From a virus (lineage: Duplodnaviria > Caudoviricetes): a stretch of 44,526 nucleotides of DNA. Shown here piece after piece: positions 1 through 44,526 of the stretch. The position numbers were made by a program, and so were the translations under genes. The stretch spans positions 1 through 44,526 of the IMG/VR virus record IMGVR_UViG_3300017747_003050. One strand, given 5' to 3'. A model generated the notes under the pieces. It saw only the letters and a program-made list of their open reading frames with translations, was not told the DNA's origin and made no database searches. How positions within the stretch are numbered: position 1 is the stretch's first letter; the number at the start of each line of letters is the position of its first letter.

Positions 1-51
1 AACGATAAGCCGCGCAAACGCGCCTAACTCACACAATCAGAGGGACCACAG

Positions 52-1149
52 ATGAGCGACCAAGCCTGCAAGTCCGAAGAACAGCATCGAATTGATACGC
101 TGCAAGAGATGGCGAACACAGAGCATCAACTGCGCATGTCCCGCACGCAATACGAGTCGGCAAAGCACGAGCTTGTGCGGGCGGCGGAAGCCCTGCTTGA
201 ATGGCAGGGCCATTGGGACAGAGAACGCCGCGCGGTCTTCGCCTGCTATCCGGATGCGATGCCCGTTGACAGCGTTCTGGAAGATGCGCGCGTGACGATG
301 GATCGCTTCTGCGCCGACATCGAAGCGCGACACGCGGCTTATGGCAAGCCCGCTCCCACCCCCATCGTCAACACCGACGAAGGCTGGGAGCTAGAGCCCG
401 CTTCCATCCCCGAGCCCGAGACGCAGACCGGAGAGGGGGTGGAGATACCGGAGGGGTTCACGAAGTGGGATGGCGGGGAGTGGACCGGCAAGCCGCGTGA
501 TGCCGTGCAAGTCGTCTTTGAAAGCGGAGTTATCACGGAAATCTATCACACCGTCGAGGATGAAGCGCGATTCTGGCATTGGCCTTGGGACGGCAAGTCA
601 GACCGCATCGTGGCGTTCAAGGTTGTGGCTCCCGGCCCTGACGAGCCGGTTGGCACAGACGAGCCCGACGACGCCAGCGAGTTCGCTGAGAGCGAGGGCG
701 ATGTACCAAACGAGATCGAAGCTTCGGCGTCCGGTGCCACCTTGCCCACCAATGACGCCTGCGCCCTCCCCGGCGGGGTCGAAGAAAGCCGGGACCAATT
801 CGAGGAAGAGGCCGAACGAGCCGCAGCCATAGAGCTGACAGCAGACGTGGAGCCGCTCCCCCAGCCCGAACAGAACGACTACGACACAACCGGCGTCCTG
901 ACCGCAGACGACATGCAAGCCGTCGCGATGCCGAACTTCGCGGAATATCCCGCGCCTGTGACCGAGGGATACGCGCCTGTCGTTGATAACGCCGAGGCGC
1001 ACATCCAGGCCGTAGAGGCTGAACGCTATGCCCAGCCGACGAACCCCGATGCTGACTTCTGGGCGCGTGGACTAGCCCCGGCTGAGCCCGAGAAGAAACA
1101 CCGGTTCTCGATCTTCGGCCACAAGCGCGAGACGGAGGAAGTCGGCTGA
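52..1149 (+). CDS. Hypothetical acidic phage protein with N-terminal coiled coil and a small W-rich domain
   Basis: 365 aa ORF with RBS GAGGG; internal segment GFTKWDGGEW...VQVVFESG...WHWPW...DRIVAFKVV resembles a small domain common in phage hypothetical proteins. Confidence 0.8.
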   Translation: MSDQACKSEEQHRIDTLQEMANTEHQLRMSRTQYESAKHELVRAAEALLEWQGHWDRERRAVFACYPDAMPVDSVLEDARVTMDRFCADIEARHAAYGKPAPTPIVNTDEGWELEPASIPEPETQTGEGVEIPEGFTKWDGGEWTGKPRDAVQVVFESGVITEIYHTVEDEARFWHWPWDGKSDRIVAFKVVAPGPDEPVGTDEPDDASEFAESEGDVPNEIEASASGATLPTNDACALPGGVEESRDQFEEEAERAAAIELTADVEPLPQPEQNDYDTTGVLTADDMQAVAMPNFAEYPAPVTEGYAPVVDNAEAHIQAVEAERYAQPTNPDADFWARGLAPAEPEKKHRFSIFGHKRETEEVG

Positions 1150-1253
1150 TGGATTGGATCAGTCAGGGCTTTTACGTCTGCCTCGTGCTGCTTGGCATCT
1201 GCCTCGCGCTTCCCGCCATTTCGTTCGTCGCTAGATCGTGGAGGAAGCCGTGA
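1149..1253 (+). CDS. Small single-TM protein (34 aa, MDWISQGFYVCLVLLGICLALPAISFVARSWRKP)
   Basis: Hand-translated; TGATG overlap with the upstream stop; hydrophobic core then basic tail. Confidence 0.65.
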   Translation: MDWISQGFYVCLVLLGICLALPAISFVARSWRKP

Positions 1254-1354
1254 GCTGGGAAGGCTGGACCCTCATGGGGTTACTCGTGGCCGGCACGATC
1301 GGCGGGCTGTGGCTCTGGACCAAGTACGGATCGCAGGGTGGGCACGACACATGA
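1250..1354 (+). CDS. Small single-TM protein (34 aa, MSWEGWTLMGLLVAGTIGGLWLWTKYGSQGGHDT)
   Basis: Hand-translated; GTGA overlap, strong RBS GGAGG upstream. Confidence 0.65.
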   Translation: MSWEGWTLMGLLVAGTIGGLWLWTKYGSQGGHDT

Positions 1355-1500
1355 GGATATCCGCACTCTGCATCCTCGGCCTCGTGGCGCTGTTTCTGTA
1401 CGCGCCGCAGGATTTCAACACCATCCTAGCAGGCTTCGGCATCCTCGCCCTGAGCCTGCTCGCTATCGGTTCAATCTTTCATGAAAGGCGCAGACGATGA
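1351..1500 (+). CDS. Small two-TM protein (49 aa, MRISALCILGLVALFLYAP...)
   Basis: ATGA overlaps at both ends; this is the likely true start within the 1192..1500 ORF. Confidence 0.7.
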   Translation: MRISALCILGLVALFLYAPQDFNTILAGFGILALSLLAIGSIFHERRRR

Positions 1501-2024
1501 CCACGGGGACGGGAGAAATGAACTGGTACGCCTTGCGCGTCATCAGCCAACGCGAGGACATGGTCAAAAAGGCCCTGATCTACAGGGGGCATCAAGCCTT
1601 CACGAAGCAGGAGCGCCGCTTCGGGAAGTGGATTCGCGGCAAAAGGACGGACAAGGAATACGTCGCAGCGCCTGGCTATGTGTTCGTCGGGACCAAGGGC
1701 AACCCTTGGATGGAAGTCCACAACTGCCACCTGATCCGGAGCGTTGTCAGCTATAACGGGCGCCCGGCCCAGCTTCACCCCAAGGGGCTGTCGGACTTCC
1801 TCGGTTTCGATGACTTCAACCTGCCAGACTATTTCAAACACTTCCGCCATCTGGAAGCGGCGTTCAAGGTGGGCGAGATGGTCACGATCGATAACCCGTC
1901 CTTCGCCGGCTTCGAACTCAGGGTGAAAGACATCCAGCGCGGGGAAGCTATCTTCGACCTCGTCATGATGGGCCGGGAGACAGAATTGCGCATTCCCGTC
2001 TCTGAATGCTCCAAAGCTGCTTGA
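1497..2024 (+). CDS. NusG-family transcription antitermination protein (NGN + KOW)
   Basis: WYALRVISQRE N-terminus, PGYVFV motif, FKVGEMVTI...FAGF KOW region, MMGRETELRIP C-terminus; sits at the Q-antiterminator position ahead of the late genes. Confidence 0.9.
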   Translation: MTTGTGEMNWYALRVISQREDMVKKALIYRGHQAFTKQERRFGKWIRGKRTDKEYVAAPGYVFVGTKGNPWMEVHNCHLIRSVVSYNGRPAQLHPKGLSDFLGFDDFNLPDYFKHFRHLEAAFKVGEMVTIDNPSFAGFELRVKDIQRGEAIFDLVMMGRETELRIPVSECSKAA

Positions 2025-2034
2025 CCACTAGGGG

Positions 2035-2064
2035 TTGCGGTCCAGACCGAACCTCGGCATAAAT
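2035..2064 (+). promoter_or_regulatory. Candidate late promoter (TTGCGG-N17-CATAAAT)
   Basis: Sigma70-like -35/-10 pair just after the NusG-like gene and before a structured leader. Confidence 0.4.
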
Positions 2065-2069
2065 ACGGC

Positions 2070-2200
2070 AGGGCTGTTTTCGTGCTGTTCGTGACAGCCA
2101 TCGACCGGGGCATACGCGGCATTCACCGCGAGTAGGTTAGCAACCGAGCGTCCCGCGAGGTTGGTCGTGCAAAACGACCGTAACCAGAGCCATGTCCAAA
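2070..2200 (+). ncRNA. Structured late-operon leader (putative antiterminator loading element)
   Basis: Stems GGCTGT/ACAGCC (2072-2099), CGCGG/CCGCG (2115-2130), GGTT/AACC (2135-2145), GGTCGT/ACGACC (2163-2179), closed by GGGCAT/ATGTCC. Confidence 0.45.
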
Positions 2201-2225
2201 ATTCACGGAGAAGGGGGCTTCTCCC

Positions 2226-2792
2226 ATGTCCAGCTTCAGCGACAACCTGAGCGAGCTATTCGGGCGCTATCCCTACAACGAAGCCTTTATCGAAGCGGTT
2301 CGCCAAAGGGTAACGCGCGAATGCTCCAAGGTTCCGGTGCATATCCACAAGCGGACCCAAGCCCAGAACCGGCTTGAACTGGCGGCACGGGAAGCGATCG
2401 TGCTTCACTTCGATGAGGCATTCGAGGACGCCTGGTTTCCTTTCACCCTTCGCCAAGGCTGGCCTTCAGCTCATTGCATCATCAAGGGCAACACGGCCCT
2501 GATCGAGTTTTCCTTTGGTCCTGAAACGGATGGACACAGGGGCGGGCAAGAGATCGAGCCTGTCCAGTTCGCCATCATGCGGCAGAAACCGAACATCCTC
2601 TCCAAAGCCCTGCAAGCCTTCAACAAGCGGGATCTGAAAGCCGAGCGCGAGCCTGAGCCGGCGCCTGTCGGCACCCCAGATTTCAAGCCGGAACTGAAGC
2701 TCAGCAAGCCCCTGAGCGCCCCGCGCGCCCCGGCCAAGCCAACGCCAACCCAGCCGCCCAAGGCCAAAGCAAAGCTGACCCCGAGGCGCTGA
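2226..2792 (+). CDS. Hypothetical protein with Pro/Lys-rich C-terminus
   Basis: 188 aa ORF, RBS upstream, TGATG coupling to the next gene. Confidence 0.75.
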   Translation: MSSFSDNLSELFGRYPYNEAFIEAVRQRVTRECSKVPVHIHKRTQAQNRLELAAREAIVLHFDEAFEDAWFPFTLRQGWPSAHCIIKGNTALIEFSFGPETDGHRGGQEIEPVQFAIMRQKPNILSKALQAFNKRDLKAEREPEPAPVGTPDFKPELKLSKPLSAPRAPAKPTPTQPPKAKAKLTPRR

Positions 2793-3031
2793 TGATCAAG
2801 ACCATCGCCAAGCTCAGAGCGCCATGGTTCGGCGGCAAGCTAACCCTCGTCTTCGCCAGCAATTTCCGGCGCATCCGCCCCGAGACAAGGATGCACCTGC
2901 TGAACCAAGCGATGCAGCAACTCAGAGCCGAATACGACCTCGCAGCCTCGCATCACCGCATCGAACGCAGGGACGAGGACGCCCGAAACGCAGAGGCGGC
3001 AACCCTCCGCGGCGAGCCTGCAACAAGTTAA
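2792..3031 (+). CDS. Hypothetical protein
   Basis: 79 aa ORF, translationally coupled. Confidence 0.65.
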   Translation: MIKTIAKLRAPWFGGKLTLVFASNFRRIRPETRMHLLNQAMQQLRAEYDLAASHHRIERRDEDARNAEAATLRGEPATS

Positions 3032-3092
3032 ACAGGCGGGGCCAGATGCCATCGAGCATCGCCCGCTCACCCTACAACCGAACGAGGCATGA

Positions 3093-3521
3093 ATGCCCGC
3101 CCTACCAGACGACCGGGAAGAACAGCTAGCCCAAGAGCTTGCTAAGGGCGCAGCTCAAGGAGCCGCCTACATTAGCGCCGGATATTCGGCCAAAAACAAC
3201 AACGTAGCGTCGGTCAATTGTAATCGACTGCTAAAAAGGTCGCCGGAGATATCCCAAAGGGTCGGAGAGCTGAAGACACTGGCCCGAACCGAAGTGTTAG
3301 AGGGCGAGTTCAAGGCCGACGTATCGACGCTGACCCGGATGCTTCTGGAAGATCGCAACTTCGCAACTGAGGTCCGCAGCGCATCAGCCAGAACAACGGC
3401 GACGATGGGCCTGATGAAGCTGCACGGGCTAGGAGCCGAGACTGTTCGCAACCCCGACATGGCCGATACGCTTTCGAAGTTCCTCGAGGTCGTCTCGTCA
3501 CAGCCCCGCCTCGGTAAATGA
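3093..3521 (+). CDS. terS: Terminase small subunit
   Basis: HTH-like AQGAAYISAGYSAKN...RLLK..EI..RV.EL pattern; ATGA overlap with the large subunit. Confidence 0.8.
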   Translation: MPALPDDREEQLAQELAKGAAQGAAYISAGYSAKNNNVASVNCNRLLKRSPEISQRVGELKTLARTEVLEGEFKADVSTLTRMLLEDRNFATEVRSASARTTATMGLMKLHGLGAETVRNPDMADTLSKFLEVVSSQPRLGK

Positions 3522-5068
3522 AGGCCCTCGATAACCTAGCCAACTGGCGCTGGCGCCTGGCTAACCTCTATTCGATCGCAGACGAGAAAGGCCGCATCGT
3601 CCCGTTCCGCCCTAATGCAGAGCAGGAACGCTTCCTCGATGAGATGCACACGCTCAACCTGATCCTCAAGGCGAGGCAGTTGGGCTTCTCCACGCTCATT
3701 CAGATGATGGCGCTGGATACCTGCCTGTTCCACGGGAACACAAACGCGGGCGTCATTGCGCAGGACATCGATACCGCAAAGGACATCTTCCGGCTCAAGT
3801 TCAAGGACGTCTACGACCGCCTGCCGGCAGAGCTTAGAAGCCGGGTGGTCGCCACACAGGACGCAGCGCAGGAGATGACGTTCTCGAACGGGTCGAAGAT
3901 CCGGGTCGGGACATCCCTTCGCGGCGGGACGTACCAGTTCCTGCACGTCTCAGAGCTTGGAAAGATCGCGGCCAAGTACCCGGAGAAGGCGCGAGAGATC
4001 AAATCGGGTGCGCTGAACACGGTTCACGCCGGGCAACACATCTTCATCGAGAGCACGGCAGAGGGGCAGGGTGGCCTGTTCTATGAGCTTGTGCAGGACG
4101 CCCAGAGCCGGGACGAGCAGGGGATTGAGCCAAGCCCGCTGGAGTTCAAGCTGTACTTCGCCCCGTGGTGGCGTGACCAGCGCTACCGGCTGGATTCACA
4201 GCGGACCATCCCGCCAAAGCACGTTGAGTATTTCAAGGAACTGGCCCGCCAGCAGGGCATCCGCCTCGATAGGGCGCAGCAGACCTGGTACTCACAGAAG
4301 GCTAACCAGCAGAAAGAGGACATGCGGCGAGAATATCCGTCCTATCCGGCTGAAGCATTCGAGGCCCCGATCGAGGGCGCGTACTACACGCAGGAACTAC
4401 AGCACGCGACGGACCAGCGCCGGATAGGGGAATACCCGTTCGACCCGAAGCTGGGGCAGGTGTTCACATTCTGGGATCTGGGCCGCTCGGATCAGATGAC
4501 GATCTGGCTGGGCCAACGCCGCGGCCCGTCACGCTGGCGCTGGTTTGAGTACATCGAGGGGCAGGACGAGAGCTTCCCCTATTACGCCCGCCTGCTGAAA
4601 GAGAAGCAGCAGGAGTATCGCTGCGTCTATGGCGCCCACTTCCTGCCGCACGATGGATCACGCAAGGAACTGATCGCCACGGAAAGCCGCCAGACTGCGC
4701 TGGAGAACCTTGGCATATATCCGTGTCAGGTGGTGAGCCGCACCAAGGATCTGAGCGGCCCCAGCCTCACGTCATCGATCAACCTCGTCAAAGCCCTCAT
4801 AGACGTGTCCGAGTTCGACCGGGCGGGCTGCGCCAATGGCATCAAGCATCTGAAGAACTACCGCCGCGAGTGGGACGACAAGCTGGCCGTCTGGAAGTCC
4901 TCGCCGCTTCACAACATTGCATCGGATGGCGCGGACGGGTTCCGCACGGCTGCCGAGGCTGATTATCAGGGGCTGTTAGACGCCATGTTCTACAACAACG
5001 AGCCAAGCCCCGGCGAACATGCCCAAGGCTATGACCGCCGCTCTGCTGACAGCGTGACGGGCTACTGA
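3518..5068 (+). CDS. terL: Terminase large subunit
   Basis: Walker A LILKARQLGFST, Walker B FLHVSE, coupling motif ESTA, RNase H-like nuclease WDLGRSD...SDGADGF. Confidence 0.95.
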   Translation: MKALDNLANWRWRLANLYSIADEKGRIVPFRPNAEQERFLDEMHTLNLILKARQLGFSTLIQMMALDTCLFHGNTNAGVIAQDIDTAKDIFRLKFKDVYDRLPAELRSRVVATQDAAQEMTFSNGSKIRVGTSLRGGTYQFLHVSELGKIAAKYPEKAREIKSGALNTVHAGQHIFIESTAEGQGGLFYELVQDAQSRDEQGIEPSPLEFKLYFAPWWRDQRYRLDSQRTIPPKHVEYFKELARQQGIRLDRAQQTWYSQKANQQKEDMRREYPSYPAEAFEAPIEGAYYTQELQHATDQRRIGEYPFDPKLGQVFTFWDLGRSDQMTIWLGQRRGPSRWRWFEYIEGQDESFPYYARLLKEKQQEYRCVYGAHFLPHDGSRKELIATESRQTALENLGIYPCQVVSRTKDLSGPSLTSSINLVKALIDVSEFDRAGCANGIKHLKNYRREWDDKLAVWKSSPLHNIASDGADGFRTAAEADYQGLLDAMFYNNEPSPGEHAQGYDRRSADSVTGY

Positions 5069-7695
5069 TGGCGAAGAACCTCGCCTATAACCGCGAGCTT
5101 GATGGCGACGCCGACAAGCTGGGCAAGGGCCGTGGCTCGCGCAAGACAGCGCAGAACCTGGCCGACATTGCCGAGTATGATGGCAACCTCGCTGAGCGTT
5201 TGAGCGAGGAAGACCGCAAGCGCATGGCTGAAGAGGCCGTGCGTGAATACGAGCATGACGAGAAAAGCCGTGAGGAATGGCTGAACGGCGTTGATCGCGC
5301 CATCAAGAACGCCCGGCAGAAGCCCGAGAAGAAGAACTACCCGTTTGAGGGTGCAAGCAACATCAAATACCCGCTGCTCACGACAGCGATGAACCAATTC
5401 GGGGCTCGTGCTTACGGCGCGATAACCCGCTCCGACCAGCCGATGATCTGCAAGGTTGTCGGAGAAGACCCGCAAGGGCTGAAGGCCAAGCGCGCTGATC
5501 GTCTGAGCCGCTTTGGCAACTATCAGCTCATGTACATGATGGATGAATGGGACAGCGGCACGGACAAGCTGCTGCACATGCTCCCCGTCATCGGCGCAGG
5601 GTTCCGCAAGGGCTACTGGCGCGCGGACATGGGCCGTCCAACGCTGGAGTTCACCAGCGCGAAGGATGTGGTTGTCGCCAACGACGCGCCGAGCTTCGAC
5701 CGTGCGCCGCGGATGACGCAGCCAACGACGATGTACCCCTACGAGATCGATCGCCTGATAGGCTCGGGCAAGTGGCTGAACCACAAGCGGGACTATGAGG
5801 GCCAGAAGGACGAGGACAGCCAGAAGCCGTGCATCTACCTGGAGCAAGTGAGGTATTACGACCTCGACGGCGACGGGATGATGGAGCCGTATATTGCGAC
5901 CATCTCCAAAGATGAGCGCGAGCTTGTCCGTCTGGAAGCGGCATTCTGGGCCAACTCGATCCGCGTCAACTCGATGGACGGCAAAGTCGAGACGATCATG
6001 CGGGAGAGCCCGTGGATCGATTACAGTTTCCTGCCGGATATCGAGGGCTCGGTTTACGGGATGGGCTTCGGCCAGCTTCTCGAAAGCCTCGGCTCTGCGA
6101 TCAACACGGCGCTGAACCAGATATTCGACGCAGCCCACAGGCAGAACGCGGGCGGCGGGTTCATCTCACAGGGGCTACGCCTGAGAGGCGGTGAAGTCCG
6201 CATCAAGCCGGCAGAGTTCCTGAACGTGAACGTTCCGGGCCGCGTCTCGGACGCCATTCACGAGCTACAGTTTGCAGGCCCTAGCCCTGTGCTGTTCCAG
6301 TTGGTCGAGTTCCTGCTTGGAGCAGCGGCAGACATCACCAGCGTAAAGGACGTGATGACGGGCGAGGCCCCGAGCGGTCAGGCGATGGGAGCAACGCTCG
6401 CCCTGATTGAACAGGGGATGCAGGTCTTCAGCACGATCTACACCCGCATTTACAGGGCGATGCGCAAGGAATTCCGGCTCCTCATGCGCCTCAATGCGCG
6501 CTACCTGGACCCGGCTGTGTATGCCGAGTTCCTCGATGATGAGGAGCTGTTCCTCGAGCTGATGGGAATGCCGCCTCCGGGCTCGCAACAGATGCCGATG
6601 ATGGGCATGGGCGGGCCAGCTATGCCGGGGATGCAGCAGCGCCCGAGCGGGCTGATGGTCCCGAACGGCATGATGCCTCCGGGCGCACCTGAGATGCCGC
6701 AGCAGCCAGAGATGGGCGCACAGCCCCCGATGCCTGGCGCTGGCATGATGCAGCAGCCCCAGCCGCAGCAAAGGCCGCAGCCTGTTGAGCTTAGCCCCGA
6801 GGCGCTGGCTGAACTGGCGAAGGACTTCGACCTCAAGAACATGGACGTGGCGCCAGGCGCTGATCCGCGCTCGGTCACGGACATGCAGCGCATGATGAGG
6901 GCGCAGTATCTCGCTCAGTTCAAAGGCCAGCCCGGCATCGATAACCGCTGGATACAGGAGCAGGAGCTTCAGGCCGCGAACATTAGCGACTGGCCCAAGG
7001 CGTTCATTGAAGGCCCGAGCCCGCTGGATGAGCATCAGGCGGCGATGGCTAAGGAAGAACTGCGCGGTCTGGGGCTGGATAACGACCTCAAGGAACAGCA
7101 GGGCAAGAAGACCGCCAAGGAGGCCGAAAAGGCGTTCCACGAAGCGGCGCTGATTGCCTACGAGCGCGGCATGGCCGAAGGCGGCGCAGGCCAGCTTGAT
7201 GTCGATGAGAAGATTGCGACGATCGAGAAGATCCGCGCCGAGACGCAAAAGCTCTTGATGCCGGAAGCTGTCCAGCAGCCTGATCCGATGGCTGCGGCTA
7301 CGGCTGAAGCGGATATCGGCTTCAAGAGCGGCGAGCTGAACATCAAGCAGCAGGAGCTTTCCCTCAAGGAGAGGGAAGTAGCGCTGAAGGAACGCGAGAC
7401 TGCGATTAAAGAGCGCGAGCTTGAGCTAAAGGCGCAGGAAATCGAAGCCAAGACTAACATCGAGATGGCGCGGCTTGCCGATGCCAGCGCTGCGCGTGAG
7501 CAGGGCTTCAACCACGAACAGACGATGGCTGCGCAAGATCGGGAGGCCAACGCCAAGAAGGGCGAGAAGGCCGAATCCGAGAAGCCGGACAAGAGTTCGG
7601 ATGCGGTAGGCATGGGGCTTCAGGCTCTTGCCGAAGTTCTTGGCCGGCCAAAGACGGCGACACGGCCTGACGGTTCAAAGATCAAGATTGAATAG
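5068..7695 (+). CDS. Portal protein (podovirus/P22-like) with long C-terminal coiled-coil barrel
   Basis: Follows terL; YEHDEKSREEW, PFEGASNIKYPL, GATLALIEQGMQVFSTIYTRI motifs typical of podoviral portals; 875 aa. Confidence 0.9.
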   Translation: MAKNLAYNRELDGDADKLGKGRGSRKTAQNLADIAEYDGNLAERLSEEDRKRMAEEAVREYEHDEKSREEWLNGVDRAIKNARQKPEKKNYPFEGASNIKYPLLTTAMNQFGARAYGAITRSDQPMICKVVGEDPQGLKAKRADRLSRFGNYQLMYMMDEWDSGTDKLLHMLPVIGAGFRKGYWRADMGRPTLEFTSAKDVVVANDAPSFDRAPRMTQPTTMYPYEIDRLIGSGKWLNHKRDYEGQKDEDSQKPCIYLEQVRYYDLDGDGMMEPYIATISKDERELVRLEAAFWANSIRVNSMDGKVETIMRESPWIDYSFLPDIEGSVYGMGFGQLLESLGSAINTALNQIFDAAHRQNAGGGFISQGLRLRGGEVRIKPAEFLNVNVPGRVSDAIHELQFAGPSPVLFQLVEFLLGAAADITSVKDVMTGEAPSGQAMGATLALIEQGMQVFSTIYTRIYRAMRKEFRLLMRLNARYLDPAVYAEFLDDEELFLELMGMPPPGSQQMPMMGMGGPAMPGMQQRPSGLMVPNGMMPPGAPEMPQQPEMGAQPPMPGAGMMQQPQPQQRPQPVELSPEALAELAKDFDLKNMDVAPGADPRSVTDMQRMMRAQYLAQFKGQPGIDNRWIQEQELQAANISDWPKAFIEGPSPLDEHQAAMAKEELRGLGLDNDLKEQQGKKTAKEAEKAFHEAALIAYERGMAEGGAGQLDVDEKIATIEKIRAETQKLLMPEAVQQPDPMAAATAEADIGFKSGELNIKQQELSLKEREVALKERETAIKERELELKAQEIEAKTNIEMARLADASAAREQGFNHEQTMAAQDREANAKKGEKAESEKPDKSSDAVGMGLQALAEVLGRPKTATRPDGSKIKIE

Positions 7696-7703
7696 GATCG
7701 ACC

Positions 7704-8144
7704 ATGTCTAAAGGGAATACGTGGGAAACTGAACTCTTAACGCTGGTGTTCAACAACACCGACGCAGCCCTGATCGGTGACGCAACCGGCCTGCGTGGCT
7801 CGTCCACGGCGGGCTCGCTCTACGTCTCGCTTCACACGGGCGATCCTGGCGAGGCTGGCAACCAGACCACGAGCGAGTGCGCCTATACGAGCTATGCGCG
7901 GGTCGCTGTCGCGCGTTCTGGCGCGGGTTGGACGGTGAGCGGCAACACCGTGACCAACGCGGCGCTAATCCAGTTCCCGCAATGCACGGGCTCAAGCGAG
8001 ACGGCCACTCACTTTGCGATTGGCACGGCGTCAACCAGCACGGGCAAAATACTCTACAAGGGCGCGCTGTCGGCTTCGCTTGCCATTTCGTCGGGTATCC
8101 AGCCGCAGTTCGGCGCCGGTGAACTCGACGGCAGCGAGGACTGA
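7704..8144 (+). CDS. Putative minor virion/fibre protein
   Basis: LYVSLHTGDPGEAG...SYARVAV...TNAALIQFPQCT...THFAIG pattern of a widespread small phage structural family. Confidence 0.7.
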   Translation: MSKGNTWETELLTLVFNNTDAALIGDATGLRGSSTAGSLYVSLHTGDPGEAGNQTTSECAYTSYARVAVARSGAGWTVSGNTVTNAALIQFPQCTGSSETATHFAIGTASTSTGKILYKGALSASLAISSGIQPQFGAGELDGSED

Positions 8145-8146
8145 GC

Positions 8147-9037
8147 GTGGCGGGTTTCCGCAACCTTCGCGCATGGACTGACGCGGACAACGCGGGCCAA
8201 TGCCACTTCACGAGCTTCCGCAAAGCCGTGTCCTCGACTGCCACGACGACAAACGCATGGATTGACTACAGCTACTTCCCCGGTGCGCCGACTGCCAACT
8301 TCTACGCATCTGCACCGCTTGAAGCAGCCTATGTGGATGCGGCGCGGGGGATTTACGTCCCGACCGTAACGCCTGCAACGCAATGGCTGCGCAACCTGAA
8401 GCTGATGAGCGCGGCATCGTCTACAACGAGCACGACGAACGGCAGGCAGCAAATCGTGCTTGCTGACCTGCTGATGTACTACCCGTTCGTTGATACGGAT
8501 GCGGTAGGCGAACAGCAGGACATGATCCAGACGGTGTCGCTGCCTCGCTACACAAGCGGGCGTGTCATCGCGGTAGGGCAGTCTGCAAGCTCAACGAACG
8601 GGCTGTTCACGTTCTCGTATACTAATCAGGACGGGACGCCGGGCCGCACATCGCAGGCGCATAACACGTTTGTGGTCGCAGGTGGCGGGCAGGTAGTGGC
8701 GTCGAGTGTCGGCCTTGCGACGAGCTATCACCCCTACCTTTCGCTACAGGGCAGTGACAGCGGCGTCCGGTCAATCGAGAGCGTGACCTTCACGGCGGGC
8801 GGTGGCGGGCTAATGGCGCTGGTTATCGTGGCGCCAATCCTCGAATGCTTCCTGACGCAGGAAGCGCGGCGCGGGACAACGGACAGTTTCGGGGCGTGCG
8901 ACGAGTTCGCCTCGGTCATCAATCACAGGCCGCGCCAGATCAAGGACGGCGCGGTGCTCAACCTTTTCGCAGCCGGTCACGCTGGCTCCCTCGCCTCGTC
9001 GATCCTGGCGGGCCTTCTCGAAACAACGTGGAACTGA
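8147..9037 (+). CDS. Putative virion protein (paralog of 9041..9937)
   Basis: 296 aa, GTG start, Thr/Gly/Ser-rich beta-type sequence; shares motifs with the next ORF. Confidence 0.75.
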   Translation: MAGFRNLRAWTDADNAGQCHFTSFRKAVSSTATTTNAWIDYSYFPGAPTANFYASAPLEAAYVDAARGIYVPTVTPATQWLRNLKLMSAASSTTSTTNGRQQIVLADLLMYYPFVDTDAVGEQQDMIQTVSLPRYTSGRVIAVGQSASSTNGLFTFSYTNQDGTPGRTSQAHNTFVVAGGGQVVASSVGLATSYHPYLSLQGSDSGVRSIESVTFTAGGGGLMALVIVAPILECFLTQEARRGTTDSFGACDEFASVINHRPRQIKDGAVLNLFAAGHAGSLASSILAGLLETTWN

Positions 9038-9040
9038 CGC

Positions 9041-9937
9041 ATGGGCTGGTCTTCACAGGACGACCTGATCAACCAGATCACGACCAACGGCAAAACAGGC
9101 AACGCGTTTTCCAACAAGACGCTGTCATCTGCCGGAACCGCTGGTCACTGGACGCTGCTTGCAGGTCATGCCGGTGCGCCGATCGCTGCGACGTTTGCAG
9201 GAACGGACCTCACCTACGTCCCGACCGATGACACGTGGGGCGAGGGTACGCTCTATCATGGCGGCAACGTCTCGACGGCAACGAAGCACTTCCTGACGGC
9301 TGGCGCGTCGGTTGTCGCGGCTGCGGGTGCGCCGTGGTATCTGATGGCGATTGACCTTGTGGGCTATGTCCCGCTGTCAGGCACGAACGTCTCGACCACG
9401 GGCACAAAGACCGTGACCATGACGGCCATCGGATCGAGCGGCAGCACGGGTGATCGGTATCCGGCAGGCGCTGGGCTTGAGATGTTCGTTGCGGCAGATA
9501 CGGCGCTGGGCGCAAACGCCCCGACGTGCATCGTCAACTATCTCGACACGGGCGGAGGCGCAGGGGCGACCACGACATTCACAAGCACGGCATCGCTTGG
9601 CATCGGGCAGCTTCTCAACTCAGGCAACGCGGCGAACAAATACAACCCGTTTCTTCCCAAGGCTGCGGGCGATACGGGCGTCAGTGACATCGTCTCGCTC
9701 GTCTGGGCGGGCACGGCTCACGCATCGGGTACGGTCATCATCGGCTTGTGCAAGCCGTTGTGGACAATCCCTGTCCCTGCAACCGGCCTCTACACAAAGC
9801 TGGACTTCGTGAACGCCTTCCCATCGCTCCCGCGGATCAGGGACGGCGCAAACATCCAGTTCCTGCTCTACCAGACCGCTGCGACGACTTCGGGCGGCAC
9901 GATCATGGTAGACTTCGATTGGGGATATGGCGGCTGA
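9041..9937 (+). CDS. Putative virion protein (paralog of 8147..9037)
   Basis: 298 aa; shared GAP, DL..Y.P, RY..G, P.L...D.GV..I.S and I.DGA motifs. Confidence 0.75.
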   Translation: MGWSSQDDLINQITTNGKTGNAFSNKTLSSAGTAGHWTLLAGHAGAPIAATFAGTDLTYVPTDDTWGEGTLYHGGNVSTATKHFLTAGASVVAAAGAPWYLMAIDLVGYVPLSGTNVSTTGTKTVTMTAIGSSGSTGDRYPAGAGLEMFVAADTALGANAPTCIVNYLDTGGGAGATTTFTSTASLGIGQLLNSGNAANKYNPFLPKAAGDTGVSDIVSLVWAGTAHASGTVIIGLCKPLWTIPVPATGLYTKLDFVNAFPSLPRIRDGANIQFLLYQTAATTSGGTIMVDFDWGYGG

Positions 9938-10725
9938 TGGCGCTGCTTCAGAACGGCTTCCGCGACGCGTCGGCGGGCGTTCGTATCTTCGGGGCGACAC
10001 AAAGCAACAACGCTTATCCGCCTGCGCTTCAGGGAAACAACAACAAGGCGGGACCGCGCCGTAACATCTTCACGGCGCAGGGCTACTCTGCCAAGTCGGG
10101 TATCCCGAGCGGCCATCTACACCCCTCAAGCTGGATGCTGCCGCAAAAGCCTGGCGGTCTGTCCAGCCACTCCGAGAGCATCGGCGTTGCAAGCTGGTCT
10201 GGCGGGATTGCTGCGGGCCGGAATATCGTCGGCACGTTCGATGGCGCTGCGACGTTCACCGGCACGGGCCAGCTCGTTGTGTCGGGTGTCGGATCGTTTG
10301 CCGGTGTCGGGGCGTTTACAGGCAACGTCACGGCGGCGCTGGGTGCGGTCGGATCATTCACAGGCGCTGCGACGTTCTCAGGCGCTGTCGTGGCGACCGG
10401 ACACATGCTCGGGGCCTTTACGGGCGTCGCATCATTCGAGGCGATCCGGTACGCGACAGGGTCCGTGTCGGGCTCATTTGCACCGGCCATCACACTGGAG
10501 GCTCAAGGCTTCTCGTCCTACCTGCTTGATCAGGAAATCGTTGAGACGGGCCTCACGCTTCGGCAGGCGCTGCGTCTAGTGACTGCGGCGACGGCGGGCA
10601 AGATCAGCGGCGGCGGCACGGCGACGGTGACGATACGGAACGCGGTGGCGGATGGTGTGAATCGTCTTGTCGCAACCGTTGATACCGATGGGAATCGGAC
10701 GGCCATAACTTACGACCTCGACTGA
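9937..10725 (+). CDS. Gly-rich repeat virion protein (fibre-like)
   Basis: Likely true start is ATG 9937 (TGATG coupling); tandem GxFxGxxxFxG repeats; C-terminal TLRQALRL...GNRTAITYD domain. Confidence 0.75.
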   Translation: MALLQNGFRDASAGVRIFGATQSNNAYPPALQGNNNKAGPRRNIFTAQGYSAKSGIPSGHLHPSSWMLPQKPGGLSSHSESIGVASWSGGIAAGRNIVGTFDGAATFTGTGQLVVSGVGSFAGVGAFTGNVTAALGAVGSFTGAATFSGAVVATGHMLGAFTGVASFEAIRYATGSVSGSFAPAITLEAQGFSSYLLDQEIVETGLTLRQALRLVTAATAGKISGGGTATVTIRNAVADGVNRLVATVDTDGNRTAITYDLD

Positions 10726-11168
10726 TGGCTAACTTTTTCAGCGCAAACTACTGGAAGGCGCTCTACTTCAAAGCGATGGGCGGGCAGGAAACTGCAACCG
10801 ATCCCAACGCCATGTCTGGCAGCTTTGCTGGCTCGTCCTCATGGACGGGTGCTCTTGAGCAGCCAGAGGGGTCAATCTCCGGCTCGTTCGCCGGATCAAG
10901 CACATTCAGCGGAACGCTTACGGCGATCGGATCAAAGCCGTCGCAGGACTTCCGCAACGTTCTGGATGGGGTTCGCCGGACCTGGCCTATTTCCGCTGTT
11001 GCATCGTGGTGGCAGCGCGATCGACAGGAACGCCTTGAGCGTGAGGAAAAGGCCCGCGCCATCGCGGGTTCAATCTCGGGTAGCTTTGCCGGTTCGGCTT
11101 CGTTCTCTGCAAAGCCTCGCGACGATGAGGACGAGATAGACATCATGATCTTGCTGTTAGCGGCATGA
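10725..11168 (+). CDS. Hypothetical protein with SGSFAGS repeats and acidic/hydrophobic C-terminus
   Basis: 147 aa, coupled at both ends; three (I/M)SGSFAGS repeats. Confidence 0.75.
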   Translation: MANFFSANYWKALYFKAMGGQETATDPNAMSGSFAGSSSWTGALEQPEGSISGSFAGSSTFSGTLTAIGSKPSQDFRNVLDGVRRTWPISAVASWWQRDRQERLEREEKARAIAGSISGSFAGSASFSAKPRDDEDEIDIMILLLAA

Positions 11169-11443
11169 CCCCACAACAGCGCGCAGAATGGCTGGAAGAG
11201 TTCCAGGCATGGCGAACGCTCCCGATGACGGAGGCGTTCTTCAACTCGCTCACGAACGAGCAGAAGGAACTGCAAGCGGACTGGACGCGGGCTGTGTGGG
11301 AATCAGAAGCAGACCCGCCACCTGACCAGCTCCGGCAACTGAGGATTCAGGCACGAACGCTTGATGACGTGATCAACAGAAAGGGAACAGATGTCCTTAC
11401 ATCACTCTACCCTGACCTACGAGACACTCCCGAAGGTCAGTGA
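11165..11443 (+). CDS. Hypothetical head-region protein
   Basis: 92 aa, ATGA overlap; F.AW...P.T..FF pattern seen ahead of phage GroES-like genes. Confidence 0.75.
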   Translation: MTPQQRAEWLEEFQAWRTLPMTEAFFNSLTNEQKELQADWTRAVWESEADPPPDQLRQLRIQARTLDDVINRKGTDVLTSLYPDLRDTPEGQ

Positions 11444-11786
11444 AACCAATCCGGGGATGAAACCACTTGAGTTCAACTGCCTGGTTCTCCCGCGTGTCGT
11501 CCAACGGCAACGGGCCTCGGGCATCTTCGTTCCCGAAACCAGCGCGCAGCGCGAGGACGAGGGCGGGGATGAGGGGCTGTTAGTCGCCATCTCGCCGCTG
11601 GCATTCAACGAGGACGACTTTCCGAACCCTGACGCAATCCCGAAGATTGGCGAGCGCGTGATGTTTGCACGCTACGCCGGCAAGTCCTTCGTGGGCGCTG
11701 ATGGCCGTGTCTATCGCGTGATGAAGGACAAGGAGATCGTCGGCATTCGCACAGCGGATGCGGAAAGCGCCAAGGTGGCGGCATGA
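11391..11786 (+). CDS. GroES/Cpn10-like co-chaperonin
   Basis: MKPLEFNCLVLP...ASGIFVPET...GLLVAISP...KIGERVMFARYAG...YRVMKDKEIVG matches the Cpn10 fold pattern; RBS AAAGGGA. Confidence 0.85.
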   Translation: MSLHHSTLTYETLPKVSETNPGMKPLEFNCLVLPRVVQRQRASGIFVPETSAQREDEGGDEGLLVAISPLAFNEDDFPNPDAIPKIGERVMFARYAGKSFVGADGRVYRVMKDKEIVGIRTADAESAKVAA

Positions 11787-12643
11787 GCGGCGACGTTCTG
11801 GAGCAGGAAGCCCCGGCGCCGGTTGCTGATGCTCCCGAAGCCAAGGCTGACGACCTTGAAACAGTCGCCCGCGAGCTAGGGTGGAAGCCCGAAACCGAGT
11901 GGAAGGGCGATCCGCCCGAAGGTGGCTTTGCCTCAGCGGCAGAGTTCATCCGTTCCCAGCGCACACGGGCAAAGAACGTCGAGAAGGAGCTGAAGAAGCT
12001 CCGCAGCGACACCGAGAAGCGCATCAAGCGCATGGAGGAGCAATCCACCAAGCAGCGCGAGAAGGAGATTGCCGAGCTTCACAGCGAATACGACTGGTAC
12101 ATCCGCAAGGCGATCAAGGAAGGCGACGAGGCGACCGAGAAGAAGCTCATCCGTGAGCGTGACGCCAAGGTTGCCCAGGCCGAGGATGTCGAGGACGCAG
12201 ACGACGAGCCCGAAACGGATGAGGACGAGTGGGTCGAGGCTTTTACGCCGTCATATCCGCAGCTTCAAAAGCAGTTCTACAACGCCGGACATGCGTGGGT
12301 TCTGGACGACGAAGCCGACCCCGACGCGATGAGGATCGTGCTGGACTATGTGGACAGCGGCATCCCGATGGCTGACGCGCTCGATAAGGCAGGCCCGGCG
12401 CTCCGCAAGGCTTACCCCGATCGCTACGAGGACGAGGACATGGACGAGGAACCCGAGGAGAAGCCGAAGAACGGCAAGCGCGTTCCCGTGCTGGTATCCG
12501 GCTCCAAGGGCGCTGGCGGCGGTGTATCCGCGGCCTCCCGCCTCTCGCCTGCTCAACGTGAAATCGGCGCACGCTTCGTGAAGGAGGGCCTGTTCGGCTC
12601 CCTCGAAGAGTACGCCGAGCAACGCATCAAACTGGAATCCTGA
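11783..12643 (+). CDS. Probable capsid scaffolding protein
   Basis: Acidic coiled coil; ARELGWKPETEWKG N-terminal motif; C-terminal RLSPAQREI...EEYA; lies upstream of the capsid genes. Confidence 0.7.
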   Translation: MSGDVLEQEAPAPVADAPEAKADDLETVARELGWKPETEWKGDPPEGGFASAAEFIRSQRTRAKNVEKELKKLRSDTEKRIKRMEEQSTKQREKEIAELHSEYDWYIRKAIKEGDEATEKKLIRERDAKVAQAEDVEDADDEPETDEDEWVEAFTPSYPQLQKQFYNAGHAWVLDDEADPDAMRIVLDYVDSGIPMADALDKAGPALRKAYPDRYEDEDMDEEPEEKPKNGKRVPVLVSGSKGAGGGVSAASRLSPAQREIGARFVKEGLFGSLEEYAEQRIKLES

Positions 12644-12645
12644 TC

Positions 12646-13203
12646 ATGACCGACGAAACCGTGAACGCCGAGCCCTCCAAGGTGGATGGCCGGACCAAGG
12701 AAGCACGCGCCACGAAGCCCCTCCGCGCCCGTACCGATGGCCCGAGTGCAGAGCTTGCAAGGCGGCGAGCGGAGCGCAAGGCGCGCGGCGTCAACGATCA
12801 TTCTAACGACCAGCGCCTGACGGTTGCTGGCGCGGAACTGGACTACCAGAATTGGCAATACCGCTGGGCCAACGATGAGTTGGGCAATCTCCAGCAGCTA
12901 ATGGCGCGGGAATGGGAGCCTGTCTCCGAAACCGAGCTGAACGGCCTAGATACGGCCAGACTTGCGGGCATGTCCCGTGAAGGCAAGGCGATGAACGCCA
13001 AGCTGATGAAGAAGTGGAAGCCCTGGTTCGATGAAGATCAGGACGCCAAGGTTGCCGAATATAGGGAGCGTGAGAAGGCTCTCAAGCGCGGTGCGGCAAA
13101 GGCCCCGCAGGAAAGCCCCGACGATGCGGGCAAGAGCTACGCTCTGAATAACACGATTTCTGCTGCCACGCCGACCAAGTCCGCTGGCAGCTACACCCCA
13201 TAA
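12646..13203 (+). CDS. Conserved head-region hypothetical protein
   Basis: 185 aa; YRWAND...WEPV motif typical of this position in podoviral head modules. Confidence 0.75.
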   Translation: MTDETVNAEPSKVDGRTKEARATKPLRARTDGPSAELARRRAERKARGVNDHSNDQRLTVAGAELDYQNWQYRWANDELGNLQQLMAREWEPVSETELNGLDTARLAGMSREGKAMNAKLMKKWKPWFDEDQDAKVAEYREREKALKRGAAKAPQESPDDAGKSYALNNTISAATPTKSAGSYTP

Positions 13204-13219
13204 CCCCACAGGATAAACA

Positions 13220-13801
13220 ATGGCGAACACAAACGCCGCTATGGGAGGGCGTCCGGTCGGAACTCTGATCGGCGCTTCCATGAGCGGACAACTGACGACC
13301 TATACGGGACTGGCATCCTACGCGACGAACATGTTCATTGGCGACCCGGTCATCGTGACCGGCGCCCGTGGATCTGGTCACCAGGTTGTCGAAGTTGCGA
13401 CGGCTGGCGCGACGAACCGGATCACCGGCTTCATCGTCGGCTTCGAACCAACTCCGAGCATCGTCTCAAACGGCTATGGCGTGGCCTCAACGCTGCGCTA
13501 TCCGATCGTTGCATCCGGCCCGGAACTGCTCTTTGAACTTCAGGAAGATGCAGTGGGCGGCGCCATTGCGGTGGCGTCGATCGGCCTCAACGTCGATCTC
13601 GTCTCTGGCACCGGTTCAACCTTCACGAAGAAGTCCGGCTGGATGATCGATTCCAGCACGGTGGCGACTGGCGCAACGCTCCAGATGACCATCCGCGACA
13701 TCGTCACCCGCGTGGATAACGAGGAAGCGACGGCCTACGCGAAGTACATCTGTTCCATCAACCTGCACACGAACGGCCTCTCGCCGTTGGCCGGCATCTA
13801 A
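13220..13801 (+). CDS. Putative capsid decoration/cement protein
   Basis: 193 aa, MANTNAAMGGRPV start, directly upstream of the capsid gene, RBS AGGA. Confidence 0.65.
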   Translation: MANTNAAMGGRPVGTLIGASMSGQLTTYTGLASYATNMFIGDPVIVTGARGSGHQVVEVATAGATNRITGFIVGFEPTPSIVSNGYGVASTLRYPIVASGPELLFELQEDAVGGAIAVASIGLNVDLVSGTGSTFTKKSGWMIDSSTVATGATLQMTIRDIVTRVDNEEATAYAKYICSINLHTNGLSPLAGI

Positions 13802-13815
13802 GGAGGGCTTGAAAC

Positions 13816-14724
13816 ATGACAATGACCAGAGCACTCCACCCGGCCGACCTTTGGCCCGGTATCAAGGCGCATTTCGGCAAAGCCTACAAGTCGATGGAGA
13901 AGCAGTATACGCGCTACTTCGAAGACAAGTCGTCAGACAAGGCTTACGAAGAGTTCGTGGAATCCACCACGTTCGGCCTGCCGGACATCAAGAACGAAAG
14001 CCAGGCTATCCGCTTCGACGCCGACGCCGAGGGTTACAAGACCCGTCTTACCAACGTGGTCTGGGGCCTTGGCTGGATGGCATCCCGCGAAGAGATCGAG
14101 GACAACCAGTACGAGAGCCGCGCCTCGCGTCGCTCGCGTAACCTCGCCTACTCGATGGGCCAGTCGAAAGAGATCGTCCACGCGGCGCACTTCAACAACG
14201 CCTTCTCGGGCTCGTTCCTTGGCGGCGACGGCGCGTCCCTCTGCTCGACGGCTCACCCGACGCTTGCTGGCAACAAAGCCAACAAGCCGACCGTGGACGC
14301 CGACCTGTCGGAAGCCTCGCTGGAAGACGAACTGATCAATACGCGCCTGATGACCAACTCGCGCGGGCTGAAGATGTACTTCCGTGCGAAGGAACTGGTT
14401 GTTCCCCCGCAACTCGGTTTCGTGGCTGAACGTCTGCTGAAGTCGGAGAAGCAATCGGGAACGGCGAACAACGACATCAACGCGGTTCGCTCGTCCGGTA
14501 TGCTGTCCAAGGGCTACTCTGTCTGGGACTACCTGACGGACCCGAATGCGTGGTTCCTGATGGTGGACAACGTCCCCGAGGGCCTCGTCACGCTCCAGCG
14601 CCGCAAGCTCGAGATGGACCAGGACAACGACTTCGACACCGAGAACGCCAAGGCGAAGGCTACCGAGCGTTATATCTCGGGCTGGGTCGATTGGCGTTCC
14701 GTCCGCGGCACGTCCGGCACCTAA
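13816..14724 (+). CDS. Major capsid protein (HK97 fold)
   Basis: 302 aa; LWPGIKAHFG, SDKAYEE, GGDGASLCSTAHP, LVVPPQL, GTANNDIN, YLTDPNAWF, DFDT..AKAKATERY motifs; strong RBS AAGGAGG. Confidence 0.9.
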   Translation: MTMTRALHPADLWPGIKAHFGKAYKSMEKQYTRYFEDKSSDKAYEEFVESTTFGLPDIKNESQAIRFDADAEGYKTRLTNVVWGLGWMASREEIEDNQYESRASRRSRNLAYSMGQSKEIVHAAHFNNAFSGSFLGGDGASLCSTAHPTLAGNKANKPTVDADLSEASLEDELINTRLMTNSRGLKMYFRAKELVVPPQLGFVAERLLKSEKQSGTANNDINAVRSSGMLSKGYSVWDYLTDPNAWFLMVDNVPEGLVTLQRRKLEMDQDNDFDTENAKAKATERYISGWVDWRSVRGTSGT

Positions 14725-14746
14725 CCTAACTCACATCCACTGACGG

Positions 14747-14779
14747 GGCGCGCGGGGTAACATCCGCGCGCCTTCATCT
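14747..14779 (+). terminator. Hairpin after the capsid gene (weak intrinsic terminator or stabiliser)
   Basis: 9-bp stem GGCGCGCGG/CCGCGCGCC with an 8-nt loop; poor U-tract (TTCATCT). Confidence 0.5.
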
Positions 14780-14796
14780 CATGAAAGGCGCCCCAA

Positions 14797-15516
14797 GTGG
14801 CTAACACTCCGACACGTTTCTCCCGAGGCGTAACCAACGTCTCAGCGTCCGACCCCATGCGGATGCTCCCGATTCCCGATCCAACTGCTGTGCATGTCTG
14901 GTTCGATGACTTCGACAACTTCGAAGCGGACCAGTGGATCAACACCACGACCGAGGCCGGCGCAGGCTCTGCGACTGAGGCCGTGGGCAACCTTGATGGT
15001 GGCATCCTCGTCATCACGAACGACGCAGCCGACAATGACGCGGTGTTCCTGCAATACTCGGGCGACGATGCAACCGGCGCTGTGGAGAGCTTCAAGTTCA
15101 TCGCGGGCAAGCAGCTCTGGTTCAAGGCTCGCCTGAAGATCGATGAAGTTGTCCAGTCAGACTTCGTGCTGGGCCTCCAAATCACGGACACGACCCCGCT
15201 TGCTGTGTCGGATGGCGTCTACTTCATGAAGGACGACGGCGACGCTAACCTTGACTGCTACGTCACCAAGGACGGCACATCGACCACGGCAGTTGCCGCC
15301 TCGACGCTGACGGCTGACACCTATGCGGTGCTCGGCTTCTACTACAACGGCGTCGATGCGATCGAGTTCTTCAAGGACAGCACTGTCATCGCCCGCCTGG
15401 CGGTCACGAACCTGCCGAACGATGAAGAGATGACCATCAGCTTCGGCATTCAGAACGGAGAAGCGGTCGCGAAGGTTCTCTCTGTGGATTACATCTTCGT
15501 CGCCAAGGAGCGGTAA
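14797..15516 (+). CDS. Putative virion protein (beta-sandwich/lectin-like)
   Basis: 239 aa, GTG start, PTRFSRGVTN N-terminus and SVDYIFVAKER C-terminus; acidic and beta-rich. Confidence 0.75.
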   Translation: MANTPTRFSRGVTNVSASDPMRMLPIPDPTAVHVWFDDFDNFEADQWINTTTEAGAGSATEAVGNLDGGILVITNDAADNDAVFLQYSGDDATGAVESFKFIAGKQLWFKARLKIDEVVQSDFVLGLQITDTTPLAVSDGVYFMKDDGDANLDCYVTKDGTSTTAVAASTLTADTYAVLGFYYNGVDAIEFFKDSTVIARLAVTNLPNDEEMTISFGIQNGEAVAKVLSVDYIFVAKER

Positions 15517-15519
15517 GAC

Positions 15520-15900
15520 ATGGCCGACGCAGTCGCCTCCCAAACGCTTCAGGACGGTCCACGCAACACTGTCATGAAGTTTACGAACGTCTCTGACGGG
15601 ACCGGCGAATCCGCTGTTCTCAAGGTGGATGTGTCGGCGCTGGACACGGCTCCTACCGAAGTCCGGATAATGAAGATCCACTACACGACGAGCGGCATGT
15701 CTGTCCGCATCCTCTGGGATGCAACGGCTGACGTGGTGGCGTGGATACTGCCGGCTGACGACACCGGAAGCATAGACTTCACGGCGTTCGGTGGCTTGGC
15801 GAATGATGGCGGCGCTGGCGTGACGGGAGACATCCTGTTCACCACGGTCGGCCACACAGCCGCAGACACTTACGCCATTGTTCTGGAGATGGCGAAGTGA
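15520..15900 (+). CDS. Putative virion protein
   Basis: 126 aa, RBS AGGAG; DGTGESAVLKVDVSAL...GVTGDILFTT. Confidence 0.75.
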   Translation: MADAVASQTLQDGPRNTVMKFTNVSDGTGESAVLKVDVSALDTAPTEVRIMKIHYTTSGMSVRILWDATADVVAWILPADDTGSIDFTAFGGLANDGGAGVTGDILFTTVGHTAADTYAIVLEMAK

Positions 15901-16175
15901 CCTGGAAAGGCTCATACCAGCCGGGCAGGCCATACGCGGTCTGTGACCGATGCTATGCCAAGGTCCGGCTGGATGAGCTGCGGACGGAGTGGAGCAACTC
16001 GCGGGTCTGTGACGGCTGTTACGACCCGCGCCCTGTCCACCTGTCCACGCCTGTTCTTCGGCCCGGCGAGGGTGCGCCGCTTCCGGGTGCGCGTCCTGAT
16101 ACGCAGCCCGAAGCGGATGATGCAGACCTTGAGTTCGCCTATCGTGACGGGACAACCTACGAGCCTCCGACATGA
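15897..16175 (+). CDS. Small Zn-ribbon protein
   Basis: CDRC...VCDGC, coupled by GTGA/ATGA overlaps. Confidence 0.75.
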   Translation: MTWKGSYQPGRPYAVCDRCYAKVRLDELRTEWSNSRVCDGCYDPRPVHLSTPVLRPGEGAPLPGARPDTQPEADDADLEFAYRDGTTYEPPT

Positions 16176-16843
16176 GCATAAGCCTGACCTACACCGCAGG
16201 CGAGTTCGTGGATGAGGCGCTGAAACGCGTCCAGATCCTCGGAGACGGCCAGACCGCATCGGCCTATCAATGGACGATTGCGCGAAGCCACATCAACGGG
16301 CTTCTGAAGCTGCTGGTGACGCAAGGCCCGAGCGAGTGGCGCAGGGCAACGCAGACGCCGGCCATGACCGCAGCCGTTGCCTATGTGACCTGCTCACCGC
16401 GTCCCGATCGCGTTCACCGCGTCTACTATCGCAACTCCGCGAACTATGACCTGGAACTGCAGCAATGGAACATGGACGATTACGAGCGCATCCCCGTCAA
16501 GACCAGCACGGGGCGCCCGACCATCTTCGCGGTCGATCGGCAGCGCACGGCAACCACGGTTTACCTCTGGCCGGTTCCCGATGCGACGATTGCAGCGGGT
16601 ACGCTGCGCATCTCCTATGAGCGCGTCCCCGAGGATGTGGTCAACACGTCCGACATTCTCGATTTTCCCCAAGAATGGTTCGATGCGGCAATGGATCTGA
16701 TCGGCGGTCGCACGGGGCAGAGCCTTGGCCTTGGCGAGAAGCCGCCTGTCGCTGCTGCGCTGGAACGTGGCGGCGGAAACCTCAATGAACTGCTGGGATA
16801 TGACCGCGGCCATAGCGTCCGCTTTGCAATCACAACGGAGTGA
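16172..16843 (+). CDS. Head-to-tail adaptor (P22 gp4-like position)
   Basis: 223 aa; TAGEFVDEAL...STGRPT...VYLWPVPD...DFPQEW adaptor motifs. Confidence 0.75.
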   Translation: MSISLTYTAGEFVDEALKRVQILGDGQTASAYQWTIARSHINGLLKLLVTQGPSEWRRATQTPAMTAAVAYVTCSPRPDRVHRVYYRNSANYDLELQQWNMDDYERIPVKTSTGRPTIFAVDRQRTATTVYLWPVPDATIAAGTLRISYERVPEDVVNTSDILDFPQEWFDAAMDLIGGRTGQSLGLGEKPPVAAALERGGGNLNELLGYDRGHSVRFAITTE

Positions 16844-17028
16844 CCATGAGCAAGCCGAAAATCACTGACGACTCGATCCGCGTTCTCCGCAAGGCGCTGC
16901 GCACGAAGCTCGGCATCAGCGCGGCAAAGCCTGCGAAGAAGCAGGCCAAGCGCGAGAAGGTCGAGGACGACGAGCCCGCACCGCGCGCGAAGAAGGCCGA
17001 ACGTCTGGGCTACGCTGACCTCTCGTGA
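16840..17028 (+). CDS. Small basic hypothetical protein
   Basis: 62 aa Lys-rich ORF, GTGA overlaps at both ends. Confidence 0.65.
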   Translation: MTMSKPKITDDSIRVLRKALRTKLGISAAKPAKKQAKREKVEDDEPAPRAKKAERLGYADLS

Positions 17029-17441
17029 ACGTTCGCCCGGCAACGCTGGACGACCTGCCGCGCCTCATGGGCTATGCGGCGGAGTTCCTGTCCTATCATC
17101 CGCTGACCAGCCAGTTCCCGCGCGACATGACGGCGGTTGAAGCCATGCTGCGGCGGATGATCGAGGGCGAGGACGCGGCGTTGCTGGTGCATGATCGTGG
17201 GGCCATTGGCGGGGTCATTGCACCGCTCTGGTGCTCGCCTGACGTGCGTGTGGCGAATGAGCTGTTCTGGTGGTCCGAGGCCAACGGGCTGAGCCTGATG
17301 AAAGCGTTCGAAGCGTGGGCGCAGAGCCGAGGCGCGCAGGTGGTCAACATGGTGATGATAATGGGCCGCCGCGACGTTTCACCGATCTATGACCGGGCGG
17401 GATACATGCCGATAGAACTTTCGTTTGTGAGGGCTGCCTGA
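17025..17441 (+). CDS. GNAT-family acetyltransferase-like protein
   Basis: VRPATLDDL N-terminus, ELFWWSE, LMKAFEAWAQSRGA, IYDRAGY; located just before the ejection genes. Confidence 0.8.
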   Translation: MNVRPATLDDLPRLMGYAAEFLSYHPLTSQFPRDMTAVEAMLRRMIEGEDAALLVHDRGAIGGVIAPLWCSPDVRVANELFWWSEANGLSLMKAFEAWAQSRGAQVVNMVMIMGRRDVSPIYDRAGYMPIELSFVRAA

Positions 17442-18439
17442 TGGCTGCGCTATCCTCTGTCCTGATCGGGTCCGCGATTGTAGGCTCTGGCGCTGCGATT
17501 TATTCGGGCAACCAGAACGCCAAGGCGATCAAGAATGCCGGGAACCTCCAGCAGCAATCGCAGAACCAGGCGCTTCAGTTCCAGCGCGAAAGCCGCGACC
17601 AAGCGCGCGACGTTCTCAGCAAGTACGCCGTCGAGGGCAATGCCTCACGCGGTCGGCAGAACGCATTCCTCGGGCTCAACCAGCCATCAGCAGGTGGCGG
17701 GCAATACAGCGGCGCGATGGGCTCAACGCAGCCCGATTTCGCGGCCTATGTCCGCAACAATCCCGACCTCGCAGCCGAGTTCTCCAAGCCTCAGGTAGCC
17801 GCACAGTTCGGCGGCGATCCGGCAGCCTATGGCCGCTGGCACTCGCAGAACTTCGCAGGCGAGGGGCGAGCCATGCCCACAAGCGGCATGGGCCAGCAGG
17901 GAGCGCCAGACCCCACAGCCACGCCTGCCGAGACGCAAGAACAGGCATGGGCGGCATTCGAGGCAAGCCCTTGGGGCAAAATCGGCACGATGGAGGCAAA
18001 CAACGCCCGTGATGCTTTCATAGCCTCTGCCGGCGCTCAGGGCTCGTCCCTGTCAGGACGCACGGCGCGCGGCATGGCCGAAGTCTCCGAGGAAGCCAAA
18101 CTCCGCAACTTCGGCGGCTATTACGGAGCGCTCGGTGATGTGACCAACCGTGGCTATCAGGCTGACACTGGCATTGCATCGGGCGGGCAGACGTTCGCGA
18201 ACAACGCGACGGATATTACCCTGCAAGGCGGGCAGAACCAAGCGAACCTCGCAATTGCGAAGGGACAGAACCAGGCGAACACGGCAGGCGACCTCGCAAG
18301 CTGGATCGGCTGGGGCATGGGCAACATGGGCTCGATGGGCAGCACGGCAGGCGGGACCAGCGGCGGATATGGCAGCAGCGCGGGCTCTACGGCGGGCCGT
18401 GCGCGTTCTGGTGGCCTCGGCAGGAGCCGCATCTCATGA
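17441..18439 (+). CDS. DNA ejection/pilot protein (P22 gp7-like)
   Basis: Hydrophobic N-terminus, Gln/Gly/Ala-rich; SAGAQGSSLSGRT motif of DNA-transfer proteins. Confidence 0.7.
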   Translation: MAALSSVLIGSAIVGSGAAIYSGNQNAKAIKNAGNLQQQSQNQALQFQRESRDQARDVLSKYAVEGNASRGRQNAFLGLNQPSAGGGQYSGAMGSTQPDFAAYVRNNPDLAAEFSKPQVAAQFGGDPAAYGRWHSQNFAGEGRAMPTSGMGQQGAPDPTATPAETQEQAWAAFEASPWGKIGTMEANNARDAFIASAGAQGSSLSGRTARGMAEVSEEAKLRNFGGYYGALGDVTNRGYQADTGIASGGQTFANNATDITLQGGQNQANLAIAKGQNQANTAGDLASWIGWGMGNMGSMGSTAGGTSGGYGSSAGSTAGRARSGGLGRSRIS

Positions 18440-19839
18440 GCACGTTCCGCGCATTCCAGACGGGCCTAGAAGCCGGTCAACAGCAGGCCAAGACACGGCG
18501 TCAGGACGACGCTCGCCGCAAGGCTACCGAAGCCTATGGCATGGGAAACTATGAGGGTGCTGTCACCGGGCTCATGAGCGAAGGGCTGACGGACGAGGCG
18601 AGCAACTTCAACACGCTGGGTCAGCAGGCCAAAACACGCAAACAGCAGGAGGGCTATGCGACAGCCTTGGGAAGCGCACCGGACCAGCGCACGGGCTATC
18701 AGAACCTCCGCCAGCAAGCGACGGCAGCAGGCGACCCTGACACCATCCTGAAAGTGGATGAAGCGCTCAAGGGCATGGACGCAGACCAAGCCGCGAAGTT
18801 TGGCGAGGGCATGGAGTTCCTCGGCAAGACCGCGCTGGGGCTCAAGCAAGTACCTCCCGAAGCACGCGGGAAAGCGGCGATCGAAGCAATCCAAAGCTCG
18901 CCCTATGCGAACCCGCAAATCCTGCAACAGATCCAGCAGGCAGCGGCAGACGGCAAGATCACGGACGAGGAGCTGGACAACTTCGCAATGCAGACGATGA
19001 GCGTTGCGGATCGGTTGAAGGCGCAGCGCGAGGCGGCGCCGAAGCCCGCTGAGCCGTTCACACTGTCGCCGGGCCAGATCAGATATGAAGCGGACGGCAC
19101 GCAGCTTGCTCGCGCACCGGAGACGCCCAAGGCGGCGGGAGCCGGTGCTCCCGGTAGCCTGACAACCAATCAGGCCCTGAACTTCCAGTTCAAGCTGGAT
19201 GATCTGGACCGTGAACTGACCGAGAAAGAAAGGGTCAGAAAGTCCAGCCTCGCTTCGATCAACGAAAACCTCGCGCTTGTTAATCGGTTCACCGACGACA
19301 GCACGCCAGAGGCCAAGGCCAAATTCGAAGCCACCTACGGCAACATGATCAATCCGACCGGCAAGAAGGATGACGCCTTCAACTGGAACGTTGCGCTGGA
19401 TACCAACCGCGCGGACGGAATGGCTATTCTTGATCAGTTGGGCGGCAGCGCCTTCCTCGACTCAATCCAGGCCATGAAGGGAAGCGGCTCGCTGTCCGAT
19501 GCGGAAGGCGCTCGCGTGACGGCTGCGGCAACACGCCTGATGACTGTTACGATGAGCGACACGGAAGCGAGGATTGCTGCGAAAGACTTCAAGGAGAAAC
19601 TTCAGCGGTACAAGACGGCTCTGGAAAACGACATCGCAGACAGCCGCAAAGCGGAAGCAAGGCGACGCCAGCAGCTTGAGGGGATGATGGGCCGTCCAGC
19701 GCCGCCGGAAGCCGCGCCCGCTGCGACAAGGACGCGGGAGGGCGTTCCGTATCTGCTCGCCAAGCCGCAAAACGCATCGCCTGCCCCAATTGAAGAAATG
19801 TCCGACGACGAACTAGAGCGCATTGCGCGGGGCGGGTGA
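18436..19839 (+). CDS. DNA ejection protein (P22 gp20-like position)
   Basis: 467 aa helical protein; FTLSPGQIRY and MKGSGSLSDAEG motifs typical of internal virion proteins. Confidence 0.65.
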   Translation: MSTFRAFQTGLEAGQQQAKTRRQDDARRKATEAYGMGNYEGAVTGLMSEGLTDEASNFNTLGQQAKTRKQQEGYATALGSAPDQRTGYQNLRQQATAAGDPDTILKVDEALKGMDADQAAKFGEGMEFLGKTALGLKQVPPEARGKAAIEAIQSSPYANPQILQQIQQAAADGKITDEELDNFAMQTMSVADRLKAQREAAPKPAEPFTLSPGQIRYEADGTQLARAPETPKAAGAGAPGSLTTNQALNFQFKLDDLDRELTEKERVRKSSLASINENLALVNRFTDDSTPEAKAKFEATYGNMINPTGKKDDAFNWNVALDTNRADGMAILDQLGGSAFLDSIQAMKGSGSLSDAEGARVTAAATRLMTVTMSDTEARIAAKDFKEKLQRYKTALENDIADSRKAEARRRQQLEGMMGRPAPPEAAPAATRTREGVPYLLAKPQNASPAPIEEMSDDELERIARGG

Positions 19840-22800
19840 TGCAACCGACACCGGAAGAGGCACGCGCCGAACTAGAGCGGCGCAAGGCATCTCGTGTAGC
19901 TGCTCCAACCTCGCAGCCTGTGCAGCCTATGGGCATATCGGCAGAGGCAGCAAAGGCTGAGCTTGCGCGCCGCGCGGCAGCAAAGCAGCAAGCAGCGCCA
20001 TCAGACCGCACCGCGCCGCCTATCCAATACGGCATAGATCCGGGCCGCGTGCGGGAGATGTATGACGCCAAGTTCAAGGACGAGTTCAATCCGGATGAAG
20101 TGACGCCTCCGCCTGCGCTTTGGGAAGCGCCGGTAAATGTCGCGAAGGCTCTGGATAGTGAAGACGACAAGCTGGCCCGACGCATCGTTGGTCGGCGTAT
20201 CGACGGCGTTGGTCCCCGCACTCCCGACCCAACGCAAGCGCCAATCTCGGAACAGCAACTCAGCAGTCAAAGCTACTGGAACGCCGAGAAGCCGCCCGAG
20301 CCGATGACGAACACCGTCAAACGCGCTGCCCGTAAAGCAACGAACGTTCTTTCCGAAACCGTGAATATGGGGCTGGAAGCGTTCGACTATGGCCGCGGCG
20401 CTCTTGAACCTGGCCCGCGCATTCCGATGCTGGATGTTCCAGAGGCGCAGGACGCTGGACAGGCGATTTCGGATGTAGGCGGCACAATCCTCGGCTTGGC
20501 TGCGCCGCTCACCGGACCCGCAAAAGCCTTTCAAGCAGGCGGGCAGGCCCTTCGCAGTACAAGTGTGATTGGTCGAACCGCTGCCGCCATCACGCCGCAA
20601 GGCACAAGCAAGCTGGCTCAGGCCACGCGCCTAGGTGGCCGGACTGTTGCGATGGCCCCCGAAGCTGCTGCTACGGCGTTTGGCGCTGGAGCCATCCTTG
20701 GCGGCGAAAACATGGGCGGCGATGGCGACCGCCTGAAATCGGGCGTCGAGTTTGCGTCTGACCCTATCAACTACATCGCCCAGCCTGCCGCCATGTTCCT
20801 CAACCGTGCGGCAATCTTCGTCAAAACAGCAGGCCAGCGCGTTACCCCGGAAGTTGTGCAGGTCCAGCGCGCTGAGGAAGTATTGCGCCGGGCCAACGCA
20901 ACTGCTGCGGAGCAGGCATCGGCAAAGCAGGTAATCGACCAACTCACCCCACCATTGCCAGAGGACGCTCCCAAGCCCTTCTCAGCCCCTCCTGAGCCCA
21001 TTGGGCGCGGTGTCGTGCGGCGCAACCTGGACCGGATCATCGGTGGCGGCGTTGGCGCTACGCTGGGCGGCACTGGCGATGCAATGGCCGCTCCCGGCGA
21101 TGGGGATAGCGGCGGCTTGCCCGGTGGTGCTGCTACCGGCGCGGCGATCGGCATCTTCGGACCTCGTGCGCTGGCAGCGGCGGGAAGCCGTGGGTTCCGT
21201 TCAGCGGCGCGGATGGTGCAGAGCCCGGCTTCTCGTGCTGGCTTTGACGAGCGTGTCGCATCGCGCGCAGTACGCAAGGCGCTCCTCTCAGGCGGCATCA
21301 AGTCCGAGCAGGACGCCCTGAACGCTGCCCGCGCGAAGTTTGGCGACAAGCCCGCATCCGTGGCCGACCTGACGCAAGAGGGTGTCAGCACAACTGCGGG
21401 CATTTCGCGCCTGCCGGGTGCGACTGGAGAGGCAGCGCGTTCTCGCGGCGAGGACCTGATCCAGACCCGTGGTGGCCGGCTGGAGCGCGACATCGGCGGC
21501 GCAACCGGCGCGTCACCTGCGACCATTGCAGGCGACGTTGACCGCATGGTGGAGCTTGCTCGTGAGCAGGCGACCCCGGCTTACAACTCGCTGAAGGTGC
21601 AATTCCCGACCGGAAGCCTCGCCAGCCCGCGCTTGACGCAGTTGGGCAAGATTAAAGCGCTCGCGCCGCATACCAAGGCGGTGGACGGTTATCGCAAGAC
21701 GGTACAGGCAACCGAAGGCCGGGCCGTTGGAGACTTCGAATATTGGGATCTGGTCAAGCGTGACATTGACGCCAAGGAGCAACAGCTCCTCGCCTCTGGC
21801 GCTACGCTGGATGACATCCGCGTGCGCAAGCTGGAAGACACCCGCAGCGCACTGGTGGAAGAACTCGACAAACTGATGCCGGACTATCCCGCCGCTCGCC
21901 AGTTAGGCGGTGAAGCGCCGAAGATGAATGCGGCGTTCAAACAGGGTCAGGGCCTGCTCGGCGGGCGCTACACGGCAGAGGATGTGTCCCGCGTTGCCGA
22001 GAGCGTTACGGGCCAGCCCCTGACCGCGCTGCAAGCGGGCGTCATCCGCTCTATGGTTGGCAAGACCGAAGGCGCGGGCGGCGCTGTTGCGTCTCTGACT
22101 AGCGCAGGGGCGCGCAAGAAGCTGGAGCGCGTGTTCGGCAAGGGTCCAGCCGACGAGATGCAGGCTCGCTTCGCAGCGGATGCATCGATCGTGCAGAACG
22201 CCTCGCGCATGAACCCGAACGTTGGTTCCGTCACGTCTCAAGCCGAGATGGGCGCGGGCGGTATCCTTCCCACGGCTGCGGATCTGATCCGCATGGGTAC
22301 GAACCCCATGCAGACAGCCCTGGCGGCCATGTCCAAATCCGGCAGCTACACCAAAGCCCAACGCGACCTCATGGGCCAGATGCTGCTGGAAGGCGTGACG
22401 CCTGAGAACGTCGCCCGCATCTTCGCCGGCAAGAAGCCCAAGGGCGGCGCTCCTGCAACACCGGCAGCGGGTCCGACAACCGGGCTAGGCGGAACAGCTT
22501 CATCCTCAGTGGCGGGCGGTGTGGCTGGCGGGGTTCTGGCAACCGGGCTCGGCGGCGTTGCCAACGCGCAGGAGGCAGAAGGAAACAACGAGTTTCTGGC
22601 CCCTCTGGCTCAAGAGCGCGATCGGATCAAAAAGCTAGAAGCCGAGCTGAACATCATCGAGAACGGGACCGTTGAAGAGAAGCAGGCATATCTTGCCGAG
22701 ACGCGCGGCTTGAAAGTCAGCGCGGACGGAACGCCGGACGGCAAGCTTGGACCCGATACGCGCGCCGCGATTGCAAAGGCTCGGACGGATCTGGAAGCGG

Positions 22801-23642
22801 CTATCAACGCTGGACGCGACCGCGAAAAAACCATCTCCGGTAAGGCGGAAAGCCGTCGCGCAGAGATTGAGATGAAAGGCGCTTTTGATCGCACGAAGCC
22901 AGACGGCATGATAGAACTCGCGCGCGAGCTGGGACCGTGGGTCGGTATCGGAGTGGGGGTTCTCGCTGGGGCGCTGATGCGTAAAGGCGCGGTCAAGAAA
23001 AACTCAGCAGAATCGGCCATGAAAGCCGCATCGCTCAACAGGCTTGTCTCAGACGCGACGCCAACAACGTCCGACATAATGACCGGACGCAAGGCGATGG
23101 GCAAACGCGCAACCAACCTCAACGAGTTCTTTTATCAGGGCGGTGCTGGCAAGGCGGATAACCTGAAACAGCGCGTTGGCATGGAACCCAAGAAGGGCGT
23201 TCCCTTCATGACGGACGACAACGGCGACTGGATGGCTAGGCCCAACGCGAAGGAAGCGTTTGATCTGTTCAAGCCTGGAACCAAGCACTTCAAGATGATG
23301 GACATGGCCGTCATCGGAGCGTCGATGGCCGAATCCGAGTTCGCCGGAAATCTTGCCAAGGGCTTTCACGAAGAAGCGAAGCAAGCTCAGGCGGCAGTGG
23401 ACAAGGCGCAGGAAGAAGGCAACGCGGCCAACCTCGAAATTGCTATGGCGCGGCTTGAGAGCGCAAAGAATGCCGAGGCTGCGGCCATTGCGTTCCAGCG
23501 GTTCGGTCAGGTGGCAGCGCTTGCCCGAACGGCTGGAGCGTTCAAAATGCCCTACGAGTACACGCGGCCCAACGTCAAAAAGGCGCAGGCCGATCAGGCG
23601 CTAATCCTCGACGCTATCCGGCGCAGCGCTAACATCCCGTGA
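19836..23642 (+). CDS. Large DNA ejection/internal virion protein (P22 gp16-like position) with putative peptidoglycan-binding motif
   Basis: 1268 aa, Ala/Gly-rich, several Gly-zipper hydrophobic stretches; DGKLGPDTRAAI PG-binding-like motif. Confidence 0.7.
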   Translation: MMQPTPEEARAELERRKASRVAAPTSQPVQPMGISAEAAKAELARRAAAKQQAAPSDRTAPPIQYGIDPGRVREMYDAKFKDEFNPDEVTPPPALWEAPVNVAKALDSEDDKLARRIVGRRIDGVGPRTPDPTQAPISEQQLSSQSYWNAEKPPEPMTNTVKRAARKATNVLSETVNMGLEAFDYGRGALEPGPRIPMLDVPEAQDAGQAISDVGGTILGLAAPLTGPAKAFQAGGQALRSTSVIGRTAAAITPQGTSKLAQATRLGGRTVAMAPEAAATAFGAGAILGGENMGGDGDRLKSGVEFASDPINYIAQPAAMFLNRAAIFVKTAGQRVTPEVVQVQRAEEVLRRANATAAEQASAKQVIDQLTPPLPEDAPKPFSAPPEPIGRGVVRRNLDRIIGGGVGATLGGTGDAMAAPGDGDSGGLPGGAATGAAIGIFGPRALAAAGSRGFRSAARMVQSPASRAGFDERVASRAVRKALLSGGIKSEQDALNAARAKFGDKPASVADLTQEGVSTTAGISRLPGATGEAARSRGEDLIQTRGGRLERDIGGATGASPATIAGDVDRMVELAREQATPAYNSLKVQFPTGSLASPRLTQLGKIKALAPHTKAVDGYRKTVQATEGRAVGDFEYWDLVKRDIDAKEQQLLASGATLDDIRVRKLEDTRSALVEELDKLMPDYPAARQLGGEAPKMNAAFKQGQGLLGGRYTAEDVSRVAESVTGQPLTALQAGVIRSMVGKTEGAGGAVASLTSAGARKKLERVFGKGPADEMQARFAADASIVQNASRMNPNVGSVTSQAEMGAGGILPTAADLIRMGTNPMQTALAAMSKSGSYTKAQRDLMGQMLLEGVTPENVARIFAGKKPKGGAPATPAAGPTTGLGGTASSSVAGGVAGGVLATGLGGVANAQEAEGNNEFLAPLAQERDRIKKLEAELNIIENGTVEEKQAYLAETRGLKVSADGTPDGKLGPDTRAAIAKARTDLEAAINAGRDREKTISGKAESRRAEIEMKGAFDRTKPDGMIELARELGPWVGIGVGVLAGALMRKGAVKKNSAESAMKAASLNRLVSDATPTTSDIMTGRKAMGKRATNLNEFFYQGGAGKADNLKQRVGMEPKKGVPFMTDDNGDWMARPNAKEAFDLFKPGTKHFKMMDMAVIGASMAESEFAGNLAKGFHEEAKQAQAAVDKAQEEGNAANLEIAMARLESAKNAEAAAIAFQRFGQVAALARTAGAFKMPYEYTRPNVKKAQADQALILDAIRRSANIP

Positions 23643-23780
23643 GAACAGCATCATGGCGCCGCCTGAGACGATCAGGACGATGCTCATCCACAGCGGCATG
23701 ATCCAGGTCTGAAACGACGCGGGAAAGAACCCGTAGACGCCGAACGCCACGAACAGCAGGCCCGCAATCCAGAGCTTCAT
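23601..23780 (-). CDS. Antisense small two-TM protein (59 aa, MKLWIAGLLFVAFGVYGFFPASFQTWIMPLWMSIVLIVSGGAMMLFSRDVSAAPDSVED)
   Basis: Hand-translated, below the ORF-track cutoff; RBS GAGG before the ATG; two hydrophobic helices. Confidence 0.65.
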   Translation of the reverse strand: MKLWIAGLLFVAFGVYGFFPASFQTWIMPLWMSIVLIVSGGAMMLFSRDVSAAPDSVED

Positions 23781-23847
23781 CTATCGCCTCGCAAATCACT
23801 CCGAGGCGGACGTTAACACGTCCTAACAATTACTAACAGCAGCCCGC

Positions 23848-23985
23848 CTAAAGCCGCGAGCGCCGCCGTCTTTCGTCTTCTGCGACTAGCAGGACGATTC
23901 CGACTGCGGTGAAAAGGAACGGCCAGCCGCCCAAGCCTGTCCACAGGCCCCAGAGCACCAGACCCAGTCCGACCAATCCGAGCAT
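23848..23985 (-). CDS. Antisense small two-TM protein (45 aa, MLGLVGLGLVLWGLWTGLGGWPFLFTAVGIVLLVAEDERRRRSRL)
   Basis: Hand-translated; RBS GAAGGGG 5 nt before the ATG; hydrophobic hairpin with basic tail. Confidence 0.65.
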   Translation of the reverse strand: MLGLVGLGLVLWGLWTGLGGWPFLFTAVGIVLLVAEDERRRRSRL

Positions 23986-24016
23986 AACAACCCCTTCAGC
24001 AAATCAGGGGCCGAAC

Positions 24017-25438
24017 ATACCCTACATTCCAGTCGTTCCACAGGCCGACCGCCGCCAGCGGTACGGCATGGCGCCCCTGCGCCTGCTCAACATGTTCGCC
24101 GTCCCTATTCCAGCGGAGACAGGCAAGCCTGTTCGGGCGGCGCTTGTGCCAACGCCGGGCCGTGTCCAGCGTGTTGACCTCGGCGCAGAGATACAGGGCA
24201 TCTACTGCGAGGCAGGCGTCAGAAGCGGTGCGCTGTTCGTGGTCGCAGGCGGGACGCTCTACAGCATCTCGTCATCGTGGGTCGCGACATCCATTGGCGC
24301 AATCGGCGGCAGCGGAAACGCGGTCTTTGCCGGCCTGCGTGACAATCTCTACGTCGCACGCGCGGGCAAGCCGTGGCGCTGGAATGGAACATCACTGACG
24401 CAGGTTGCGGACGTGGATGCGCCAGACGCCACCAGCCTGCTTGTCCTGTCTCAGCGCCTCGTCGCATCGGAAGCCGGGGCGGATACCTACTACTGGTCAG
24501 CCGTTCTGGATGGGACGGCATGGGAAGCGCTGGGCTTTGCCACGGCGGAACAGCGGCCCGATGAAATCCGGCGCATGATCCGCCTGTCAGGCCAGATCCT
24601 CGCCCTTGGCGCTGGCAGCATCGAGATCATCCGCGCGACGACATCCACAACGCTCCCGTTCGCCAACATCACGGGCCAGTCGATTGACGAGACGGACGGC
24701 ATACTGAGCCCCGAAGCCTACGCGATCCGCGGTGACAAGCTGTTCCTCATTGGCGGCGACCTCGCGCCCTACGTGATGAACGGGTTCAGCATCAGCCCGC
24801 TCCCGCGCAATGGCGAGATGGAGGATGACCTCATCGCCCTGAGCGCTGCCGACCGGCTGCTTGTGACGTGCCTGGCGTACAAGTACGGCAGCAACGAGTT
24901 CTTCAAGGTCCGCATTCCGAACAAGGCGGCGTTTGTCCTCAATACAACCACAGGCTTCTGGCATCGCGAACAGAATTGGGAGGAGGACACCTACCTCCCG
25001 CAATTCCACGCCAACGCCTACGGCTACAACGTGCTGGCCGATGAGGGCGGGTCTGTCCTCTACACGCTGGACAATACCGTATTCACCGATGCCGGGAACA
25101 CGGTGGAGCGCATCGCCACGCTACGCCCATCCTTCGCGGACTATGAGACAATCGGATCGCTCTGCGTAGACCTGCAAGCGTTCGGGCGTCCCGTTAGCGG
25201 GCAGGGCTCCAACCCTACCATCATGGTGGAAGTCTCGACGGACGGTCGCACGATCCGAGACGACACCCGCTCCGAAATCACGCTGACCCTCGGCGCAGAC
25301 GGACGCTACCAGAAGCCCGTGATGTGGGGCCTTGGCATGGTGTCGCCGGGCGAGGCGACGAACATCTCGATCCGCATGACCGATCCCGCAGGCGTCACAA
25401 TCTATGGCGCGTGGATCAATGAGGGGCAGCGCTCGTGA
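24017..25438 (+). CDS. Packaged-DNA stabilisation / tail hub protein (P22 gp10-like); probable ATA start
   Basis: LRLLNMFA...LVPTPG...FATAEQRPD...TGFWHRE...VSTDG...WGLGM gp10-family motifs; the family-like N-terminus begins at PYIPVV just after RBS AGGGG (ORF track starts at GTG 23909). Confidence 0.8.
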   Translation: MPYIPVVPQADRRQRYGMAPLRLLNMFAVPIPAETGKPVRAALVPTPGRVQRVDLGAEIQGIYCEAGVRSGALFVVAGGTLYSISSSWVATSIGAIGGSGNAVFAGLRDNLYVARAGKPWRWNGTSLTQVADVDAPDATSLLVLSQRLVASEAGADTYYWSAVLDGTAWEALGFATAEQRPDEIRRMIRLSGQILALGAGSIEIIRATTSTTLPFANITGQSIDETDGILSPEAYAIRGDKLFLIGGDLAPYVMNGFSISPLPRNGEMEDDLIALSAADRLLVTCLAYKYGSNEFFKVRIPNKAAFVLNTTTGFWHREQNWEEDTYLPQFHANAYGYNVLADEGGSVLYTLDNTVFTDAGNTVERIATLRPSFADYETIGSLCVDLQAFGRPVSGQGSNPTIMVEVSTDGRTIRDDTRSEITLTLGADGRYQKPVMWGLGMVSPGEATNISIRMTDPAGVTIYGAWINEGQRS

Positions 25439-26148
25439 CGGAAAACGTTCCGTTCCTGCAAGTCGGGCTCAAGATTACCAACGATGACGGGACTCCGGTA
25501 GAGTGGTTCCGCAACGCCTGGAATGCGCTCCTTCTGCGCACAGGGACCGAGACGGATAACAGCGTCGGCGGCATCATCAGCGGGGCGGCGGAACTGCAAG
25601 CGCAGATCGCCGCCGAGGCTGCAGCGCGCATAGCGGGGGATACGGCTGTTGCAGCGGCAGCGGCTGGAAGCTCTGGCGGCACAAGCAACGCCAACGTGTT
25701 CTCCAACGGCGTCAGCAGCGGCGCAACATGGGTCAGCATCTGCACAGTGACGCTGACGCCATCTGGCGCTGGCGGGGACTACTCCATCACGGTCAACACG
25801 GACCTGTATATCAGCGGCGGCCTGAGCGATGACGGGGGCGCGGCTGTCAGCTTCTCAGGCAACTGGCGCATCATCGAGGAACTGACGGGCGGGGGTACTG
25901 AGTACACGCTCGATAGCGGGACGTTTACGGTCGATTACTCGCCCGCAGAAATCTACTCCGAAGGCGGCATCCCGTACACGGTCGGCCCGTTCTGGACCGC
26001 GACATTTGCGGGCTTCGCCGCAGGTCTGATCCCCGCAAACAACAGCGCGCAATCCGACATCCGCTTCGAGATCCAGCGCGCGAGCGGGACGAACGAAATT
26101 ACGAGCCCCGGTCTTTCCGGTTCAATGACTGTAGTCTGGACGGCATAA
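25435..26148 (+). CDS. Tail needle-like protein (gp26-like position): coiled coil plus C-terminal knob
   Basis: Follows the gp10-like gene; LQAQIAAEAAARIAGDTAV coiled coil then a beta-rich domain. Confidence 0.6.
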   Translation: MTENVPFLQVGLKITNDDGTPVEWFRNAWNALLLRTGTETDNSVGGIISGAAELQAQIAAEAAARIAGDTAVAAAAAGSSGGTSNANVFSNGVSSGATWVSICTVTLTPSGAGGDYSITVNTDLYISGGLSDDGGAAVSFSGNWRIIEELTGGGTEYTLDSGTFTVDYSPAEIYSEGGIPYTVGPFWTATFAGFAAGLIPANNSAQSDIRFEIQRASGTNEITSPGLSGSMTVVWTA

Positions 26149-26151
26149 ATC

Positions 26152-28809
26152 ATGGCAAAAAACGTATTCGGGCTCGTCCACACGATGCTGGACGACAGCG
26201 GAGCTTTGGAACCGGGCGGTTCCATTGAGGTATATGATGCGGGGACCACGACCGCGCGAACCGTCTACTCCGACAGGGCGCTGACGACCACGGCAGGCTA
26301 TCAGATCACCGCAGATGCAGCCGGGCGACTTCCTGAGCGCTGGATTGCTGACGCAACGCTGGTGAAGCTGGTCTACAAGGACAGCGCGGGCGCCACGCTG
26401 GCAACGCGGGACTATGCCAACGACAACGCGGACGGCCTTGAAAACAGCATCCAGCAATTCGAGGAAACCGCAACAGGCACAGGCGCGTCTCAGATCATCA
26501 CGATTGAAGACGTGCTTCTGTCATCTGTCTATCAGGTTCTCGTTTCGGTTGACGGCGCAGTTCAGCCGGTCACGACCTACACGGTCACGACCGACGAGAC
26601 GGATTCATTCGTCACCCTGACGGCCCCGCTTGCCTCTGCGATCTATGTCCGCAGCAACGCTGTTCAGGGCATCGCCTCGACGGCGGGGGACGACGTTGTC
26701 ACCTCCACCGGCTCCACCACGGCGCGGACGCTTGCGGCGCGTTTTGCAGAAGTCGCGAACGTGCTGGACTTCGGGGCTGTGGGGAATGGCGTCACCAATG
26801 ACAGCACGGCGGTTCAGGCTGCGGCGACATCGCTGACGAACGGCGGCACGCTCTACTTCCCTCCCGGCAAGACGTACAAGCTGAACACAATGATCACCAT
26901 CACGGCAAGCAATGTCCGTGTGATGTGTGAAGGCGCGACCATCGACGCTTCGGACCTCACGTTTGACTCAGGTGTCCGCGCGTCTGGCAGCGTGTTCAGC
27001 TTCGCCGGCACGGTCATTCTGAACACGACGCTTGCGGCGACGGTTTCTCAGTACGCCCGCACGGCGCAGCTAACCAGCGTCACAGGCATCCAGGCTGGCG
27101 ACCTCATCCGGTTCACGTCCGACAAGATACTGTATCGCAATACGTCTGACGTTGCCTATTATACCGACTTCAACCGCGTCACTGGCATTTCAGGCTCAAC
27201 CGTCACGCTGGAAGTTCCCGCCCATCTGGAGCTTACGACGTCAGGCGCGGCTGTGGCTGTGCGTGTCTACAGGCCGATCAGCAAATTGAGCGTGCGTGGC
27301 GGATCGCTCATCGGCGGCGGCGTCACGGGGAACCTCACCAACGGCATGGGCCAGTGCGGTCTTTACTTCACGGCCTGCGCGGATGTGGAAGTGGAAGGCA
27401 CGAATTTCGACGGCTTTCAGGGCATCAACATCTACACTGATGGCTGCATGGATGTGTCCGTGGACAACCTCGACATCGAGGGCATTGCAGAAAGCGAGAC
27501 GATTGTAGAGGGCCAGAACTCGGGCTTCTATGGCGTCTACTTTGCCCGCACTCGCAGGGGTACGGCAACCCGCGTCAAGGGTACGCGCGTCCGGCACGTC
27601 ATCGACGCTATCGACTCATACGAGATCACGCAGGAGACATGCAGGGCGGCTCGCACGCATCGCGGGGCGTTCGGCTCGCACGAGGGCGTCTATGACCTGA
27701 TCGTCAGCAATTGCCGGGCGGTGGATTGCTACTCGGGCGGGGTCAATCGCGCCTTTACGTCGATCTGGGAAAACAACGATTTCGACGCGCTGACGACTGC
27801 CGCAATCACCACGGCGACCATGCTGGCGGCTGATGCGGCTGGCAGGCTCATTGTGCGCGGCGGCAAGCTGCGTGCGCGTTCCGGCTCTAGCGGCGTCGGC
27901 ATCAACTCCACGGGCGTCTACAGCCCCTTGATCGTGGAGGGCGTGGACATCACCGCCGTTGGGACGGGCATGATCCTGCAAACGGCGAAGATTGCGAACC
28001 TGATCTTCCGTGACAACACGGTCGATGCGCCAACCGGCCTTGCCACGTCCTACCCGACCGGATCGGAGAACCTCGATTACTTCATCGGCGCTGTGATTGA
28101 TGACAACACGTTCCTGAACTACACGGTCAACGCCGTCACGTTGCGCGGTTCGGAACTGATCACGGCCCCTGCTGATCGTATCTACATCCGGGGGAATGTG
28201 GGCATCCCGGTCAACGCAGGTTCTGGCAATGGCTATATTCTTCGTGCTGAAGGCTGGTATGGCGATGACATCGAGGTCAGCGACAACACGCAGCTTGGCG
28301 ACGCGTCGGCGGTTGTGTCGATCTGCCCGTCTGCGCCGTGGCTCATCAGGTCCGCGCCTACCGTTGAGCGCAACACGAACTCACCCAAGACCAACAACAC
28401 GCACCGCATCATTGGGGAAAACACCTCCGCCAGCTATGTGAGCGGCGCAACGGTTCTGGCTGGTCAAATCCTCCAACGCACGCGCCCCGGCACGGCGACC
28501 ATCTTCGGCTACATCGTCACCACGGCGGGGACCGAGGGTACGCTTTCAGGCGTCACGACCTCGGTTGATATCGGCGTCTCGACCACGACCGCGAACCTTA
28601 CCGGCAACACCGTCAGCAAGGTCTACCCCGGCTGCTATATCACGATTACTGGCGCGGGCGTGGCGAGCGCCAATCTCTCAACGCGCGTGACGGCGGTAGC
28701 GGCTGACTACAACAGTTGCACCATCGAGACAGCGGCATCCACCACGGTGAGCGGCGCAACGACCGCCTACCGCGCGCCTGTCTTCACCGCCTTCGCCACG
28801 ACGTCCTGA
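26152..28809 (+). CDS. Tailspike / receptor-binding protein with right-handed beta-helix (pectate-lyase-like)
   Basis: N-terminal particle-binding region (GGSIEVYDAGTTT...TADAAGR), STTARTLAARFAE linker, NVLDFGAVGNGVTNDSTAVQAA...LYFPPGKTY cap motif, beta-helix repeats. Confidence 0.85.
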   Translation: MAKNVFGLVHTMLDDSGALEPGGSIEVYDAGTTTARTVYSDRALTTTAGYQITADAAGRLPERWIADATLVKLVYKDSAGATLATRDYANDNADGLENSIQQFEETATGTGASQIITIEDVLLSSVYQVLVSVDGAVQPVTTYTVTTDETDSFVTLTAPLASAIYVRSNAVQGIASTAGDDVVTSTGSTTARTLAARFAEVANVLDFGAVGNGVTNDSTAVQAAATSLTNGGTLYFPPGKTYKLNTMITITASNVRVMCEGATIDASDLTFDSGVRASGSVFSFAGTVILNTTLAATVSQYARTAQLTSVTGIQAGDLIRFTSDKILYRNTSDVAYYTDFNRVTGISGSTVTLEVPAHLELTTSGAAVAVRVYRPISKLSVRGGSLIGGGVTGNLTNGMGQCGLYFTACADVEVEGTNFDGFQGINIYTDGCMDVSVDNLDIEGIAESETIVEGQNSGFYGVYFARTRRGTATRVKGTRVRHVIDAIDSYEITQETCRAARTHRGAFGSHEGVYDLIVSNCRAVDCYSGGVNRAFTSIWENNDFDALTTAAITTATMLAADAAGRLIVRGGKLRARSGSSGVGINSTGVYSPLIVEGVDITAVGTGMILQTAKIANLIFRDNTVDAPTGLATSYPTGSENLDYFIGAVIDDNTFLNYTVNAVTLRGSELITAPADRIYIRGNVGIPVNAGSGNGYILRAEGWYGDDIEVSDNTQLGDASAVVSICPSAPWLIRSAPTVERNTNSPKTNNTHRIIGENTSASYVSGATVLAGQILQRTRPGTATIFGYIVTTAGTEGTLSGVTTSVDIGVSTTTANLTGNTVSKVYPGCYITITGAGVASANLSTRVTAVAADYNSCTIETAASTTVSGATTAYRAPVFTAFATTS

Positions 28810-28855
28810 TCCCTCTCCCCACCATTCGCCCCAACCCTAACGGGAACGAGAACGC

Positions 28856-29986
28856 ATGTCTGTTTATCCGAACATTGCACGAACCGTCGCCGGGCTTGGC
28901 GATGGCCTCTCAACGCTTCTGCAAGAGGACGTTGAGCAGAAGGGCAACCCGCTGTTGTTCGCGGTGGGCATGTCTTCGTCTGCCGTCCCGCTTGCCAACG
29001 CTCCCATGCGGATCAGTGCGCAATGGACGTTCGACGCGCCGCCAGTGTTTCGCGACCGGCTGCACACGCAAGCGGCGCTCGGGTTCGGCATCGGCGGCGA
29101 TATCGAGGGCGGCAACTACTTTCAGGACATTCAGGTTTTCGAGGCGGGCATTCAGGTTTTCTCGGACCTGAACTTCCAGAGCGATGACGCCGGCGCACTT
29201 GGCCCTGTCGCGCGGCTCTATCACAACAGCGCCACGCCCGCAGCGAACGACATCATCGGCGTCCTCAACTTTCAGGGTGAGGACAGCGCTGGCAACACAA
29301 CCTCATTTGCTGACATCAGGGCCATCATCGAAGACGCAACCAACGGCTCGGAAGACGGAAACCTGACCATCTTTGCGACAGTCGCCGGGACGGCTGCGGC
29401 ACAGCTCCAGATCGGAAACGGCGTCTACGGACCCGGCGCAACGGGCGGATACAAGGGCCTCGGCACGGCCAACTTCACGGCGGTCTATGACGATAACGTC
29501 CTGCTGTCCTGCTACGTGTTCGACGCTGCCATGGATGGCGCTGTCAGAATGGCGAAGTGGGATACCAAAGTCCCTGATCGCGTCCACCCTGCGCGCTATC
29601 TGGTCGAGGATATCGACGAGGATGACCCCGATACCGGCGAGACGACCCGCAAGGCCGTTCGACGCAAGGTAGAGGACGAGCGCATCGAGGCGCGCTTCCA
29701 CGATCCGGCGCGCAAGTTCGCGGCGCGTCTCGGCGGCAAATACGACCCGCTCGATATCGAGGGCTACTCCCGCCACTGGCAGGAGAAGCGCCACCTCACA
29801 TCCATGCCCAACGAGGACAAGTTCAACCCGGTGGCTGGAATGGCGACTGGCGCGTGGGTCCAACGTCTCATTGAAACAGTCGAAATCCAGGCGGTCCACA
29901 TATGGAAATTGCACGAGCGTTTAAAGCAATTGGAGCGGCAGTCCTCTTCCTCTGCGGATGCGGCGGATCGGGCGGGGGAGAAGTAG
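28856..29986 (+). CDS. Second fibre/spike protein with C-terminal intramolecular-chaperone-like domain
   Basis: Beta-rich N-terminal half; CYVFD...KRHLTSMP...RLIETVEIQAVHIWKLHERLKQLE resembles chaperone (S74-like) C-termini ending in a coiled coil. Confidence 0.6.
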   Translation: MSVYPNIARTVAGLGDGLSTLLQEDVEQKGNPLLFAVGMSSSAVPLANAPMRISAQWTFDAPPVFRDRLHTQAALGFGIGGDIEGGNYFQDIQVFEAGIQVFSDLNFQSDDAGALGPVARLYHNSATPAANDIIGVLNFQGEDSAGNTTSFADIRAIIEDATNGSEDGNLTIFATVAGTAAAQLQIGNGVYGPGATGGYKGLGTANFTAVYDDNVLLSCYVFDAAMDGAVRMAKWDTKVPDRVHPARYLVEDIDEDDPDTGETTRKAVRRKVEDERIEARFHDPARKFAARLGGKYDPLDIEGYSRHWQEKRHLTSMPNEDKFNPVAGMATGAWVQRLIETVEIQAVHIWKLHERLKQLERQSSSSADAADRAGEK

Positions 29987-30714
29987 ACATGGCTTACGAT
30001 TCAGGCCGCGCAACTATGGTCGTGGATATGTCCACGGGCAAGGACATGATCACCAACACGTCGCTGTCCCGGATGCCCACGACCGAGGGCGTGCAGATCG
30101 AGCTGATGACCTGGACGACGACTGCTGACGGCGAGCCCGTCGCGACGACAGCAGACAGCGGCGACAGTGTCGGGGCCAGCTATTCGGGCCTCGATCTCGG
30201 CGCCCATATCGGCTTGGCAGCAGGAACGGCCCTGAAGCCTCGCCGCATGTCGATGACGTTCTCGCTGACATCGGGAAGCGCAAACTCCGGTTCTGCTGTG
30301 ATGATCTCCAACCCGAACGGGCTGGGCGATATTGATGACATCACTGGAACGGCGGGCGCATCGACCGGAACGGGCTCGGGGCTTACCCGCGTCGGCAAGG
30401 GCTCGCTGCATATCGTGGCGACTGAGACAAAGGTCGATATCGGGATTTATACCGACAACAGCTTGTCAGCCACCACGGTCAACTACCTCAACGGCGATCT
30501 GACAAAGGACGGGGCGACGAAGTATTCCCTCACCGCTGAAATCCACGAGGACCGCATCATCGTCTGGCTTCCAGACGGGCAGGTGTGGACGAACGTTTCC
30601 GCCAACTACTACACCGCTGCTGGGCGTTACATTCAATTCGAGAGCTACACCGGATCGGCCAGCGCTACGCGGGCGAGCTTCTATGCGTTCGGCGCCGAAG
30701 CGGAGGTTCTGTGA
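29902..30714 (+). CDS. Putative lipoprotein or beta-sandwich protein (alternative start ATG 29989)
   Basis: The 29902 start gives MEIARAFKAIGAAVLFLCG-C-GGSGGG (signal peptide II-like); the 29989 start has RBS GGGGAG. Confidence 0.65.
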   Translation: MEIARAFKAIGAAVLFLCGCGGSGGGEVDMAYDSGRATMVVDMSTGKDMITNTSLSRMPTTEGVQIELMTWTTTADGEPVATTADSGDSVGASYSGLDLGAHIGLAAGTALKPRRMSMTFSLTSGSANSGSAVMISNPNGLGDIDDITGTAGASTGTGSGLTRVGKGSLHIVATETKVDIGIYTDNSLSATTVNYLNGDLTKDGATKYSLTAEIHEDRIIVWLPDGQVWTNVSANYYTAAGRYIQFESYTGSASATRASFYAFGAEAEVL

Positions 30715-31328
30715 TGACGCGCACACCGAAGCAGCAATTCGACAACTATGCGGAGCATATGGCGCGGATGCTTGGCGCGTCTGCGCCTCCCCCTCGCAAC
30801 AGGCCGAGACGACCGGGCATCTGGGCCAGCGGCGGCATGGCTGATGCACCCATCCAGACTTTCGAGACGGCTGACCCCATTCCAGATCCCCGCGATGAAG
30901 AACTAGCAGCCCTCCGCGCCCGTGTCGCAGAACTGGAAGCCAGAGACAGATCGGTGTTTCAGGAAGCCCCGCTGCTTCCCGCCCCTGATGCGCTCATGAG
31001 CGATTGGGGAGAGGTGGGGGCGTATCCTGGCATTCCGGACGACTTCGTCCAGCTCATGACGGGTGAAGAAACGCTGGAGCAGGCCGTTGAGCGCATGACG
31101 CTGGGCGTCGATGAGCTTCTGGATATGGCAACCGTGCTTTCCGATCAGTCGCTTGAACTGGCGCTCTGCACAGTCCCGCCCGAGCGGGTGAACGAATGGA
31201 CCGAGAAGCTGATCACCGAGAAGGCAAGGCTGCGCCGTCTGCGCGGAACGGTGGATGAGAACTTCGGGCGCGAGAACCTCGTCAGTCGTGTGCAGGGCAT
31301 GTTTGCGCAGGTGGGAGCCAAGCGATGA
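30714..31328 (+). CDS. Hypothetical protein
   Basis: Likely true start ATG 30714 (TGATG coupling, RBS GGAGG); 204 aa with a short coiled coil. Confidence 0.7.
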   Translation: MTRTPKQQFDNYAEHMARMLGASAPPPRNRPRRPGIWASGGMADAPIQTFETADPIPDPRDEELAALRARVAELEARDRSVFQEAPLLPAPDALMSDWGEVGAYPGIPDDFVQLMTGEETLEQAVERMTLGVDELLDMATVLSDQSLELALCTVPPERVNEWTEKLITEKARLRRLRGTVDENFGRENLVSRVQGMFAQVGAKR

Positions 31329-31349
31329 TTTCGAAAGGGGCTGGGCAAA

Positions 31350-31778
31350 ATGGAACTTCTGCTGAAGGAGCAGCTTGAGCTGCAAAAACGCTCCTCCGAG
31401 CGATCCGATTGGGAAAAAATCGCAGCGTTGCAAGAGGCCGTTTCAGTCCTGAAGTCACGCTTTGAAGGCGCGCTGGACAGCATTCGCGAAAAGCTTGGCG
31501 ATGCTGTGAGTGATGAAGACATCAAGGAGATTCGACGCGAGTGGGAGACGGCTATGCGTGATGCACTATCAGGGGTCCGTGAGCACTTCGCCACGGCCAA
31601 TGAGAACCAGTCCAATGCGCTTCTGGCGCAAGTTGAACTGATGCTCGCGCGCGATCGGGAGATGGCGGCGAACGAAGCAAAGAAGACGCGCCAACAGGTG
31701 CTGTTTCTGATCCTTGGAGCGGTGCTTTCCATCTTCGGGGCGCTGTTTGTCTTCTGGGAAACCACCGCGCGCATGTAG
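31350..31778 (+). CDS. Coiled-coil protein with C-terminal TM helix (possible holin/antiholin)
   Basis: 142 aa; helical soluble part then VLFLILGAVLSIFGALFVFW. Confidence 0.75.
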   Translation: MELLLKEQLELQKRSSERSDWEKIAALQEAVSVLKSRFEGALDSIREKLGDAVSDEDIKEIRREWETAMRDALSGVREHFATANENQSNALLAQVELMLARDREMAANEAKKTRQQVLFLILGAVLSIFGALFVFWETTARM

Positions 31779-31798
31779 CGCGAACGAGAGGGCTGGGC

Positions 31799-33007
31799 AT
31801 GGGCAAGTTCTTAGACAATTTCCTTGCATTCAAAAACGAGGCCGACGCGACCCGCAAGTTTGCGCTGTTCGCGGTGGTCATCATCACGGTTGGCCTTGCC
31901 TCGCTGTCTGTCACGGGCATCGTCGCAACCGCCAAGTGGACGTGGCTGTCAGCGCTTCCGACGTTCGGCCTAATCCTAGCCGTTCTCGGTGCAGAGCGTC
32001 TGGCGACCGTCGCGTTCATCCGTATGCTCACCGCATCAACGATGTGGCGCAAGATTGCGGGCGCATTCATCTTCATTGGCCTTGCCGCTGTCGGCGTCCA
32101 CAATGCGGAGAACGGCGCGAAGGTTGTCTGGCCGGAGCGGTTCGCGGAAAGCTCTGCCTCGCTTCAGGCAAAGGCGGCGCTTGCAGGCGAGGAAGCCGGG
32201 ACACTCGGCACGGCGCAGCAGGCAGCTATCTCAGGAACCGGCGCAGAGCTTGAGCGCGTCCGCGTCCAGATCGCGGAACTGAAGACCGAGCAGCAGATCA
32301 TGGCGAGCATGTCGCCGGAGGGTATCTCCAAGGCTCAAAGCCTCTTGCTCGCTCAGGGCCTATACTTCGGCAGCGTGGACGGCATCCGGCAAGACAAGAC
32401 GGAAAGCGCCATGCGTGCGCGCGGCGAGGCGATCCAGGCTGAGCTTGCCACCCTCAAGGCGCGTGAGGACGGGCTCATGGCGGGGCAGGCGAGCCCCGTC
32501 CAGCAGGCCACCACGGATCGCAGGCTGTCCGAGATCGAACTAGCCGACAAGGCAAACGCCGCGTTCTGGGCGTGGCTCTGGCTCATCATCATGCTTTGCG
32601 TTCTTGAGGGCGCCCGTTCTCTCAGCCTGTGGGCGCTCATCACCGACATCAATTCCAAGGACGCACAACGCGACCGCGACTGGACCGACGAACTGGCGGC
32701 GCTTCGACATCAGCAGGAACGTGCGCGGATCATCGCAGAAACCAACGCTGCGGTTGCCGCCTATTCGGCCCCGCCTGTCGCGGTTGAGCCTGTCGCGGCT
32801 ATTGAGCCTCCCCCGGAGCCGGAACCCGCACCAGAGCCAATCCCTGAGCCGCTGACGCTGGTTGATCCCGCGCCCGCCAACCAGGCGCTCCGCAAGGGCG
32901 GCAAGAACTCCTCCATGAAGAAGGCCGCAGCCAAAGCGGCGCGTAACCGCGTGCTCATCCTCGCTGACCGCAGCAATGCCCAAGCCATGAAGGTTGCCGC
33001 AGAATGA
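31799..33007 (+). CDS. Multi-TM membrane protein with extracytoplasmic coiled coil and peptidoglycan-binding-like domain
   Basis: Three N-terminal TM segments, KAQSLLLAQGLYFGSVDGIRQDKTESAM (PG_binding_1-like), a fourth TM, then a Pro/Glu-rich and basic tail. Confidence 0.75.
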   Translation: MGKFLDNFLAFKNEADATRKFALFAVVIITVGLASLSVTGIVATAKWTWLSALPTFGLILAVLGAERLATVAFIRMLTASTMWRKIAGAFIFIGLAAVGVHNAENGAKVVWPERFAESSASLQAKAALAGEEAGTLGTAQQAAISGTGAELERVRVQIAELKTEQQIMASMSPEGISKAQSLLLAQGLYFGSVDGIRQDKTESAMRARGEAIQAELATLKAREDGLMAGQASPVQQATTDRRLSEIELADKANAAFWAWLWLIIMLCVLEGARSLSLWALITDINSKDAQRDRDWTDELAALRHQQERARIIAETNAAVAAYSAPPVAVEPVAAIEPPPEPEPAPEPIPEPLTLVDPAPANQALRKGGKNSSMKKAAAKAARNRVLILADRSNAQAMKVAAE

Positions 33008-34539
33008 TTGACTGGATCGCTGTTGACCTCGGTACATGCAACTCAGCAGTTGCCATCTATGGACCTCTTGGCCCGGAAGTCCTGAAGATCGACGGATCGG
33101 AACTGGTTCCGTCTGCCGTCATGCTGGTTCACACCGACAACCCCGAAAATCCGTGGGAAGTGGTTGTAGGCCAGCGCGCCTTGCGTGCGCGTGAACGTTC
33201 ACCGCGTTCGCCTTACTGCTTCACCAGCTTCAAGCGCCAGCTAGGGGCCGTCTACAACCCGGAGGAAGCCTATCCGGAGCAGATGTGCGAGGGCGTCGAT
33301 GCGGAAGGCAAGCGCACCGGAATGCTCGCCTATCAAGGCTATGACGGGTTCACTTATCCGCCCGAGGAACTGGTCAGTTATGTGCTGATCCATCTTCGGG
33401 AAGCGGCTGAAGAAAAGCTGGGCAAGTCGGTCAAGAACGCCATCATCTGCGTACCTTCCGCCTACAATATCGCCCAGAGCAACGCACTGCGCAAAGCGGC
33501 AGAGATGGCGGGATTCGAAGAAGTCGAATTGCTGCACGAGCCGGTTGCCGCGGCCATTGCGCATGGCTTTAAGGAAGAAGCCGAGAAGGTCAGCCGCATC
33601 TTCGTAGTGGACGTTGGGGCTGGTACGACTGACTGCGCAGCCTTTGAGATCGGCGGCGGTCTGTTCCGGGTTCTGGGGACAAACGGCGCGGCGCTTGTCG
33701 GCGGCGATGATTGGGATCTGCGTCTCCGCAGCCTGGTCATGACGCTGCACGAGTTTGAGCACGAGAACTCCGCACTTGCCACGCAGCCAGACGCGCAGCG
33801 CATGTTGCTTATCGAGGCTGAAGCTGCAAAGCGCCGACTGTCGGAAGACGACCTCACCGAGTTTCGCGTCGAGGACATCGACATCGACAAGAAGACCAAC
33901 GAGGATGTCCACGTCATCCAGCGCATCAGCCGCGACCACATGGACGAGGCGACCAAGGAACTGCTGCGCGACATTGAAGACGCGATGACGCGGACGATGG
34001 CTGAAGCCAAGGAGAAAGACCCTCGCTTTTCCGTGCATGATATCGACTGCGTAATTCTCGTGGGCGGGCAGACGCGCGTGAAATCGATCCAGAGGAAGGT
34101 TGCTCACTTCTTCGGGAAGGCTCCAGCCTCAGGCGTTGACCCCGAATTAGCCGTCGTGCTCGGAGCCGCCGTGAAGGCAGGCATCCGCGAGGGCAGGCTC
34201 GCCAGCATCACCATCGAGAACATCACCTCGCACGGCTTCTCGATCGAGACGCACGACAAGCCGGAAGACGTGGCAACCGAGATCGTTCGCAAAGGGACGG
34301 CCTACGGCACGAAAGCGACGTGGTGGCTTCGACCGCGGGGCGATGCAGGCCAGTCCGTCATGACGCTGAAGCTCTTGCAGGGCGATTCCAAGGAGCCTGG
34401 CGAGAACATCGTGGTCTGGGAACATCATATCCCGATCGATGCTGAGGCTCCGGAAGACGTGCAGCTTGACGTGGAGATCGGCCCGTCAGGCGAGCCTATA
34501 CTTGACGTGGCTGGTGCATCATTTGGCAGGGCGGCATGA
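33004..34539 (+). CDS. Hsp70/DnaK-family ATPase, C-terminally truncated (no alpha-helical lid)
   Basis: AVDLGTCNS (phosphate 1), SFKRQLG, ICVPSAYN, LHEPVAAAIAHG, VVDVGAGTTD (phosphate 2), VGGDDWD, EAEAAKRRLS, LVGGQTR (adenosine), degenerate SBD-beta. Confidence 0.92.
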   Translation: MIDWIAVDLGTCNSAVAIYGPLGPEVLKIDGSELVPSAVMLVHTDNPENPWEVVVGQRALRARERSPRSPYCFTSFKRQLGAVYNPEEAYPEQMCEGVDAEGKRTGMLAYQGYDGFTYPPEELVSYVLIHLREAAEEKLGKSVKNAIICVPSAYNIAQSNALRKAAEMAGFEEVELLHEPVAAAIAHGFKEEAEKVSRIFVVDVGAGTTDCAAFEIGGGLFRVLGTNGAALVGGDDWDLRLRSLVMTLHEFEHENSALATQPDAQRMLLIEAEAAKRRLSEDDLTEFRVEDIDIDKKTNEDVHVIQRISRDHMDEATKELLRDIEDAMTRTMAEAKEKDPRFSVHDIDCVILVGGQTRVKSIQRKVAHFFGKAPASGVDPELAVVLGAAVKAGIREGRLASITIENITSHGFSIETHDKPEDVATEIVRKGTAYGTKATWWLRPRGDAGQSVMTLKLLQGDSKEPGENIVVWEHHIPIDAEAPEDVQLDVEIGPSGEPILDVAGASFGRAA

Positions 34540-35813
34540 ACGACCATCTGACCGTAGGCGAATGGTTCTATCGCGAGATAGACGAGTTCGAAAACGCGCC
34601 TGCGGACTGTCGCCAGACAGCGGACGGTTGCGCTCTGGAAGCCTATCTCTGCCCGAGCAATCAGTGGACCATCGGTGATGGCTGCTGCTTCTGGGAGGAT
34701 GGGCGCCCGGTCCAGCAAGGCGAGACGCTGCCCGATGACGAACACCTGCCTGAGCGCCGGCGCAAGCTGCTGGGCTTCAATGCCAAGTATTGCGAGGAGT
34801 ATGTCCGCAGGCACGTCACGGTCCCGCTGACGCAGAACCAGTTTGATGTGCTGTGCAGTTTCCGGTTCAACACCCGTGAGACAACGCTCAGTGGATCGTC
34901 GCGGCTGCTGCCTGCGATCAACGCTCAGAAGTGGCAGGATGCCGCTGTCGCAATGACCGAGTTCGTCTATGGCTCTGGTTCAAAGCGCGGCCCGGTCAAG
35001 CTTCCGCCGAAGGGCTGGGACGTTGAAAAGAGCGGCGGGCAGTGGTGGGCAATCCCGCCTGATCACCTGACTGGCGCTGAGCGCATTGAGCTTGGCGCGG
35101 AGGAGAAGTGGTATCCCTACCAGGATGCACACAGGGGCCTGCTGAGACGGCGTCTCTGGGGCGGGCTCGTGTTCCTCGATTACGACCCCCGCGACGTGAC
35201 GAAAGACAACGACGTTGCCTTGCCGACAAAGGCCAAGTTGCTTTCCACGGGCGTCTGGCGCGATTCCATCAGCACGGAAGGGCTCACGACGCTGGCGCAT
35301 GTTCGGATGCGCGCCAAGCCCTTGCCCACTGAGCTTGTCCTCTCAACCCCCATCAAAGCTGAGCCCCCGACCTCTGTGATTGAGGCGGCAGGCAAGGCGG
35401 GCCAGCCGGTGCCGCTGCCCGGCCCAGCACCGGCTGCGCCTGCCTCCAAGACTTCCGCGAGTGGTTCCTCGGAAGCTACGCCGGTCGCGCTACCTGTCCC
35501 GGCTCCCCAGCCGACACCAGCGCGACCGGCGCCTGCTTCTGTGCCGGCGAAGGTGGAGGCTAAGCCTGTCGCGCTGCCTCTCCCGAAGGATGCCGCACCC
35601 GCCAGCATCGAGCCAAAGGACATGGTGATGTCCAAACGCTTCTGGGGCCTGACGGTTACGGCGCTTGGCACAACGAACCTGCTGCCTCAGGCCGCGCAAA
35701 CGTGGGTCACGAACGAGGGCAACCGCGAGCTGATCACATGGCTGATCGTCGTGGCGATCGGGTTCGCGCTCTACAAGTACGGGCAGCACAAAGCGAAGAA
35801 GCCGCTGAAATGA
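34536..35813 (+). CDS. Endolysin (GH24/T4-lysozyme-like) with Pro/Ala linker and C-terminal two-TM domain
   Basis: GCALEAYLCPSNQWTIGDG, VPLTQNQFDVLCSFRFN, RGLLRRR; C-terminal SKRFWGLTVTALG...LITWLIVVAIGFALY. Confidence 0.85.
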   Translation: MNDHLTVGEWFYREIDEFENAPADCRQTADGCALEAYLCPSNQWTIGDGCCFWEDGRPVQQGETLPDDEHLPERRRKLLGFNAKYCEEYVRRHVTVPLTQNQFDVLCSFRFNTRETTLSGSSRLLPAINAQKWQDAAVAMTEFVYGSGSKRGPVKLPPKGWDVEKSGGQWWAIPPDHLTGAERIELGAEEKWYPYQDAHRGLLRRRLWGGLVFLDYDPRDVTKDNDVALPTKAKLLSTGVWRDSISTEGLTTLAHVRMRAKPLPTELVLSTPIKAEPPTSVIEAAGKAGQPVPLPGPAPAAPASKTSASGSSEATPVALPVPAPQPTPARPAPASVPAKVEAKPVALPLPKDAAPASIEPKDMVMSKRFWGLTVTALGTTNLLPQAAQTWVTNEGNRELITWLIVVAIGFALYKYGQHKAKKPLK

Positions 35814-36118
35814 ACATCGCAGCGATCGGGACTGGCATCTGGGGCTTTCTCAAGCGCATCCCGGATTGGGTGCTGTGGGCTCTCGCGGCCATCATCTTCC
35901 TGAAGTTCGTGGACATGCGGGCAGAGCATCGCGGGCGCAAGGAAGAGGGCGCCAAGCGCGACAAGGAAGCCGCCGAAGTCGAGCGTGAAGTTGTCACCAA
36001 CATTCAGGAGAATACCGATGCAGTCATTGCTGAGGCTGACGCTGTGCGCGGCCATACCTCTGCTGGCGTCCTGCCAGACGGAAGCGCGACCCTCGAAAAG
36101 CATCATTATCGCGACTGA
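35810..36118 (+). CDS. Rz-like inner-membrane spanin
   Basis: ATGA overlap with the endolysin; N-terminal TM then coiled coil; overlapped by a lipoprotein ORF. Confidence 0.75.
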   Translation: MNIAAIGTGIWGFLKRIPDWVLWALAAIIFLKFVDMRAEHRGRKEEGAKRDKEAAEVEREVVTNIQENTDAVIAEADAVRGHTSAGVLPDGSATLEKHHYRD

Positions 36119-36293
36119 CCGAGCCGTGTGGAAGGAGGCGCTTTGCTCTACGGGCAAGGCGATCCTGATCTCGCGCGCCGACATCCTGACGCTGGAAACA
36201 GCAGAGCAGATTGGCGACCACAATAACGCGCTCTGGTGCGCTTGTGACCATCTGCGCCCGACAACTTTTGACGCTGGCATCTGCCGCGTCTGA
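36018..36293 (+). CDS. Rz1-like outer-membrane lipoprotein spanin
   Basis: RBS AGGAG; MQSLLRLTLCAAIPLLAS-C lipobox; SRADILTLETAEQI..HN..LW..C pattern; overlaps the 3' end of Rz in another frame. Confidence 0.8.
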   Translation: MQSLLRLTLCAAIPLLASCQTEARPSKSIIIATDRAVWKEALCSTGKAILISRADILTLETAEQIGDHNNALWCACDHLRPTTFDAGICRV

Positions 36294-36342
36294 CCCGCTC
36301 AACCCGCTGCCCATTCTGCGCAGCTTTTAGGAGGACGTGCAT

Positions 36343-36582
36343 ATGGGCTTCAAGATTGTTCGTGAGGACGGCAAGACGGATTGGGGTTCGATCCGAGCCG
36401 TGTTCTACTGCCTGCTCGCAACCTGGATCATCGGCGTTCGCCTCATTGGCCTTGACCCGTTCGATGACATGATCGCCGGCAGGTTCGACCTCGGCGTGAT
36501 GTTCGACTTCCTCGCGCTGGTCGGCGTCTACCTGCTCTGCTGGCACCTGATGTATCCGAACCGCCCCAAGGTCAGCCTCTAG
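36343..36582 (+). CDS. Small two-TM membrane protein
   Basis: RBS AGGAGG; two hydrophobic segments. Confidence 0.7.
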   Translation: MGFKIVREDGKTDWGSIRAVFYCLLATWIIGVRLIGLDPFDDMIAGRFDLGVMFDFLALVGVYLLCWHLMYPNRPKVSL

Positions 36583-36585
36583 TCC

Positions 36586-36828
36586 ATGCGTCCCAGCCCG
36601 GCGATGTTCGCGGTCCTATCCGTGGCTGTCGCCGGGCTCGTGGCGTCTGGTATCTGGCTCACCGGGATGGCTCAGGAATGCCATACGCGGTGGCACAGGT
36701 CAGGCTTCGCTTACGAGTGGCGGGACTGGACCTGTTACGTACAGGCGGGAACTAGGTGGGTTCCGAGTTCAGCGGTGCGCGTTCACGTCAGGGAGCAGGG
36801 TGCGACAGACCGCATGGCGACGCCTTGA
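36586..36828 (+). CDS. Small membrane-anchored protein
   Basis: N-terminal TM; C...W......W....C.V....W.P pattern. Confidence 0.65.
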   Translation: MRPSPAMFAVLSVAVAGLVASGIWLTGMAQECHTRWHRSGFAYEWRDWTCYVQAGTRWVPSSAVRVHVREQGATDRMATP

Positions 36829-36986
36829 ATCTTCGTGGCGCGAGAATTGTCGCCCCTTGCCCGTAGCACTTTGACTTCTCACGCTTTGTCTCTTCCCCTA
36901 GGGACTGCCAGCGGGTTTGCAAGCATCTGTTTTGCTTGAGATTTTCTGATAATTGTCGCACCCGGCAGGATGGGTGAGACAGACCG
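36798..36986. repeat. Integrase arm-type sites flanking the attP core
   Basis: GGGTGCGACAGACCG (36798-36812) and GGGTGAGACAGACCG (36972-36986); inverted copies AATTGTCGCCCC (36845-36856) and AATTGTCGCACCC (36951-36963). Confidence 0.7.
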
Positions 36987-38015
36987 GCCAAAAACAGCCC
37001 CCATTGCATCGTCTGCCAGACCCGCCCGCTGAGCCTTTGCGGTGTAGGTCGCGGCCTGCTGGTGTGTGCTGTGGCCGAGTACCGCCATGATCTGATGTGG
37101 CGTGCAGCCTGCCTCGGCCATTCGTGCCGCCGTGGCCTTCCGAAGCCCGTGGAAGCTGCAATCAGGGTGAACTCCTGCCTCACGGCACCATTCCCTGAAT
37201 TTGTTCTGTAGCCCCTTTCCCGTGGCGAAGGGCTGGCCGTAGGCCGTCTCAAGGTAGGTCAGGCCCTTGCCCTGCCATGCGTCCAGCGCGGCCCTGAGAG
37301 GCGGCGCTATCGGAACGTCGATCGCGACGGGCCGGCGCCCTGCGTTCTTCGCCTGGACAAAGCGCAAGCGTCCATCGCGCTCATGCGGCCGGCCAATCTT
37401 CACGGCGTCCGATATGCGCTGGGCTGTGTATAGCCCGATGGCGTAAGCCGTGCGCGCCTGCGTTCCAAGCGGGTGCTTTTCCTCATAAGCCTTGCAATCT
37501 TCAGCCGTCCACGTCCTGTGGCCTTCCGTGACGTTGGGCTTGCGCCTGATGCCTGCTGTTGGATCTGACGGGACCAGCCCGTCATCGCAGGCCAGCCGGT
37601 ACACGGCGCGCAGCGCGGCGAGGAAATCCTTGCCCTGCGCATAGGTCCGCGTCTTTACCCCCAGCCGGATCGTCATCGGGTCGATCATTGCGGGCAGGTG
37701 GCCTATCTTTTCGTCCAGCGCCTCGAGCAGCCTTTCCCGTGGGCGTTGCGTCAGCTTGCGGTCAAGCGCCTTGAAATCGCGGCTCGTCAGGTAGTGGCGC
37801 ACGATATAGCCAAACGTACCCCGTCGCGGGCCTGTCTGGCGTGGGGCGGGGATGGCCTCCCCATTGCGGGCGGCGAAGTAGGCAAGGGCGAACTCTTCGC
37901 TTCCCGGCTCGCCTTGCAGCCTGATCCGTGGCTTTCCCGGCGCCCTGAAATACCAGCGCACCTTGCCGTGACGGCTCACGTCCCGCGTGATGCCTTTCCA
38001 TTCGATCGATGCCAT
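36879..38015 (-). CDS. int: Tyrosine integrase
   Basis: YTAQRISD (R), FVQAKN (K), FHGLRK (HxxR), LGH, TY catalytic set; N-terminal RHGKVRWYFR...RIRLQGEPGSEEF arm-binding domain; ATG 38015 preferred over GTG 38027. Confidence 0.95.
   Translation of the reverse strand: MASIEWKGITRDVSRHGKVRWYFRAPGKPRIRLQGEPGSEEFALAYFAARNGEAIPAPRQTGPRRGTFGYIVRHYLTSRDFKALDRKLTQRPRERLLEALDEKIGHLPAMIDPMTIRLGVKTRTYAQGKDFLAALRAVYRLACDDGLVPSDPTAGIRRKPNVTEGHRTWTAEDCKAYEEKHPLGTQARTAYAIGLYTAQRISDAVKIGRPHERDGRLRFVQAKNAGRRPVAIDVPIAPPLRAALDAWQGKGLTYLETAYGQPFATGKGLQNKFREWCREAGVHPDCSFHGLRKATAARMAEAGCTPHQIMAVLGHSTHQQAATYTAKAQRAGLADDAMGAVFGRSVSPILPGATIIRKSQAKQMLANPLAVPRGRDKA
36893..36910 (+). other. attP core: 3' end of a tRNA (TTCCCCTAGGGACTGCCA, tRNA-Glu-like)
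   Basis: 3' T-stem strand plus acceptor strand ending in GCCA; next to and inside the integrase 3' end; flanked by repeated arm-like sites. Confidence 0.8.
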
Positions 38016-38023
38016 ATCCGGCC

Positions 38024-38236
38024 TCACAGGCGAACCCCAGCGTAAGGGTTAGCCTCGACCGTTGGCAATTCGTTAAGCGTCTCCTCAAGCTCGGATCGCA
38101 GCCAGAACAGACGGCGCGTCTCAGGATACTGCCGCGCCTTGGGCATATGTCCGCGCTCAACGAGCTTGTCGAAGGTCGTTGGGGACACCCCGACGAACTC
38201 CGCAGCCTGGCGTCGATTGAGCGCGAACGTGCTCAC
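38024..38236 (-). CDS. Excisionase / AlpA-like HTH protein
   Basis: LNRRQAAEFVGVSPTTFDKLVERGHMPK...W; immediately upstream of int. Confidence 0.85.
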   Translation of the reverse strand: MSTFALNRRQAAEFVGVSPTTFDKLVERGHMPKARQYPETRRLFWLRSELEETLNELPTVEANPYAGVRL

Positions 38237-38622
38237 TTCTCCCCGCTCCCCGCTAGTGCTGCGCGGGCGATGTTGCCAGCTCGCAAAAGTTCGCTAGCGT
38301 TGTGCTCGGCATAATCGGTCGGCGCGCAGACGAGACTGTTACCGATCAGGTTCAGCGCGTCTTCGTAGCGCCACATAACTTCCTTCACGCTGTCGAGCGA
38401 TCGGTTGCCCCACTTGACGGCGTAGTCCCGCTCTTTCCGAAGCGCCGCGTTCTCCCGCTCCAGCTCGTCAAGCCGAGCGGCTGCGGCGCGGAGGGTGTCG
38501 GCGTCTTTCACCAGATGCGGGACAGCCTGTTCCAGACCTTCTGTTCGTGCGGCCACGGCTGCCTTGCTGTCAGCATCTCGCTCGTATCGCTTGAGCGTTG
38601 CTACAATCTCACTCGTGCTCAT
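38233..38622 (-). CDS. Hypothetical coiled-coil early protein
   Basis: 129 aa, coupled overlaps; IARAALA C-terminal motif common in phage early genes. Confidence 0.75.
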   Translation of the reverse strand: MSTSEIVATLKRYERDADSKAAVAARTEGLEQAVPHLVKDADTLRAAAARLDELERENAALRKERDYAVKWGNRSLDSVKEVMWRYEDALNLIGNSLVCAPTDYAEHNASELLRAGNIARAALAGSGEK

Positions 38623-39206
38623 GTCGCTATCTCCGCAAAAAGGCCGAACGGTTGCGGCTCTAATTGCAGGCGCTGAGCGATGGCGTGTCCCATAGCTCCC
38701 GTTCCGGGGAACAGGTCCACAACCTCGTCTTCACGTTGCACGCCGAGCAAATCCAGAACCCAGCGGCAGAACGCCTGCGGCTTGCGCCCGAGGAATGTCT
38801 TGCCCGCGCGAATGTCTTCCTTGACCATGCGATAGCGCGGTTCGTTCGTCGGCTCCTGCGCTGTGAAAACGAAGTCGCCAGTGCGGTTGCCGGTGTTATC
38901 GTAATCGCGCCCGCCCATGAGGATCACGGGCTCGAAATGGCGGCGAACAGGGACAGGCTTGCCGGCAAAGCGCGGACGGTCTGTGATCCATGCGCAGACA
39001 CGCGCGCCCTCGGGGCACATGGGCAGGATGACCCGCAAGCTCTGCTCGCTGAGGCTCATCACCCAGCCGTTCGGGTACTCGGCCTGCAGGCGGTCAATCA
39101 GCGCCTTATGGGTCGCGGGGTCGTCCCAGATCATCGCTTCTGGATGGTGCGCGGTGTAGTATTCTCCGCGTCCAAGGTAGGGAGGATCAGCGTAAGCGAA
39201 CTTCAC
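38619..39206 (-). CDS. Orphan amino-DNA methyltransferase (beta-class order)
   Basis: Motif IV YADPPY at the N-terminus, GRKP, motif I VVDLFPGTG at the C-terminus. Confidence 0.85.
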   Translation of the reverse strand: MKFAYADPPYLGRGEYYTAHHPEAMIWDDPATHKALIDRLQAEYPNGWVMSLSEQSLRVILPMCPEGARVCAWITDRPRFAGKPVPVRRHFEPVILMGGRDYDNTGNRTGDFVFTAQEPTNEPRYRMVKEDIRAGKTFLGRKPQAFCRWVLDLLGVQREDEVVDLFPGTGAMGHAIAQRLQLEPQPFGLFAEIAT

Positions 39207-39556
39207 TCCCCACCCCCTCCCGCCAGCGCCTGAAGGGCGCGGGCCAGAGCAATCTGTTGCGGGTTGGCTTCTGGCGCGAAGCCGTGCTCGAACACGGCGT
39301 CATGAAACGCTTGCGCGGCTTCGACACACTCCAGCAGCGCGGGCAGCGAGTTCATCGCGGCGACGATGGCGGCGGCGTTGGCTGCGCTGTATTCGTGTCC
39401 CGTGTGAACGTTGCAAACCGACATCGCGCCCGGCGAGCGCGGGGCAACGATGGGCCAACCAACTATGCTGGACGGCTTAGCAGCAGCTAGCCACGCTCCG
39501 GGCGTCGCCTTGGCTCGCAACTCTCGCAGCCGCGCGATCTTGTCACTTGCACTCAT
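39203..39556 (-). CDS. Ead/Ea22-like early protein
   Basis: Likely start MSASDKI at 39556; LRELRAKATPGAW...NAAAIVAAMNSLPALL motif. Confidence 0.7.
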   Translation of the reverse strand: MSASDKIARLRELRAKATPGAWLAAAKPSSIVGWPIVAPRSPGAMSVCNVHTGHEYSAANAAAIVAAMNSLPALLECVEAAQAFHDAVFEHGFAPEANPQQIALARALQALAGGGGE

Positions 39557-39975
39557 CTCCGCTCCCTCACTTTGCCATCGACGCCACGCACAAGCTTGTC
39601 GCTCTTGCGGAAACCCGCGCTCTGCCATTTCGACGGCGAGCGGCTTTCCGGCATCCGGCCAAAGCCGCGGCTGGGGATTGCCTTCTTCGGGCCGGTCCCT
39701 GTCTCGCCTCTGATGCGCTTGCCCTTTGCAGCCGCAGACAGATCGCGCGCGGTTTTCGCCTTTGAACAATCGCGGTCCCAAAGTGACCTGTTGCTCAGAT
39801 CGTTAGAGCCAAGGAAATCGAGCGCCTGGATATGCTCGTCAATGATCCGGTCGGCTTGCAGCTTCTTCCCGCATCCGCATCCGCAGCGGCCCTCTTGAGC
39901 GAGGATCAGCGTTGCGAACTGCACGCGCGTCAGCGGCTTGCGTTTCTCTGGCTTTAGGAGCGTGTCAGTCGTCAC
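39553..39975 (-). CDS. HNH-endonuclease-like protein (degenerate)
   Basis: QEGRCGCGCG...IDEHIQAL..LGSNDLSN....DCSKAKT; basic tail. Confidence 0.7.
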   Translation of the reverse strand: MTTDTLLKPEKRKPLTRVQFATLILAQEGRCGCGCGKKLQADRIIDEHIQALDFLGSNDLSNRSLWDRDCSKAKTARDLSAAAKGKRIRGETGTGPKKAIPSRGFGRMPESRSPSKWQSAGFRKSDKLVRGVDGKVRERR

Positions 39976-40304
39976 GTCAGCCTCATCTCAGCGCGACGGT
40001 TTGCCTCGGTAGAGCGCTGCTCCCAGCCCCGCATCTCAATGTAATTCAGGTTGATCTTCGCCCGGTTCGCAGCCGTCTTGGCGTTGACCATCTTCTTGAG
40101 ATAGTCGCGCCATTCCTCCGACGCCTTGACGATCCGCTCGCGGTGCGAATCCGGCAGATCCGGGTCCAGATCGTTCTTCCGCTTTTCGAGGAACGCCGTC
40201 TTGCACTCCTCAAGCATCCTGGCCGCTGCGTCCTTGTCGCACCAGTCTTCCGCAGCTTCGCGGTAGATTTCGGAGTGAGGGCGGTTCTCCCCGTCGCGGC
40301 TCAT
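39972..40304 (-). CDS. Hypothetical helical protein in the recombination cluster
   Basis: 110 aa, coupled between the exonuclease and HNH genes. Confidence 0.75.
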   Translation of the reverse strand: MSRDGENRPHSEIYREAAEDWCDKDAAARMLEECKTAFLEKRKNDLDPDLPDSHRERIVKASEEWRDYLKKMVNAKTAANRAKINLNYIEMRGWEQRSTEANRRAEMRLT

Positions 40305-40921
40305 GCTGCCTCCGCTCTCGGCTGAAGCTGAGACACCTTGCGATCCACATCAGCGAGGAACGCCAGCACTTCCCGTTCCAGTTCGGAGATGACGGTTTCG
40401 TCCCTGTGAACCCGCTCCACGAATAGTTGCAGGTGCGGCGGGAATGTTGGGTTGTACGATACGAAGTCGCACCACTTGCGCTCCGTCGCAGCCATCTGCC
40501 ACATCATTTGCGTGACGTACTTGGCCGGCACCTTGCGGCTGAGAAGCGTCTCAAGGTGCGCAGCCTGTTGCGGGCATTTGATCTCGATCATCCCGTCATC
40601 ATCCACGAAGCCGTCAGGGCTTGCGCCGCTCATCGGCACGCGGGGATGGTCAACAAACTCAGCCAGCACGACATCGACGTTGCGCATGAACTCATAGGCG
40701 GATCGCGCCTGCGGTTCGGTGTCGATGCCGTGCTGCATGGCGGCGTTTGTGTAGCCTTCGACAGCCACGCCAGTCAGGCGCTCGCAGATGATCTGCGCTT
40801 CATAGTTGACGCGCGAGGCTGATACGCCGGTCTTTACCTTGGCGATCACGTCCGCAACGCGCGAGGCTGTGACCTTGCCTACGCGCTGCGCTTTCCATTC
40901 TGGCGTGCCTTGCTCAATCAT
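40301..40921 (-). CDS. YqaJ/lambda-exonuclease-family viral recombinase nuclease
   Basis: EQGTPEW..QRVGKVTAS, AMQHG..EP.AR, GASPDG, IEIKCP, QMMWQM, WCDFVSY; likely start MIEQ at 40921. Confidence 0.92.
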   Translation of the reverse strand: MIEQGTPEWKAQRVGKVTASRVADVIAKVKTGVSASRVNYEAQIICERLTGVAVEGYTNAAMQHGIDTEPQARSAYEFMRNVDVVLAEFVDHPRVPMSGASPDGFVDDDGMIEIKCPQQAAHLETLLSRKVPAKYVTQMMWQMAATERKWCDFVSYNPTFPPHLQLFVERVHRDETVISELEREVLAFLADVDRKVSQLQPRAEAA

Positions 40922-41663
40922 TGGTCGGAGCCTTCGCAATGATCCAGGCATCAAGCTTGCCGTTGGCGTCCCTGAGCTGCTTAGGCGTCAGGCCGTGGAT
41001 CGTCTCAGCGCCTACCGCTTTCAGCAGACGGGGCAGGCTGGCCTTGTGCTTGTCCACCTTGGCGACGAAAGCTTGCACGGCATCCTCGTCAGGCTCCGGA
41101 TCGCCGCCGCCAGCCCTGCCGTCATCGTCCGTGATGCCCGTCTGGATGTTCAGCAGCGCGCAGGCCGTGTAGCGGAAGCCGTAGGTGATGGACGAGCCGA
41201 CAGCCTGCACGGCGTTCTTGGAGCCGCTGTTATCGGCGGGAAGCAGAAGCTCGTTCTCTTCCGTGTGGCCTTCGCGGTGCGCCAGAATGGCCGTGATGCG
41301 GATGGCCTTGTCTTCAACCTTCGTGCGGAACGAGAGGGCAAAGCCGTATTGCCCGAGGACCGGAGTGATAGCGGCCTGAATGTCTTCCCATTTGGCGTAC
41401 TTGGTTTGGTTGTGCCCCCGGCCATTCTCGGCAATGGCGGGCATGGCGCCGGCCATCATCGCCAGCGCGCGGAAGTATTCAGTGCGGGCGTTGCGTGATA
41501 GAACCTTCTCTTGCAGCGCAAAGAGCTGATCCATCTTCGCGGCGTCAACGTCGGGGTTCAGTGCTGCCCGCTCGATGATCGCCATGACGGCGGCATTCTC
41601 TGAGACGATGGGCTCAACCTGGCCCCTCGGTTCATGCTTCGTAACGGCGTTCATGGCTTCCAA
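40914..41663 (-). CDS. erf: ERF-family ssDNA-annealing protein
   Basis: KYAKWEDI..AI.P.L...G, LAHREGH, QAVGSSITYGFRY, DDDG signature. Confidence 0.88.
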   Translation of the reverse strand: MEAMNAVTKHEPRGQVEPIVSENAAVMAIIERAALNPDVDAAKMDQLFALQEKVLSRNARTEYFRALAMMAGAMPAIAENGRGHNQTKYAKWEDIQAAITPVLGQYGFALSFRTKVEDKAIRITAILAHREGHTEENELLLPADNSGSKNAVQAVGSSITYGFRYTACALLNIQTGITDDDGRAGGGDPEPDEDAVQAFVAKVDKHKASLPRLLKAVGAETIHGLTPKQLRDANGKLDAWIIAKAPTND

Positions 41664-41836
41664 TCCTTCAGTAAGCTGTCTCGTTTCGCGTTGTCCGCAG
41701 CGATAATCCGGTGGATCTCGCAGACGATTTCCTCGATGCTCGCAGCCACCGCGTCGAGTTCAGCACCGCTTGCGCCTATGCGCTTTGCTGCGATGCGGGC
41801 GGGGGTGGTGGGGAATGAGATGATCTGGGCGGTCAT
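41651..41836 (-). CDS. Small hypothetical early protein
   Basis: 61 aa, RBS GGAG, coupled. Confidence 0.65.
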   Translation of the reverse strand: MTAQIISFPTTPARIAAKRIGASGAELDAVAASIEEIVCEIHRIIAADNAKRDSLLKDWKP

Positions 41837-41997
41837 TTGCGCTCCACTTGTGTCATCATGCGCTTCAGAATTGCGTCCAGATGCCCGGCCTCAACCTCGT
41901 CTTCATGCTCGTTGATCAGGAGCAGCAACGCCTCTCGGAGTGCGCCTGCCTCTTGGCGTGACAGTGTGACTTTGACGGGATCGTTGAAGCGCCACAT
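41833..41997 (-). CDS. Small hypothetical early protein (54 aa, MWRFNDPVKV...)
   Basis: TGATG coupling at 41997 and ATGA at 41833. Confidence 0.6.
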   Translation of the reverse strand: MWRFNDPVKVTLSRQEAGALREALLLLINEHEDEVEAGHLDAILKRMMTQVERK

Positions 41998-42257
41998 CAG
42001 CCCGCGTCCTCCATCCGCATTCGATCCAGCCGCCGCGCGATGAACATTGCGTGCAGGGGCTTGTCGCGGCGCGTGTCGATGGCGAACGTCGGCGCGTGGT
42101 CGCATGTGCAGCGGGACAGCTTGTCCTGTGCGTCTTCCAGCGCCTGCATCTTGCGGGTGAACTCAGCGACGACACCCTCTAGGGTTGTGTACCGGACGCC
42201 TGCTTTCTCTTCGTGCGGCTGGCGGTTGGCGAGAAGCATCTCGACGTGGGCGATCAT
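41997..42257 (-). CDS. Hypothetical early protein
   Basis: 86 aa, RBS GAGG, coupled. Confidence 0.65.
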   Translation of the reverse strand: MIAHVEMLLANRQPHEEKAGVRYTTLEGVVAEFTRKMQALEDAQDKLSRCTCDHAPTFAIDTRRDKPLHAMFIARRLDRMRMEDAG

Positions 42258-42493
42258 GTGATTTCCTCATTGATTTCGCTGAGAAGGCTCATCGCAGCGT
42301 TCGGAACGGGGTCGCCGTAAGCGCCGTCTGAAACGTCGGAGTAGGGCTCCAGAAACTCGGCGCAGTCAGCGAGCAGTGCTTTCAGCTTCGCAATCTGAAG
42401 GCGCTGCTGGCCGACCCTTTTCGCGGCGTCATCGAGCAGGCTGTGAAGCGTCTCGACGCGGTCTTCTGTGAGGTCGTGCTTTGTGAGGTTCAC
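42254..42493 (-). CDS. Hypothetical early protein
   Basis: 79 aa, GTGA/ATGA coupling. Confidence 0.65.
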   Translation of the reverse strand: MNLTKHDLTEDRVETLHSLLDDAAKRVGQQRLQIAKLKALLADCAEFLEPYSDVSDGAYGDPVPNAAMSLLSEINEEIT

Positions 42494-42789
42494 TGTCCAA
42501 TCTCCCGATCACGAGCCGCATCACGCAGATCATCCGCATCCGGCCCGTCGTCCTCGTCGGGGTTCTCCATGATGTCGGTGATCCAGGTGTCTTCCTCAGC
42601 GTCGGTCATGAAAACCGGGTCGCCATTCTCGCGGCCAACGCTGTGAAGCTCGACCTCGCCGCCCTCTGCGGGGTAGCAATCCTCGGGACGGCCATAGAGC
42701 TTCGCCGGCACGTAGGGCGCTTGGCGATACGTCACCACAACGCAGCTTTCGTCATCGCGGTAGAATTTGCGGGTGCGGAGGCGGCTCAT
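42490..42789 (-). CDS. Hypothetical acidic early protein
   Basis: 99 aa; PAKLYGRPEDCYPAEGGEVE motif seen in phage early proteins. Confidence 0.75.
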   Translation of the reverse strand: MSRLRTRKFYRDDESCVVVTYRQAPYVPAKLYGRPEDCYPAEGGEVELHSVGRENGDPVFMTDAEEDTWITDIMENPDEDDGPDADDLRDAARDREIGQ

Positions 42790-43097
42790 GCTGCCACCTC
42801 AGAACCGAAGTCCGGCTCACGGCAGAGCTTGGCGATGACAGCAGCCAACTCGGCTTGGCATTTCGCCGCCGCCTGCTTCAGCTCCTCCAGCTTCTCCTCA
42901 CGGGCCTTCATCGCCTGCGCACGCTCAGCGGCGTAGTCGAGACGGCTGGTGAGGTTGCGGATGTCTTCGATGTGCTGGCTGGCGAGGTACACAAACCGCG
43001 CTGACGGATCGTAGTCGCGAATGGTGGTGAACTTGTCCGGCTTGTTGGTGGTGAAGATTTCGCCGCCGTAGCCGTAGTCGGTGAAGATGGAGGTCAT
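42786..43097 (-). CDS. First gene of the leftward early operon, hypothetical
   Basis: 103 aa, RBS GGGAGA. Confidence 0.75.
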   Translation of the reverse strand: MTSIFTDYGYGGEIFTTNKPDKFTTIRDYDPSARFVYLASQHIEDIRNLTSRLDYAAERAQAMKAREEKLEELKQAAAKCQAELAAVIAKLCREPDFGSEVAA

Positions 43098-43124
43098 CGG
43101 TGTCTCCCTGCCCGTGTGGGCTGA

Positions 43125-43184
43125 TGGGGAGAGTTAGCCACAGGCGAACATGGCAGTCAACGACAAAGATAGCGGTCAGCTAAC
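43125..43184 (-). promoter_or_regulatory. PL-like promoter with two 17-bp operators
   Basis: Minus strand TTGACT-N16-GCTAACTCT; operators GTTAGC-N5-GCGAAC (43133-43149) and GATAGC-N5-GCTAAC (43168-43184). Confidence 0.7.
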
Positions 43185-43226
43185 ATTTATTGCCAACGAA
43201 GTGTTACCGGGTTAGCTGCGGGCCGG

Positions 43227-43547
43227 TTACGTCCCTGTTTTTGCCGAATCTTCTGCGAACGCGGCCAGCACGCGAAGCGCATCATTGCGCTTAGTAGCTG
43301 GCACCTTGTCCCAGACCGACCAAATCGGATCGGGGGATGTCGGATCGCGCATGATAAGGTCAGCTGGTTCGCACATCAAGGCCTCTGCCAAGGCTTCCAG
43401 CGTTTCCTGGCTATAGCCCTTTTTCCCGCGCTCCATCTCGGAAATGAAGGGCTTTGACAGGTTCACCCTGTCCGCCAGACGCTGTTGCGTCAGTCCCCTA
43501 TGCTGGCGCCATTGCTTCAGGAAGAACGGGTGGGGCTGTTTGCGCAT
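43227..43547 (-). CDS. CI-like XRE repressor (106 aa, no S24 peptidase domain)
   Basis: LKQWRQHRGLTQQRLADRVNLSKPFISEMERGKK HTH; divergent from cro; likely start MRKQ at 43547. Confidence 0.88.
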   Translation of the reverse strand: MRKQPHPFFLKQWRQHRGLTQQRLADRVNLSKPFISEMERGKKGYSQETLEALAEALMCEPADLIMRDPTSPDPIWSVWDKVPATKRNDALRVLAAFAEDSAKTGT

Positions 43548-43555
43548 GGCCCCAT

Positions 43556-43641
43556 TTTCGCTCCCAGCGAAAAGCATGTCGTCAGCCTGAACGCTAACTT
43601 TATGCTTGACTTGCGTGTTAGCTTCAGGCGAACATGGCGTC
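43556..43641. promoter_or_regulatory. OR/PR switch region with three operators
   Basis: TTTCGC-N5-GCGAAA (43556-43572), GTCAGC-N6-GCTAAC (43581-43598), GTTAGC-N5-GCGAAC (43617-43633); -35 TTGACT at 43606. Confidence 0.7.
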
Positions 43642-43836
43642 ATGAAGTTAGCAGATGCACGCCGTAAAGCCAATATGACCTTGCAAGAGGTGTCCGACAT
43701 TGTCGGCGCTTCGCCGGGCCATCTGTCGGAGATCGAGCGCGGGATCAAAGGCCCGTCGCTAGAGCTGGCTGTGAAGATCACCCAGCTATTCCCCACGGTT
43801 CAGCTTGCCACCCTCGTTCGCTCGGCGGTGGCCTGA
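43642..43836 (+). CDS. Cro-like XRE HTH protein
   Basis: MKLADARRKANMTLQEVSDIVGASPGHLSEIERG; 64 aa; divergent from CI. Confidence 0.88.
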   Translation: MKLADARRKANMTLQEVSDIVGASPGHLSEIERGIKGPSLELAVKITQLFPTVQLATLVRSAVA

Positions 43837-43838
43837 TG

Positions 43839-44117
43839 TCAGCCCCGCTTCAGCGCCACGACATTGCTGGGAGCCTTCCGGCGCCGCCCTTTGGGCAGGC
43901 TCTTGATGTGCTGCTCGGCGTTGTGCCGCTGGATCTGTTCAATCGTCCGCTGTTGCATTTCGAACGACCGAACGAACGCCTCGACCGTAATAACGACCGT
44001 GTCGAGAACGCCGACCTCTCCGGTGGAGGTCAACCCGTACAGCACCGTGATCACCCGATCCAGCGCCGGGTCGAACCTCTGCTCGGCCCGGCTGACGATT
44101 TTTGCGCTCTCGGCCAT
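43839..44117 (-). CDS. Hypothetical protein convergent with cro
   Basis: ATG 44117 with RBS GGGGGA; 92 aa with basic tail ending NVVALKRG; stop lies 2 nt from the cro stop. Confidence 0.6.
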   Translation of the reverse strand: MAESAKIVSRAEQRFDPALDRVITVLYGLTSTGEVGVLDTVVITVEAFVRSFEMQQRTIEQIQRHNAEQHIKSLPKGRRRKAPSNVVALKRG

Positions 44118-44244
44118 TCGTTCCCCCAACTCGATCACGCCTCTGTGTACGGTTTCGCACAAAGGACTAGCCGAAAGTCAGGGTCAAGGCTCACTGAGCG
44201 TAATCCTCGTTATTTCCACCGCATCCTGACTCGGCCTAACGGCC

Positions 44245-44435
44245 ACCCCCCGCAGCGCACCCCCATCCCCCACGCACTGCTGCGGCGGGAATTTCATTCA
44301 GTTTCGCGCGCCCCAACCCGCGCGAACAGCAGCGGGGCGTCCCAATCCCCCCCGGACCCCAGCGCCCCGCTGCTGACCCTTCTCCGAACGTGACCTGAAA
44401 CAAAACGAACCCGGCGCTGTGAACGCCGGGCTCGC
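44245..44435 (+). ncRNA. Tandem hairpin array with C-rich loops (candidate sRNA or structured leader)
   Basis: Stems CCGCAGC/GCTGCGG, TTCGCGCG/CGCGCGAA, CAGCAGCGGGGCG/CGCCCCGCTGCTG, CCCGGCG/CGCCGGG; the first three loops are C-rich. Confidence 0.5.
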
Positions 44436-44477
44436 CAAACGTGCCAGCCAATCATTCCGAATGGAACTCGGATCACA

Positions 44478-44526
44478 TGACCAGCCCCGCTAGCAACGCA
44501 CGAAATGACGGCGAGTTCGTGACGCC
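44478..44526 (+). CDS. Possible 5' fragment of the next rightward early gene (truncated by the window)
   Basis: ATG ACC AGC CCC... open to the window end, at the CII position; too short to identify. Confidence 0.3.

Follow-up and report, generated by a model that had tools for sequence, protein, structure and literature searches.

A Half-PG_binding_1 Hairpin in an Ejection-Type Protein and an Hsp70-Linked Membrane Protein of a Tailed Phage

Introduction

The peptidoglycan-binding domains of the lytic transglycosylase SltB3 and of a spore cortex-lytic enzyme, both of the PG_binding_1 family (PF01471), carry the pattern Q-x-x-L...G...DG-x-x-G-x-x-T over positions ~3–36 of the family model. The whole PG_binding_1 domain is composed of three helices. 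The same pattern is found in two proteins encoded in the window, the 44,526-nucleotide phage sequence analyzed here (IMG/VR record IMGVR_UViG_3300017747_003050): the large ejection-type protein P0001 and the membrane protein P0002, termed MEM. In contrast to the PG_binding_1 enzymes and their domains, the window proteins contain only the first half of the pattern-bearing domain, the second helix extends as a long coiled coil, no hydrolase is attached, and MEM is without the second glycine of DG-x-x-G-x-x-T (position 198 is Q in 57/120 and R in 50/120 sequences).

P0001 resembles the podophage ejection and polyvalent proteins, as described in PMC5512222 and PMC12002296, in its late-gene position and its large modular build, and relatives of P0001 carry PF18760. 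Unlike the gp28 hydrolase of phage A4, the wall-related part of P0001 is a binding half-motif. The gene product that follows MEM, P0003, has the ATPase motifs, the hydrophobic linker, and the β substrate domain of DnaK/Hsp70 (PF00012); unlike DnaK, it has no lid and is paired with a membrane protein. Similar to the TAC systems HigBAC and CmdTAC, as described in 10.1101/2024.02.24.581848, a dedicated chaperone stands beside a partner with a putative C-terminal chaperone-binding element. The set of SecB-like chaperone, toxin, and antitoxin that defines TAC systems was not found: the chaperone of MEM is an Hsp70, no toxin–antitoxin pair is present, and the genes lie inside a lysis operon. The HXS defence and T4 Imm/Sp exclusion (PMC13128918) likewise place a periplasm-facing element of PG-binding type near the entry route, as MEM is predicted to do, but no rSAM enzymes or HxS repeats were seen here, and MEM is a four-TM late-gene protein. 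Among the papers listed by full-text searches, whose coverage excludes most subscription literature, none appeared to concern a lysis cassette with a phage Hsp70 or the half-motif hairpin.

Results

Architecture of the two proteins

P0001 (1268 residues; 19836..23642, plus strand, as are all features below) is by position the third, large ejection-type protein and comprises a variable N-terminal part and a swappable C-terminal unit of ~370 residues, which in the relatives compared is attached to large proteins that are unrelated elsewhere. An ejection role is suggested by this position because the preceding genes match PHROG 598 (DNA ejection) and PHROG 2534 (released on infection). Polyvalent proteins are recognized by several disparate effector domains; relatives of P0001 carry PF18760 (ART-PolyVal) or a weak GNAT match, and Pfam recognized no effector domain in P0001 itself. 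A Gly-rich uncharged segment with an A-x-A-Q-like end (22506..22571), a candidate membrane-inserting helix, lies directly before the hairpin; an uncharged run of at least 14 residues occurs here in 38/40 distinct modules and a loose A/G-x-A/G/P-Q motif in 34/40. The module itself (residues ~918–999; 22587..22832), delimited by hhalign, is predicted to fold as a helix, a turn, a short helix, a DG loop, and a long helix, and the AlphaFold model of the unit has helices at 13–47, 50–61, and 77–124 (model numbering; pLDDT 68–89). The half-motif (residues 949–979; 22680..22772) aligns to Pfam positions 4–36 of 57 with 15.8 bits; D968 and G969 are conserved in 25/25 sequences, G972 in 20/25, and T975 in 23/25. 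The hairpin is followed by a moderately hydrophobic Gly-rich helix (residues 1035–1053; 22938..22994; hydropathy 1.31, family mean 0.9). Relatives of the unit were not found in annotated phages, where a single match has an E of 6.

MEM (402 residues; 31799..33007) has, judged by hydropathy, charge, and model helices, three N-terminal TMs, a predicted periplasmic hairpin (residues 101–253), TM4 (residues 254–272; 32558..32614; hydropathy 1.91), a Pro-rich linker, and a basic cytoplasmic tail. An inner-membrane location facing the periplasm is predicted from the four TMs and the 153-residue outer loop. The last 45 residues (32870..33004), which form the predicted Hsp70 docking site, combine a basic stretch with a short hydrophobic core (32945–32962). 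The MEM copy of the module (residues ~143–224; about 32225..32479) is matched by a profile built from ejection proteins only with 34.1 bits (E 8.7e-10). Its half-motif (residues 176–205; 32324..32413) aligns to Pfam positions 3–36 of 57 with 13.2 bits, and Q180, L183, G187, Y189, D194, and T201 are present in 120/120 sequences. The predicted model has helices at 119–169, 173–185, and 198–228, the same pattern as in the model of the ejection unit; the pTM of the models is low (0.30 and 0.44).

In both proteins, the motif breaks off at the same point, spanning only positions ~3–36 of the 57-position model, and sits atop a hairpin that is predicted to be helical and is flanked by hydrophobic segments. 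Both scores are below the PF01471 gathering cut-off of 23 bits, which is exceeded by one relative of the ejection protein (P0124, 25.9 bits); 7/26 MEM rows give weak matches, the best with E 0.014. The whole 57-position domain was not found in either protein, and the models show one long helix instead. The top sequence match among solved structures is an SltB3-type PG-binding domain for the ejection profile (E 1e-5) and the PG-binding domain of a spore cortex-lytic enzyme for the MEM profile, the latter at only E 0.63.

Searches with MEM returned 260 relatives at E ≤ 0.001; no relative was found in GTDB genomes or annotated phages. The ESM Atlas gave only unnamed clusters. No holin family of Pfam, PHROG, or NCBIfam matched MEM or any other scanned window protein; profiles often miss holins. 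DUF4407 (PF14362), a family whose TM and coiled-coil layout resembles that of MEM, did not match MEM; its score for the coiled coil of the ejection protein, 11 bits, is below the cut-off, as are its matches in all 14 control genomes. Foldseek found nothing at E ≤ 0.001 for either model in the viral library or for the ejection unit in the PDB; the best viral matches of MEM were uncharacterized proteins over the whole length (E 2e-3, TM 0.42), and VIA searches gave generic helical matches only. One stretch of chain 9k2v_E of the cyanophage A4 pre-ejectosome was matched by both the MEM hairpin (Z 8.8, rmsd 6.3, 93 aligned) and the ejection unit (Z 7.9, rmsd 4.7, 87 aligned), values that helical bundles can reach by chance, and the A4 paper's section on it names no PG-binding domain at this stretch, so the match was not taken as evidence.

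Relation between the two modules

The initial annotation had aligned the two segments by eye, and they sit where it placed them (ejection residue 926 at 22611, MEM residue 153 at 32255). Full-length BLASTP between the two proteins gave a best E of 0.32, off register, and the top-scoring local alignment between the segments was off register too; when the two segments, picked by hand, were forced into a global alignment, p was 0.006 relative to simple shuffling and 0.03 relative to shuffling within 7-residue windows. The common module that had been claimed is borne out by family profiles together with flank register. The proposed profile–profile alignment, carried out with hhalign, gave P 6e-6 over 74 columns and 3e-6 over 79, and the ejection-only profile, run against 7633 ORFs, scored MEM relatives at up to 35 bits and the best unrelated ORF at 10. 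By profile comparison, therefore, the module is confirmed as real, with an extent of ~80 residues in each protein. The match had also been drawn onward into the last helix and TM, and this part is not supported: the right flanks align with P 0.12, the ejection helix at 1035–1053 is not alignable to TM4 of MEM, and at the sequence level the similarity ends upstream of the downstream TM.

Masking the motif had been suggested as a check. With the motif masked the score falls from 32.5 to 4.8 bits. When the alignment is fixed by the motif, the left flank reaches 20 bits, a value attained by 0/588,975 control windows, or by 95 of them with a coiled-coil-composition background. Displacing this flank by heptads lowers it to 0 and −18 bits. 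When the flanks were shuffled (500 times), the profile score averaged 12 bits with a maximum of 20.6, and heptad-preserving permutation (500) reached at most 23.7. The right flank is weaker (23/609,919 control windows, 8,849 with the composition background), and in a register-free search neither flank alone singles out MEM among other coiled coils. The total profile score cannot separate MEM (median 29 bits) from canonical PG-binding domains because the latter reach 23–28 bits on the ejection profile; flank register can. At the sequence level, the match of the helix that precedes the motif exceeds what coiled-coil composition explains.

Origin and distribution

Common ancestry is the part of the earlier proposal of an internal duplication that stands; duplication within this genome is supported neither by the DNA, in which the best match between the two modules is 12 nt, nor by the window's own ejection module, which scores 3.2 bits to MEM compared with 24.4 for the best of 44 ejection modules and is among the least MEM-like. 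In a tree that is unrooted and poorly resolved, MEM forms a single long-branched clade. The sequences thus indicate an old paralogy rather than a copy made in this genome.

The end of the ejection gene is covered in 26 distinct MEM phages; 12 of these carry the ejection module and 14 lack it. A record that is 92% complete holds the MEM copy only; of the five records checked for both modules, three were uninformative, even MEM being missed at first look. In four phages that carry the ejection module, the MEM slot is occupied by another protein. The MEM module is 83% conserved, whereas ejection units are 26–36% identical between clades.

Lysis operon and lidless Hsp70

The usual upstream neighbor at most MEM loci is a small coiled-coil protein with a C-terminal TM (31350..31778) that matches no family. 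Downstream are the lidless Hsp70 P0003 (511 residues; 33004..34539), an endolysin with C-terminal hydrophobic segments (34536..35813; Phage_lysozyme E 5e-18), a spanin pair (35810..36293), and an 81-residue two-TM holin candidate without family match (36337..36582), which is also encoded in the MEM-less phage L089. The outer spanin (36015–36293) matches PHROG 1275 (Rz-like), and the inner one (35810–36118) is assigned by its TM and overlap. The genes overlap in series from MEM through Hsp70 to the endolysin and spanins, and Hsp70 comes next after MEM in 47/49 distinct loci with at least 300 nt downstream, by a 4-nt overlap in 31. MEM is thus a member of a lysis operon, whose late timing is suggested by gene order. 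Promoter and terminator counts are at chance level, with no promoter excess, and in a single RNA run the share was 0.06, in scattered contigs from related strains. The phage has an integrase and is temperate; PADLOC matched neither MEM nor its neighbors, except for a weak 42-residue match in Hsp70.

P0003 scores 255 bits with PF00012 (cut-off 20.6), its β substrate domain is not followed by a helical lid, and D8, K77, E179, D203, and T208 of the catalytic site are present in 34/34 sequences. It scores 244 bits with the DnaK equivalog, for which 648 is the threshold, aligns to DnaK residues 5–485 of 605, and is ~30% identical to DnaK genes in phage records. The arginine of the KRIINEP stretch of DnaK, the J-domain contact R167, is E175 in P0003 (E in 24/34), and no J-domain was found within the window.

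Divergence of the MEM tail follows that of Hsp70 (rho 0.83), and that of the hairpin does not (rho about 0). Tail type agrees with Hsp70 class in 44/44 pairs, and across 41 loci 182 pairs are similar in both, 482 different in both, and 0 of 664 discordant, a count of non-independent pairs that omits 156/820 intermediate ones; the first 60 residues of the adjacent endolysin give 147 discordant pairs. The matching comprises only five Hsp70 classes, and the tail and the start of Hsp70 are adjacent DNA. The tail pattern fits the DnaK substrate motif of PMC2717214. These sequence comparisons show the tail, not the hairpin, to be the part that tracks the lidless Hsp70, and MEM may dock Hsp70 through it, likely for lysis control.

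Discussion

The reading we favor is that a wall anchor has been reused and that MEM docks Hsp70, likely for lysis control. In its full form, to which we give nearly an even chance, one ancestral hairpin, likely a spacer and clamp to the wall, came to be used, likely separately, at entry and at lysis. The modules are related by profile and flank register, and the position of each hairpin between two hydrophobic segments predicts that it faces the periplasm in both proteins. The tip would bind peptidoglycan; being half a domain, it may do so only when oligomerized. Once DNA has been injected, the ejection hairpin would steady the channel, and such a channel could hold on to the wall with no hydrolase involved, a mechanism that can be tested. 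In MEM, within the late lysis operon, it is the tail that is inherited with the matching Hsp70 type; the lidless Hsp70 may bind this tail and, depending on ATP or on clients that compete for it, hold or release MEM, with the tuning of lysis as the most likely outcome. That both proteins are tethered to the wall alike, as had been proposed, is supported as a prediction by their common predicted topology and secondary structure, and the hairpin likely ties each of them to the wall. MEM may, however, have lost this binding, given the sub-cut-off motif scores and the missing second glycine.

A related module whose MEM tip no longer binds the wall, the hairpin serving for oligomerization or as a spacer arm, is a minority possibility that carries some weight. 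It is favored by the loss of the glycine, by the 5–15 bits that the motif alone scores, and by the tip-less slot proteins, which do with an acidic loop; the six motif residues invariant in 120/120 sequences speak against it, although the whole region is highly conserved. Insertion of a generic half-motif twice into unrelated coiled coils, with no common module, we regard as improbable. The scores of canonical PG-binding domains on the ejection profile, the unspecific flanks in free search, the weak right flank once composition is corrected, and the poorly resolved tree would all suit it, but the left flank in exact motif register, the collapse on heptad shifts, the same truncation point in both copies, and the occurrence of both families in one phage lineage argue against it.

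The initial annotation had proposed that MEM mimics the entry apparatus in superinfection exclusion, which would link Hsp70 to genome entry. That the MEM hairpin joins or jams the ejection proteins of related phages, blocking entry or signaling superinfection to the lysis machinery via Hsp70, seems rather improbable. The true relatedness of the modules and matching flanks, the predicted periplasmic position, and the periplasmic PG-binding effector of HXS that blocks DNA entry (PMC13128918) are compatible with it, and a conserved trap could act broadly. The evidence nevertheless weakly opposes exclusion: the modules are uncoupled across phages, the partner being missing in 14/26, diversification of the ejection modules is not mirrored by the MEM module, and the window's own module is among the least MEM-like, so a decoy is unlikely, and since the two genes occur independently MEM is probably no decoy of the injection machine. 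Exclusion and the link of Hsp70 to entry are also weakly opposed by the covariation of Hsp70 with the tail only and by the embedding of MEM in overlapping lysis genes without promoter excess. A domesticated entry piece whose hairpin co-assembles in the periplasm with ejection proteins of superinfecting phages and signals through the allele-matched Hsp70 on its tail, to delay lysis or block entry, is unlikely; if true, it would parallel T4 lysis inhibition, with a chaperone as the gate. Equally doubtful is a chaperone-gated abortive-infection pair made in the lysogen, in which foreign phage proteins displace the tail from Hsp70 and MEM damages the membrane. The phage is temperate, and the matched, diversifying tail–chaperone classes resemble the ChAD–chaperone pairs of TAC systems (10.1101/2024.02.24.581848); against this, MEM and Hsp70 are fixed inside the late lysis operon, MEM has no PADLOC match, and the chaperone is an Hsp70, not SecB-like.

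What emerges is a half-PG_binding_1 hairpin, as yet unnamed, that serves a single phage lineage both in an ejection-type protein and in a lysis-operon membrane protein, and the Hsp70 question shifts from entry to the MEM tail. MEM need not be the holin because a separate candidate is encoded at 36337. In phages without Hsp70, slot proteins have the same four-TM spacing and an acidic loop at the hairpin, without the PG-like tip or the hydrophobic tail core; comparisons with MEM (hhalign P 0.34) and with the ejection module revealed no homology, so their equivalence to MEM rests on position and topology. Because they fill the same place, the PG-like tip would not be essential to the job of the slot. 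The five matched tail–Hsp70 classes and these natural Hsp70-less phages allow direct swap experiments.

Architecture of the shared module

The third ejection-type protein of the window, P0001, and the lysis-operon membrane protein MEM (P0002) share a module of ~80 residues (residues ~918-999 and ~143-224, respectively), predicted to form a helical hairpin with half of a PG_binding_1 (PF01471) motif at its tip. In both copies, the motif match covers positions ~3-36 of 57 and lies under the cut-off. AlphaFold predicts the same succession of elements in both proteins, a long helix, a short turn, a 12-13-residue helix, a loop, and another long helix, in models with pTM values of 0.30 and 0.44 and local pLDDT mostly of 70-89. 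The ejection units, the swappable ~370-residue C-terminal parts of P0001 and its relatives, keep D and G in 25/25 sequences, T in 23/25, and a second G in 20/25; the MEM family keeps Q, L, G, Y, D, and T in 120/120 but has Q or R in place of the second G. The MEM hairpin lies between TM3 and TM4 and is periplasmic by topology prediction. In the ejection unit, an uncharged run rich in Gly precedes the hairpin (38 of 40 modules) and another Gly-rich helix follows it. In P0001, this run (22506-22571) ends in an A-x-A-Q-like motif resembling an internal signal-peptidase site, which, speculatively, could release N-terminal effector domains post-injection. Fold searches with both hairpin models returned nothing specific; both match residues ~420-540 of a cyanophage A4 pre-ejectosome chain (PDB 9k2v_E), at Z scores of 8-9 that fall in the generic range.

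Relationship between the two modules

As single sequences, P0001 and MEM are aligned by BLASTP off register (E 0.32), and forced global alignment of hand-picked segments gives p 0.006-0.03. With family alignments of 25 ejection C-terminal units and the 120 MEM proteins listed among 260 matches, hhalign pairs ejection residues 921-998 with MEM residues 148-224 at P 6e-6, and at P 3e-6 when repeated with independent alignments. A profile of ejection units only matches MEM in the window at 34 bits (E 8.7e-10); across 7633 ORFs, MEM relatives reach at most 35 bits and the best unrelated ORF 10 bits. The resemblance noticed by eye in the initial annotation is thereby confirmed, and its supposed continuation into the last helix and TM is not, hhalign finding no match there beyond the module (P 0.12).

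Weighing against a shared module, PG-binding domains of the canonical kind reach 23-28 bits with the ejection profile, versus a median of 29 for MEM. The native MEM of the window scores 32.5 bits, falling to 4.8 with the motif masked, to 12 +/- 2.5 (maximum 20.6, 500 shuffles) with the flanks shuffled, and to at most 23.7 after heptad permutation (500 permutations); neither motif nor flanks are thus enough alone. In the register fixed by the motif, the left flank scores 20 bits, a value reached by 0/588,975 control windows, or by 95 under a coiled-coil-composition background, and moving it by heptads lowers the score to 0 and -18 bits. The right flank in its motif-fixed register is equalled by 23/609,919 control windows and by 8,849 under the coiled-coil-composition background. 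A smaller control set gives the same picture. Counting against shared flanks, a single-flank search with the register left free favours other coiled coils. The left flank is similar beyond coiled-coil composition; the right flank is weaker. Common ancestry of the ejection and MEM modules is very probable.

Origin and distribution

Internal duplication, the origin first proposed, is not borne out. The DNA of the two modules shows no similarity within the window, and the window's own ejection module scores 3.2 bits on the MEM profile versus 24.4 for the best of 44 ejection modules. In a poorly resolved tree of 99 columns, MEM forms a single long-branched clade. The ejection C-terminal unit is a mobile part, joined to unrelated N-terminal regions, some with PF18760; polyvalent proteins, as outlined in PMC5512222, are likewise modular.

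The same annotation had suggested that MEM could act as a decoy of the DNA-entry apparatus, which would link Hsp70 to entry. Such a role is possible because HXS, outlined in PMC13128918, shows that entry can be blocked by a PG-anchored periplasmic protein. A decoy would be expected to track its target, although a broad trap need not, and the ejection module and MEM are uncoupled in distribution. Of the distinct MEM phages in which the end of the large ejection-type gene can be seen, 12 carry the module and 14 lack it (large ORFs were called ejection genes by position; L018 was added, L048 merged with L049, and L025 and L026, copies of the window, left out, as were L059 and L083, where tail genes alone are visible; 35 further loci have no large ejection-type gene in view). 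One record, 92% complete, contains just the MEM copy, and loci L089, L091, L092, and L093 have the module and no MEM. Mean identity is 83% in the MEM module versus 26-36% for ejection units between clades. The decoy and the link of Hsp70 to entry are thus not supported. In L062, L085, L078, L027, L040, L044, and L056, the MEM-Hsp70 cassette accompanies a large ejection-type gene and tail genes of quite another type, indicating that it moves between virion modules.

Hsp70 and the MEM tail

Hsp70 (P0003) follows MEM in 47/49 distinct loci with at least 300 nt downstream; of the two exceptions, one is a contig that ends in an HNH insertion and the other has a MEM that is truncated. Its ATPase residues are intact in 34/34 and the lid is absent. 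In 24/34, a Glu occupies the position equivalent to the DnaK arginine that contacts the J-domain, and the window contains no J-domain. The 44 MEM-Hsp70 pairs comprise five Hsp70 classes (17, 17, 8, 1, and 1), each with its own type of MEM tail, the last 45, cytoplasmic residues. The tail correlates with Hsp70 at 0.83, the hairpin at about 0. In a linkage control of 41 loci, 0/664 classed tail-Hsp70 pairs are discordant (156 intermediate pairs being unclassed), versus 147 for the start of the endolysin, which borders Hsp70 just as closely. Each tail carries a short hydrophobic core behind basic residues, the pattern of DnaK preference outlined in PMC2717214. HNH-type genes lie between MEM and Hsp70 at L019:1296-2018, L054:2296-2931, and in L057 (the L054 gene being the one scanned with Pfam); L019 and L057 retain the tail-Hsp70 class match despite the insertion.

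The shared module is best read as a membrane-to-wall anchor put to second use. During entry, the anchor would hold the ejected channel steady. The MEM copy would fasten a late membrane protein to the wall, and a private Hsp70 would grip the tail of that protein. Most likely, MEM-Hsp70 would tune lysis. Because another gene, at 36337, is a holin candidate, MEM may act as a regulator instead of a hole-former. The chaperone-gated logic is similar to that outlined for TAC systems (10.1101/2024.02.24.581848), though MEM-Hsp70 is not itself a TAC. Judged from literature listings, nothing was found describing the half-motif module or a MEM-Hsp70 lysis cassette.

Slot proteins and genome setting

In related phages, other proteins (P0167-P0169) occupy the slot of MEM ahead of the endolysin with the same four-TM spacing. 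This family (three TMs, hairpin, TM; L089:11885-12895, L092:15682-16713, L093:10372-11466, and L101-L114) carries an acidic D-G-x-x-N-D-D loop at the hairpin tip, and its tails, by inspection, are without the hydrophobic core. No Pfam or PHROG family matches it, and homology to MEM is not detectable. Hsp70 is absent from the slot-protein loci in a search with a positive control, and it was recovered in 0/5 whole records, one of them 100% complete, in a search without its own positive control.

The 44,526-base record, an estimated 84% complete, encodes terminase, portal, capsid, three ejection-type genes, a tail spike, lysis genes, and an integrase. An ejection function for P0001 (19836-23642) is inferred from its position behind PHROG 598 and 2534 genes. 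MEM (31799-33007) overlaps Hsp70, which overlaps the endolysin, with spanins next. Behind a Pro-rich linker, the C-terminal end of the endolysin (35630-35813) carries a pair of hydrophobic segments plus a basic tail, suggesting that it may be membrane-anchored or holin-fused. A GroES-like co-chaperonin (Cpn10; 11391-11786, E 1.5e-8) is, beside Hsp70, the second chaperone gene of this 44-kb phage. The portal-like gene (5068-7695, 875 aa) weakly matches tail-fibre in its C-terminal part. A 10-nt word is repeated at 31338-31347 and 31789-31798, directly 5' of the starts of a 142-aa gene and MEM, possibly as a ribosome-binding or recombination site common to both.

Follow-up and report, generated by a model that had tools for sequence, protein, structure and literature searches.

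Region 31799..35813 of the viral sequence IMGVR_UViG_3300017747_003050:1-44526 (the window, which is the whole 44,526-nucleotide stretch analysed) encodes a lid-less Hsp70 together with a membrane protein that appears to be its dedicated partner. The conserved unit comprises three genes, encoding a coiled-coil protein with a C-terminal transmembrane (TM) segment, a multi-TM protein and the Hsp70. This three-gene system is what is new; the Hsp70 itself has a known fold, of which it represents a new subfamily. We give a probability of roughly 0.45 to the reading that this Hsp70 works without a J-domain protein, is kept at the inner membrane by its partner's tail, much as Zuo1 holds the lid-less Ssz1, and gates or remodels proteins of lysis. 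Current models explain phage lysis by holin, endolysin and spanin with small regulators.

All genes of the locus are on the plus strand. The module begins with a 142-aa protein (31350..31778), a coiled coil with one C-terminal TM segment, predicted to be cytoplasmic and either holin-like or tail-anchored. The earlier note on this DNA overlooked it, but it is a constant part of the module, found upstream in 34 of the 34 loci with room for it (out of 43 distinct pairs). It has no family match in Pfam, PHROG or the other family searches, and it is a holin-like candidate by architecture and position. It is followed by a 402-aa inner-membrane protein (31799..33007), the 511-aa Hsp70 (33004..34539) and a 425-aa endolysin (34536..35813). 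These three frames are as described earlier, with ATGA overlaps at both joints, and the last indeed encodes a lysozyme of the GH24 family (Pfam E 4.7e-18), which contains a Pro-rich linker and is predicted to be anchored in the membrane by its hydrophobic C-terminus. Further downstream are a candidate Rz-like inner-membrane spanin (35810..36118), proposed from its position and an N-terminal hydrophobic stretch and with no family match in Pfam or PHROG, and an overlapping Rz1-like lipoprotein subunit (35985..36293; PHROG Rz-like spanin, E 1.2e-8). An 81-aa two-TM protein (36337..36582) could be the holin instead and occurs in only some relatives, and an 80-aa one-TM protein with two cysteines (36586..36828) is common among them. 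No J-domain protein is encoded in any of five cassette records, the window among them, and none of 51 window ORFs scanned matches GrpE.

The 511-aa protein matches Pfam HSP70 (PF00012) at E 1.5e-75. It scores 244 bits against NCBIfam DnaK (cut-offs 648/822), short of the DnaK equivalog, and 196 bits against HscA (cut-off 620). The five ATPase motifs picked out from the sequence (DLGTCNS, FKR, EPVAAA, DVGAGTTD and VGGQTR) are all present. The helical lid is absent, as was claimed: the sequence stops at the equivalent of DnaK residue 505, and an AlphaFold model (pLDDT 87.9) closes in beta strands without a lid helix. This model gives TM-scores of 0.84-0.88 with DnaK structures, both ATP-state and truncated. 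The four cassette and two far members checked end at DnaK 504-506; the distant L225 and L226 proteins are somewhat longer. The interdomain linker (residues 401-406) is altered from the canonical DVLLLD. The beta substrate domain had been called degenerate. It is better described as divergent without decay, since it is modelled as a docked beta sandwich, complete-looking with a short last strand. Hydrophobic residues are retained at the pocket positions, the equivalent of Q433 is the same in 43/43 cassette members, and the domain's median dN/dS is ~0.10. The protein has two of the features that define the Hsp70 superfamily, an actin-like NBD with catalytic residues and, judging from the model and residue mapping, a beta sandwich with a hydrophobic pocket.

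Equivalents of D8, K70, P143, E171, D194, T199, E267, K270, G341-G342 and R345 are invariant in all 43 cassette members, and with these catalytic residues intact the phage Hsp70 may turn over ATP. The J-domain contact R167 is kept in 0/43, Q378 has become Lys or Arg in 40/43, and neither E206/E217/D477 nor the GrpE-side residues are conserved. The allosteric R151 is replaced in 16/43, the window's protein among them, and Y145/D148 are not kept; from the R151 replacements, the classical allosteric cycle may be lost, as in Ssz1. Hsp70 subtypes range from 31 to 99% identity.

The 402-aa partner was assigned from hydropathy, a model and 260 homologs. It is laid out as three N-terminal TM helices, a coiled-coil hairpin predicted to be periplasmic, a fourth TM, a Pro-rich linker and a tail (residues 365-402; 32891..33007), and this topology would leave the conserved tail in the cytoplasm. 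Four TM segments had been counted: three pass the hydropathy threshold, but the fourth (~84-102) falls below it and comes from a modelled helix and from the four segments of family-2 partners. The protein has no fold match, its low-confidence model (pTM 0.32) giving generic helical matches only, and ESM Atlas searches gave unnamed, mostly viral clusters. Non-circular testing detected no homology between the three membrane body families. Five of the five family-2 partners tested match DUF4407 (PF14362) over the coiled-coil part, with a best score of 31.1 against a gathering score of 31.3 bits; the window's partner family does not match it, and no function for DUF4407 is described among the literature matches listed. 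The peptidoglycan-binding-like motif, to which the earlier note gave too much weight, is a PG_binding_1-like half motif at the coiled-coil tip (32315..32419), confined to one partner family. Two relatives show it as a weak trace over half of the PG_binding_1 profile (PF01471; E 0.03 and 0.12; best score 15 bits against a gathering score of 23, in a relative), and the window protein has no Pfam match. As a regular expression, it occurs in 118/122 family-1 bodies and 0/43 family-2 bodies. Since the tail tracks the Hsp70 subtype on two unrelated membrane bodies, the motif is optional.

The tail carries an Arg-x-Gly-Gly motif, an Ala/Lys-rich helix and a hydrophobic strand, RVLIL (384-388). Over 42 pairs (L004 left out), which are not independent of one another, Mantel r with Hsp70 identity is 0.88 for the tail, 0.15 for the partner body and 0.21 for the Pro linker; for the lysozyme domain in the same pair set, it is 0.70. 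The end of the gene encoding the tail adjoins the Hsp70 gene, so shared recombination blocks alone can yield co-variation. The same tail types are also found on another membrane body, to which the first shows no detectable homology, and partner bodies are exchanged wholesale with tail and Hsp70 persisting. A basic flank beside a hydrophobic core gives the tail the pattern for DnaK binding set out in PMC8215388. The sequence of the tail's final few residues may be dictated by the ribosome-binding site of the Hsp70 gene and by the ATGA overlap. The earlier suggestion that the Hsp70 works with its membrane partner gains support from the tail co-variation, and we think it probable on these sequence patterns that the tail is a docking peptide tethering the Hsp70 at the inner membrane.

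The association of the TM and Hsp70 genes is conserved among relatives found through the TM gene, which is the set in which retention was measured. An Hsp70 follows in 101/112 loci (redundant contigs counted), and the 11 loci without one all have 789 nt or less of downstream sequence. Among the 43 distinct pairs, the ATGA overlap between the two genes occurs in 31, and a lysozyme lies downstream in 40/40 with room, directly adjacent in 36 and usually overlapping. The proposed synteny with the endolysin holds for these close loci, but no endolysin is found beside two distant members, and the endolysin link had been over-weighted to that extent. The distant member L223 (34% identity) keeps the module with a related anchored endolysin. 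In L225 and L226, the module sits after spanin-like genes, and no GH24 lysozyme is found in their records (38% and 88% complete). In the tree, the Hsp70s of these two fall outside the main clade, and no relation of their TM bodies and tails to the main families is detectable. All three distant members have the coiled-coil/TM architecture upstream.

The window's capsid protein is present in only 2/12 cassette-bearing records and in 0/6 near-complete ones. G004 has an Hsp70 99% identical to the window's, yet lacks that capsid protein, and near-identical Hsp70s accompany unrelated capsids and terminases. Since the capsid is shared so rarely, the module appears to travel with host-facing genes and not with heads; it is common to several unrelated groups of uncultured phages. 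Cultured phages carrying the TM gene were not found, and searching GTDB genome contigs twice with the TM protein gave no match. A degenerate motif scan returned 8 loci, 2 of them Hsp70s, and a scan with P0391 returned none. There are no tRNAs in the window or in 53 loci. The host is probably alphaproteobacterial. A partial Hsp70 occurs on a 1-kb contig labelled Rhodobacteraceae/Paracoccaceae, too weak a lead to name a host. One RNA run was recorded (share 0.05), its contigs not covering the Hsp70 and hence uninformative on expression.

The nearest cellular matches of the phage Hsp70s are DnaKs, at 31% identity for the window protein and 42.5% between L223 and a Caulobacter DnaK; the window protein is 25% identical to HscC. 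In a quick IQ-TREE analysis without bootstrap, with long branches possible and a single HscC row, the phage Hsp70s form a clade apart from DnaK, HscA and HscC (SH-aLRT 99-100). On this sequence evidence, the phage module belongs to an old clade separate from all three. In keeping with this, the protein lies outside the HscC branch (one row) with no adjacent J-domain DjlB/C, and it branches separately from HscA with no isc genes among the window ORFs. Selection is purifying, the median dN/dS being 0.071 for those 41 pairs, out of 903, whose dS lies at 0.05-0.8; values at dS > ~1 (median 0.35, 400 pairs) are inflated by saturation and were left out. The earlier note had proposed a dedicated phage module that would be refuted by nesting within host DnaK, relaxed selection (dN/dS near 1) and loss of synteny. 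The Hsp70 does not nest there, selection is far from relaxed and the synteny holds, so that the computable grounds for refutation are absent and a dedicated, conserved module is upheld.

Compared with DnaK, the phage protein shares the NBD fold, catalytic residues and beta sandwich with hydrophobic pocket, but it lacks the lid and tail, has an altered linker, has lost R167 and the GrpE-side residues, has a fixed membrane partner and is, as far as seen, confined to phages. The working analogy is to the ribosome-associated complex of Ssz1/HspA14 and Zuo1, likewise a lid-less Hsp70 with an altered linker and a dedicated partner. As presented in excerpts of PMC7083937, Ssz1 binds ATP without hydrolysing it, and strands and a pseudo-substrate peptide of Zuo1 complete its beta domain and fill its pocket. 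That system differs in being eukaryotic and ribosome-bound, Zuo1 has a J-domain whereas the phage partner has none, the phage protein keeps every catalytic residue where Ssz1 does not hydrolyse ATP, and the homology is of the Hsp70 fold only. E. coli HscC is also a specialised Hsp70 brought to the inner membrane by its neighbours, the tail-anchored DjlB/DjlC, without use of GrpE and with an extra loop inserted into its beta domain (PMC8215388). It differs in having a shortened lid and J-domain partners, and in the tree it lies apart from the phage clade. DnaK derivatives that lack a lid also occur in bacteria, with no known function (PMC13580251).

Other virus-encoded Hsp70s include closterovirus Hsp70h, which keeps its ATPase and diverges at the C-terminus (PMC12978162), giant-virus Hsp70s and jumbo-phage DnaK. 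The phage Hsp70s that have been described come from large phages and are host-like DnaKs of full length (PMC12619734), none of them lid-less, coupled to a membrane protein or within a lysis operon. One further phage Hsp70 record looks like host DNA. The GH24 endolysin, overlapping spanin pair and small TM proteins are shared with holin-endolysin-spanin cassettes. The endolysin also resembles Caulobacter SpmX, which has a muramidase, a Pro-rich region and a C-terminal TM according to sections of 10.1101/418723. The likeness is architectural only, since SpmX is a chromosomal single-copy gene, and the endolysin lies in a phage lysis operon and scores 15.8 against 700 bits for SpmX (NCBIfam E 0.006). 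In the literature covered, which took in few subscription papers, no lysis cassette is described in which an ATPase chaperone is joined by a multi-TM protein.

From gene position, the one tie between the module and lysis, we put a role of the module in lysis at slightly better than even odds. A different use of the same parts would be a chaperone or exporter specific to the endolysin, the tethered Hsp70 keeping the C-terminally anchored enzyme unfolded or inactive and helping its catalytic domain to the periplasm through or beside the multi-TM protein. The adjacency in 36/40, the tracking of Hsp70 by the lysozyme domain and the endolysin type retained in L223 agree with this, as do the Pro-rich linker and hydrophobic C-terminus of complete endolysins and the short hydrophobic patch at the start of the linker in many. 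However, that patch is missing or displaced in some, Hsp70s 96-97% identical stand beside lysozyme domains only 50-52% identical (2 pairs), and a GH24 endolysin is neither adjacent nor detectable in L225 and L226, so we consider the idea rather doubtful. Also unlikely is a non-lytic envelope role (superinfection exclusion, lysis-inhibition sensing or counter-defence), in which the periplasmic coiled coil would sense damage or phage and signal to the Hsp70, the late-operon place being incidental or serving late expression. It would suit the swapping of bodies around a kept tail and Hsp70 across such diverse subtypes, which may be a conflict-gene pattern, as well as the integrases in the window, G001 and G004 and the ability of the module to follow spanins. 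Against it, the Hsp70 and endolysin genes overlap stop to start, promoter and terminator signals around the module are at chance level, PADLOC gave no convincing match (one of 42 residues, E 7.6e-5), and among relatives found through the TM gene, the module is universal and not patchy.

It is quite improbable that the Hsp70 is a virion component or assembly chaperone, like closterovirus Hsp70h or phage chaperonins. The module does lie in the late operon behind tail-fibre genes, and the window's head module also encodes a GroES-like gene, but its constant partners are membrane proteins and near-identical Hsp70s occur with unrelated capsids and terminases. GroES, which occurs in only 2/19 cassette records, namely the two with the window's capsid, was rejected as part of the system. 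An intact ATPase site and peptide pocket, and the full-length DnaK of other phages (PMC12619734), would allow the protein to replace DnaK generally or to soak up host DnaJ. We regard this as highly improbable given the missing lid, the fixed membrane partner and the residue changes at R167, Q378, E206/E217/D477 and the GrpE side; the universal loss of R167 in particular leaves the earlier proposal of DnaJ titration unsupported. A recent host dnaK capture decaying in place, suggested by DnaKs being the best cellular matches, has next to no chance: the deep separate clade, dN/dS of ~0.07 and fixed synteny refute it, unless a long-branch artefact coincides with biased sampling.

The tethered, lysis-directed Hsp70 that we favour builds on observed architecture, conservation, linkage, selection and loss of the J contact. 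The three genes would form a phage envelope module expressed together with the lysis genes. The multi-TM protein would sit in the inner membrane with its cytoplasmic tail binding the lid-less Hsp70, either by occupying the peptide pocket like an inbuilt pseudo-substrate or by adding a beta strand, much as Zuo1 holds Ssz1. The tail would thereby stand in for host DnaJ as the targeting factor, and the tethered ATPase would act on lysis proteins at the membrane. The likeliest action would be to hold and release, setting timing, or to remodel, the holin-like coiled-coil/TM protein, with the membrane-anchored endolysin as a presumed further client where present. A more speculative extension, which we hold only tentatively, is that lysis in these phages has a fourth, ATP-driven part, an envelope-spanning machine in which the peptide-docked Hsp70 gates holin triggering or endolysin export according to cell ATP state or signals from the periplasmic coiled coil. 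In the same tentative picture, the module would be old, its tail-plus-Hsp70 specificity cassettes would be exchanged among unrelated podovirus-like lineages, and it may have arisen twice.

An ATPase chaperone that brings its own membrane dock and is a constant member of the cassette would be a new class of lysis component. For chaperone biology, these phages supply a natural and very diverse set of Hsp70s without a lid, in which the J contact has gone and the catalytic site remains. Each comes paired with a short candidate docking peptide, so that J-domain-free targeting can be tested with cognate versus non-cognate peptides.

The membrane partner (31799..33007, 402 aa), the Hsp70 (33004..34539, 511 aa) and the GH24 lysozyme taken as the endolysin (34536..35813, 425 aa) are present in the window with both ATGA overlaps, as the earlier note stated. 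The Hsp70 belongs to a family rather than being a one-off. A search with its protein returned 19 clusters of 408–511 aa at 46–96% identity, and the next matches were full-length DnaKs at only about 32%; a search by the membrane neighbour returned many more Hsp70 subtypes at 31–38% identity. Viral and metagenome scans gave 112 loci, counting redundant contigs and copies of the window, and an Hsp70 follows the membrane gene in 101, the other 11 ending within 789 nt; the sampling began from module genes, so relatives wholly without the module could not show up. Once duplicates and partial genes were removed, 43 distinct membrane-protein/Hsp70 pairs were left, and the stop/start overlap with the Hsp70 gene is kept in 31 of these. 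An upstream protein of 128–155 aa with one C-terminal TM segment (31350..31778 in the window) is found in all 34 pairs with room for it. A lysozyme lies downstream in 40/40 pairs with room, 36 times directly and four times after an insert of 660–819 nt (L007, L026, L044 and L217). Among the endolysin motifs listed, nearly all carry a Cys at what we take to be the position of T4 lysozyme D20, and many a Glu at that of T26 (T4 numbering). At another locus, L024, a 240-aa frame (1296-2018), HNH endonuclease-like by eye, sits between the TM and Hsp70 genes. The median dN/dS of the Hsp70 is 0.071 (range 0.02–0.17; the 41 of 903 pairs with dS 0.05–0.8), with 0.06 for the NBD and 0.10 for the beta domain, far from the value near 1 of relaxed selection. 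The module is real, conserved and under selection.

The 511-aa protein is an Hsp70 by Pfam (E 1.5e-75), about 31% identical to DnaK and scoring far under the DnaK and HscA cut-offs. The lid is indeed absent: the protein ends at DnaK position 505, and the AlphaFold model (32-row alignment, pLDDT 87.9, pTM 0.87) shows a complete NBD plus a docked beta sandwich whose last strand is stubby, and has no lid. Foldseek matches the model to ATP-state and truncated DnaK with TM-scores of 0.84–0.88. The docked pose may come from the predictor's training and is no guide to the state of the protein. Residues of the 43 distinct members were mapped onto Salmonella DnaK as reference. The equivalents of D8, G10, K70, R71, P143, E171, D194, T199, D201, E267, K270, G341, G342 and R345 are invariant in 43/43. 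Two allosteric positions, Y145 and D148, have changed, and 16/43 members, the window's protein among them, have lost R151. The beta substrate domain, which the earlier note called degenerate, has diverged but not decayed: pocket positions 401, 426, 436 and 438 remain hydrophobic and Q433 is invariant, which indicates remodelling.

The idea that the protein titrates host DnaJ fared less well. R167 and Q378 of DnaK are described as contacts of the J-domain HPD aspartate in the available text of PMC8215388. The first position is Arg in none of the 43 cassette Hsp70s and Glu in 29, the second is Lys or Arg in 40/43, and no J-domain was found in the five cassette records searched, so a sink for host DnaJ is unlikely. 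The two positions, E175 (33526-33528) and K391 (34174-34176) in the window's protein, have become an acid/base pair in 27/43 members; speculatively, the pair could take the J-domain's place by forming a salt bridge within the protein.

The membrane partner, by hydropathy and a low-confidence model, begins with three N-terminal helices, followed by a long coiled-coil hairpin, a fourth TM helix and one more helix, and ends in a Pro-rich linker and the tail (residues 365–402). Given an N-in topology, the hairpin would be periplasmic and the tail cytoplasmic. The peptidoglycan-binding-like motif noted earlier survives as a half match in the window's partner family and is missing from the others. 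Two further partner families came to light. The second family (45 clusters) has the same layout and a weak likeness to DUF4407; no homology of its body to that of the first was detected. Its tails nevertheless come in the types known from the first family, in some cases with almost identical sequences. The tail runs from an Arg-x-Gly-Gly motif through an Ala/Lys-rich helix to a hydrophobic strand of 4–5 residues. Against Hsp70 identity, the Mantel r is 0.88 for the tail, 0.15 for the body, 0.21 for the linker and 0.70 for the lysozyme domain. Loci L003 and L044 have identical bodies with different tails and Hsp70s, and L004 has the other body with the tail and Hsp70 of the window's type. Linkage alone could give this co-variation, the two Pro-rich linkers offering natural sites for crossover, but it does not explain well why unrelated bodies retain a recognisable tail next to a linker that drifts.

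In a 70-row tree, one branch parts all 39 short proteins from the 31 full-length ones (SH-aLRT 99). A second tree of 75 rows, enlarged by HscA, HscC and a further 13 short proteins, places 29 of the 31 phage-type rows and one other on one side with support 100 in a quick search without bootstrap. The phage-type proteins do not nest in host DnaK clades there; long branches could inflate the split. Two distant members, L225 and L226, branch apart, closer to the full-length group. Less-diverged cassette Hsp70s share about 43% identity with alphaproteobacterial DnaKs, in keeping with ancient descent from DnaK. Many further Hsp70s of 475–525 aa emerged when 1.84 billion representatives were searched with a profile; the 18 looked up are all on contigs no longer than 64 kb. 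Viral contigs of 71–248 kb encode another Hsp70-like protein, 509 aa long and outside the clade (22% identity; L065, L066 and L069:5989-7518). Full-length DnaK of 615–650 aa is encoded on hundreds of IMG/VR contigs (L085–L157), with at least 571 relatives in all; some of these contigs may be host DNA.

The window record (44,526 bases, 84% complete by CheckV) encodes terminase, portal, capsid, DNA-ejection proteins, tail spike, integrase and repressor, and is a temperate podovirus-like phage. An overlapping spanin pair implies a Gram-negative host, and the nearest relatives of the integrase include those of Sinorhizobium, Agrobacterium, Paracoccus and Rhodobacter phages; judged from sequence, the host is likely alphaproteobacterial. 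No prophage copy of the partner gene turned up when GTDB genome contigs were scanned twice. A NusG-like antiterminator (1497-2024, + strand) lies upstream of the late genes, and G004 has one too.

We put the reading in which a tail-docked Hsp70 acts on lysis proteins at about 0.45. The tail fits the DnaK-binding pattern of a hydrophobic core with basic flanks (available text of PMC8215388) and would probably dock the Hsp70 to the inner membrane with no J-domain involved. That the complex would then act on lysis proteins is somewhat favoured; its simplest clients would be the coiled-coil/TM protein, its constant neighbour, and, where present, the anchored endolysin. Export specific to the endolysin is unlikely. 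The earlier note's endolysin synteny holds in every pair with room, and in L223 (Hsp70 34% identity) ATGA overlaps accompany the order coiled-coil/TM gene, one extra small gene, four-TM gene, Hsp70, related anchored lysozyme and spanin-like genes. Just upstream of that cassette, the opposite strand (4097-4831, −) encodes a further coiled-coil protein with several TM segments. But L225 and L226 have the coiled-coil/TM gene, a multi-TM gene and a 534-aa Hsp70, all after spanin-like genes, and neither record yielded a GH24 lysozyme. Three genes therefore make up the constant core, to which the endolysin is strongly but not universally linked. In G002 the sole lytic-enzyme candidates are located far from the cassette. 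Non-lytic envelope sensing or exclusion is a shade less probable still.

A virion role for the Hsp70 is improbable, as a homolog of the window capsid protein occurs in only 2/12 cassette-bearing records and 0/6 near-complete ones. G004 has an Hsp70 99% identical to the window's, yet its head and tail type differ, as do those of G002 and G003. The GroES/Cpn10-like gene of the head module (11391-11786, + strand), presumably a co-chaperonin for capsid folding like T4 gp31, travels with the capsid and not with the cassette, being in 2/19 cassette records, namely the two in which the capsid protein also has its homolog; no GroEL was seen among the window ORFs scanned. Such independence speaks against a chaperone for the capsid and in favour of a function that faces the host. 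That the protein substitutes for DnaK is more doubtful again, and a captured gene in decay is scarcely credible.

The nearest worked parallel to the proposed tail-docked Hsp70 is Ssz1, likewise without a lid and with an altered linker; Zuo1 strands complete its beta domain and a Zuo1 pseudo-substrate fills the pocket (available text of PMC7083937). HscC with its tail-anchored J-proteins is an instance of a specialised Hsp70 retained at the inner membrane (PMC8215388, in part). The available portions of the SpmX preprint (10.1101/418723) have phage muramidases occasionally fused to TM segments, and leave undecided whether the phage ancestor already had them; the cassette endolysins share the SpmX layout of muramidase, Pro-rich region and C-terminal TM. 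As far as its accessible text goes, a 2026 survey of viral Hsp70s has one phage sequence, >96% identical to bacterial DnaK (PMC12978162). This is probably host DNA, because another record under that phage's name, Acinetobacter phage MD-2021a (L256, CAKLQF020000009.1), contains a bacterial iscU-iscA-hscB-hscA operon. Jumbo 'moraphages' are described with host-like DnaK (PMC12619734, in part), and a 2026 review covers bacterial DnaK derivatives without lids and, in its available text, nowhere mentions phage (PMC13580251). GenBank phages held no family member, the best Hsp70 matches being <34% identical and the TM protein having no match, and the listings of the literature searched gave no description of the cassette. 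As far as these searches reach, the cassette is undescribed. Its Hsp70 is a new subfamily, and the three-gene module is one with no known counterpart in phage lysis.
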